From Mucisphaera calidilacus (GTDB taxonomy: Bacteria > Planctomycetota > Phycisphaerae > Phycisphaerales > Phycisphaeraceae), in assembly GCF_007748075.1 (NCBI RefSeq), contig NZ_CP036280.1, forward strand, positions 2,250,001-2,282,000: a DNA stretch of 32,000 nucleotides, read 5' to 3'. Both the position numbers and the translations under genes were made by a program. The notes below the pieces were generated by a model. That model was not told the origin of the DNA and did no database searches. It saw only the letters and a program-made list of their open reading frames with translations. Position 1 is the first letter of the stretch. Each line of letters opens with the position of its first letter. Of this stretch, positions 1 to 32,000 are shown piece by piece.

Positions 1-1301
1 TTCCCGATGGTGTCGCTGAAGGTGTCGAGGTCGAAGCGGGCGTTGGGTTCGACGGTGACGAGGGTGGTCTCGGCGATCTGGTTGTTGGCGGCGAGTCGCG
101 CGACGGCGTCCTTGTGGATGAAGAGGCTGGTCTCTACGGCGTTGGCGTTGGTTTTGGCGAGTTCGAGGGTTCCCGCGGTGACTTCGGCGGAGACGGCGTT
201 GGCGTCGGGGCCTGCGAGGGTGAGTGTGCCGGGGTCGCGCTTGATGAGTCTGCCGGTGCCGGTGACGGGCGCGTCGATGGTGACGTCGAAGCCCTGGGTG
301 ACGAAGCCGCCGTTGCGGTTGGTGAGTTCGATGGGTGTGGTGAGGGTAAAGGGAGCGTCGAAGCGGAGTCCGCCGCCGTCCATCTGCAGTTGACCGCTGC
401 CGAGTTGATTGTTGGCGGAAAGCGCAATGCGTCCGTCGAAGACACGTGTGCCACCCTGATGGGTGTTGTTCGCGGAGAGTTTCAGGGTACCGGGCCCGGT
501 CTTGAGCAGGTGGAAGGTGTCGGCACCGAAGGCGTCGCTGATGGGGACGTCCATGTCAAAGGTGTGGCTGCTCTCCGCGATGCGGATCTGCCCGCCTTCG
601 TCGGAGTATCCGAAACCGCCCGTAAACTCGCTTCCCCGCTGGAGGGTCGTGCCGGTGATGGTGAGGGCACCCCCGTCGAACTGAACGCGTCCCCCGCCGA
701 AGGACCGTGCGTCGGCAATACTGACCTGTCCGTTGCCGAGGTAGACGCGATCGAGAATATTGTTGGTGCTGTTGATACGCAGGACACCAGCCCCCGTCTT
801 GATAAGGCCCTGCAGGTCGCCGTGGCTGTCACCTTCGAGTCGGCCATTGACGGTGAGCTGGCTGTTGTGCTCGACGTCGATGTACATGTTGAAACCGAAG
901 TGGTGTCCGATGGTGCTGTTGATGGTGTGGTTGACGCCCCCGCCGACGAAGAGACCCGGGTTACGGAGGCTCAGTGTGCCGCCGTTGAGGGTGTAGGGCT
1001 GGCTGGCGGTGAGGTAAATCCTTGTGAAAGCCCGCGTGCCGTTGAGGTTGACCGTAGAGAAGAGGGGGAAGGGCTGCGTGAAGTTGATGTAGCTGTTGCT
1101 TCCGGACGGTATCACCGGGGACGATGTTAAGCCAAGAGCCCAGTTGGTTGCGTAGGCGGGCCCTGAGAGAGTGAGTTCATGGTCCCAGTCGGAGTTCCAA
1201 CTCCCATACCACGTGTACCGAGACTGAGCCATGGCCCCGGGCGTCAAGACCAGACTCGCCACACACGCCACCATCCAGACACACCATCGCTTACCTGTCA
1301 T
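1..1301 (-). CDS. Secreted autotransporter-associated beta-strand (PATR) repeat protein, N-terminal part; gene runs off the left edge
   Basis: Absent from the supplied ORF track because no stop codon lies inside the window. My translation of the minus strand from ATG at 1301 reads MTGKRWCVWMVACVASLVLTPGAMAQSRYTWYGSWNSDWDHELTLSGPAYATNW... with no stop down to position 3. It has a signal peptide (AMA/Q) followed by repeated motifs (LIKTGAGVLRINSTNN, LLKTGPGTLKLSANNTHQGGTRV, LIKRDPGTLTLAGPDAN) typical of PATR repeats. The listed + ORF 114..1130 is its G/V/E/D-rich antisense shadow. Confidence 0.75.
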   Translation of the reverse strand, partial: MTGKRWCVWMVACVASLVLTPGAMAQSRYTWYGSWNSDWDHELTLSGPAYATNWALGLTSSPVIPSGSNSYINFTQPFPLFSTVNLNGTRAFTRIYLTASQPYTLNGGTLSLRNPGLFVGGGVNHTINSTIGHHFGFNMYIDVEHNSQLTVNGRLEGDSHGDLQGLIKTGAGVLRINSTNNILDRVYLGNGQVSIADARSFGGGRVQFDGGALTITGTTLQRGSEFTGGFGYSDEGGQIRIAESSHTFDMDVPISDAFGADTFHLLKTGPGTLKLSANNTHQGGTRVFDGRIALSANNQLGSGQLQMDGGGLRFDAPFTLTTPIELTNRNGGFVTQGFDVTIDAPVTGTGRLIKRDPGTLTLAGPDANAVSAEVTAGTLELAKTNANAVETSLFIHKDAVARLAANNQIAETTLVTVEPNARFDLDTFSDTIG

Positions 1302-1487
1302 TCCCAAGCCCTCCAGCGCCAAGCGCCCACGTTGTTTCCCGTAACAGCCACCGCAGTATCGTGGATAAACAGCATCCTGTCACGGCAAATCCGCGGTTTC
1401 CCGCCCTTTTGTGCGGTTGACCCCCCCGGCCGGCTCAGCGAAACTATATGGCTCGCGTGACTGAACCCAAAGGACGGAGACGCATCG

Positions 1488-2609
1488 ATGTCGCTGAATC
1501 TGGCTGTAATTGGTGGAGACGGAACGGGCCCCGAGGTCGTGGCGCAGGCGCTGCGTGTGCTCGATCAGGTCGCGAAGGATGGCGGCTTCGAGGTCCAGAC
1601 CACGCCACTGCCGTACGGCGGCGAGCGTTACCTGGAGACGGGGACGGTGCTGACGGACGACGAGGTGGAGGGGCTGAAGGCGTACGACGCGATTCTGCTG
1701 GGCGCGGTGGGTCACGCGGACGTGCCGCCTGGCGTCCTGGAGAAGGGGATCCTGCTGAAGCTTCGGTTTGAGCTGGACCAGTACATCAATCTGCGGCCGG
1801 TGAAGCTGTACCCGGGGATCGAGACGCCGCTGGCGGGCAAGGGGCCGGATGAGATCGACATGGTGGTGGTGCGTGAGAACACGGAGGACCTGTATTGCGG
1901 CAATGGCGGGGTGGCGCGGCGGGGGACGGCTCAGGAGATTTCGACGCAGGAGATGATCGCGACGCGTTTTGGTGTGGAGCGTTGTCTGCGGTATGCGTTC
2001 GAGTTGGCACGGAGCCGAAAGGCGCAGGGTTTCCCGGGTCGGCTGACGCTGGTGCACAAGACGAACGTGCTGACGTTCTGCGGCGGGACGTGGTTCCGCG
2101 CGTTCGAGGCGATTGGCGAGGCGGACTACGCGGACATCGAGCGTGAGTACCACCACGTCGATGCCTGCTGCATGTACCTGGCGACGAAGCCGGAGATCTA
2201 TGACACGGTGGTGGTGCCGAACATGTTCGGCGACATCATCACAGACCTTGGCGCTGCGATTGCGGGCGGGATGGGGATCGCTGCATCGGGGAATCTGAAC
2301 CCGGACCCAAGCAACCCGAATCCGTCGATGTTCGAGCCGGTGCACGGGTCGTCGCCTGACATCGCGGGTCAGAACAAGGCGAATCCGCTGGCGTGTATTG
2401 ATTCGCTGGCGATGCTGTTGCGTGAGACGGGTCGGACGCAGGGCAAGCCGGCGCTGGAGGCGGCGGGCGAGCGTGTGGGCGCGGCGGTTCTGGCGGTGAC
2501 GCCGAAGTTCACGGGCAAGAAGCTGGATCGCTCGGGGTACGGGACGTCGGAGATCGGCGACATGGTTCTGGAGGCGCTGGGGGCGATTCCTGTGGGAGCG
2601 AGTGTGTGA
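1488..2609 (+). CDS. leuB: 3-isopropylmalate dehydrogenase (actinobacterial-type LeuB; isocitrate/isopropylmalate dehydrogenase family)
   Basis: ATG start with GGAG upstream. Family motifs present: [82 protein letters not shown]. Collinear with the Mycobacterium-type LeuB as I remember it. Tartrate dehydrogenase or another family member cannot be excluded without a search. Confidence 0.85.
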
Positions 2610-3845
2610 TCAGACGCCGCGTTTCTTGACGTCGGTGCCGTAGGTGCGTCCTTTCCAGTGGTTGCCGCCAAAGTAGTAATCGCGGACGCTGGCGAGGATG
2701 ATGGCGAGGTAGATCGCTGATCCGACGGGGAGGGTGAGTGCGTGGTGCCAGGGCAGGCGTGCGAAGATTCTGCTGGCGTTGAGTGCACTGGTGCCGAGGA
2801 GATTTGCGGCGAGGGCGAGGAGGGTCGGCCAGGCGAAGGCGGGGTCCCGGGTGAGGTACCAGGCGATGGCGGAGGGGATGATGCTCAGGGCGGGGAGGAT
2901 GTTGAAGGTGAAGGTGCAGAGGATGAGGAAGGTGACGCGGAAGGGGTTGTAGCGCAGGCCGGCGTAGGCGTTCTTGGTGAGTCCTTCCCAGAGGTCGAGC
3001 CAGCCGTTGTACATGCGGCACCAGAGCAGGTCGCGGGCGGCGGCGAGGCGCACGCGTGCGCCGTTTTTCTTGAGGCGTCTGCCGAGGGCGAGGTCTTCGA
3101 CGACGAAATTGTGGACGGCTTCGTGGCCGCCGATGGCGTCGTAGTTGTCGCGGCGGGTGAGGATAAAGGCGCCGCCGATGAGGGTCTCGTCGACCTTGGG
3201 GTCCATGGCCTTGTCGACGGGGAAGAGGACGGCGAGGGCGAGGATGAGCTGGGTCTGGACGACGGCCTCGACCCAGGTGCCGAATCGGAGTCCGGGGTAG
3301 AGGCCGACAAGGTCGGCGTCGTGCTGCTGTGCGTGTCGGATGGCGGCGCGGAGGCAGTCGGGGTGCCAGTGGATGTCGGCGTCGGTGAAGCAGAGCCATG
3401 TGGCTTGCCATGCCCCGGCGGCCTCGATTTGCCGGAGGTGCTGGTAGCCGCGGTAGAGGGCGTGGGGCTTGCCGACCCAGCCGGGCGGGGGTGCTTGCTG
3501 GTTGTGGAGGACGTGGAGGTGGGGGTAGCGCTGGGCGAGCTGGTCGGCGAGTTTGGCGGTGTCGTCGGTGGAGTCGTCGTCGACGAAGACGAGGGTGAGG
3601 TCGGGGTAGTTCTGTCGGCAGAGGGATTCGAGGGTTTCGGGGAGGTGTTCGGCCTCGTTGCGTGCCGGGACGAGCAGCGCGACGGGCGGGAGGTTGTCGT
3701 CGGTGTCCTCGTCCGGGGCTGGCGGTTCGACCTGATAGCGGGTGTTGGAGCGGTGGGTGTCGGAGGTGTTGACGCGGAGCCAGAGGAGTGTGGCGCCGGC
3801 GAGGGCGAGGGTCCAGGTCCACCAGAGAGCGGCCAGTAGCGTCAC
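2610..3845 (-). CDS. Membrane-anchored family 2 glycosyltransferase (CrtQ/HpnI-like lipid glycosyltransferase architecture)
   Basis: GTG start at 3845 preceded by GGAGA. N-terminal TM helix (LLAALWWTWTLALAGATLLWL). GT-A motifs: ALLVPARNEAEHLPETLESL, LVFVDDDSTDDT, FTDADIHW. C-terminal RMYNGWLDLWEGLTKN followed by several TM helices. Confidence 0.75.
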   Translation of the reverse strand: MTLLAALWWTWTLALAGATLLWLRVNTSDTHRSNTRYQVEPPAPDEDTDDNLPPVALLVPARNEAEHLPETLESLCRQNYPDLTLVFVDDDSTDDTAKLADQLAQRYPHLHVLHNQQAPPPGWVGKPHALYRGYQHLRQIEAAGAWQATWLCFTDADIHWHPDCLRAAIRHAQQHDADLVGLYPGLRFGTWVEAVVQTQLILALAVLFPVDKAMDPKVDETLIGGAFILTRRDNYDAIGGHEAVHNFVVEDLALGRRLKKNGARVRLAAARDLLWCRMYNGWLDLWEGLTKNAYAGLRYNPFRVTFLILCTFTFNILPALSIIPSAIAWYLTRDPAFAWPTLLALAANLLGTSALNASRIFARLPWHHALTLPVGSAIYLAIILASVRDYYFGGNHWKGRTYGTDVKKRGV

Positions 3846-3891
3846 GTTGTCTCCACGCTTGAGGGGTCGTGCGGTGGAAGCGTAGGCCTGC

Positions 3892-5160
3892 TCATGCGTT
3901 CTTGTTGAAGGTGTGGACGGCGTCGACCATAGCGACGAAGTTGTCGACGGGTGTCATGGCCTGGGTGTTGTGGATGGTGTTGAAGACGAAGCCTCCGCCT
4001 TGGGCGAAGATTCGGCAGCGATCGGTGACCTGCTCGCGGACCTCGGTGGGTGTGCCGAAGGGCAGGACGTGCTGGGTGTCGATGCCGCCTCCCCAGAAGG
4101 TGATGCGTTTGCCGAAGCCGGCCTTGAGTTCGGCGGGGTCCATGCCGGTGGCGGAGCACTGGACGGGGTTGAGGATGTCGAATCCGGCATCGATAAAGGA
4201 GTCGATGAGGCCCGCGACGGCGCCGCAGGAGTGCTTGAAGGTCTTCCAGCGTGTGTTGGCGTGGACCCAGTCGTTGATCTCGCGGTAGAAGGGTAGCCAG
4301 AGGTCGCGGAAGGTGTCGACGGAGCAGAACTGGGAGGTCTGAGTTCCGAAGTCGGTGCCGCAGATCACGATAACGTCGATGAGGTCGCCGACCTCGTCGT
4401 TGAGGCGTTGGAGGTTGGGGAGGGCGATGTCGACCTGGTGTCGGAAGATGGCCCTGACGAAGTCGGGTCGCATGGCGGTGGACATGTACCACTCGGAGAT
4501 ATCGCGGATGCCTTTGGGTTGTTTGAGGAAGGGGGCGGGGACGAGGGCGATGTCGCCTAGTCCGGTGCCGGGTGAGCAGACGACGACGGCGCGTCCGGTG
4601 GCGTGGGCGTCGCGGACGCCTCGGGTTATGGTTTGCAGTTCGTCGTCGGTGAGGGGCTTGAATTCCTCGGTGTTGTCTTCGACGGCGAGGTTGTCCTCAT
4701 CGATGGGCTCCTGGCGCACGATGGCATCGAAGAAGTACCCCCCTGCGGGCATGTGTCCGCTGGCGTGGGCGTCGGAATCGCCTTGGGGGTAGATGTAGAC
4801 GTCGCCCTTGTCGGTGGTGGTGGTGACGAAATCGGCGGGGACGAGGACGTCCTGTTTCCAAGGGGTTGTCCAGGATTTCCATCCGGTGGCGGGGAAGCCG
4901 AACATGGTGCTGTGCGGGATGACGCCCTGGGTGTCGATGCCGAGGGCGGCTTTGAGGTCGTCCTCGACGTAGCCGAGCATCTGATAGGGCTCGTGGACGC
5001 GGACGGGTCGCTGTTCGAGGCCGTAGTGCTGTCGGAGTTGCTCGATGACGGAGCAGTGCAGGCCGGTGATGAAGGTGGCGCCGAAGTCGATGGGCAGTCG
5101 GTCGGGCTGCTGGTGATTGATGGCGGCAAGGACACGGTCGCGCGAATCCGTAGCGGGCAT
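3892..5160 (-). CDS. Uroporphyrinogen decarboxylase (URO-D) family protein, function unknown
   Basis: ATG with GAGGA upstream. N-terminal RVLAAINHQQPDRLPIDF. C-terminal block HSCGAVAGLIDSFIDAGFDILNPVQ...GMDPAELKAGFGKRITFWGGGIDTQHVLPFGTPTEVREQV...GGGFVFNTIHN resembles the URO-D/MtaA-like TIM barrel. No heme or corrinoid genes are nearby. Confidence 0.65.
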   Translation of the reverse strand: MPATDSRDRVLAAINHQQPDRLPIDFGATFITGLHCSVIEQLRQHYGLEQRPVRVHEPYQMLGYVEDDLKAALGIDTQGVIPHSTMFGFPATGWKSWTTPWKQDVLVPADFVTTTTDKGDVYIYPQGDSDAHASGHMPAGGYFFDAIVRQEPIDEDNLAVEDNTEEFKPLTDDELQTITRGVRDAHATGRAVVVCSPGTGLGDIALVPAPFLKQPKGIRDISEWYMSTAMRPDFVRAIFRHQVDIALPNLQRLNDEVGDLIDVIVICGTDFGTQTSQFCSVDTFRDLWLPFYREINDWVHANTRWKTFKHSCGAVAGLIDSFIDAGFDILNPVQCSATGMDPAELKAGFGKRITFWGGGIDTQHVLPFGTPTEVREQVTDRCRIFAQGGGFVFNTIHNTQAMTPVDNFVAMVDAVHTFNKNA

Positions 5161-5228
5161 GGCATTTCCTCAAAAGGTCGGCCATGCTTTTTAGCAGATG
5201 AGGGTTGTGCGTACCTGTGCGGTAGCGG

Positions 5229-5666
5229 TCAGGCGGCGCCGTGGATGTACTGGTGGAGGTATTCGATCATGACGGCCTGGCCTTCGAGTCGGAAGGCGTT
5301 GAGGTCGCCGATGGAGATGACGCCGGCGAGTTCGCCCGCGTCGGTGACGACGGGGAGGTGTCGGACGCGTCGGTCCTTGAAGATGTCGGAGATGTCTTCG
5401 AGCGAGGTTTCGGGTGTGCAGGTCCAGAGGTTGTCGGTCATGACGCTCTTGACGGAGGTGGTTTCGGGTTTTCGGCCGGCGGCGATGACTTTTCGGAGGA
5501 TGTCGCGTTCGGTGATGATGCCTTTGAGGTTCTCGTCGTCGACGACGAGGAGCGAGCCGATGTTGTGCTCGTTCATGATCTCGGCGGCACGATCGACGGT
5601 GGTCTCGGGGGGGACCGAGTGCACTTTGTTTCCCTTGCGATCGAGAAGCAGTTGGACGTTTGGCAT
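5229..5666 (-). CDS. Stand-alone CBS-pair domain protein
   Basis: 145 aa with two CBS repeats (TTVDRAAEIMNEHNIGSLLVVDD...GIITERDILRKV and TSLEDISDIFKDRRVRHLPVVTD...GVISIGDL). ATG start with AGGAG upstream. Confidence 0.9.
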   Translation of the reverse strand: MPNVQLLLDRKGNKVHSVPPETTVDRAAEIMNEHNIGSLLVVDDENLKGIITERDILRKVIAAGRKPETTSVKSVMTDNLWTCTPETSLEDISDIFKDRRVRHLPVVTDAGELAGVISIGDLNAFRLEGQAVMIEYLHQYIHGAA

Positions 5667-5839
5667 GGGGTGATACTCCTGCGTACGACATGAAAAGATG
5701 CGCGGCCAGAGAGGAGAACGTCGCGGGCGACGGTCTGGTTCAAGCGTACCACCGGAGTGCGGGGAAAATAAAGGAAAAAACGTCCAATCCGTGGATTTTA
5801 CAGGAGATATGAGAGTCTGAAGACGTCAGATAAAGGTGT

Positions 5840-6334
5840 TTAGCGGAAGAGTTTGCCCTGTCCGGGGCTGAGTCGTTCGTTCATTTCGAGGACGCCTCGG
5901 ACTTCCTCGATGAGGTCGTCGAGGTCGCGGAACTGCTTGTAGACGGAGGCGAAGCGGACATAGGCGACCTGGTCGATGGTGCGGAGTTGTTCGGCGAGTC
6001 GCTGTCCGATGTCTTCGGCGTCGATCTCGCGTTGTCCGGTGCGTCGGAGTTCTTCGGTGACGTGGTCGACGGCTTCCTGGAGGCGTCGCGTCGGGACGGG
6101 TCGTTTGTAGCAGGCGGCCTCGAGTCCGGCGAGCATCTTGGCTTTGTCGAAGGGGACACGGCTGCGGTCGCGTTTGACGACGACGAGTTTGGTGGTTTCC
6201 TCGACGGTTTCGTAGGTGGTGAAGCGTTTTGAGCAGTTGAGGCATTCGCGTCGGCGTCGGATCGCCTTGCCGTTCTCAGCGGGGCGGGAGTCGATGACGC
6301 GGTCTTTGTTGGCTTCGCAGTAGGGGCATCGCAT
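5840..6334 (-). CDS. nrdR: Transcriptional repressor NrdR (zinc ribbon + ATP-cone)
   Basis: MRCPYCEANKDRVIDSRPAENGKAIRRRRECLNCSKRFTTYE is the NrdR CxxC...CxxC zinc ribbon. It is followed by an ATP-cone (VVKRDRSRVPFDKAKM...YVRFASVYKQF). Confidence 0.93.
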   Translation of the reverse strand: MRCPYCEANKDRVIDSRPAENGKAIRRRRECLNCSKRFTTYETVEETTKLVVVKRDRSRVPFDKAKMLAGLEAACYKRPVPTRRLQEAVDHVTEELRRTGQREIDAEDIGQRLAEQLRTIDQVAYVRFASVYKQFRDLDDLIEEVRGVLEMNERLSPGQGKLFR

Positions 6335-6388
6335 GGTTAATGGTTATTATCCCGGAGCTTGGAAGTTCTGCCAGTGACAGGAGGTTCC

Positions 6389-7249
6389 GTGAGGATCCGG
6401 ATTGCGATATTGGGTGACATCGTGGGCACGCCGGGGCGTCAGGTGGTGGCCTCGGCGGTGAAGCGTCTGAAGCGTGAGATGGGCGTGCAGGTGGTGATTG
6501 CGAATGTGGAGAACGCGGCGAACGGTTCGGGGCTGACGCCTGATCTCCATAAGAAGCTGCAGCTGGCGGGTTTAGACGGCATGACGATGGGGGATCACGC
6601 TTATCGCAAGAAGCAGATCGTGCCGACGCTGGAGCGGGGTTCGGACATCATCCGGCCTGCGAACCTGTCGGCGAAGGCGAAGGGGAAGGTGTGTCTGCGT
6701 CTGGTGGCGGAGGTGGAGGAGGTGAAGCTGCCGATTTACGTCTTCACGGTGGTGGGGCGTTTGTTCATGAACACGATGCAGGGGACGGACCCGTTTGCGA
6801 CGGCGGATCGTCTGATCGAGCAGATTCATGAGCGGCCGAGCGTGATTCTGGTGGAGGTTCACGCGGAGGCGACGAGTGAGAAGGTGGCGATGGGTTGGTA
6901 TCTGAACGAGCGTGTGACGGCGGTGTTCGGGACGCACACGCATATTCAGACGGCGGATGCGCGGGTGCTGCCTCGGGAGATCGAGGGTCCTCGGAGCGGG
7001 GCGTCGGTGCTGCCGCTGGGCGAGGGCGGGACGGCGTACATCACGGACCTGGGGATGAGTGGTCCTCAGGATTCGGTGTTGGGCCGTCGGGTGGACCGGG
7101 TGGTGAGTCAGATGACGACGGCGATGCCGGCGGCGTTTGACGTGGCGGAGGGCAACCCTGAGGCGCGGGGTGTGATCGTGGAGGTGGAGTCGTCGACGGG
7201 TCGTGCGGTGGGGGTCGAGACGATCGTGCTGGGCCCGGAGGATGCCTGA
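6389..7249 (+). CDS. YmdB-like metallophosphoesterase (TIGR00282 family, 2',3'-cyclic-nucleotide phosphodiesterase-like)
   Basis: The ORF track starts at TTG 6359. I prefer GTG 6389 (GGAGG lies 4 nt upstream), which gives (V)RIRIAILGDIVGTPGR, as in YmdB homologues. Motifs: VIANVENAANGSGLT, GMTMGDHAY, VEVHAEATSEK, FGTHTHIQTADARVLP. Confidence 0.85.
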   Translation: MRIRIAILGDIVGTPGRQVVASAVKRLKREMGVQVVIANVENAANGSGLTPDLHKKLQLAGLDGMTMGDHAYRKKQIVPTLERGSDIIRPANLSAKAKGKVCLRLVAEVEEVKLPIYVFTVVGRLFMNTMQGTDPFATADRLIEQIHERPSVILVEVHAEATSEKVAMGWYLNERVTAVFGTHTHIQTADARVLPREIEGPRSGASVLPLGEGGTAYITDLGMSGPQDSVLGRRVDRVVSQMTTAMPAAFDVAEGNPEARGVIVEVESSTGRAVGVETIVLGPEDA

Positions 7250-7391
7250 GTTGCCCAGGCGTCAGAGCCGTCAGGGTTCAACAGGGGATTTGGGGTGGAG
7301 GCTGCGGCTGGTATCAAGGCGGGTCTGAGATCGGGCGGGTGAATCGTGCGGGTAGCCTCATGGGCGGTTGTGGTTGCCCGATAACGAGAGC

Positions 7392-8393
7392 ATGGAAGAG
7401 CGCGAAAACCGACGTGTGACCGCGGACCTGTCCGACGGGCTGAGGCTGACCGACGAACTGTCGGTGGATGAGTTGTCGCTGCCGGAAGTGGCGTGGCCGC
7501 GTCACGGGTTGACGACGACGCTGCGCGGCATCCTGACGGGCGGCGTTGTGGCGGCGGGTGTCGCGGGCGGTCTTGGTTGGTGGCTGGGCGGGCCGTTGCT
7601 GTCTGCGGCGGCGGTGGCCGGCGTGGCGGGATATGCGCACTGGCGCTTGTCGCGTGGCGTGGTTCAGTCGCTGGGCAATCTGATTGACCGGCTGGAGCTG
7701 ACCTCGTGCAACCCGACGTCGGAGTTGGTGGAGAAGCTGCCGCTTGAGCGTGAGGACGAGATCGGCCAGGTGGCGCGTGCGATGGCGCGTGTCTGCCGGA
7801 ACTCGATCCGCAAGGGTTTTGAGGCGCAGCAGCTGCGTCGGACGATTGATCAGCGTGTGCGTCTGGCGACGCGTAAGGCGACGTCGCGTCTGCAGCGTGA
7901 GACGCTCCGCGACCCGATGACGGACCTTGGCAACCGGCGATTCCTGGAAGAACAGGGGCCGAAGCTGTTTGATGCGACCGAGGCGAGTGACCTTTCGCTG
8001 CTGTGCGTGGCGATCGATCTGGATCACTTCAAGGCGGTCAACGACACGCTGGGTCACGCGGCGGGGGATGACGTGCTGGTCTTCGTGGGGTCGCTGATCA
8101 AGGCGACGACGCGTGAGGACGATATGGCGGTTCGCCTGGGCGGCGACGAGTTCCTCGTGCTGATGCCCGGTGCTGATTTTGATCGTGGTTTGAAGTTCGC
8201 GGCCCAGCTCCGCTCGCTGTTCACGCAGCAGACGGGTCTGCTGACGCGTGGCGGGCCGAAGCCCGACCTGTCGATCGGCATCGCGGAGCGGCTGTCGGAC
8301 CGTTGTGACTCGCTGCAGTCGCTGATGGAGCGTGCGGACGAGCGTCTGTACACGGCCAAGCGAAACGGTCGGGGTCGCGCGGAGGCGGGTTAA
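7392..8393 (+). CDS. Membrane-anchored diguanylate cyclase (GGDEF domain with intact I-site)
   Basis: TTG 7368 is the longest start; ATG 7392 is preferred. Two predicted TM helices, a linker, then the GGDEF domain: DPMTDLGNRRF, DLDHFKAVNDTLGHAAGD, REDDMAVRLGGDEFLVLMPG (RxxD sits exactly 5 residues before GGDEF), YTAKRNGRG. Confidence 0.9.
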   Translation: MEERENRRVTADLSDGLRLTDELSVDELSLPEVAWPRHGLTTTLRGILTGGVVAAGVAGGLGWWLGGPLLSAAAVAGVAGYAHWRLSRGVVQSLGNLIDRLELTSCNPTSELVEKLPLEREDEIGQVARAMARVCRNSIRKGFEAQQLRRTIDQRVRLATRKATSRLQRETLRDPMTDLGNRRFLEEQGPKLFDATEASDLSLLCVAIDLDHFKAVNDTLGHAAGDDVLVFVGSLIKATTREDDMAVRLGGDEFLVLMPGADFDRGLKFAAQLRSLFTQQTGLLTRGGPKPDLSIGIAERLSDRCDSLQSLMERADERLYTAKRNGRGRAEAG

Positions 8394-8397
8394 ACGC

Positions 8398-9279
8398 TCA
8401 GGCGTGGTCGAGCATGGAGCTGAGTCCGGGGCGGAAGACGACCTTATCGTCGACGACGACGAGTTTCTGATCGAGGAACATCTGCACGGCGTCGGCGAGG
8501 ATGCGTCCTTCGAGTCGTTGTCCGTTGGCGCGGACGTCCTCGGCGGTGTCGCGTCCGACGTCGATGTGGAAGACGTCCTGGAGGATGATGGGTCCCTCGT
8601 CGAGGTCTTCGGTGACAAAGTGGGCGGTGCATCCTGCGACGCGGACGCCTGCTTCCCATGCGGCGTGGTAGGGCTTGGCGCCGGGGAAGTGGGGCAGCAG
8701 CGAGGGGTGGATGTTGATGATCTTGTAGCGGAAGGCCTGGACCATCTCGGGGGGGACGATCTGCATGTAGCGTGCGAGGACGATGAGGTCGGGTTGGGCC
8801 TTGGCGAGTTGCTCCATCATCCACTTGAAGTGGGCCTGCTTGTCGGGCTTGGCGGGGAAGTGTGCGAAGGGCAGTCCGGCGGCCTTGGCGACGGGTTCGA
8901 GGTCGGGGTGGTTGCCTAGGACGGTGACGAGGTCGCCTCGGAACTTGCCGGCCTTCCAGTCGTCGATGAGGGTCTGGAGGCAGTGTGCCTCTTTGGAGAC
9001 GAGGACGGCGACGCGTTTGGGTTTGCGGTCGTGCAGGGCGACGCGGACTTCCATCTCGATGTCGCGGCCGAGTTCGAGCAGGTCGGTGATGAGCTGGTCG
9101 AGGGAGGGGGTCATGTCGGCGAGGTCGACGAGCATGTCCATGATGAACTCGCCGTTGACCACCTGCTGCTCGAGGTCGAGGATGTTGACGCCTCGCTCGG
9201 CGAGGTAGGTGGCGAACCGGGCGACGACGCCCTTCTGGTCGCGGCCGATGACGCTGACGACGGCTTTGATTTCGGGCAT
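8398..9279 (-). CDS. purU: Formyltetrahydrofolate deformylase
   Basis: N-terminal ACT domain (VVSVIGRDQKGVVARFATYLAERGVNILDLEQ) plus a formyltransferase domain (DLIVLARYMQIV, IINIHPSLLPHFPGAKPYHAAWEAGVRVAGCTAHFVTEDLDEGPII). Confidence 0.92.
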   Translation of the reverse strand: MPEIKAVVSVIGRDQKGVVARFATYLAERGVNILDLEQQVVNGEFIMDMLVDLADMTPSLDQLITDLLELGRDIEMEVRVALHDRKPKRVAVLVSKEAHCLQTLIDDWKAGKFRGDLVTVLGNHPDLEPVAKAAGLPFAHFPAKPDKQAHFKWMMEQLAKAQPDLIVLARYMQIVPPEMVQAFRYKIINIHPSLLPHFPGAKPYHAAWEAGVRVAGCTAHFVTEDLDEGPIILQDVFHIDVGRDTAEDVRANGQRLEGRILADAVQMFLDQKLVVVDDKVVFRPGLSSMLDHA

Positions 9280-9348
9280 GGGGTGGCTCCGATTTCTGTG
9301 GAGGCATAGGGTGAGGGTCGGGAGCGGTGATTAGAGCCGATAACGGTG

Positions 9349-9378
9349 TTCCACGCACCCGGTCGGGATTACTACAAT
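9349..9378 (+). promoter_or_regulatory. Candidate sigma70-like promoter for lpdA (TTCCAC-N18-TACAAT)
   Basis: TTCCAC at 9349..9354 and TACAAT at 9373..9378, about 58 nt upstream of the lpdA ATG, in the purU/lpdA divergent region. Pattern match only. Confidence 0.25.
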
Positions 9379-9436
9379 CGTCGGTTCGCTCGCGGGTGGT
9401 CGTGAGCGGATCTGACCCTGCAGCAGAAGGTAAGTC

Positions 9437-10882
9437 ATGTCTGAGACGGCGACGTATGACCTGGTTGTGATTGGCGGCGGTCCCGGCGGCTATGTGGCGG
9501 CGATTCGCGCGGCGCAGCTGGGGATGAAGGTGGCGTGCGTGGAGCGTGACCGTCTGGGCGGTGTCTGTCTGAACTGGGGGTGTATCCCGACCAAGGCGTT
9601 GATCGCGGGGGCGGAGTTCTACCACCGGCTGACGCACGAGGCGGAGGAATGGGGTGTGAAGGCGGAGGGTGTGACGCATGACTGGGGGCGTGTGATCGAG
9701 CGTTCTCGAGAGGTGGCGGGTCAGCTGAACAAGGGCGTGGGCTTTCTGCTCAAGAAGAACAAGGTGACGCACATTGAGGGGCACGCGTTTATCCCGTCTG
9801 CGGGGAAGGTGGAGATTTACGCGTCGGACGACAGCGAGCGTCAGGGTTCGGTGAAGCAGGTGCTGGAGGCGGGGAAGATCCTGATCGCGACGGGTGCGCG
9901 GCCGAGGCCGTTGCCGGGGGCCGAGTTTGATGGCAAGCGGATCATCGGTGCGAAGGAGGCGATGACGCTGACCGAGCAGCCCAAGTCGATGGTGATTGTC
10001 GGCGCGGGCGCGATCGGGATGGAGTTTGCGTATGTCTACAACGCTTACGGCACGCGGTGCACGGTGGTGGAGATGATGGACCGCGTGCTGCCGATCGAGG
10101 ACACCGAGGCATCGGACGTGGTCGAGCGTGCGTTCGGCAAGATGGGCGTCACGGTCAAGACGGGTCACAAGACTCTGTCGCTGGAGAAGACGGATGAGGG
10201 CGTGCGTGCGACGGTGGCGCCGGCGGACGATGAATCGAAGACCGAGGTGCTGGAGGCGGACGTGGTGCTGGTGGCGATCGGCGTGATGGGCCGCTACGAC
10301 GGTCTGTTCGATGCGTCGCTGGGCGTCGAGACGTTCAAGGATCACATCAAGGTGGATTACCGCAGCGCGGGCGCGGACTACCAGACGTCGGTTCCGGGGA
10401 TTTACGCGATCGGCGACGTGATCGGCCCGCCCTGGCTGGCGCATGTGTCGTCGGAGGAGGGCATCGTGTGCGTGGAACGGATGGCTGGTCACGAGGTCGA
10501 GGACATCGACTACGACGCGATTCCGGGCTGCACGTACTGCCAGCCGCAGGTGGCGTCGGTCGGTCTGACCGAGCGTGCGTGCGAGGAGCAGGGGATTGAG
10601 TATGTGGCGAGCAAGTTCCCGTTTGCTGCGTCGGGCAAGGCGCAGGCGCTGGGCGCGACCGAGGGCTTCTGCAAGCTGATCTCGGGCAAGAAGCACGGCG
10701 AGGTGCTGGGTGCGCACATGGTGGGCGAGGGCGTGACAGAGCTCATCGCGGAGATTGGTCTGGCGATCAAGCTCGAGGCGACGATGGACGAGGTGATCGG
10801 GACGATGCACGCGCACCCGACGCTCTCGGAGGCGACGCACGAGGCTGCGCTGGGCGCTCAGAACCGGATGATCCATTTTTAA
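9437..10882 (+). CDS. lpdA: Dihydrolipoyl dehydrogenase (E3)
   Basis: YDLVVIGGGPGGYVAAIRAAQLG, redox-active disulfide GGVCLNWGCIPTKAL, second Rossmann motif MVIVGAGAIGMEFA, C-terminal HAHPTLSE interface motif. Confidence 0.93.
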   Translation: MSETATYDLVVIGGGPGGYVAAIRAAQLGMKVACVERDRLGGVCLNWGCIPTKALIAGAEFYHRLTHEAEEWGVKAEGVTHDWGRVIERSREVAGQLNKGVGFLLKKNKVTHIEGHAFIPSAGKVEIYASDDSERQGSVKQVLEAGKILIATGARPRPLPGAEFDGKRIIGAKEAMTLTEQPKSMVIVGAGAIGMEFAYVYNAYGTRCTVVEMMDRVLPIEDTEASDVVERAFGKMGVTVKTGHKTLSLEKTDEGVRATVAPADDESKTEVLEADVVLVAIGVMGRYDGLFDASLGVETFKDHIKVDYRSAGADYQTSVPGIYAIGDVIGPPWLAHVSSEEGIVCVERMAGHEVEDIDYDAIPGCTYCQPQVASVGLTERACEEQGIEYVASKFPFAASGKAQALGATEGFCKLISGKKHGEVLGAHMVGEGVTELIAEIGLAIKLEATMDEVIGTMHAHPTLSEATHEAALGAQNRMIHF

Positions 10883-10939
10883 CCAGCGGTCTGTTCGCGG
10901 TGCCTAGTATCAGTCTTCACGCACCCCTTATGGAGACTG

Positions 10940-11548
10940 ATGATGGTGATGACAGCTTCGACGATGCTTGGCCTGGGCACGCAGGCCCCGGATTTTTCGC
11001 TGCCGGACACCGAGGGCGGGACGGTGTCGCGTTCGGATTTCGCGGGCAAGCCGCTGCTGGTGGTGTTCATGTGCAATCACTGCCCGTTCGTGAAGCACGT
11101 GGCGCGTCAGCTCAAGGCGCTCGGGGATGATTACATGCCGAAGGGCGTGGCGATGGTGGGGATCAGCGCGAACGACGTGAGCACGCATCCCGATGATTCG
11201 CCTGAGAACATGAAGTCGGAGAAGGCGGCGCGTGGTTACGCGTTCCCTTATCTCTATGACGCGGACCAGTCGGTGGCGAAGGCGTACACGGCGGCGTGCA
11301 CACCTGACGTGTTCCTGTTTGATGCTGAGCACAATCTGGTCTATCGGGGGCAGTTGGACGAGACACGGCCCAAGCGGCTCGATTCGGGCGCGTATGACTA
11401 CGACCATCCGGCGTCGGACGGGAAGGACCTGCGTGCGGCGCTCGACACGATGCTCAATGGCGGGTCGATCCCGGCGGAGCAGACGCCTTCGATGGGGTGC
11501 AACATCAAGTGGAAGGCGGGGAGCGAGCCGAGCTACTTCGGCGGTTGA
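10940..11548 (+). CDS. Thioredoxin-fold thiol-disulfide oxidoreductase (AhpC/TSA-redoxin-like)
   Basis: APDFSLPDTEGGTVSRSDFAGKPLLVVFMCNHCPFV (CxxC in a redoxin context), then GISANDV...HPDDSPENM...YAFPYLYD...TPDVFLFD. Several in-frame ATG/GTG codons at 10940-10964 leave the exact start uncertain. Confidence 0.8.
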   Translation: MMVMTASTMLGLGTQAPDFSLPDTEGGTVSRSDFAGKPLLVVFMCNHCPFVKHVARQLKALGDDYMPKGVAMVGISANDVSTHPDDSPENMKSEKAARGYAFPYLYDADQSVAKAYTAACTPDVFLFDAEHNLVYRGQLDETRPKRLDSGAYDYDHPASDGKDLRAALDTMLNGGSIPAEQTPSMGCNIKWKAGSEPSYFGG

Positions 11549-11552
11549 GGCT

Positions 11553-12281
11553 CTAACGGGTCAGCAGATCGATGAAAGACTGGATGCCGCGCTCGGTCGC
11601 CCGATCGAGCGCGGTTTTTTGATCGCGTGGGTCGGCGATCGCGGGATCCGCACCGTGATCGAGCAGGAGGCGAGCGATGTTGAGGGCGGGTTCGCCTTCG
11701 GCGACGCAGCGGTGGAGCGGGGTGTGGTTTTCGGGGTCTTTGGGGATGGTGTGGTTGGCGTTGGCACCGGCGTCGAGCAGAACGGCAACGGCTCCTTGGC
11801 TCAGGGCGCGGATGGCGTGGTGGAGCGGCGTGCGGGCGGCGTTGTCAGGGGCGTCGACGCGTGCTTCGCGTTCGATGAGCAGGGAGAGGGCGTCGGCGTG
11901 GCCGGCGGCGGCGGCGTTGGTGAGGGGTGAGCGTCCGTCGGCATCGCGGACCTCGATCTCGGCGCCGGCGTCGAGGAGTTGGGTGATGATGGTGGTGTCG
12001 CCTCGGCTGGCTGCGAGGTGGAGCGCCGTTCGCATGGCGTGAAGCGGGGTTTCGAACCGTGTTCGCCCGTCGGGCATGGCACCGAGGTCGAGGAGGAGCG
12101 CCACGGTCTGGGGTGATGCGACTTCGGCGGCGAGGTGGAGCGGGAGGCAGAGTTCGATGCCCCAGTCGCGTTGCTGCCCGACGTGGGTGTGGAGCACGCG
12201 TTCGTTGGCTGCAACGAGTTCGCGGATGGTTGAGTCGTCGTTCTGTTCGATGGCTGCGAAGAGGTCGGCGGGTCGGACCAT
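11553..12281 (-). CDS. Ankyrin-repeat protein
   Basis: At least 5 tandem ~33-aa ANK repeats, for example TALHLAASRGDTTIITQLLDAGAEIEVRDADGRSPLTNAAAAGHADALSLLIEREARVDAPDNAARTPLHHAI. Confidence 0.9.
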   Translation of the reverse strand: MVRPADLFAAIEQNDDSTIRELVAANERVLHTHVGQQRDWGIELCLPLHLAAEVASPQTVALLLDLGAMPDGRTRFETPLHAMRTALHLAASRGDTTIITQLLDAGAEIEVRDADGRSPLTNAAAAGHADALSLLIEREARVDAPDNAARTPLHHAIRALSQGAVAVLLDAGANANHTIPKDPENHTPLHRCVAEGEPALNIARLLLDHGADPAIADPRDQKTALDRATERGIQSFIDLLTR

Positions 12282-12400
12282 GGGTCATTTCCTGAAATCG
12301 GGTTGATAATCAGATGTTAGAGCACCCCCCTGCTGCGTGCCGCGCCATGTGTCTTTACAATCGGGTCCCGAGTTCAGTTTGACGCTTGCAAGGATCACAC

Positions 12401-14248
12401 ATGGCAGCAGATGCGACCAGCGGCAGTAGCGGTAACGGCAAGTCGGCGGCCCGACGTCAGCGCAAGGCCGAGCCGTTGCTGCTGGAGTGTGCGTGGGAGG
12501 TCTGCAACCAGGTGGGCGGTATCTACACGGTGCTGCGGTCGAAGGTGCCGAGCATGGTGAGTCGGTGGGGGAACCGTTACTGCCTGATCGGCCCGTACCT
12601 GCCGGGCAAGGCGCAGGTGGAGTTCGAGCCGCGTCCGCTGATCGGCGCGTTCGGGACGGCGGTGAAGGCGCTCAACGAGGCGGGCATCGAGGCGCACTAC
12701 GGGCGTTGGCTGGTGACGGGTCGTCCGAACGTGGTGCTGGTGAATCACATGTCGGTGTTCCGCTACCTCTACGACGTGAAAGGTCGGTTGTGGCGTGACC
12801 ACAACATCCCGACGCCTTCGGACTCGGAGGAGATCAACAACGTTGTGGCGTTCGGCGAGGCGGTGCGTTACTTCCTGACGGTCCTGGCGCAGCAGGAGTC
12901 GGACAAGCGTCCGTTCATCGCGCACTTCCACGAGTGGCTGGCGGGCACGGCGATCCCGATGCTTCGTCAGGAGCAGTGGCCGGGTGCGCTGGTGTTTACG
13001 ACACACGCGACACGGCTGGGGCGTGTGCTGGCGATGGAGCACCCTGAGTTTTACGCGCACCTGCCGTTCCTGGACGCGGACGCGGAGGCGAAGCATTATA
13101 ACCTCGAGACGCAGCACCAGATCGAGACGGCGGCGGCGCACGGCTCGCACGTCTTTTCGACGGTGTCGGACATCACGGGTGACGAGTGCACGAATCTGCT
13201 CAAGCGCTCGCCCGACGTGCTGCTGCCCAACGGCCTGAACATCCAGCGTTTCGCGGCGTTGCACGAGTTCCAGAACCTGCACGCGAAGTACAAGGAAGAG
13301 ATCCACGAGTTCACGATCGGCCACTTCTTCCCGTCGTACTCGTTCAACCTGGACACGACGCTCTACTTCTTCACGTCGGGTCGCTACGAGTTCCAGAACA
13401 AGGGGATGGACGTGACGATCGAGGCGCTGGCGCGTCTCAATCACCGGCTCAAGGCGAGCGGGTCTCCGGTGACGGTGGTGTTCTTCATCATCACGAAGGC
13501 TCCGGTGCGTTCGATCAACGTGGCGGCGCTGGAATCGCGTTCGATGCTCAGCGAGTTCCGGGACGTGGCGGACGCGATCAAGGAGCAGGTGGGCGAGGGT
13601 CTGGTGCTGGCGGCGGCGGAGGGGCGTGTGCCGGACCTGAATGATCTGGTGGACGAGTACTGGCGTCTGCGTCTGCGGCGTTCGCTGCACGCCTGGCGTC
13701 GTGACTGGCTGCCGCCGATCGTCACGCACGATCTGGTGGACGACCAGACGGACGACGTGCTCAACGCGCTGCGTCGCTGTCACCTGTTCAACGGCCCGCA
13801 CGACCCGGTCAAGGTCGTCTATCACCCGGCGTTTATCACGAGCACGAACCCGCTGTTCGGCATGGAGTACGACCACTTCGTGCGCGGGTGTCACCTGGGT
13901 GTGTTCCCGTCGTACTACGAGCCTTGGGGGTACACCCCGCTGGAGTCGATCGCCTTGGGCGTGCCGGCGTTGACCTCGGACCTTTCGGGTTTCGGGTCGT
14001 ACCTGATGCAGCTGATGGCGGATCACGAGGACCGCGGCGTGGGGATTATCGAGCGTCGGTACCGCGACTTCCACGCCACCGCGGATCAGATCTGCGATCA
14101 GATGTTCCGGATGTGCCAGTTGTCGCGGCGTGAGCGGATCTCGCTGCGGAACAAGGTCGAGTCGTTCTCGGAGCACTTCGACTGGCACAACCTCGGGCGT
14201 CGGTACCACGAGGCGCACGCGTTGGCGCTGGACCGCGCGGGGGTGTAA
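12401..14248 (+). CDS. Eukaryote-type (GT3 family) glycogen synthase
   Basis: The ORF track starts at TTG 12386; ATG 12401 is preferred. LLLECAWEVCNQVGGIYTVLRSKVPSMVSRWGNRYCLIGPY closely matches the animal/fungal glycogen synthase N-terminus as I remember it (FEVAWEVANKVGGIYTVL...YFLVGPY). Also AHFHEWLAG, FTTHATRLGR, FPSYYEPWGYTPLES and the C-terminal SRRERISLRNKVESFSEHFDW. Confidence 0.9.
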   Translation: MAADATSGSSGNGKSAARRQRKAEPLLLECAWEVCNQVGGIYTVLRSKVPSMVSRWGNRYCLIGPYLPGKAQVEFEPRPLIGAFGTAVKALNEAGIEAHYGRWLVTGRPNVVLVNHMSVFRYLYDVKGRLWRDHNIPTPSDSEEINNVVAFGEAVRYFLTVLAQQESDKRPFIAHFHEWLAGTAIPMLRQEQWPGALVFTTHATRLGRVLAMEHPEFYAHLPFLDADAEAKHYNLETQHQIETAAAHGSHVFSTVSDITGDECTNLLKRSPDVLLPNGLNIQRFAALHEFQNLHAKYKEEIHEFTIGHFFPSYSFNLDTTLYFFTSGRYEFQNKGMDVTIEALARLNHRLKASGSPVTVVFFIITKAPVRSINVAALESRSMLSEFRDVADAIKEQVGEGLVLAAAEGRVPDLNDLVDEYWRLRLRRSLHAWRRDWLPPIVTHDLVDDQTDDVLNALRRCHLFNGPHDPVKVVYHPAFITSTNPLFGMEYDHFVRGCHLGVFPSYYEPWGYTPLESIALGVPALTSDLSGFGSYLMQLMADHEDRGVGIIERRYRDFHATADQICDQMFRMCQLSRRERISLRNKVESFSEHFDWHNLGRRYHEAHALALDRAGV

Positions 14249-14764
14249 TCAGTTCGGGCTGAGGCCGGTGTCGGGGCGGTTGCGTGAGGCGTTTTCGCCG
14301 AGGTCGTTCTCGGCGAGGAGGGTGAAGAGTTTCTTGCGCAGGAGTTGTGCGGAGAAGAGGGTGTCGTCGGTCTGGATGACGACGACGGGGAGCCCGCGGG
14401 GGCGGACGAGTAGCGGGTAGGCGAACTGGATGTTGAGCTCGGCGGCAAGCAGGCTCTCGCAGAGTTCTTCGAAGGTCCGTGACTCGGAGACCTCGACGGC
14501 GAGGACGTTGCTCTCGGCGAAGGCCATGGCGTTGCGCTGGAGCAGGCGTCGCGCGAGGTCGGCGTTGGAGGTAATGAGGCGGACGACGGCGTGGTCGGCG
14601 GAGTCGATGACCGAGAAGCCGGCGAGGGTGAGGCTCTGGCCGGCGAAGCAGTGGGCGACGTCGAGGAGCTGTCCGACGCGGTTGTCCAGGAAGACGCTGA
14701 ACTGGATGTTGCGTGGCGGCTGGTAACCGCCTGCGGTCGGAGTTTCTACGGGTGCCTGCGTCAT
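14249..14764 (-). CDS. ACT-domain pair protein (small-molecule-binding regulatory protein), function unknown
   Basis: Two beta-alpha-beta-beta-alpha-beta-like halves (IQFSVFLDNRVGQLLDVAHCFAGQSLTLAGFSV...AVVRL and LAVEVSESRTFEELCESLLAAELNIQFAYPL) resemble tandem ACT domains. Coding-like GC3 bias and an ATG start. The family call is tentative. Confidence 0.5.
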   Translation of the reverse strand: MTQAPVETPTAGGYQPPRNIQFSVFLDNRVGQLLDVAHCFAGQSLTLAGFSVIDSADHAVVRLITSNADLARRLLQRNAMAFAESNVLAVEVSESRTFEELCESLLAAELNIQFAYPLLVRPRGLPVVVIQTDDTLFSAQLLRKKLFTLLAENDLGENASRNRPDTGLSPN

Positions 14765-14813
14765 GGTGTCAGCTTAATGATGCGTTCTGCGGGCGTCGAT
14801 GGTTTTTCGGGAA

Positions 14814-15836
14814 TCAGGCGGCGGCTTCGCTGGCGGCCTGCCTGAGGTACCAGTCGCAGGTGCGTTCGAGGCCGGTGTCGAAATCGACGAGGGGTTCGTA
14901 GCCGAGCAGTCCGCGGGCACGATCGATGGAGGCAAGTGAGTGGCGGACGTCGCCTGGGCGTTCGGGCTCGTGGATCGTCTGGAGGCTGGTGCGTCCGAAG
15001 CGTTGGATCATGCCCTCGGCGAGTCGCTGGACGGTGATGGACTCGGCGCAGGCGATGTTGATGGAGACGCCGTCGAGCAGGTCGGGGCGTGTGATGGCGA
15101 GGAGGATGGCGTGGGCGACGTTGGCGACGTCGCAGAAGTCGCGTGACTGTTTGCCGTCGCCAAAGATCGTCGGGGCGAGTCCGTGGCTGAGTCGGTTGGC
15201 GAAGGCGGCGATGGCGGCGGCGTAGGCGGAGTTGGCGTTCTGCCGTGGCCCGAAGATGTTGAAGAAGCGGAGCGAGACCGTGTCGAGGGGCTGGTAGGCG
15301 CGGGCGTAGGCCTTGAGCATCGACTCGCCGGCCACCTTGTTAGCTGCGTAGGGGCTGGCGGGGTCGGTGGGCATGTCCTCGTGCTTGGGGAGCAGTTCGC
15401 TGTTGCCGTAGACCGCCGCGGAGGAAGCGAGGAGGACGCGTCGGACGCCGGTGGTCCGTGCGGCCTCGAGGACGCGGAGCGTGCCGATTTCGTTGACCTG
15501 GTGGTAGCGGGTTGGCTCAGCGACAGACTGGGGCACGGAGCCGAGGGCGGCGAGGTGGACGATGGCGTCGCAGTCGGCGGCGGCCTCTTCGACGGTGGTC
15601 TGGTCGAGGATCGTTCCGCGGACGAAGCGGTAGTGCTCGGCGTCGTCGCGGACGTGCCTGGGATCACCCGTGGAGAGGTCGTCGAGGACGGTCACGGCGC
15701 CGCCAGCGGCGAGGATGGCGTCGATGAGGTGAGACCCGATAAAACCGGCCCCGCCGGTGACCAGCAGGCGTCGTCCGGCGATCTTCGGGGCGTGGAGGGC
15801 GTGCCAGTCGATCGGGCTGTCGATGATGTGCGTCAA
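14814..15836 (-). CDS. NAD-dependent nucleotide-sugar epimerase/dehydratase (extended SDR; UDP-hexose 4-epimerase-like)
   Basis: TTG start at 15836 supported by AGGAG 6 nt upstream; no in-frame ATG lies before the Rossmann motif. LLVTGGAGFIGSHL, ASSAAVYG, catalytic YAANKVAGE, RFFNIFGPRQ. Confidence 0.88.
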   Translation of the reverse strand: MTHIIDSPIDWHALHAPKIAGRRLLVTGGAGFIGSHLIDAILAAGGAVTVLDDLSTGDPRHVRDDAEHYRFVRGTILDQTTVEEAAADCDAIVHLAALGSVPQSVAEPTRYHQVNEIGTLRVLEAARTTGVRRVLLASSAAVYGNSELLPKHEDMPTDPASPYAANKVAGESMLKAYARAYQPLDTVSLRFFNIFGPRQNANSAYAAAIAAFANRLSHGLAPTIFGDGKQSRDFCDVANVAHAILLAITRPDLLDGVSINIACAESITVQRLAEGMIQRFGRTSLQTIHEPERPGDVRHSLASIDRARGLLGYEPLVDFDTGLERTCDWYLRQAASEAAA

Positions 15837-15900
15837 CGGGTGCTCCTGTACGGATGCTATGCCCGGTTTCCATCGGCCAGATCGCGGATTCGGCCTTGGG

Positions 15901-16242
15901 TTAATAACGAGGGACGTTGGGATCGATCCGGGTCGACCAGGCGTCGATGCCGCCGGCCATGGAGGCTACCTCGTCGAAGCCCTGCTGGAGGAGGTAGTGA
16001 GCCACATTCAGGGAGCGGATACCGGCGTGGCAGAAGGCGACGACCAGTCGATCCTCGTGCTCACGGAGCTCGTAGAGCCGGGCGGGGATGTCGCCCATGG
16101 GTATGAGGATCGATCCGTTGATGCTGGCGATGGCGCGTTCATCGGGCTCGCGGACGTCGAGCAGCAGGAAGGGTTCGCCCGCGTCGAGCATTCGTTTGAC
16201 CTGCTCGGGGCTGATTTCCGGGGATGCCGGGTCCTGAGGCAT
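15901..16242 (-). CDS. Single-domain rhodanese (sulfurtransferase)
   Basis: The track ORF 15901..16503 has a P/S/T-rich, out-of-context N-terminal extension that overlaps the upstream gene in another frame. The real start is ATG 16242 (MPQDPASPEISPEQVKRMLDAGEPFLLLDVREPDE...). Active-site loop VAFCHAGIRS; C-terminal GGIDAWS. Confidence 0.85.
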   Translation of the reverse strand: MPQDPASPEISPEQVKRMLDAGEPFLLLDVREPDERAIASINGSILIPMGDIPARLYELREHEDRLVVAFCHAGIRSLNVAHYLLQQGFDEVASMAGGIDAWSTRIDPNVPRY

Positions 16243-16267
16243 GAGGGTCGTCTCCGGATGATCGAGG

Positions 16268-16525
16268 TCAGGCGTCGGCGCGGGCGACGTGGGAGTAGGC
16301 GTCGAGATTGAGCACGACGGTCTCGCCGTCGTCCATCCTGAGCACGAGGCGGTCGAGCCAGAGCTGGTTGTCCTTGGCGTGGGCGAACCAGGATCCGGTG
16401 CGGGACTGCTCGTAGCGAACGACGGTGCCGGTGACCGGCTGAGACATGGGCAGGGACCTCGATACGATCTGCTGGGTGACGGTGACGCGGGTGCCGGGCT
16501 CAAACTGGTCCTGAGCGGTGCTCAT
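16268..16525 (-). CDS. Small hypothetical protein (85 aa), probably co-transcribed with the rhodanese
   Basis: ATG with GGAGA 7 nt upstream, GC3-biased codons and a balanced amino-acid composition (MSTAQDQFEPGTRVTVTQQIV...LRMDDGETVVLNLD, beta-rich and SH3/Tudor-like in feel). I recognise no family. It ends 25 nt before the rhodanese start. Confidence 0.55.
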   Translation of the reverse strand: MSTAQDQFEPGTRVTVTQQIVSRSLPMSQPVTGTVVRYEQSRTGSWFAHAKDNQLWLDRLVLRMDDGETVVLNLDAYSHVARADA

Positions 16526-16643
16526 GGCGGTGTTCTCCGTGGTCGAAGGCGATGAGATGTCTTCAGATGTGCTATCTTAGCGATTCGCTCGGGATCGCCC
16601 CGGGACCCGGTTTTTTTGCCCGGGATGGCGATCTTGACCTGCA

Positions 16644-16731
16644 GGACGGGTGTCCGAGCGGCTGAAGGAGCCGGTTTCGAAAACCGGTGTACGGGTTTCC
16701 CGTACCGTGGGTTCGAATCCCACCCCGTCCG
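16644..16731 (+). tRNA. tRNA-Ser (anticodon CGA), class II with long variable arm; CCA not encoded
   Basis: Folded by hand. Acceptor GGACGGG/CCCGTCC plus discriminator G. D arm TCC-GAGCGGCTGAA-GGA. Anticodon stem CCGGT/ACCGG with loop TTCGAAA (anticodon CGA). Variable arm GTACGGG-TTT-CCCGTAC. T arm GTGGG-TTCGAAT-CCCAC. Confidence 0.93.
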
Positions 16732-16747
16732 CTTGGTTCGCACGCCC

Positions 16748-18016
16748 ATGAGGATCTCCATGAATGGCATCCTCCGATCCCTGCTGTGTTCGTTTCTTCT
16801 GTTCGACGCAGCGTCGGTGTTGGCTCAGTCAGCGGAACCGCCGGCTGAGGGGGCTGCCGAGCCGCCTGTCGCGTCGGAGCCCATGGAGGCTGAGGATCCG
16901 GGGCTGATCCGTGGTCTGTCGGAGAGGGTTCTCTCGGACTGGCAGTACGGCTCGTCGGTCAAGGGGAGCCGGCCGTCAGAGTTGCAGGAGCTGAGCACCT
17001 CGAATCTGCAGCCGGTTGAGCAGAAGAACGGCGAGTGGTTTCTGGCCCCTATTCCGGTTTCCAGCCCGCAGACGGGCTTTGCCCTGCTGGGTGTCGGCGG
17101 CTACCTCTTCAGCACCGAGCCGGACAACCCTGAGATGCCGACGTCGATGGTCACCGCGGCGGGGATGTACAGCGAGAACGGCAGTTGGATGGGGCTGCTG
17201 GGCACACGGCTGCACCTGGCCGGCGACAAGTGGCGTATCGAGGGAGGTGGGGGTTACGCGAACTTCAACTACGATTTTTACGGGGTCGGATCGACGCCGG
17301 GCGAGAGTGCGCCACGGATCCCACTTCGGACGCAATATTCGGGGCTTGTGGTACACGTCCTGCGCGAGGTCGCTCCGGACATGTACGCGGGCCCGACGAT
17401 CGGCATGGGCAACATCAAGTCGAACATCCGGACGAACCAGCCTGTGCCGCCGGGGCTGCAGGATGTACTCGAGAGTGACACCACCAACGTCGGTCTTGGT
17501 CTTCGCTACATGTGGGACACACGGGACAATTCGTTGTCGCCGACCGAGGGCTTCCTGCTGGACGCACGGGGCAATGTGAACAACGGTGCCTGGGGCGCGA
17601 GTTTCGACTACGGGTCGCTGGCGGTTGAGTACGCGATGTACCACGCCATCACGGACTCGGGCACACTTGCCTGGCGCATCAAGAACGAGTTCAAGTTCGG
17701 CGATGCGCCCTTCTACGACCTCTCGATGTACGACTTCCGCGGGTACGAGCGTGGCCAGTTCCGCGACAAGTATCTTTTTGGTGCCGAGGTGGAGTACCGT
17801 CAGAAAATCTGGAAACGTCTGGCCGGTGTCGTCTTCACGAGTCTGGGGCAGGTCTCGCCACACTCGTTCGAATTCAGCGTCAACCGCTGGCTGCCCGCGG
17901 CGGGCGGCGGGGTTCGGATCCAGTTAACCGAGAAGAACCCGATGTACTACGCCATCGACTATGCCTATGGCCGAACCGGATCGCAGTACTACATGTCCAT
18001 CGGGCAGGCGTTCTGA
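16748..18016 (+). CDS. Outer-membrane beta-barrel protein, Omp85/bacterial-surface-antigen-like (no obvious POTRA repeats)
   Basis: The track ORF starts at 16616 and would overlap the tRNA. The real start is ATG 16748 (or 16760), giving the signal peptide MRISMNGILRSLLCSFLLFDAASVLAQS. The C-terminal half shows an alternating beta-strand pattern, FRGYERGQFRDKYLFGAEVEYRQ, GGGVRIQL...IDYAYG, and a terminal aromatic (..IGQAF). Confidence 0.65.
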   Translation: MRISMNGILRSLLCSFLLFDAASVLAQSAEPPAEGAAEPPVASEPMEAEDPGLIRGLSERVLSDWQYGSSVKGSRPSELQELSTSNLQPVEQKNGEWFLAPIPVSSPQTGFALLGVGGYLFSTEPDNPEMPTSMVTAAGMYSENGSWMGLLGTRLHLAGDKWRIEGGGGYANFNYDFYGVGSTPGESAPRIPLRTQYSGLVVHVLREVAPDMYAGPTIGMGNIKSNIRTNQPVPPGLQDVLESDTTNVGLGLRYMWDTRDNSLSPTEGFLLDARGNVNNGAWGASFDYGSLAVEYAMYHAITDSGTLAWRIKNEFKFGDAPFYDLSMYDFRGYERGQFRDKYLFGAEVEYRQKIWKRLAGVVFTSLGQVSPHSFEFSVNRWLPAAGGGVRIQLTEKNPMYYAIDYAYGRTGSQYYMSIGQAF

Positions 18017-18020
18017 GGGT

Positions 18021-18977
18021 TCACGCCGGCCATGCGTGGATCACGGCGAGGCTCGCCGCGAGCGAGAAGGGGCACGCGAGCGTGGTGGTGGCGATGATCG
18101 AGGCGGCCAGCCCCTCGTCGCCACGGAGTTGTGTCACGAGGACGTAGCTGGCGACCGCGGTCGGTGTTGAGGCAAGGATCAGAAAGGCAAAGGCCTGCTG
18201 CTGATCCAGTTGCAAGGCCCACGCGAGCAGCACGGCGAGGGCCGGGCCGAGTCCGAGCTTGACGGTCGTGGTGATGGCCGCGAGGCCAAGATGGTTGTGA
18301 ACCTGATAGATGGTCAGCGCCCCGCCGAGACTGATGAGCGCTAGGGGCGCCGCGGGCTGACCGAGGAGGTTGAGCGTGGCAGCAATGGGCCTGATCTGAT
18401 CGACGCCGAGTATCCCCAGCAGCAGGCCGGCGACACAGGCGATGATGAAGGGGTTGGTGACCAGTGCGTGGAGCGTGTCCATGAGCGTCTTGCTCAGGTG
18501 CGTGTCGCTGTCACGCGTGTGATTGGGCAGTGTCAGCACCGGGACGGCGAGGAGGTTGTAGATCGCGATGATCGGCGCGAGCGTGAGTGCGGCGATGGCG
18601 AGGGTTCGGTCGTCGGCGCCGGCGAGTTCGATCACCGGCAGGCCCACGAAGGCCAGATTTCCGCGGAACGCACCCTGGATGACCACGCCGAACGCGGCAC
18701 GCTCACGGCTGAAGATCAGCCAGCAGAGCAGGCCGGCGCCCGCGGTGGTCAGCGTTAGCAGGGTCATCGCGAGGACCACCCAGCCCACGGTGCTATCGAG
18801 ACTCCCGGCTTCCGCGATCTTGATGATCAGGAGGGCCGGCAGGAAGATCCAGTAGACAAGCTTGTCGAGGATCGCCCGGTGTTCGGGCCGCACGAATCCC
18901 GAGCGGAAGAGCATCACGCCGAGCGCTACGAGCAGCACGATCGGCAGCAGCGTCTCGATGATGTGCAGGAAGACCAT
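18021..18977 (-). CDS. AEC (auxin efflux carrier / MleP-like) family membrane transporter
   Basis: Trimmed to ATG 18977 (MVFLHIIETLLPIVLLVALGVMLFRSGF...). About 10 hydrophobic helices in two halves, typical of the Mem_trans family. It lies 41 nt downstream of the DeoR gene on the same strand. Confidence 0.8.
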   Translation of the reverse strand: MVFLHIIETLLPIVLLVALGVMLFRSGFVRPEHRAILDKLVYWIFLPALLIIKIAEAGSLDSTVGWVVLAMTLLTLTTAGAGLLCWLIFSRERAAFGVVIQGAFRGNLAFVGLPVIELAGADDRTLAIAALTLAPIIAIYNLLAVPVLTLPNHTRDSDTHLSKTLMDTLHALVTNPFIIACVAGLLLGILGVDQIRPIAATLNLLGQPAAPLALISLGGALTIYQVHNHLGLAAITTTVKLGLGPALAVLLAWALQLDQQQAFAFLILASTPTAVASYVLVTQLRGDEGLAASIIATTTLACPFSLAASLAVIHAWPA

Positions 18978-19018
18978 GGGCAGATGGTAACGGGAAGCGC
19001 TCTGGCCGAGCCGGGTGT

Positions 19019-19786
19019 TCAGCGTGTCGCGACGGTCAGCCGGCTGCCGAGTGAGGCCGGCCACTGATCGCCAACGCCCGCGTCGGTGATGATCTCGTCG
19101 AAACGATCGAGCTCTGCGACACGAACGAGCGAACGACGACCGAACTTGCTGGCGTCCATGAGCAGGACCGACCGCTCGGCCTGGTCCATCATGGCCAGCT
19201 CGATCCGTGTCAGCTCGGTGTTGAGGTTGTAGCCGGCGTTCTCGTCGAGTGCGGCGAGTGAGAGGAAACAGATATCGGCGTAGAGGTCGCGCAGCGCCTG
19301 GCGTGCGAGCGGTCCGACCATGGCGGAGGTGCGTGGGTAGAGCTTGCCGCCGACCACGGTGATCTCGACCTGCTCGTCGTTGGCGAAGTGCTGTGCGATG
19401 GCGAGGGAGGTCGTCGCGATCTGGATCGGTCGCACGGTGATCTGCTGGGCGGCGTAGACGACGGTCGACCCGGCGTCCATGAGGATCGTCATGTTCGGTT
19501 CGATCAAGCGAGCGGCCGCGGCACCGATCGCGCGTTTGGCCTCGACGTTGTCTGCCATGCGTCCGGCGAAGGCGGTTGCCTGCCCGCTGTGCGTGGTGGG
19601 CGACGTGTCGAGGAGCACCGCCCCGCCGTGCGTGCGCTCGATGAGCCCGCGTTCTGCCAGCCGGTCGAGATCACGCCTGACCGTTGAGACACTCACGTCG
19701 AGTTCTGCGGAGAGCATCTCGAGACTGGCGCTGCCTCGCTGCTTGAGGATGTCCAGGAGGCGTTGCTGGCGTTCGAGGATCAGCAT
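19019..19786 (-). CDS. DeoR-family transcriptional regulator (HTH + sugar-phosphate-binding DeoR C-terminal domain)
   Basis: The track ORF extends to 20074 through an S/R/A-rich frame that overlaps the upstream dehydrogenase. The real start is ATG 19786: MLILERQQRLLDILKQRGSASLEMLSAELDVSVSTVRRDLDRLAERGLIERTHGGAV. C-terminal domain: ILMDAGSTV...FLSLAALDE...VLLMDASKFGRRSL. Confidence 0.88.
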   Translation of the reverse strand: MLILERQQRLLDILKQRGSASLEMLSAELDVSVSTVRRDLDRLAERGLIERTHGGAVLLDTSPTTHSGQATAFAGRMADNVEAKRAIGAAAARLIEPNMTILMDAGSTVVYAAQQITVRPIQIATTSLAIAQHFANDEQVEITVVGGKLYPRTSAMVGPLARQALRDLYADICFLSLAALDENAGYNLNTELTRIELAMMDQAERSVLLMDASKFGRRSLVRVAELDRFDEIITDAGVGDQWPASLGSRLTVATR

Positions 19787-19820
19787 GTATGGGTGTATCG
19801 GCTGGTGGTGCCCCCGCGGG

Positions 19821-20744
19821 TCACTTGAGCTGGGCGAAGGTCTGGTCGAGTGACTGGCTCGACCGCTGCAGGCCGGCGAGTTCCTTGGGCCAGAGCTTGA
19901 TGTCATGGTAGCCCACAACACCCTCGCGGCCCACGACTGTCGGGATCGACAGGCAGACACGCTGCAAGCCGTACTGGCCTGACATGCGTGTCGAGACGGG
20001 GAGGATCTGGCGGCTGTCGAGCGCGATGCTGTGGATGACCTCGAGAATCGAAAGCCCCACGGCGTAGCCGGCACCGCCCTTGCGGCGGATCACCTCGGCG
20101 CCGGAACCCTTGGTGCGCTCGAAGATGGTCTGCTGCTCGTTGGGGGTGAGCAGTTCGGTGAGCGCGATGCCGCCTACGGTTGCCGACGACCAGATCGGCG
20201 ACATCGAGTCGCCGTGCTCGCCGAGGATCAGGGCCTTGACCTGCGTGGGCGGGAGGTTCTTCGCCTCGGCGATCATCGATCGGAAACGGGCGGTGTCGAG
20301 CACCGTGCCCAGGCCCATCACCCGCTGCGGGTTCCAGTCTAGGTACTCGACCGCGAGGCGTGTGAGCACGTCGACGGGGTTGGAGACGACAAAGAGGATC
20401 GCGTCGCGTGACAGCCCGCCATCCCTCAGGCCATCGAGGATGCCGCGGAAGATCGAGACGTTGCGGTTGATCAGGTCGAGTCGTGACTCGTCCGGTTTGC
20501 GGCGTGAGCCGGCCGTGATGCAGACGACGTCGGCGTCGGCCACCTCGCTGAGATTCGCGGCGTGGATGCGCTGATCGGCGATGATCGAGCTGCCGTGGAG
20601 CAGGTCGAGCGCCTCGCCCTGGGCGGCGTCGTGGTTGACGTCCACCAGCGCGATGTCACGGACAATGCCGCCACACTGCAGGGCGTAAGCTGCGTTCGAT
20701 CCGACGCGTCCCGCGCCGCCGACGATGGCTACCTTGATCGACAT
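19821..20744 (-). CDS. LDH/MDH-family NAD-dependent 2-hydroxyacid dehydrogenase (Arg at the substrate-specificity position)
   Basis: KVAIVGGAGRVGSNAAYAL, IALVDV, specificity loop ITAGSRRKPDESRLDL, NPVDV, LDTARFR, catalytic GEHGDS. Substrate is not assignable from sequence alone (see findings). Confidence 0.85.
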   Translation of the reverse strand: MSIKVAIVGGAGRVGSNAAYALQCGGIVRDIALVDVNHDAAQGEALDLLHGSSIIADQRIHAANLSEVADADVVCITAGSRRKPDESRLDLINRNVSIFRGILDGLRDGGLSRDAILFVVSNPVDVLTRLAVEYLDWNPQRVMGLGTVLDTARFRSMIAEAKNLPPTQVKALILGEHGDSMSPIWSSATVGGIALTELLTPNEQQTIFERTKGSGAEVIRRKGGAGYAVGLSILEVIHSIALDSRQILPVSTRMSGQYGLQRVCLSIPTVVGREGVVGYHDIKLWPKELAGLQRSSQSLDQTFAQLK

Positions 20745-20777
20745 GATTCAGACTCTCGTTGGCTGTTTGTTCAGGGT

Positions 20778-21641
20778 TTACTTGGCACCGGCCATGATCT
20801 GGTCGGTAATGGATCGGACGAGTTGCTCGAAGTCGGCGTCGGACCCGCCCGCGGCGGCGGAGGGCGTCGCGACCTGACCGTCGCAGCCGCACGATGCGCT
20901 CATCGGCTGAACGCCGAAGGTCGTGAGGAAGGCCTCGTTGTCGGGGCCGACGCATCCGGTCGGTGCGCACTTGAGGCGGTCGTCGGGGAAGCCGAAGCGT
21001 TGCTTGACCTTCAGCAGGTCGGTCATCTGGTTGTCGTCAAGCACGTTCACCTGACCGAGTTGCTTGGTGAGGATCAACTGCTTGCAGTAGTTGTCGAGGA
21101 TCTCCAGGCGGTAGTAGGCCTCGATGAGCGTGCTGCCGAGCGAGACCGAGCCGTGGTTGGCCATCAGGATGGTGTTGGTCTGCTCGTTGATGCGATCGAT
21201 GAAGCTCGCGGGCAGGTCGGGGCCGCCTGGGGTCGCGTACTTGGCGAAGATCGTGCGTCCCAGGAAGACCTCGGCCTCGGGGTGGATGCCCTCGGGCAGC
21301 GGGATGTTGGCGAGGCAGAAGGCGACGGCGTGCGGCGGGTGCGAGTGAATGACCGCCTTGACCGTCGGCTGTTTCTTGTAGATCGCCAGGTGGACGAGCA
21401 CCTCGCTGGTCCGCTTGCGGCCCTTGCCGTTCGACTCGACCTGGTTGCCGTCCATGTCGACGATGCAGAGGTCCTCGGGGTCGAGGAAGCCCTTGCTGAT
21501 GCCGGTTGGCGTGCAGACGACGCGGTCTTCGCTGATGCGCACCGAGTGGTTGCCCTCATTGCCAGCGCAGTAGCCGCGCTGCCAGATGCGGTTGCCGATG
21601 TCGCACATTTCTTTTTTGATCTGCCAGATTGGAGCGTTCAC
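20778..21641 (-). CDS. Class II aldolase (fuculose/rhamnulose-1-phosphate aldolase-like) with a ~65-aa C-terminal extension ending in an encapsulation-peptide-like helix
   Basis: GTG start at 21641 with GAGGA 7 nt upstream. GNEGNHSVR, Zn ligands VIHSHPPHAVAF and LMANHGSVSLG. The extension past the ~220-aa core reads CAPTGCVGPDNEAFLTTFGVQPMSASCGCDGQVATPSAAAGGSDADFEQLVRSITDQIMAGAK. Confidence 0.88.
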   Translation of the reverse strand: MNAPIWQIKKEMCDIGNRIWQRGYCAGNEGNHSVRISEDRVVCTPTGISKGFLDPEDLCIVDMDGNQVESNGKGRKRTSEVLVHLAIYKKQPTVKAVIHSHPPHAVAFCLANIPLPEGIHPEAEVFLGRTIFAKYATPGGPDLPASFIDRINEQTNTILMANHGSVSLGSTLIEAYYRLEILDNYCKQLILTKQLGQVNVLDDNQMTDLLKVKQRFGFPDDRLKCAPTGCVGPDNEAFLTTFGVQPMSASCGCDGQVATPSAAAGGSDADFEQLVRSITDQIMAGAK

Positions 21642-21679
21642 AGCGTGTTCCTCAAGTCAGTGAGGGGGGAAAGTCAGGT

Positions 21680-21982
21680 TCAGGTGTTCCATTCGATCTG
21701 GTCGAGGATCGCGGCGTTATATGCATCGACCGGTGCCTTGCCCGGATGAAAAGGCGCCGCCGCCTCGCGTCCCTCGCTGATGGCGATCACCGCGCCGATC
21801 CCGGCACCGAGCGAATCAAAGACCACCAGCGACTCGGGCATCGGCGACTGCCGCGGCTTACTCGACTTGATGCCGGCCAGCGCGGGCCCGTCGAGTACTT
21901 CGCCGATCAGGAGCTGGCCCGGCGGGAAGCCGTTGAGCGACTTGCCGAGGGTCACGTTGCCGATGACGCGTGCGATCCTCAT
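21680..21982 (-). CDS. BMC-P pentameric vertex protein (EutN/CcmL family), paralogue 3
   Basis: Only the last 100 codons of track ORF 21680..22894 are credible: MRIARVIGNVTLGKSLNGFPPGQLLIGEVL...ESLVVFDSLGAGIGAVIAISEGREAA...DAYNAAILDQIEW. The ATG at 21982 overlaps the stop of the upstream gene (ATGA). Confidence 0.85.
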   Translation of the reverse strand: MRIARVIGNVTLGKSLNGFPPGQLLIGEVLDGPALAGIKSSKPRQSPMPESLVVFDSLGAGIGAVIAISEGREAAAPFHPGKAPVDAYNAAILDQIEWNT

Positions 21983-22824
21983 GAGCGTGCCCCCTCTACC
22001 GCGTGCAGTGCGTGAGCGATCGTCGCGGGCACCGCGGGTGACGAGGCCAGCATGCTGTCCACCCGGCCGGCCATCTGGTCGTAATCGTTGTACGGGAACT
22101 CGAGAATGAGCACGTTCGCGCCGAGGTCGCGCAGGCCCTGCCGCACAGAACCGTCGCAGTGCCCGAGGATCGCGCGGATGCCACGCAGACGGTTGGCGAA
22201 GCACATCGGCTTGGCGGCCTGGGCGACAAAAAGGATGCCGCCCGCCGCACGCCCGGTGCTGATCGCGCCGGCCATGTCGGTCAAGACCGAAGGCAACGCG
22301 GCTGCCTCGCGCGGAGCGATCATCGGCAGCAAGCGATGCCGACGCTCCTCGACGATCTGCTTCACCGCCGGACACTGCCCGCACGTCCACCACAGCCACG
22401 GCTGGCCGTAGTTGATGGCCTGGAGCGTGCCCTGCGTGGCCGCGACCTGCCGCCTGGAGAACCGGTGCGGCGCCTGCCGGACCTTGTCCTGCGCCAGCGG
22501 TGTCAGACGCGCGGTCGCAGCCAGGATTACGCTGCCGTCGGGAGAGGAGGCGACGGCATCGTCGATCATGTTCGCCGTGATCAGACCGTCGATCACGGGA
22601 GGCTCGGTCAAAGCCTGAACCATGGGCGGATCGCCCTGCTGCGACACCGTGACCGGCGGGCTGACCGGAGCCGGATCGGGCAGCACGCCCGCGCCCGGGC
22701 ACTGACCGAGTGGCGGCTGGATCGGCGCCGGTGTCGAACCACCCGACGCCTGCATCGCGCGCAGCACCTGCTCCGCGATCCGTGCGATGAGTTGGGGGTC
22801 CGGTGTGGTCATGGCGTCTGTCAC
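21979..22824 (-). CDS. BMC-associated protein: N-terminal encapsulation-peptide-like helix, Pro-rich linker, C-terminal RpiB/LacAB-like fold with degenerate catalytic residues
   Basis: The GTG at 22824 overlaps the stop of the upstream BMC-P (GTGA); ATG 22812 is an alternative start. N-terminus DPQLIARIAEQVLRAMQ, then a P-rich tract. The C-terminal GGILFVAQAAKPMCFANRLRGIRAILGHCDGSVRQGLRDLGANVLILEF aligns with the RpiB block [27 protein letters not shown]...HNDTNVLAFG as I remember it. That this is a real CDS is solid; the fold call is moderate. Confidence 0.6.
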   Translation of the reverse strand: MTDAMTTPDPQLIARIAEQVLRAMQASGGSTPAPIQPPLGQCPGAGVLPDPAPVSPPVTVSQQGDPPMVQALTEPPVIDGLITANMIDDAVASSPDGSVILAATARLTPLAQDKVRQAPHRFSRRQVAATQGTLQAINYGQPWLWWTCGQCPAVKQIVEERRHRLLPMIAPREAAALPSVLTDMAGAISTGRAAGGILFVAQAAKPMCFANRLRGIRAILGHCDGSVRQGLRDLGANVLILEFPYNDYDQMAGRVDSMLASSPAVPATIAHALHAVEGARS

Positions 22825-23102
22825 TTGCGCGGCACCTGGATGCCGTTGGGGTCAACAATCGAGAGTGTCCACCATCGTGCGGGGCTGGAATCATCGTGCA
22901 GCAGGTCGCGGATTCCCAGGCCGTCGGAGGTGATCACCACCGTGTCGTCGCGGCCCGCACCGAGGTTGTCGAGGACGAGCACCGGATCACCAACCGGCTG
23001 CATCGCGTTGCCGAGCATCTCGACAAGCAGCATTTTCGCGCCGTCCAGCGACGGGTGCTTGATAGTGCTCGTGGCTCGGCCTCGTACGACAGCGAGTTGC
23101 AT
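22821..23102 (-). CDS. BMC-P pentameric vertex protein (EutN/CcmL family), paralogue 2
   Basis: MQLAVVRGRATSTIKHPSLDGAKMLLVEMLG...DPVLVLDNLGAGRDDTVVITSDG...WWTLSIVDP is the canonical EutN/CcmL pattern. ATG with GGAGA upstream. Confidence 0.85.
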   Translation of the reverse strand: MQLAVVRGRATSTIKHPSLDGAKMLLVEMLGNAMQPVGDPVLVLDNLGAGRDDTVVITSDGLGIRDLLHDDSSPARWWTLSIVDPNGIQVPRK

Positions 23103-23123
23103 AGCGTCGGTCGTCTCCGTGGG

Positions 23124-24590
23124 TCAGATCATCCGCAGGGAACCGCTGACGCTCATGCGTCGGAAGCGGGTGAACGTCGCGGGGCTGGTGATGCCCTCGC
23201 CGCTGGGTGTGGCGATCGAATAGCTGGCGTAGCCCTCGCCGCCCGCGCCAAGGCCGGCCGTGCAGGGTCCGTTCACAACGAAGAGCGTCGTGTTCATCAC
23301 ACGACCCATCCGCGAGATGTTCGCGAGGTTGTTCGAGTGGATGATCGCCGTGTGCCCGAAGCCGTGCTCGTTCTCGACCGCCAGCTGCAACGCGTGGTCG
23401 AAGTGGCTGCAACGCACAAACGGCACGAAGGGCATCATCTGCTCGGTCGGGACAAAGGGGTGATCCGCGGCGGTCTCGCCGAAGAGCAGGTCCGTGCCCG
23501 CGGGCACCGTGATCCCCGCGGCCTCGGCGAGCCGTGACGCATCGGCACCCACGAACTCCTTGCGGGGGACCCAGTGGTCGTCGTGGAAGGTCATCGCCGT
23601 CTCGGTGAGCTTGTTGATCTGCTGCGTGGTCAGCTGCACCGCGCCGGCGTTCACCATCGCCTGCATCATCGCCTCGAACACCTCGCGGACGACAAAGACT
23701 TCCTTCTCGCCGATGCAGAGGAGGTTGTTGTCGAACGCGGCGCCGGCGATGATCGACTTCGCGGCGTTGTCCAGGTCGGCCGAGGCATCGATCACCACGG
23801 GCGGGTTGCCCGGGCCCGCGACGATCGCTCGCTTGGGCTGCTTGGCGGCTGCCTTGGCGACCGCCGGCCCGCCGGTCGCCACCAGCAGCGGGATGCGCGG
23901 GTGGCTGAAGATCTTCTCGGCACTCCGCAGCGTCGGCGGGTCCATGATGCAGAGCAGCGGGTCGATGTTGAACTGCTGCTTGATGGCACGGTTGTAGGTG
24001 CGTGCGGCGAGGATCGCCGACTTCGCGCCCGACGGGTGTGCGTTGATCACCATCGAGTTGCCCGCCGCGATCATGTTGATGGCGTTCGCGGTCATGGTCG
24101 GGATCGAGTGGGTCACCGGCGTGATGACACCGATCACGCCCCACGGCGCGCCCTCGTCGAGGGAGACGCCGTCGTCGCCGCTGTGCGCCGGCGTGGTCAG
24201 GAACTCCACGCCCGGCACGTTCTCGAGCAACTCGAGCTTGGCGATCTTGTGATCCAGCCGCCCGACCTGCGTCTCGTTCAGCTCGAACTCGCCCCAGGCC
24301 TTGGCGTTCTCGCCGGCGATCTTCTTGATGAGCTTGACGATGGCGTCGCGTGTCTTGACGCCTGCCGCGGCCAGCTGCTGCTGGGCCTTCTCGGCCGAGG
24401 CGACTGCCGTATCCACGTCCGCGAACGTGCCCTCAGCCGGGTTGGCCTGCGACGCCGGGGCCGGTGCCGAACCCTGGTTGGCAGATGGCCGGCTGTTCGT
24501 AGCGGGCGCGGCCTGGCTGTTGGCGGCGCTCTGCATCTGCCGGAGCACCTCGGTCACCACGCTCTGAATGAGTTCGGATTGCTGCATCAT
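23124..24590 (-). CDS. CoA-acylating aldehyde dehydrogenase (PduP/EutE-like) with N-terminal encapsulation peptide
   Basis: N-terminus MMQQSELIQSVVTEVLRQMQ plus a ~30-aa Q/A/P/S/N linker, then the ALDH fold: GVIGVITPVTHSIPT, GPGNPPVVID, catalytic Cys context NNLLCIGEKEVFV, ENEHGFGHTAIIHS. Confidence 0.92.
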   Translation of the reverse strand: MMQQSELIQSVVTEVLRQMQSAANSQAAPATNSRPSANQGSAPAPASQANPAEGTFADVDTAVASAEKAQQQLAAAGVKTRDAIVKLIKKIAGENAKAWGEFELNETQVGRLDHKIAKLELLENVPGVEFLTTPAHSGDDGVSLDEGAPWGVIGVITPVTHSIPTMTANAINMIAAGNSMVINAHPSGAKSAILAARTYNRAIKQQFNIDPLLCIMDPPTLRSAEKIFSHPRIPLLVATGGPAVAKAAAKQPKRAIVAGPGNPPVVIDASADLDNAAKSIIAGAAFDNNLLCIGEKEVFVVREVFEAMMQAMVNAGAVQLTTQQINKLTETAMTFHDDHWVPRKEFVGADASRLAEAAGITVPAGTDLLFGETAADHPFVPTEQMMPFVPFVRCSHFDHALQLAVENEHGFGHTAIIHSNNLANISRMGRVMNTTLFVVNGPCTAGLGAGGEGYASYSIATPSGEGITSPATFTRFRRMSVSGSLRMI

Positions 24591-24612
24591 GAAGGCTCAC
24601 ATATGGAAAACG

Positions 24613-24975
24613 TCAGCGGCTCTTGCCCCTGGGTTTCGCGGGCGTGGTCTCGATCGGGTTGCCGCCGATCGAGGCCGAATCGATCACGCCGACAATCACC
24701 GCGTCGGTTGGCATCTTGCCGCAGCCCTCGGCCAGCCGGGCACTCGAACCCTGCGTCACGAGCACGACCTGGCCGGTGGCCGCGCCGATGCTGTCGATCG
24801 CCACGATCGCACGACCGGTGATCGAGAATCGACCCGCGCTGGCCACGCCGTTGGCGGCGACCTTGTTGTCGTCGTAGTCGACCTTGAGCGGCTCGATGAT
24901 CAGCAGGCGCGTCCCCTTGAGGGATTCATCCTTGACGGTGGACACGACCTGGCCTTTGACACGTCCGAGGAACAT
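24613..24975 (-). CDS. BMC-P pentameric vertex protein (EutN/CcmL family), paralogue 1, with internal insertion and basic C-terminal tail
   Basis: MFLGRVKGQVVSTVKDESLKGTRLLIIEPL...AIVAIDSIGAATGQVVLVTQGSSAR...DAVIVGVID, followed by SASIGGNPIETTPAKPRGKSR. Confidence 0.85.
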   Translation of the reverse strand: MFLGRVKGQVVSTVKDESLKGTRLLIIEPLKVDYDDNKVAANGVASAGRFSITGRAIVAIDSIGAATGQVVLVTQGSSARLAEGCGKMPTDAVIVGVIDSASIGGNPIETTPAKPRGKSR

Positions 24976-25037
24976 GGCGTTGCTCCGAGCGCAGCGACGC
25001 TGCGCATGGATAGGGGGACCGAACGCTGGAGCGGTGA

Positions 25038-25301
25038 TCAGATCTTGAGGACGTCGTCGTGCGGACGCGGGATCACGTTCACCGAGAGCACTTCGCCCAC
25101 GCGACGCGCTGCCTCGGCCCCCGCCTCGACCGCTGCCTTGACCGCGGCGACATCGCCCTCAACGGTCACGGCGACCATGCCGCTGCCGGGCTTGTCCTTG
25201 CGCAGGAACTTGACGTTCGCGGCCTTGAGCGCCGCATCAAGAGCTTCGATGGCGGGAACGAGTCCCTTGGTCTCAATGGTTCCGATCGATTGCTGGGCCA
25301 T
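25038..25301 (-). CDS. BMC-H hexameric shell protein (PduA/EutM-like), paralogue 1
   Basis: [30 protein letters not shown]...[48 protein letters not shown] is the canonical single BMC domain. Confidence 0.93.
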
Positions 25302-25325
25302 GGTTAGGCTCCTGTCTAAAAGGTG

Positions 25326-25348
25326 CTCGCCGACACACGCACGGCGAG
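25326..25348 (-). terminator. Candidate partial terminator or attenuator hairpin between ackA and BMC-H paralogue 1
   Basis: 7-bp GC-rich inverted repeat CTCGCCG-(9 nt)-CGGCGAG. On the minus strand it begins 7 nt after the ackA stop and is followed by CACC-TTTT-A, then the AGGAG of the next gene. The short T-tract suggests, at best, leaky termination or an RNA stability element. Confidence 0.3.
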
Positions 25349-25355
25349 GATGGTG

Positions 25356-26552
25356 TCACGTCGCAGACGCCGAACCCGCCAGGACCTCGAGGGTCTGACG
25401 GGCAACGACCTGCTCTTCGTCGGTGGGGATCACCCAGACCTCCACGTCACTGTTTTTCCTGCTCACCAGCGTCTCGGCGTTGCCGTCTGCGCCGGCGCTG
25501 GTCGTCTCATCAAGTCGGATGCCGAGGAAGGCAAGATCACGACAGACCGCCTCGCGGATCCGGATATTGTGCTGGCCGATCCCGCCCGTGAAGACCAGCG
25601 CGTCGACGCCGCCGAGGGCGACCGCGTACGCGCCGATGTAATGCCTGCAGGACTCGACAAACGCGTCTACCGCCAGTTGGGCACGCTCGTTGCCCTCCGA
25701 CGCGGCCTTCTGCACGTCACGCATGTCCGCGCTCACGCCACTGATCCCCAGCAGGCCGCCCTGCTTGCCCAGTTGGCTGAGGACGTCGTCCACCGACAGC
25801 CCCATCCCACGCAGCTTCAGCAACGCGTACATGTCGAAGTCGCCGACACGGGCCGCGTGCAGGATGCCGGTCTGAGGGGTTGTGCCGAACGAGTTGGCGA
25901 CGCTCTGCCCCGCCTTGATCGCGCAGGCCGAGCACGACCCGCCGAGGTGGAGGTTGATGACGCGTTTCGCCTCGGGTCGAATCTGCTGCATGCGACGCGC
26001 GATGTAAGCGTTGGAGGCTCCGTGGAAGCCGTAGCGACGCACGCCCTGCTCGGTCCAGTCGTACGGGATGCCGTACACCTGCCGGGCCATCGGGATGCTC
26101 TGGTGGAACGCCGTCTCGAACGCCGCCACCTGCCACGCATCGGGGAGCAGTTGAGCAAAGGCTTTCATGGCCGCGATGTAAGGCGGGTTGTGCGCCGGAG
26201 CGAGGTCGCTGAAGGAGGTCATCGTGTCGATGACGTCCTGATCGACGCGCACCGCACCCGAGATCGGTCCGCCATGCACGGCCTTGAAGCCGATGGCGTC
26301 GATCCGGCTGCTGTCGCCGAAACCCACCGCGGGCATTTCCGCCAACAACGCAGCGATCGCCGCCTGGTGGTCGGCGAAGTCCGCCTGACCCTCACGCGTC
26401 GCCTCACTCCCGCTCACCTTCCACGCGCTGCCGCCCTGCCCGATCCGGTCCGCGGCGCCCGATGCAAGCGCAGTCAGGCTCTCGTCCGCGCTCGTCTCGT
26501 AGAGCTTGAACTTGAGGCTGGTGGAGCCGAGATTGGCGACAAGGACGATCAT
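25356..26552 (-). CDS. ackA: Acetate kinase (acyl-phosphate:ADP phosphotransferase)
   Basis: MIVLVANLGSTSLKFKLY, AIGFKAVHGG, PAHNPP, RRYGFHGASN, INLHLGGSCS, VFTGGIGQ, VWVIPTDEE. No terminal extension that looks like an encapsulation peptide. Confidence 0.93.
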   Translation of the reverse strand: MIVLVANLGSTSLKFKLYETSADESLTALASGAADRIGQGGSAWKVSGSEATREGQADFADHQAAIAALLAEMPAVGFGDSSRIDAIGFKAVHGGPISGAVRVDQDVIDTMTSFSDLAPAHNPPYIAAMKAFAQLLPDAWQVAAFETAFHQSIPMARQVYGIPYDWTEQGVRRYGFHGASNAYIARRMQQIRPEAKRVINLHLGGSCSACAIKAGQSVANSFGTTPQTGILHAARVGDFDMYALLKLRGMGLSVDDVLSQLGKQGGLLGISGVSADMRDVQKAASEGNERAQLAVDAFVESCRHYIGAYAVALGGVDALVFTGGIGQHNIRIREAVCRDLAFLGIRLDETTSAGADGNAETLVSRKNSDVEVWVIPTDEEQVVARQTLEVLAGSASAT

Positions 26553-26585
26553 GACGCTTCCGGTGAGGGTGCTTGCGTATCAGGC

Positions 26586-26846
26586 TCAGAGCTTGTCGAC
26601 GAGCTGATCGTGCGGACGCGGGATCACGTGCGCCGCGACCAACTCACCCACCGCGCCGGCCGCTTCGGCACCGGCGTCGACCGCGGCCTTGACCGAACCG
26701 ACGTCGCCGGTCACGAGCACGGTGATGTACGCGCCGCCGATGGCGACGGACTTGCTCAGCGTCACGTCCGCGGCTTTGAGCATCGCGTCGGTGCCCTGGA
26801 TCAGGCCGGTCTGGCCACGTGTTTCGAGGATGCCGATGGCAGCCAT
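26586..26846 (-). CDS. BMC-H hexameric shell protein, paralogue 2 (atypical pore loop)
   Basis: MAAIGILETRGQTGLIQGTDAMLKAADV...SVAIGGAYITVLVTGDVGSVKAAVDAGAEAAGAVGELVAAHVIPRPHDQL. Confidence 0.9.
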   Translation of the reverse strand: MAAIGILETRGQTGLIQGTDAMLKAADVTLSKSVAIGGAYITVLVTGDVGSVKAAVDAGAEAAGAVGELVAAHVIPRPHDQLVDKL

Positions 26847-26917
26847 CTTGAGTCTCCTTGCAGGCGGTCACGCCGCCGGATTGAGGGTTCGTTCTTTGGC
26901 CCTGGTCGGGCGTGTTC

Positions 26918-27217
26918 TTACTTGCGGGTGGTCTTGCGGGCGGCGGCGGCGGGCACCATCGCGTCCAGCTCGTCGTGCGGACGGGGGATCACGTGCACGC
27001 CAACGATCTCGCCCACGCGTGAGCCCGCGGCGGCACCGGCGTCGATCGCGGCCTTCACGGCAGCAACATCACCGGTGATGAACGAGGTCACGAGACCCGA
27101 GCCGCACTTGTCCCAGCCGAGCATCTCGACGTTGGCGGCCTTGAGCATCGCGTCTGACGATTCGATCAGGGTGGCAAACCCCTTGGTTTCCAGCATGCCG
27201 AGTGCAGTCTGAGCCAT
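26918..27217 (-). CDS. BMC-H hexameric shell protein, paralogue 3 (Cys in pore loop, basic C-terminal tail)
   Basis: [84 protein letters not shown] plus the tail DAMVPAAAARKTTRK. Confidence 0.92.
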   Translation of the reverse strand: MAQTALGMLETKGFATLIESSDAMLKAANVEMLGWDKCGSGLVTSFITGDVAAVKAAIDAGAAAGSRVGEIVGVHVIPRPHDELDAMVPAAAARKTTRK

Positions 27218-27278
27218 CAGTAAGTCTCCGTTGTGACGACGCCAAGTCGTCGGGGATCAGGGTTCCGTTCAACAGGCT

Positions 27279-27974
27279 TCAAGCCTTGGTCAGTTCCATG
27301 TGCGTCGCGGTGGCCAGATGACAGGCGTTGCCCTCGTCGGTGTCGATATGCACCTCGAGCTTCACCTTGGGGTTCACACGCACGACCACGTTGTCCAGCG
27401 TCAGGCCGCAGGGCCCGTCAATCCGTAGCTTCATCTTCTCGCCGTCCACCACGTTGTACCGCTCGGCGTCCTTCGGGCTCATGTGTACGTGCCGCTGGGC
27501 ACGCACCACACCCGCGGCGAGATTCACCGCGCCGTGGGGACCTACCAGCACACCCCCTGGCGTGCCCTCGTGGTTCCCGCTGATCCGCAGCGGCAACTCG
27601 ATCCCGAGGTAGATCCCGTCGGTGTAGGAGAGTTCGACCTGGGTGTAGTCACGCGTCGGGCCGAGGATCCGCACGTTCGGGATCATCCGGTTCCGTGGGC
27701 CGATCAGGTTCACGGTCTGCTCCGAAGCAAACTCGCCGTCCTGATAGAGATTCTTCAGCACCGTCAGTTTCGAACCCGGACCAAACAGCGTCTCGAGGTC
27801 CTGCTGCGTGACGTGCACGTGCCGCGCCGAGACATTCACCACCAGCGGGTTTTCGCCCGCGGTTGCCTGCTGCGACGGGAGATTCCCCGACGACCAGCGA
27901 TCACGGAGCGCCTCGCGGACGAGTTGCTCCACCTGGGCACGGTCCATGTTGGCGAGTTGGGGCATGAGTTGCAC
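27279..27974 (-). CDS. pduL: PduL-type phosphotransacylase with N-terminal encapsulation peptide
   Basis: Two PduL half-domains: VVNVSARHVHVTQQDLETLFG...VRILGPTR and VVRAQRHVHMSPKDAERY...VRVNP...VHIDTDEGNA. N-terminus MDRAQVEQLVREALRDRW plus linker. The track start TTG 28013 is unlikely. GTG 27974 has GGAGA 5 nt upstream; ATG 27965 is the alternative. Confidence 0.9.
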   Translation of the reverse strand: MQLMPQLANMDRAQVEQLVREALRDRWSSGNLPSQQATAGENPLVVNVSARHVHVTQQDLETLFGPGSKLTVLKNLYQDGEFASEQTVNLIGPRNRMIPNVRILGPTRDYTQVELSYTDGIYLGIELPLRISGNHEGTPGGVLVGPHGAVNLAAGVVRAQRHVHMSPKDAERYNVVDGEKMKLRIDGPCGLTLDNVVVRVNPKVKLEVHIDTDEGNACHLATATHMELTKA

Positions 27975-28003
27975 GGTGATCTCCGAGAAGTGATATCGCT
28001 CAA

Positions 28004-28033
28004 AAGATACCAAATCTTCCCATCGGATGCCAA
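28004..28033 (-). promoter_or_regulatory. Candidate sigma70-like promoter of the BMC operon (TTGGCA-N18-TATCTT) in an AT-rich island
   Basis: On the minus strand, TTGGCA (28033..28028), an 18-nt spacer and TATCTT (28009..28004) would give a leader of about 20 nt that includes the GGAGA before GTG 27974. The surrounding ~70 nt are conspicuously AT-rich for this genome. Promoter rules for this lineage are uncertain. Confidence 0.25.
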
Positions 28034-28061
28034 TTTCTATCTCAAATTATCGAACAATGCC

Positions 28062-28086
28062 ACAAAACCGCTGCCAACAGCGGTTT
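28062..28086 (-). terminator. Intrinsic terminator downstream of the GH31 gene
   Basis: Perfect 9-bp inverted repeat AAACCGCTG-(4 nt)-CAGCGGTTT at 28065..28086. On the minus strand it reads AAACCGCTG TTGG CAGCGGTTTT GTGG, 40 nt after the GH31 stop codon. Confidence 0.5.
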
Positions 28087-28126
28087 ATAAGCCCGCCGAT
28101 ACGCCAACGCGTTCAATTCCTGTCAA

Positions 28127-30709
28127 TCAGGGCAAGATACGCACCGCAACCCCCGGCCGCCCCACCACACGCACTCGAACCCGCCGCTCCTGCTCCGGCC
28201 ACTGCCCCTCTTCCACCGCCATCCGCACCCGGACCTCGTCACCTTCCAGCCACGCCGACACCCGCGTCAGACGAAACGCACCGTCGCGGTACCCGAAGCC
28301 GTTGTAGGCATCTTCATAGAGAAAACCCTCCGCCATCCCCTGCTCGTTCAGGTGCACCGAAAGCGTCAGCGGGTCCAGCCGGTAATCAACCGTGTGCTGC
28401 ACGACGGGTCCCAGAGGGATCACGCTCCCGGGCCGCTGCCGCAGCTCCACCTGATAACCGTCCTCCTCGATATCTCCCTCCAGCAGCGACACCGGTCGCC
28501 AGTCGCCAGCCGGCACCGCGGGGGATTCCGCCCAGCGCGGGATCACCAGCAGGTCGCCGCCAACCATGAACGCCCGCTCCTCGCCCCGCAGTTTCAGATC
28601 TGTTGGGTCCGCCATGAAGACAGGCCGCATCACAGGCAGCCCGCGAACCGAGGCCTCCCGGAAGCAGGTGTAGAGATAAGGCAGCAGGCGGTACCGGCGT
28701 TCCAACGCCACGCGTGCGATGTTCTCCGTCTCGTCGTCGTACGTCCACGGCTCGCGATCGGGCTGTGTGCCCTTGCCGCCGAAATGACACCGGCTGAAGG
28801 GATAGAACGCCCCGACCGAGATCCAGTGTCGGAACAACTCCGCGTCCTTGGGCATATGTCCATCGAATCCGCCGATGTCCGGCCCGACAAACGGCTGGCC
28901 TGAAAGCCCAAGCGAGAGGCACATCGGGATCGACAGCCTCATATGGTTATCCGTCGGCGCGTTGTCACCTGTCCACGTCGCCGCGTACCGATGCCCGCCC
29001 AGGAAATTCGCACGCGTGAGCACAAAGGGCCGGCGATCCGGCTGGGCACGCAGCATGCCCTCTCGGGTCGCCCGTGCCATCATCATCCCGTAGATGTTGT
29101 GATGCTGCAGGTGCGACCCCGGCGGAATCCCCTCACCTCCGCGGTGCCGCGCGTCCACCGGCATCGTCGCGTCCGGCCCGCCAAACACCGCGGGCTCGTT
29201 CATGTCGTTCCAGACACCATCAACACCCTTGGCGATAAAAGGCGGGAACATCGAGGCCCACCAGTCACGCGCCTCGGGCATGGTGAAATCAGGGAACACG
29301 CTCTCACCCGCCCAGACCTTGCCGATGAATGCGGCCCCCGACGCGTCCTTCACCCAGATATCGCGTTTGGTTCCCGAGTCGTAGACGCCGTAACCCTTGT
29401 CCGGCTCCAGCTTGACGCCGGGGTTGAGCATCCACACCGCCTTGAAGTTCAGGTCGTGCAGATAGGCGTTCGTCGCCGCCGGGTCCGGGAAGCGGCGGGC
29501 GTTGTAGGTGAACACACGAAAACCGCGCATGTAATCAATATCAAACCAGAGCACGTCAACGGGCAGCCGTCGACGGCGAAACTCACGGGCGTACTTCCTG
29601 GCCATCGCGTCGTTGATGTAGGAGAAGCGACTCTGCTGAAAACCCAGCGCCCACAGGGGTGGCATCTCGATCGTCCCGGTCAACGCCGCAAGATGCTCCA
29701 GCACCTCTTCCACTGTCTCCCGTTCGAACATGTAGACGGGCACCGACGGCGCGTCCGTCTGCAGCCGCATCCCCGCTTTCAGATCAAGCGACGCCCGCCA
29801 CGTCGTGTCAAACAGCACGCCGAAAGCCGACCCGTCCGCACGCAGCCCCAGCACCCACGGGTGCGACTGATAGAGCCGCCGACCACGGTCCCTGCCGTAG
29901 CGGTAGTTGTCTGTGTTCCAAAACCGCACGAACGTCCCGTCACGAAGCAGCGGGCCTGTCACCATCCCCGTTCCGTAGAGATCCACCGCGTCCAGATCGA
30001 CATCAAGGTCAACACGCAGCCGTTCGCCGAGCCTTGTGAAGCGCGCCTCGGGCAAGCGCATCGGATCGCCGATGGCCTCGGCGGTATAGGGTGACAGCAC
30101 GAACGCGGGCGACATCGGGTGATCCGCAAGCTCGCGGTCGCTTGGCAACGCGACCACGCCGCGATCACCTACACGCGTAAGCGTTGTCTCGATCACCTGG
30201 GCGCTGTACGCCGAGATGTGCGGTGCTCCGCTGAACATCCCGCCCCCGAACCCCGTGTCGTTCACGCGAACTGCAAGACGATTCACACCCTCGCGCAGCA
30301 GGCCCGCCTTGAGCCGATAGCGACGCTCCTCATCCCATGCCGAGGCGCTGCCGTCGATCTTGCCCATCCCGCCGATGCGATCGCCGTTGAGGAAGGTCTC
30401 GTCGGCATCGTCGATACGCCCGAGATGCAGCCAGATCACCTCCTGCCCGACCAGCTTCGCCGACGCCTCAAACTCCAGGAAGTACCACCCGAAACCGTCC
30501 ATTTCCGGATACCCCGCCGCCTCCCACGCCATGCCCACCTCGATCGGCACACGCTCCGCGGGCGGCTGCGTGGACCACGACGGATCGTCACCCGCCATGA
30601 ACGTCCACCCGTCCGACAGGTCGTACCGCTCGGCCTGCCCCCACGCAGGCAACACGGCGCCCAGCAGCACCAGCACGCACCCAACCAGCCGCACGAAAAC
30701 CCCTGGCAT
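28127..30709 (-). CDS. Secreted glycoside hydrolase family 31 (alpha-glucosidase/alpha-xylosidase-like) with N-terminal galactose-binding-like domain
   Basis: Signal peptide MPGVFVRLVGCVLVLLGAVLPAWGQA. N-terminal module WYFLEFEA...WLHLGRIDDADETFLNGDRIG (GH2-N/esterase-like jelly roll). GH31 catalytic region VDVLWFDIDYM, nucleophile motif GVWNDMNEP, ATWTGDN. Confidence 0.9.
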   Translation of the reverse strand: MPGVFVRLVGCVLVLLGAVLPAWGQAERYDLSDGWTFMAGDDPSWSTQPPAERVPIEVGMAWEAAGYPEMDGFGWYFLEFEASAKLVGQEVIWLHLGRIDDADETFLNGDRIGGMGKIDGSASAWDEERRYRLKAGLLREGVNRLAVRVNDTGFGGGMFSGAPHISAYSAQVIETTLTRVGDRGVVALPSDRELADHPMSPAFVLSPYTAEAIGDPMRLPEARFTRLGERLRVDLDVDLDAVDLYGTGMVTGPLLRDGTFVRFWNTDNYRYGRDRGRRLYQSHPWVLGLRADGSAFGVLFDTTWRASLDLKAGMRLQTDAPSVPVYMFERETVEEVLEHLAALTGTIEMPPLWALGFQQSRFSYINDAMARKYAREFRRRRLPVDVLWFDIDYMRGFRVFTYNARRFPDPAATNAYLHDLNFKAVWMLNPGVKLEPDKGYGVYDSGTKRDIWVKDASGAAFIGKVWAGESVFPDFTMPEARDWWASMFPPFIAKGVDGVWNDMNEPAVFGGPDATMPVDARHRGGEGIPPGSHLQHHNIYGMMMARATREGMLRAQPDRRPFVLTRANFLGGHRYAATWTGDNAPTDNHMRLSIPMCLSLGLSGQPFVGPDIGGFDGHMPKDAELFRHWISVGAFYPFSRCHFGGKGTQPDREPWTYDDETENIARVALERRYRLLPYLYTCFREASVRGLPVMRPVFMADPTDLKLRGEERAFMVGGDLLVIPRWAESPAVPAGDWRPVSLLEGDIEEDGYQVELRQRPGSVIPLGPVVQHTVDYRLDPLTLSVHLNEQGMAEGFLYEDAYNGFGYRDGAFRLTRVSAWLEGDEVRVRMAVEEGQWPEQERRVRVRVVGRPGVAVRILP

Positions 30710-30791
30710 CCGAACCTCCGATCCTCAAGAGATCACCGAAGACCGAAAGCTACCCCCCGCCCACCGGAACGACAAGTGAACGGCCTGACCG

Positions 30792-31556
30792 TCACGCCAC
30801 GAGGTTTGCCTTGATGTAGTCGAAGCTCCGCTTCGCCGCGACAAACGGGTCATCGTCGGCCCAGTCGCGGTCCTGCTCGACGACGAACCATTCGCAGCCC
30901 GACGCCTCGGCGACGCGGATGACCTCGGCGAAATCGATGTTGCCGTCGCCGACGGAGGCCATTTTCACGGTGTTGTTGTCCAGGACCGTGTAGTCCTTGA
31001 GGTGGATCACCGGCAGGCGTCCCTTGCACTTGCCGCACCAGCCCGCCGGGCTGCCCCCGCCGAACTGCACCCAGTAGGTGTCCAGCTCGAACCCGAGGTC
31101 CGGGTTGGCGTCAAAGAGCAGTTCCATCGCGTTGACCCCGCCGTAGTTCACGAATTCCAGCGCGTGGTTGTGGTAGCTGAGCCGCAGTCCGGCTTCTTTG
31201 AACGCGTCGGCCGACACCGCCAGCTTCGCTGCCAGTTCGCGGTATCCCGCCTCGGTGTGCTCGATCGACGGGAACGGATAGGCCGTGTCGATGCAGCCGA
31301 AGGTCTTGAGCTTGTCAAAGAGCGACGCGGGGTCCGAGAGGATCGTCTTGGAATCCTCGTGCGTTGCGCAGATGACCAGTCCGTTGTCGTCGCAGATCTT
31401 GCGGACGTCATCGGGTGCGATGGGCCCGATCGCGCTGATCTGGACCGCCTTGTAGCCGATCGCCGCTGTCTTCTTCATCGCCTCGGCAAAGTCCGCCTCG
31501 GTCTTGCAATGGTCGCGAATCGTGTAGCACTGCAGGGCAACCTGATCAATCTTCAT
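30792..31556 (-). CDS. Sugar phosphate isomerase/epimerase (xylose isomerase-like TIM barrel)
   Basis: 254 aa. MKIDQVALQCYTIRD..., IGYKAVQIS, LSYHNHALEF, ELDTYWV, VIHLKDY, EWFVVEQD: the metal-ligand pattern of the AP_endonuc_2/xylose-isomerase-like family. Confidence 0.8.
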   Translation of the reverse strand: MKIDQVALQCYTIRDHCKTEADFAEAMKKTAAIGYKAVQISAIGPIAPDDVRKICDDNGLVICATHEDSKTILSDPASLFDKLKTFGCIDTAYPFPSIEHTEAGYRELAAKLAVSADAFKEAGLRLSYHNHALEFVNYGGVNAMELLFDANPDLGFELDTYWVQFGGGSPAGWCGKCKGRLPVIHLKDYTVLDNNTVKMASVGDGNIDFAEVIRVAEASGCEWFVVEQDRDWADDDPFVAAKRSFDYIKANLVA

Positions 31557-31583
31557 GTCATCATCTCCAGACGTTCAACAGAC

Positions 31584-32000
31584 TCAGAACGAGGCGTTCA
31601 TGTCGTCACGGGCACGAACGGTTTCCTTCTTCACAAAACGACTCGAAGCGATCCGCTCCTCGAGCAGACGCGTGTATTCATCGGCCGGCACGGGCAGCAC
31701 GGCCGTCTGATCCGTCCACGCCGAGTAGAGCATCGCGTTGGCGAGTTCGACCCCATGAATCCCCTCGACACCCGGTCCCAGCAGTGGCTCCTCGGCGAGG
31801 ATCGCCGCGACGAAGTTCTTGCAGATCCCCTTGTGCTGCTCGCCCTTGCCCGAGACGGGAATGGTGACGTCCCAGTGCTCCGGTCCCTTGAATCGCTCGG
31901 GCGTCGTCGCGTTGTGCTCCGAGACCGGCACCTCCGTGCGCAGGAAGCGGAACCCGCCGCCGGCGTCGCGGCTTGTATCGATCACCACCTTGCCGCGGTC
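31584..32000 (-). CDS. Gfo/Idh/MocA-family oxidoreductase, C-terminal part (gene runs off the right edge)
   Basis: The frame stays open to position 32000 (DRGKVVIDTSRDAGGGF...), so the GTG at 31988 in the track is internal. The C-terminal dimerisation-domain pattern FVAAILAEEPLLGPGVEGIHGVELANAMLYSAWTDQTAVLPV is typical of the family. Confidence 0.6.
   Translation of the reverse strand, partial: DRGKVVIDTSRDAGGGFRFLRTEVPVSEHNATTPERFKGPEHWDVTIPVSGKGEQHKGICKNFVAAILAEEPLLGPGVEGIHGVELANAMLYSAWTDQTAVLPVPADEYTRLLEERIASSRFVKKETVRARDDMNASF

Follow-up and report, generated by a model that had tools for sequence, protein, structure and literature searches.

A PVM-type metabolosome operon in Mucisphaera calidilacus Pan265, with lactaldehyde as its probable intermediate

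Since a first-pass annotation had read a run of minus-strand genes in Mucisphaera calidilacus Pan265 as a complete microcompartment operon, we asked which class of organelle this locus encodes and which aldehyde its enzymes would handle. The analysis covered a 32-kb stretch of DNA (hereafter the window) and led us to conclude, with good confidence, that the region is a PVM-type (Planctomycetes/Verrucomicrobia microcompartment) metabolosome operon that would work by the lactaldehyde mechanism proposed below.

Gene content, gene order and class of the locus

All 14 minus-strand open reading frames of the earlier reading were found where it had placed them, co-directional and closely packed between positions 18021 and 28013 of the window, with gaps of -4 to 71 nt between genes (Table 1). 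Searches with Pfam profiles reproduced every domain call save one, with scores above gathering for PTAC (239 bits), Acetate_kinase (337 bits), Aldolase_II (156 bits), Mem_trans (89 bits), Aldedh (95 bits), Ldh_1_N, Ldh_1_C, HTH_DeoR and DeoRC; the RpiB-like protein was the sole product of the 14 without such a score for its stated domain. All six shell proteins scored above gathering (98, 88 and 94 bits for BMC; 89, 67 and 53 bits for EutN_CcmL), and a tblastn search of the window using shell proteins as queries returned exactly three single BMC domains and three EutN domains, while with a tandem BMC-T and a PduS of relatives as queries neither of these two was found there, so that the inventory of three BMC-H, three BMC-P and no BMC-T was borne out. 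The 99-aa BMC-H in the PvmD position shares 55-60% identity with the other two, and the PvmH-type BMC-P shares 26-30% with its two paralogues.

Table 1. Features of the metabolosome locus and its flanks, in window coordinates, listed from the 5' end of the operon
Feature	Position	Strand	Evidence
GH31-pduL intergenic region	27966..28126	-	hairpin, sigma-70-like match, direct repeat
pduL / pvmB homologue, phosphotransacylase	27279..27965	-	Pfam PTAC 2.6e-71
BMC-H shell hexamer protein, PvmD position	26918..27217	-	99 aa; Pfam BMC 2.1e-28, single domain
BMC-H shell hexamer protein, PvmE position	26586..26846	-	86 aa; Pfam BMC 5.1e-25
Acetate/propionate-family kinase, pvmG homologue	25356..26552	-	Pfam Acetate_kinase 1.1e-100
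Third BMC-H, between ack and first BMC-P	25038..25301	-	87 aa; Pfam BMC 7.4e-27
BMC-P 1, 'standard' pentamer, PvmH-type by position	24613..24975	-	120 aa; Pfam EutN_CcmL 3.6e-25
CoA-acylating aldehyde dehydrogenase (AldDH), pvmJ homologue	23124..24590	-	Pfam Aldedh
BMC-P 2, PvmK position	22821..23102	-	93 aa; Pfam EutN_CcmL 2.4e-18
PvmL homologue, Pan265_18700 (100% identity to P0001)	21979..22812	-	alignment, AlphaFold model
BMC-P 3, PvmM position	21680..21982	-	100 aa; Pfam EutN_CcmL 4.9e-14
Class II (FucA-like) aldolase, signature enzyme, pvmN homologue	20778..21641	-	Pfam Aldolase_II 1.8e-45
LDH/MDH-family NAD dehydrogenase, pvmO homologue	19821..20744	-	Pfam Ldh_1_N + Ldh_1_C
DeoR-family regulator, pvmA homologue, 3' end of cluster	19019..19783	-	Pfam HTH_DeoR + DeoRC
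AEC-family (Mem_trans) transporter, downstream of deoR	18021..18977	-	Pfam Mem_trans 2.5e-25

About 50 further Phycisphaerae genomes, with proteins 55-90% identical, keep the 13 genes from pduL to deoR in one order (pduL, H, H, ack, H, P, aldDH, P, pvmL, P, aldolase, ldh where present, deoR), as do L081 and L084, two distant metagenome loci. The BMC-H gene that follows ack and precedes the first BMC-P gene, the third of its kind, is usual in Phycisphaerae: it is found in nearly all loci of this class and in L081 and L084, and is missing from L066 and L069. In these last two loci deoR lies upstream and divergent, whereas in Phycisphaerae it stands at the 3' end, and three loci (L003, L004 and L009) carry an extra divergent pair of PduS-like and tandem-BMC (BMC-T) genes upstream. 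Roughly half of the related loci lack the ldh-like gene.

The Planctopirus limnophila system (Erbilgin et al. 2014) is taken here as it is described in PMC4207490, PMC11958385 and the supplement of PMC8217296. Its cluster is lettered pvmABDEGHIJKLMNO in PMC11958385, with deoR (pvmA) first, and by gene letters and catalogue text the 12 genes from pduL to ldh (pvmBDEGHIJKLMNO) agree with ours in order. The two loci share a class II aldolase with a C-terminal encapsulation peptide, an acylating aldehyde dehydrogenase, a PduL-type phosphotransacylase, an acetate kinase, an LDH/MDH-type dehydrogenase, PvmL, a DeoR regulator, a BMC-P triplet, the lack of BMC-T and a host in the Planctomycetota; they differ in that DeoR is the last gene here and the first in P. 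limnophila, and in our third BMC-H, the type locus being described with two BMC-H and three BMC-P (PMC8217296 supplement). This match and that with the Phycisphaerae genomes uphold the earlier view that the organelle is known rather than novel, and its reading of organelle class and enzyme roles is likewise supported by Pfam content and gene order. PVM loci of Phycisphaeraceae MAGs are already in the Sutter 2021 catalogue, PVM-type loci of the Tepidisphaerales (Tepidisphaera mucosa and Fontivita pretiosa) were re-analysed in PMC13514998, and the same paper cites earlier work as having demonstrated microcompartments in 'Humisphaera borealis'.

The name given by the first-pass annotation, 'PVM-like', fares less well than the class that it meant, a fucose/rhamnose aldolase microcompartment, since catalogues reserve it for a separate, mostly Firmicutes class with GRM5-related AldDH, PTAC and BMC-P (PMC4207490; PMC8217296 supplement). 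It is highly improbable that our locus belongs there, with lactaldehyde passing on to propanediol metabolism. A class II aldolase signature and a DeoR regulator are indeed common to PVM and PVM-like loci (PMC4207490), and the PVM-like/GRM5 loci, such as the Clostridium phytofermentans fucosome, have a homologous aldolase with a C-terminal encapsulation peptide and fucose/rhamnose-derived lactaldehyde as the proposed intermediate. However, they differ in phylum and shell complement, have GRM5-type AldDH and PTAC, and lack the BMC-P triplet and PvmL, both of which are found here in a planctomycete together with an LDH-type dehydrogenase and the pvm gene order. In GRM5, moreover, lactaldehyde is reduced to propanediol, which is dehydrated by a glycyl radical enzyme, while the window holds neither such an enzyme nor a diol dehydratase. 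The 'PVM-like' assignment is thus contradicted by gene content and taxonomy, and the locus is canonical PVM proper; its content matches the catalogue definition of class II aldolase signature, DeoR, acetate kinase, LDH/MDH-type dehydrogenase and BMC-P triplet (PMC4207490; PMC8217296 supplement).

It is very unlikely that the cluster is a silent or degenerating relic which has ceased to form an organelle. No feeder genes lie nearby and the species description carries no growth data on fucose or rhamnose, but none of the 13 conserved genes is truncated, their third-position GC is high, as is typical of genes expressed in this genome, the catalytic motifs of aldolase, AldDH and PduL are intact, and content and order are kept in the Phycisphaerae genomes mentioned above. 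The claim of a complete, intact locus stands, and it rests on direct observation: of which genes are present and in what order, of their catalytic motifs and encapsulation peptides, and of how well they are conserved among genomes.

Cargo enzymes and the RpiB-like protein

Four proteins carry an amphipathic terminal peptide followed or preceded by a low-complexity linker, at the N terminus in PduL, AldDH and PvmL and at the C terminus in the aldolase; termini of this kind are described on the cargo of PVM and of other metabolosomes (PMC4594438). In PduL, whose probable start codon is the ATG at 27965 (the mechanical reading frame reaches a TTG at 28013), the peptide is MDRAQVEQLVREALRDRW (~27894-27947), amphipathic and followed by a linker. 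This enzyme passes the NCBIfam phosphate propanoyltransferase model (244 bits against a 209-bit cut-off) and aligns over residues 41-217 with R. palustris PduL 5CUO (148 bits), with its RHxH motifs retained. AldDH has the peptide SELIQSVVTEVLRQMQ (~24531-24578; amphipathic moment 0.58) ahead of an A/P/S/Q-rich linker, scores 550 bits against the 403-bit cut-off of PRK15398, keeps the catalytic cysteine motif NNLLCIGEKE and finds its best PDB relatives in the microcompartment aldehyde dehydrogenases 5JFL (330 bits) and 4C3S (312 bits). For the acetate kinase (TIGR00016, 335 bits against 293) no encapsulation peptide was detected, neither terminus being an amphipathic extension; it is predicted to convert the acyl-phosphate, here lactyl-phosphate, to the acid with formation of ATP.

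The LDH/MDH-like dehydrogenase, for which NAD+ recycling is proposed, falls slightly short of the NCBIfam cut-offs for L-LDH and for MDH alike. Its substrate loop RRKPDESRLDL does not vary among orthologues, and where LDH has the Gln of 'PQKPGE' the loop has its second Arg; an Arg at this MDH/LDH-discriminating position would sit oddly with a role as lactaldehyde reductase.

The protein first called RpiB-like probably starts at 22812, giving the NCBI-annotated 277-aa product, and its stop codon shares 4 nt with the beginning of the gene that follows. An N-terminal encapsulation peptide (DPQLIARIAEQVLRAMQ, ~22750-22800) is joined by a disordered linker rich in proline to a small alpha/beta domain, conserved and with a TPLAxD motif invariant in the family alignment, after which comes a C-terminal RpiB-fold domain; shorter family members lack the peptide and linker. 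The resemblance to RpiB is real: the family profile matched only RpiB/LacB chains in the PDB, the AlphaFold model (mean pLDDT 86.8) found RpiB structures in Foldseek at E 3e-06, with a TM of 0.78 to 1o1x, and some orthologues pass the Pfam LacAB_rpiB threshold of 24.7 bits, below which this protein stays at 19.4 bits. It is, however, one of fold only: in profile alignments, Val and Gln replace the catalytic Cys66 and Thr68, and a gap and Leu stand at His99 and Asn100. PvmL should thus not be taken for a sugar-phosphate isomerase step; it is a fourth peptide-tagged cargo protein, probably in a non-isomerase role. Its position, with one of the three BMC-P genes on either side, recalls the SPU microcompartments, in which a pfam02502 RpiB-type protein, in some copies with an encapsulation peptide, lies beside paired 'grey/orange' BMC-P genes. 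The SPU protein is nonetheless described as a ribose-5-phosphate isomerase, and SPU loci have a DeoC-type class I aldolase for their signature enzyme, unlike the class II enzyme here.

Flanking genes and the upstream region

Between pduL and an upstream GH31 gene on the same strand lies a region that, from its sequence, is probably the operon promoter. It contains a sigma-70-like match (28004-28033), a terminator-like hairpin (28065-28086; -27.3 kcal/mol, z = -1.96) and a 10-bp direct repeat, AWTTGGYATC (28006-28015 and 28026-28035), which shows no excess over chance and is unconserved in relatives. At the other end, the likely start codon of the AEC gene is the ATG at 18977, which coincides with the beginning of the Pfam match (residue 34 of the reading frame). 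Its Mem_trans domain was confirmed, but its membership of the conserved locus was not: tblastn found no match in 80 related loci, and the transporter is thus lineage-specific and outside the conserved PVM locus, although it could be a carrier of product or substrate. GH31 also adjoins none of the 80.

In E. coli, sulfoglycolysis genes come together with a GH31 sulfoquinovosidase and a regulator of the DeoR family. Considering that GH31 lies directly upstream of our locus, one could imagine that it frees a sulfosugar, that the organelle handles sulfolactaldehyde and that the transporter exports the product, all as one unit. We give this almost no credence: the best PDB relatives of GH31 are alpha-glucosidases (5DJW, 724 bits), with no sulfoquinovosidase among matches down to 1e-30, the hairpin sets GH31 apart from pduL, neither flanking gene recurs beside related loci, and the aldolase is FucA-like class II and not of the class I sulfofructose-phosphate type. 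The sulfoquinovose reading is contradicted on each of these counts.

The aldolase and the probable substrate

The aldolase combines a catalytic domain (residues 1 to ~189) with a C-terminal extension conserved among homologues, in which a folded part with the cysteine pairs C225/C230 and C251/C253 (~20883-20969) leads through a variable linker to the encapsulation peptide FEQLVRSITDQIMAGAK (~20781-20837); the structure model is confident up to about residue 245. Compared with FucA structures, the Ser-Glu catalytic pair and three metal-binding His are retained, and the phosphate-binding residues are of FucA type. The enzyme, which is 100% identical to the M. calidilacus protein P0143, reaches none of the NCBIfam equivalog cut-offs, those for FucA and RhaD among them, its best sub-threshold matches being 3-oxo-tetronate-4-P decarboxylase and archaeal FucA.

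As the first-pass annotation had noted for the sugar isomerase and kinase steps, the genes that would feed the aldolase are absent: no isomerase, kinase, permease or fucosidase/rhamnosidase gene lies in the window, and no feeder gene is conserved beside related loci. The M. calidilacus species description says nothing on fucose, rhamnose or microcompartments. For want of such neighbours, we infer L-fucose/L-rhamnose as substrate and the lactaldehyde route, like regulation and organelle formation, by homology to P. limnophila.

The same PVM-type organelle could instead receive another ketose-1-phosphate in the present lineage, such as 5-deoxyribulose-1-P or 5-methylthioribulose-1-P (DHAP-shunt salvage), D-ribulose-1-P or L-xylulose-1-P, and trap acetaldehyde, methylthioacetaldehyde or glycolaldehyde. 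We consider this unlikely, even though the aldolase fits no specific equivalog, MtnB-type models also score and its UniRef name refers to methylthioribulose-1-phosphate; promiscuity is noted for aldolases of class II (PMC4207490), the core enzymes AldDH, PduL and Ack act on short acyl groups in general, and fucose/rhamnose feeder genes are missing nearby. Against it stand the FucA-type phosphate- and metal-binding residues, the strict synteny with fucose/rhamnose-linked loci and, in the accounts on which we drew, the only experimental evidence on this locus type (P. limnophila genetics, Limisphaera microcompartments on rhamnose, fucoidan-induced microcompartment genes), which favours fucose and rhamnose.

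According to the favoured lactaldehyde route, cytosolic enzymes encoded elsewhere would convert the 6-deoxyhexose L-fucose or L-rhamnose to a ketose-1-phosphate, which the FucA-like aldolase, tethered inside the shell by its C-terminal peptide, would cleave to DHAP and L-lactaldehyde. Facets tiled by three BMC-H paralogues and vertices capped by three divergent BMC-P paralogues would keep this reactive aldehyde from the cytoplasm, while encapsulated AldDH would turn it, with NAD+ and CoA, into lactyl-CoA. PduL would then regenerate CoA and form lactyl-phosphate, from which the acetate-kinase homologue would yield lactate and ATP. NADH would be re-oxidised by the LDH/MDH-like dehydrogenase; the P. 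limnophila model has this occur by reduction of a second lactaldehyde to 1,2-propanediol. Expression of the operon would be controlled by the DeoR-family regulator encoded at its end. The class of organelle, a protein shell within which planctomycetes degrade fucose and rhamnose safely, is already well known, and this locus is a typical copy of it, with a gene order common to dozens of related genomes.

Gene content and class of the operon

Running Pfam on the translated ORFs, we found 14 consecutive ORFs on the minus strand between window positions 18021 and 28013 (table below), with an intergenic spacing of -4 to 71 nt across the operon. The first-pass annotation had described such an operon of 13 to 14 genes, and Pfam reproduced every one of its domain calls, that of the RpiB-like protein at a score below threshold. 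Eight of the 14 frames, those listed as coding by a composition screen, have a third-position GC of 0.77-0.92 (genome GC 65%) and are thus real coding frames; the coding status of the others rests on their Pfam matches.

Features of the operon and of its surroundings, in window coordinates
Feature	Position	Strand	Score or remark
URO-D-family protein	3892-5160	-	match covers C-terminal half only
Ankyrin-repeat protein	11553-12281	-	Ank_2 4.9e-31
Glycogen synthase	12386-14248	+	620 aa; Pfam Glycogen_syn (PF05693) 1.7e-208 over full length
Omp85-superfamily protein (mechanical ORF)	16616-18016		
tRNA-Ser(CGA)	16644-16732	+	
Mem_trans (AEC family)	18021-19064	-	Pfam 89 bits
HTH_DeoR + DeoRC	19019-19783	-	both exceed Pfam cut-offs
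Ldh_1_N + Ldh_1_C (PvmO)	19821-20744	-	both exceed Pfam cut-offs
Aldolase_II	20778-21641	-	Pfam 156 bits, 1.8e-45
Aldolase residues 225-253	20883-20969	-	Cys pairs
EutN_CcmL (BMC-P)	21680-21982	-	Pfam 53 bits
LacAB_rpiB (RpiB-like, PvmL)	21979-22824	-	19.4 bits, under 24.7 cut-off
EutN_CcmL (BMC-P)	22821-23102	-	Pfam 67 bits
Aldedh (AldDH)	23124-24590	-	Pfam 95 bits; NCBIfam PRK15398 550 bits
EutN_CcmL (BMC-P)	24613-24975	-	Pfam 89 bits
BMC (third BMC-H)	25038-25301	-	Pfam 94 bits
Acetate_kinase	25356-26552	-	Pfam 337 bits
BMC (BMC-H)	26586-26846	-	Pfam 88 bits
BMC (BMC-H)	26918-27217	-	Pfam 98 bits
PTAC/PduL	27279-28013	-	Pfam 239 bits
Direct repeat AWTTGGYATC x2	28006-28015 and 28026-28035	-	10 bp, 20-bp spacing
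Terminator-like hairpin	28065-28086		3' of GH31
GH31 glycosidase	28127-30709	-	860 aa

The shell set consists of three PF00936 (BMC-H) and three PF03319 (BMC-P) proteins, and all six shell ORFs, on which the first-pass annotation had staked its reading, match the BMC and EutN models above gathering scores. When the whole window was searched by tblastn with shell-protein queries, three single BMC domains and as many EutN domains were recovered and no others, and tandem-domain BMC-T and PduS queries from relatives found neither type of gene in the window, so that Pfam and tblastn agree with the earlier count of three BMC-H, three BMC-P and no BMC-T. The three BMC-P paralogues share only 26-30% mutual identity and occupy conserved positions flanking AldDH and PvmL. 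Rfam and ARAGORN detected no RNA element in the locus, the only hit being a tRNA-Ser outside it. Altogether, the locus is a PVM-type metabolosome operon that is complete, intact and typical in every respect, carried by a planctomycete that is both sequenced and in culture.

In the definition of Axen et al. (PMC4207490), a PVM locus combines a class II aldolase, its signature enzyme, with a DeoR regulator, an acetate kinase and a dehydrogenase of LDH/MDH type that was proposed to recycle NAD+. Here, the class II aldolase (PF00596) carries an encapsulation peptide (EP) at its C-terminus, the core is made of an acylating AldDH (PF00171) and a PduL-type PTAC (PF06130), each with an N-terminal EP, and the ancillary set is complete with acetate kinase (PvmG), LDH/MDH-type dehydrogenase (PvmO), DeoR (PvmA) and PvmL; the host, M. 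calidilacus Pan265, is a cultured marine planctomycete of the class Phycisphaerae. [quoted passage not shown] The catalogue also names PvmB (PTAC), PvmD/E (BMC-H), PvmG (kinase), PvmH/K/M (BMC-P), PvmJ (AldDH), PvmL, PvmN (aldolase) and PvmO (LDH-type), and the searched parts of the supplements hold no entry for Pan265 or Mucisphaera. PVM-type loci were also reported in Tepidisphaerales genomes (PMC13514998), and BMCs were demonstrated in 'Humisphaera borealis' by earlier work cited there.

The organelle that the first-pass annotation meant in its text is indeed the PVM one, but its label 'PVM-like' misleads. In the catalogues, PVM corresponds to Axen 2014 cluster 4.1 (Sutter 2021 'PVM') and PVM-like to cluster 4.2 ('PVMlike'), a Firmicutes class with GRM5-related AldDH, PTAC and BMC-P (PMC4207490; PMC8217296 supplements). 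Going by these class descriptions, the planctomycete host, the BMC-P triplet and the LDH-type dehydrogenase set our locus apart from the PVM-like class. The type cluster of Planctopirus limnophila reads pvmABDEGHIJKLMNO and begins with the DeoR regulator PvmA (PMC11958385), whereas deoR is 3'-terminal here. Compared by letters and catalogue text, the 12 genes from pduL to ldh can be paired one-to-one with B, D, E, G, H, I, J, K, L, M, N and O; since the catalogue gives two BMC-H and calls PvmH a pentamer, the genes behind the letters H and I may not be the same in the two clusters. The class of the locus is thus already known, and this copy brings nothing new on the organelle class.

Conservation of the locus and its surroundings

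A genome scan with the aldolase as query gave 80 related loci, nearly all from Phycisphaerae, as are all of the closest ones. When all window proteins were compared with these loci by tblastn, the order pduL, BMC-H, BMC-H, ack, BMC-H, BMC-P, aldDH, BMC-P, RpiB-like, BMC-P, aldolase, (ldh), deoR was found in about 50 genomes, the ldh-like gene being missing from about half of the related loci. Independent gene calls and Pfam labels gave the same order in L081 and L084, two distant metagenome loci that were reached via short RpiB-like homologues. Both carry an additional conserved gene between ldh and deoR (L081:12908-14119 and L084:12888-13322) that has no counterpart in the window; in L081 it encodes 403 aa with no Pfam hit on record. 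In L066 and L069, two non-Phycisphaerae loci, the operon contains just two BMC-H genes, and deoR is upstream and divergent. Three Phycisphaeraceae loci (L003:1376-3272, L004:1965-3272 and L009) carry divergent genes for a PduS-like protein (RnfC/Complex1_51K-type) and a 192-aa tandem-BMC (BMC-T) protein just upstream of pduL, showing that the lack of BMC-T is not universal among PVM loci.

No tblastn match to the AEC transporter, to GH31 upstream or to the Omp85-like gene downstream was found in the 80 related loci, so that the conserved unit comprises the 13 genes from pduL to deoR; the first-pass annotation had listed these genes together with the AEC transporter. Considering the terminator-like hairpin that follows GH31 and the weak sigma-70-like match directly before pduL, GH31 is probably a separate transcription unit. 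The direct repeat AWTTGGYATC, which overlaps this promoter-like match, was considered as a candidate DeoR operator and rejected: its occurrence in the window is no more than chance would give, and none of 49 relatives has it upstream of pduL. The GH31 glycosidase has an additional N-terminal domain of about 230 residues, and its best PDB relative is alpha-glucosidase II (5DJW, 724 bits). We also rejected a sulfoquinovose unit made up of GH31, DeoR and AEC: the hairpin separates GH31 from pduL, GH31 and AEC are unmatched in the 80 loci, and the best PDB relative of the GH31 protein is an alpha-glucosidase.

On the other side of the operon, tRNA-Ser(CGA) overlaps the mechanical start of the Omp85-superfamily ORF, so that the true start of this gene lies downstream of the tRNA. 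Elsewhere, the window encodes housekeeping and unrelated functions with no feeder genes: isocitrate/isopropylmalate dehydrogenase, NrdR, a GGDEF protein, a PurU-like formyltransferase, a dihydrolipoamide-dehydrogenase-like protein, a peroxiredoxin, an ankyrin protein, a glycogen synthase and an epimerase. The ankyrin-repeat and URO-D-family proteins are unrelated to the BMC operon. The glycogen synthase belongs to PF05693, a mainly eukaryotic-type (GT3) family that is uncommon in bacteria. Although genes lie on both strands, GC skew is strongly positive (+0.2 to +0.3) over the first 16 kb or so; it then falls gradually, changes sign near 24-25 kb within the BMC operon and is -0.15 by 30 kb. 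The cumulative-skew maximum could reflect proximity to a replication terminus.

Operon enzymes and the RpiB-fold protein PvmL

Aligned with FucA structures, the aldolase preserves the catalytic Ser-Glu pair and all three His that bind the metal; it reaches no NCBIfam equivalog cut-off, and it is 100% identical to the class II aldolase of M. calidilacus. The conserved amphipathic peptide at its C-terminus, FExMVQxITDQIMA, comes after a linker and is missing from stand-alone paralogues. The nearest relatives of AldDH are the BMC-associated acylating enzymes 5JFL and 4C3S, the catalytic Cys being kept, and PduL aligns with 5CUO from residue 41 on; both proteins have N-terminal amphipathic peptides. 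These EP positions match those described in PMC4594438. No EP-type terminal extension was found on the kinase or on the LDH-like enzyme.

Before its linker and EP, the aldolase has a folded C-terminal extension with the Cys pairs KCAPTGC and SCGC (CxxxxC and CxC), which could form a metal or redox site. The pairs are conserved in Phycisphaerales-type loci, the first one being nearly invariant across 46 Phycisphaerae homologues, and they do not occur in stand-alone paralogues. They are also missing from the distant PVM loci L081 and L084, indicating that they are lineage-specific rather than a PVM hallmark.

The substrate loop of PvmO, RRKPDESRLDL, is invariant among 37 orthologues as well as in L081 and L084. 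Opposite its second Arg, the LDH loop 'PQKPGE' has Gln, at a position that separates lactate from malate dehydrogenases. As read from this alignment, the loop position is MDH-like, and PvmO falls just short of the NCBIfam cut-off for LDH and of that for MDH, so that its presumed role as a lactaldehyde reductase is not obvious. With its invariant Arg-Arg loop, PvmO may act on an anionic substrate (oxaloacetate/malate or a phosphorylated triose) rather than on the lactaldehyde assumed since 2014.

The RpiB-like protein is 100% identical to Pan265_18700 of M. calidilacus, annotated as 'hypothetical protein', and we identify it as PvmL from its position between two BMC-P genes and its family membership. 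At E <= 1e-8 the family comprises 667 clusters. Two forms are seen when 38 homologues are aligned, a long one (Phycisphaerales-type) with an N-terminal EP and a proline-rich linker, and a short one starting at a small conserved domain with the invariant motif TPLAxD; the family-wide invariant motifs that are not those of RpiB are TPLAxD, a WW motif and conserved Cys residues. In the supplements of PMC8217296, PvmL is tagged with a PF02441-derived HMM; here, no Pfam match to PF02441 was found for PvmL even at E = 10.

The score of PvmL against Pfam LacAB_rpiB (PF02502) stays under gathering. In its AlphaFold model (mean pLDDT 86.8), the C-terminal domain resembles RpiB structures, with 1o1x as the best Foldseek match (E 3e-06, TM 0.78, 144 columns). 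Foldseek gave 36 PDB matches at E <= 1e-3, 34 of them RpiB/LacAB chains and the other two a ketol-isomerase, and the family profile retrieved only RpiB/LacB chains from the PDB down to E 0.5. The catalytic residues of E. coli RpiB are Cys66 and Thr68 (CGTG loop), His99 and Asn100. In an hhalign comparison of the family alignment with E. coli RpiB, these correspond to Val, Gln, a gap and Leu, respectively; the residue numbering of the E. coli query agrees with the catalytic positions in the literature. A HMMER alignment to 3qd5 likewise places a near-invariant family Val opposite the CGTG Cys. The first-pass term 'RpiB-like' thus holds for the fold, but the RpiB catalytic residues are not kept, and their replacement or loss in these profile alignments makes an RpiB-type isomerase role unlikely.

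If not an isomerase, PvmL might be a catalytically dead RpiB-fold survivor of an SPU-like ancestor, acting as an assembly or vertex-associated factor rather than as an enzyme, a reading that we put forward tentatively and hold to be rather doubtful. It draws on the missing catalytic residues, the invariant non-RpiB motifs, the EP found in one subfamily and the translational coupling to the flanking BMC-P genes: pvmL overlaps or abuts both of them in this window as well as in L081 and L084, the overlaps measuring 1-10 nt across lineages. SPU-type BMCs have a genuine pfam02502 gene beside the equivalent BMC-P pair, suggesting shared ancestry with the arrangement seen here, in which BMC-P genes flank an RpiB-fold PvmL.

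Substrate and significance

The first-pass annotation had placed the isomerase and kinase steps that would feed the aldolase outside the operon, and neither the ORFs of the window nor recurrent neighbours of 64 related loci supply them. A census of 1073 flanking ORFs from these 64 loci found no isomerase, kinase, permease or fucosidase and no conserved neighbour family, the largest family being a 157-aa small protein, LysM-like by eye, located downstream in 10 loci. The species description of M. calidilacus (PMC8882080) makes no mention of microcompartments, fucose or rhamnose. Consequently, the assignment to L-fucose/L-rhamnose rests on published evidence from other organisms: P. limnophila genetics that point to these sugars, as related in reviews, BMCs observed when a Limisphaera strain was grown on rhamnose, and BMC genes induced by fucoidan in other planctomycetes. 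The same organelle could act on another ketose-1-phosphate, a possibility that the lack of feeder genes brings up and that we judge quite improbable; the PVM/lactaldehyde mechanism is the likely one.

PVM BMCs let planctomycetes and verrucomicrobia use fucose and rhamnose from algal and plant polysaccharides, which makes them relevant to marine carbon turnover. Since Pan265 is cultured and genome-sequenced, the standard PVM predictions (induction by fucose or rhamnose, polyhedral bodies) are directly testable in this organism. The locus also exposes conserved and unexplained PVM details, namely an RpiB fold without catalytic residues, an MDH-type Arg in an LDH-like loop and, in Phycisphaerales-type loci, the aldolase Cys pairs, and its interest is mainly that of a tractable place for the unexplained components of the PVM organelle.

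Follow-up and report, generated by a model that had tools for sequence, protein, structure and literature searches.

A catalytically degenerate RpiB-fold protein with an encapsulation peptide as a candidate adaptor of the PVM microcompartment in Mucisphaera calidilacus

RESULTS

A PVM-type locus with an unusual gene between two pentamer genes

The analysed window, a stretch of 32,000 nucleotides from Mucisphaera calidilacus Pan265, contains a PVM-type microcompartment operon in which one open reading frame, here called X, is flanked by two pentamer genes. X occupies 21979..22824(-) and proved to be a real reading frame, as an earlier note on this DNA had proposed, with 281 aa counted from a GTG at 22824 to the stop codon TGA at 21981-21979. 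Its neighbours are BMC-P2 at 22821..23102(-), in the PvmK position, and BMC-P3 at 21680..21982(-), in the PvmM position, which match EutN_CcmL in Pfam with E-values of 2.4e-18 and 4.9e-14. A CoA-acylating aldehyde dehydrogenase (AldDH) with an N-terminal encapsulation peptide (EP, 24528-24575) is encoded at 23124..24590(-), and the signature enzyme, a class II aldolase with a C-terminal amphipathic EP, at 20778..21641(-). Pfam confirmed the AldDH, the aldolase, one BMC-H and three BMC-P in the window. Two further BMC-H genes, a PduL-type PTAC, an acetate kinase, an LDH/MDH-type dehydrogenase and a DeoR regulator were read from ORF translations and assigned by the gene order shared with Pfam-annotated homologous loci. 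The locus therefore holds the set of genes by which a PVM-type locus is recognised, namely aldolase, AldDH, PTAC, acetate kinase, LDH/MDH, DeoR, BMC-H and a BMC-P triplet, and its microcompartment is of the fucose/rhamnose PVM type. By gene order alone, X would correspond to pvmL in the published arrangement pvmABDEGHIJKLMNO (PMC11958385), with PvmJ, PvmG, PvmB, PvmO, PvmK and PvmM assigned according to PMC6620236 and PMC8217296. Plasmids were also searched for a PVM locus that would supply a PvmL from outside the Phycisphaerae, and no match was obtained.

The NCBI annotation starts X at an ATG at 22812, which yields a protein of 277 aa. Because the N-termini of close homologs (M-[ST]-x-x-[DN]-P-[QE]-L) match this ATG, the 5' junction of X may be an 8-nt spacer and not an overlap. 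An AGGTG motif lies 8 nt upstream of the GTG at 22824, and none is found ahead of the ATG. With the GTG start, the P2/X junction reads GTGA (22824..22821), the GTG of X overlapping the stop of BMC-P2; the X/P3 junction reads ATGA (21982..21979), the start of BMC-P3 overlapping the stop of X. Of the 4-nt overlaps that had been claimed on both sides of X, the one towards P3 is present, and the one towards P2 depends on the choice between the GTG and the ATG at 22812. A Shine-Dalgarno-like motif for BMC-P3, GAGGGGG, is located within X, 7 nt upstream of the BMC-P3 start. Tight junctions occur in the operon only around X (-4 or +8 nt, and -4 nt), the others measuring 21-62 nt.

X carries an encapsulation peptide and two linkers

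The EP core of X (aa 11-26, QLIARIAEQVLRAMQA; 22747..22794(-)) is an amphipathic helix. AF2 placed a helix at aa 10-27, with a pLDDT of ~94 over the 10-residue block 11-20, and no other stretch of X is as amphipathic as this one (muH 0.75). Scored against the core (positions 10-25) of the published model HMM02441_01.PVM, the EP of X reached 32.3 bits and that of the AldDH 32.8 bits, while the best of the other matches, over the six frames of the window, scored 16.9; the EP patterns of X and the AldDH are nearly alike. These results bear out the amphipathic targeting helix that had been proposed at the N-terminus of X. An EP was found in 121 of the 172 X-family members. X combines the features by which the EPs of BMC cargo are recognised, a terminal amphipathic helix of about 17 aa, a poorly conserved linker between it and the folded part, and a place in a BMC locus, and its encapsulation itself is predicted.

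The Pro-rich linker reported earlier as about 50 aa long was recovered at aa 28-75 (22600..22743(-)). It is poorly conserved, has low pLDDT and is predicted to be disordered, with 13 Pro in 48 residues; within it lies a conserved motif, PPLGQCPG (aa 37-44; 22693-22716(-)). A second, variable linker (aa 126-142; 22399..22449(-)) connects the two folded domains described below.

A small domain shared with EutT and related microcompartment proteins

Residues 76-125 of X (22450..22599(-)) form a small beta-alpha-beta-alpha-beta domain resembling EutT and TIGR02536. The domain is kept in 171 of the 172 family members, and T83 and the motif L107-P109-L110-A111-x-D113 are invariant in an alignment of 42 sequences. 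Alignment with the N-terminal module of EutT gave a hhalign E-value of 7.6e-6. A search with an HMM of the domain covered 758 six-frame ORFs, taken from the window and the E. coli eut region together, and matched only X and the N-terminus of EutT (E 4.2e-5). Similarity to EutQ is more distant (hhalign E 3.9e-4, probability 36%; 4.5 bits with the HMM); the domain is co-linear with EutQ residues 3-47, which contain the H1/H2 shell-binding part. In NCBIfam, 15 of 24 small-domain sequences matched TIGR02536, 9 matched EutT and 3 matched PduM, with best E-values of 8.9e-5 for TIGR02536 and a weak 0.016 for PduM. What recurs is a module of ~45 aa with the pattern T...[RI][LI]-T-P-x-A-x-[DE], found in BMC loci at the termini of proteins: at the N-terminus of EutT and at the C-termini of TIGR02536 and PduM.

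Searches further afield returned little. Pfam has no match for the N-terminal regions of EutQ and EutT from E. coli, the small-domain profile retrieved nothing from PDB sequences beyond chance matches to myoglobin (E about 0.4), and Foldseek, queried with an AF2 model made for this domain alone, retrieved no solved counterpart (best E 0.18). A large-database search with the same profile returned almost exclusively short fragments of the X family, together with one 49-aa piece labelled EutT (E 0.033). Judged by these profile comparisons, the segment that the earlier note had left unplaced is a recurrent BMC-associated module, homologous to EutT and TIGR02536 and more remotely to EutQ and PduM. 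By the same measure, EutQ H1/H2 is the most weakly linked to X, although functional data exist for this member of the module alone. EutQ residues 9-41 are needed for shell association, and residues 1-99 send GFP to the organelle (PMC12487888); deletion of residues 1-100 abolishes binding to EutM (PMC4827028). PduM is described as a structural protein of microcompartments (Sinha et al. 2012, as cited in PMC4827028).

The C-terminal domain adopts an RpiB/LacAB fold

The C-terminal domain of X (aa 143-281; 21982..22398(-)) had been likened to ribose-5-phosphate isomerase B. Because the match of the single sequence to PF02502 (E 0.0011, 19.4 bits) falls below the gathering cutoff of 24.7, the RpiB assignment needed family-level and structural evidence. 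PF02502 is matched by 36 of 42 X homologs (best E 8.3e-8), a profile of the family matches only RpiB/LacB chains in the PDB, and hhalign of X against E. coli RpiB gave an E-value of 2.6e-5. The AF2 model is confident, with pLDDT 95-98 in both the small and the RpiB-like domain, and the top 36 Foldseek matches in the PDB all belong to the RpiB/LacAB superfamily (best E 1.5e-6; target TM-score up to 0.80), with 123-156 aligned columns at 13-21% identity. Taken together, these data confirm the similarity. The Flavoprotein family PF02441 was considered as another identity and rejected: none of 42 members matched it at E<=0.1, hhalign against E. coli UbiX returned a probability of 0.16% (E 0.38), and no HFCD structure appeared in the Foldseek top 50.

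Loss of the catalytic residues and the possibility of a new pocket

Compared with RpiB, X carries the substitutions C66->V200, T68->Q202, H99->D233 (or a gap) and N100->L234; in the enzyme, Cys66 is the catalytic base, and His99 and Asn100 serve ring opening and substrate binding. Across 172 representatives, position 200 is V in 156 and otherwise T, A, L or S, never C; position 233 is Q, E, D or L, with no His among the six commonest residues; and position 234 is L, V or I. The end of beta-1 reads T147-C148-G149-Q150, where the register against GCDH is uncertain by one residue, and in either register X has no Asp-His pair equivalent to Asp9/His10. The replacement of the catalytic residues asserted earlier is thus confirmed, family-wide at positions 200, 233 and 234, and the pseudo-enzyme or scaffold reading is likewise supported. 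Short forms of the family currently carry the name 'ribose 5-phosphate isomerase RpiB', which very probably misstates their activity.

Other residues are conserved specifically in this family. W146, G149, C151 and E242 lie in or beside the Rossmann-like core, and position 148 is D or E in 133 of 172 representatives. Judged from RpiB, the conserved residues would lie at the C-terminal ends of beta-1 and beta-5, the location of the RpiB active site. At position 257, Arg is commonest (97 of 172); this position presumably corresponds to the C-terminal helix that carries phosphate-binding arginines in RpiB. A conserved Cys cluster or metal site was sought in the family and discarded, C151 being present in 140 of 172 and C223 in 93 of 172, and the other Cys being variable.

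This pattern would fit a repurposed ligand binder or enzyme, in which D/E148, C151, E242 and W146 form a new pocket for a pathway metabolite or cofactor. Fuculose- or rhamnulose-1-phosphate, DHAP and lactaldehyde would be candidate ligands, and the EP and small domain would merely bring X into the organelle. The homologous module of EutT is joined to a genuine enzyme; its presence alone therefore does not imply a scaffold role. Some RpiB enzymes use an alternative base, Glu75 in M. tuberculosis (PMC11585597). Inspection by eye of aligned homologs, however, revealed no acidic residue at the equivalent position, which is K205 in X and K, R, L, Q or T elsewhere. Moreover, all canonical catalytic residues have gone together, position 148 is Cys in X itself, the Arg at 257 is not conserved and is Ser in X, and the accepted PVM pathway needs no isomerase inside the shell. 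We therefore regard such a binder as unlikely, and the gated entry of a phosphosugar that had been suggested for X, which the Ser at 257 does not favour, as unsupported.

Gene order ties X to cargo enzymes more constantly than to pentamers

The order P2-X-P3 was found in 64 of 82 related loci (~80%), in line with the conserved P-X-P triad that the earlier note had anticipated. Such an arrangement could mean that X is a vertex-specific assembly factor, kept at a fixed ratio to PvmK and PvmM and binding or chaperoning them, for instance in vertex capping or as part of a complex at the vertices. The tight junctions confined to X and the GAGGGGG motif for P3 inside its end would agree with this role, as would the EP-less short forms of X, which overlap P3 in 15 of 22 loci. 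PVM shells also have no BMC-T, and EutQ's docking site of the EutM/EutL type therefore has no exact equivalent there. Against these points, 13-15 loci of the order AldDH-X-aldolase lack any pentamer gene within 4 kb and still retain full-length X with its EP; a fixed ratio to vertex proteins is thus not a property of the family. Nor is the overlap geometry conserved: X and P3 overlap (by -10, -4 or -1 nt) in 29 of 66 P-X-P loci (about 40%), the remaining 37 having spacers of 3-166 nt. Both results weaken the fixed stoichiometry claimed before. In addition, the EP indicates the lumen or cargo core and not the vertices specifically, and pentamers are very low in copy number. A dedicated vertex factor is accordingly quite improbable in our view.

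With or without pentamer genes, X always lies between the AldDH and the aldolase in the related loci, and the next cargo gene downstream is always the aldolase; the constant neighbours of X are cargo enzymes. That X is an evolutionary relic with little function today, the remains of an isomerase that the operon still carries, could be read from the lost catalytic residues and the variable N-terminal architecture (EP in 121/172) but is very improbable, since the size and age of the family (158 clusters at 50% identity, E<=1e-30), the invariant motifs retained in both domains, the operon position fixed across Phycisphaerae orders and the confident model of both domains (pLDDT 95-98) indicate purifying selection on X.

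DISCUSSION

A putative adaptor between enzyme core and shell

With a probability of roughly 50%, we propose for X a structural and non-catalytic role in the PVM microcompartment, as a modular adaptor or scaffold that would help to join the enzyme core to the shell; the proposal draws on sequence comparison, predicted structure and analogy with other organelles. The EP of X would co-condense it with the AldDH, the PTAC and the aldolase, which bear EPs too. The small domain may dock on shell proteins as EutQ 9-41 does, EutQ being the one protein with this module for which shell binding has been shown. RpiB enzymes are dimers or tetramers, and the dead RpiB domain of X could provide oligomerisation; it may also bind the signature aldolase, by analogy with the SPU RPI-DERA complex.

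A broader version of this adaptor model is more tentative and less likely than not. X-type proteins might be the PVM counterpart of EutQ, a hub made of an EP, a EutT/EutQ-like docking domain and a dead RpiB oligomerisation domain that holds the aldolase. The T...RLTPxAxD module of ~45 aa might then be a second, unnamed and widespread targeting or docking signal in EUT, PDU and PVM systems, present in EutT, EutQ, some EutA variants, TIGR02536, PduM and PvmL.

PVM microcompartments occur abundantly in polysaccharide degraders of sea and soil and are under development as engineering chassis. To our knowledge, core-shell attachment in metabolosomes is understood in detail only for carboxysomes and, recently, for Eut through EutQ, and we know of no assembly factor for PVM microcompartments. 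If X is the PVM adaptor, it would offer a concrete protein for deletion, tagging and cargo loading, and the recruitment of dead RpiB domains to organise the enzyme core would be common to two kinds of organelle, SPU and PVM. It would also define a small docking module with possible use as a transferable targeting tag in different kinds of BMC.

Comparison with known systems

The gene slot and the EP are already known from the 2021 BMC catalogue (Sutter et al., PMC8217296, Suppl. Data 6, ep_hmms), in which PvmL takes the place of X between PvmK and PvmM and the PvmL EP model, HMM02441_01.PVM, is the one that fits X at 32.3 bits. The catalogue puts PvmL under PF02441 (Flavoprotein), whereas the family studied here is RpiB-like; the mismatch may be a labelling issue or a real swap of the globular domain. 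EutT, TIGR02536 (eut_hyp) and PduM have the small module in common with X, but the domains attached to it are unrelated.

EutQ (Held et al. 2016, PMC4827028; Yang et al. 2025, PMC12487888) resembles X in general layout, with an N-terminal module, a flexible region, a cargo or EP element and a globular domain, the module of EutQ docking on the shell and its globular part dimerising. However, EutQ binds the EPs of other proteins through H3/H4, whereas X bears its own, and where X has a dead RpiB fold, EutQ has a globular cupin domain active as an acetate kinase. EutQ docks at EutM/EutL, and PVM shells are without BMC-T.

The RPI protein of the SPU organelle likewise has an N-terminal amphipathic EP, a long unstructured linker and an RpiB-fold domain (PF02502) in which Cys66 is replaced, and its gene lies beside that of the signature aldolase, as in X. 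Its EP is followed by a linker of roughly 75 aa, its Cys66 is changed to Asp and its isomerase activity is negligible (PMC11585597). The protein is a tetramer, inactive on R5P, that forms a ~1:1 complex with the signature aldolase DERA, and it has been proposed to act in core packaging and not in catalysis (Dwyer et al. 2024, PMC11585597). SPU RPI is closely related to the enzyme, at ~50% identity to bona fide RpiB (PMC4207490), while X shares only 13-21% identity with RpiB structures; SPU RPI keeps His99 and has Asp at Cys66, whereas X is without Cys66, Thr68, His99 and Asn100. SPU RPI belongs to a DERA organelle and X to the class II aldolase organelle of the PVM type, where it carries an additional EutT/EutQ-like domain.

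Position of X in a PVM-type locus

The product of X (21979-22824(-), 281 aa from GTG) matches 'hypothetical protein Pan265_18700' of Mucisphaera calidilacus Pan265 (Phycisphaerae) with 100% identity. On the minus strand, the locus runs from a PduL-type PTAC gene (about 27279-28013) through two BMC-H genes (26918-27217 and 26586-26846), acetate kinase (25356-26552), a third BMC-H (25038-25301), BMC-P1 (24613-24975), AldDH (23124-24590), BMC-P2 (22821-23102), X, BMC-P3 (21680-21982), a class II aldolase (20778-21641) and an LDH/MDH-type dehydrogenase (19821-20744) to a DeoR regulator, the last gene. AldDH, the aldolase, one BMC-H and the three BMC-P were confirmed by Pfam, and the remaining genes were assigned from ORF translations and the gene order common to annotated homologous loci. 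This is the order of the PVM fucose/rhamnose microcompartment, pvmABDEGHIJKLMNO (PMC11958385; PMC6620236; PMC8217296), and by position in the operon X is pvmL. A GH31 glycoside hydrolase (28127-30709(-)) and a xylose-isomerase-like TIM-barrel protein (30792-31556(-)) are encoded upstream of the locus, and a Mem_trans/AEC-family permease (18021-19064(-)) just downstream of DeoR. Pfam scans of ten larger ORFs outside the BMC locus revealed no fucose or rhamnose isomerase or kinase.

X carries a PVM-type encapsulation peptide

An AF2 model built with a 42-sequence alignment (mean pLDDT 86) divides X into four parts: a helix (residues 10-27, counted from GTG), a low-confidence, Pro-rich linker (28-75; 13 Pro in 48 residues), a confident beta-alpha-beta-alpha-beta domain (about 76-125) and, beyond a short linker, an alpha/beta domain that is likewise modelled with confidence (143-281). 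The helix core, residues 11-26 (QLIARIAEQVLRAMQA), is the amphipathicity maximum of X, with a muH of 0.75; the encapsulation peptides (EPs) of AldDH and the aldolase reach 0.58 and 0.59. The 2021 BMC catalogue supplies EP HMMs, of which HMM02441_01.PVM belongs to the PvmL slot (PMC8217296). When its 16 core positions were scored across all six frames of the window, two strong matches emerged, the AldDH N-terminus (32.8 bits) and X (32.3 bits). Because both lie far above the third best (16.9 bits), the helix, read as an encapsulation signal in the earlier note, is a genuine PVM-type EP; an EP on this gene slot is already catalogued.

The linker of EP-bearing forms keeps a P-P-[LIV]-G-x-C-[TP]-G motif despite variable, low-pLDDT surroundings (here PPLGQCPG, aa 37-44, 22693-22716). 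C151 (22372-22374) is kept in 140 of 172 cluster representatives, and most homologs end in C-[G/V], from which X itself differs. These cysteines may have a redox or metal function, but they are not conserved together.

The RpiB-like domain has lost its catalytic residues

X alone matched PF02502 under the Pfam gathering threshold, but the wider family left little ambiguity about the RpiB fold proposed earlier: 36 of 42 homologs matched PF02502, RpiB/LacB chains were the only PDB matches of the family profile, and hhalign returned E 2.6e-5 for E. coli RpiB versus 0.38 for the PF02441 protein UbiX. In agreement, the top 36 Foldseek PDB matches were RpiB/LacAB-superfamily entries, covering essentially the whole RpiB chain.

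The catalytic residues are indeed substituted, as first suspected. In the HMMER alignment, Cys66 corresponds to V200, Thr68 to Q202, His99 to D233 (a gap in hhalign) and Asn100 to L234. The end of beta-1 reads T147-C148-G149-Q150, with a register uncertain by one residue, and the Asp-His pair is absent in both registers. Of the 172 representatives, 156 have Val at position 200 and none has Cys; positions 233 and 234 are Q/E/D/L and L/V/I; no homolog in the alignment shown has an acidic residue at the alternative Mycobacterium-type Glu base position. The canonical isomerase mechanism has therefore been lost family-wide. Short EP-less members (homolog records P0259, P0260, P0262 and P0327 among many others) are labelled 'ribose 5-phosphate isomerase RpiB' or 'RpiB/LacA/LacB family sugar-phosphate isomerase' by JGI and NCBI pipelines. 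As an enzyme assignment this label is probably wrong, since the whole family lacks the catalytic Cys and His. X could instead be a neo-functionalised binder or enzyme acting through the family-specific residues W146, D/E148, G149, C151 and E242, which we regard as unlikely.

The small domain resembles a BMC-associated module

The domain at aa 76-125, a segment previously left unplaced, varies least within the family: 171 of 172 representatives have it, versus 121 with the EP. Among the 42 aligned sequences T83 and L107-P109-L110-A111-x-D113 never change, and T108 hardly does. No Pfam family matched it, and neither sequence search nor Foldseek retrieved a solved counterpart. In hhalign it reached E 7.6e-6 (probability 84%) with the extreme N-terminus of E. 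coli EutT and E 3.9e-4 (probability 36%) with that of EutQ; each alignment is co-linear and begins at residue 3-4. As an unbiased control, the small-domain HMM was run against 758 six-frame ORF segments, taken from the window together with a 12-kb E. coli eut region; only X and the EutT N-terminus (E 4.2e-5) matched, with all others at E >= 0.5. Comparison of 24 domain sequences with 18,950 NCBIfam models yielded TIGR02536 'eut_hyp' for 15 (best 8.9e-5, at the TIGR02536 C-terminus), EutT for 9, HyaE for 4 and PduM for 3. The families hit most often, TIGR02536 and EutT, are BMC-associated.

The EutQ N-terminus itself matches TIGR02536 and a EutA variant, whose N-terminus in turn matches EutQ residues 6-92. 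One small module is apparently common to the first ~50 residues of EutT (L084:7503-8306, in the E. coli eut region) and EutQ (L084:8303-9004), the TIGR02536 C-terminus and the EutA variant N-terminus. It appears unnamed, because Pfam matched neither EutQ 1-84 nor EutT 1-94, and might serve more generally in docking or targeting to microcompartments. Functional data on it come only from EutQ, in which residues 9-41 are needed for shell (EutM/EutL) association, 62-99 bind cargo EPs and 1-99 are enough to target GFP (PMC12487888); removal of residues 1-100 abolished EutM binding (PMC4827028).

Cargo genes, not pentamer genes, are the invariant neighbours

The X family comprises 158 clusters at 50% identity (E<=1e-30), or 593 at E<=1e-10, and all organism labels returned were Phycisphaerae or unclassified planctomycete. 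The P2-X-P3 order was found in 64 of 82 loci with X identified, plus a few cut by contig ends. In 13-15 of the 82, X lies between AldDH and the aldolase, with a pentamer gene absent within 4 kb; one such locus, Pfam-confirmed, reads BMC-H, BMC-H, ack, BMC-H, AldDH, X, aldolase, DeoR. Since these loci keep AldDH and the aldolase around X, its invariant neighbours are the genes of the two main cargo enzymes rather than those of the pentamers. The pentamer-less PVM variant (three BMC-H, ack, AldDH, X, aldolase, DeoR) occurs in some Phycisphaerae and Planctomycetota MAGs (loci L040, L042, L045, L049 and L051-L061, e.g. L052:163-6560); in L052 both BMC-P and the LDH-type gene are absent within 4 kb. 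In such cases either the pentamers are lacking or their genes must lie elsewhere.

The coordinates of X and its 4-nt junctions with both pentamer genes are as the earlier note had them, the 5' overlap only if GTG 22824 is used. In the NCBI annotation X begins at ATG 22812 (277 aa), 8 nt past the BMC-P2 stop, so that the BMC-P2/X spacing is -4 nt (GTG) or +8 nt (ATG). The evidence is split: N-termini of close homologs, M-[ST]-x-x-[DN]-P-[QE]-L, favour the ATG, and a weak AGGTG 8 nt upstream favours the GTG. The ATGA overlap with P3 is robust, the P3 start being set by homology in all 66 loci with P3 after X. The overlap geometry is not conserved: X and P3 overlap (by -10, -4 or -1 nt) in 29 of the 66, with spacers of 3-166 nt in the rest. 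Overlap with P3 was seen for 10 of 39 EP-bearing X in P-X-P, for 15 of 22 short EP-less Tepidisphaerales forms, which begin at the small domain, and for none of 13 EP-bearing X between AldDH and aldolase. The prevalent P-X-P order and the tight junctions, which in the window operon are confined to X (others 21-62 nt), speak for a vertex-specific factor tied to pentamers, but the pentamer-less loci and unconserved overlaps make this quite unlikely. A functionless relic is very unlikely because conservation is strong.

Proposed role and comparison with known systems

We give a probability of roughly 0.5 to X being a non-catalytic adaptor or scaffold of the PVM microcompartment, the most economical reading with the EutQ hub model and the RPI of the SPU microcompartment as precedent. 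Beyond the domain identities, residue losses and synteny found for X, we infer its interactions as follows: the EP would bring X into the condensate formed by EP-bearing enzymes, docking on shell proteins would fall to the small domain, and the dead RpiB-like domain would oligomerise and may hold the aldolase.

The 2021 catalogue files the PvmL slot and its EP under PF02441 (Flavoprotein) (PMC8217296 Supplementary Data 6). The label does not fit the X family, which is RpiB-like here (21982-22398) and in 80 related loci, with no similarity to UbiX (hhalign E 0.38); either the label is loose or the globular domain in this slot has been exchanged in particular lineages.

The closest experimental precedent is SPU RPI, with an N-terminal EP, a ~75-aa linker and an RpiB domain in which Cys66 is replaced; it is a tetramer of negligible isomerase activity, forms an about 1:1 complex with the signature aldolase from the adjacent gene, and was proposed to have turned into a core-packaging protein (PMC11585597). 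X shares this layout of EP, linker and RpiB domain, but it has decayed further, has gained a EutT/EutQ-like module and belongs to a different organelle type. X is an EP-bearing pseudo-RpiB of the SPU RPI kind, found in another organelle type and joined to a docking-type module whose function had been studied only in EutQ.
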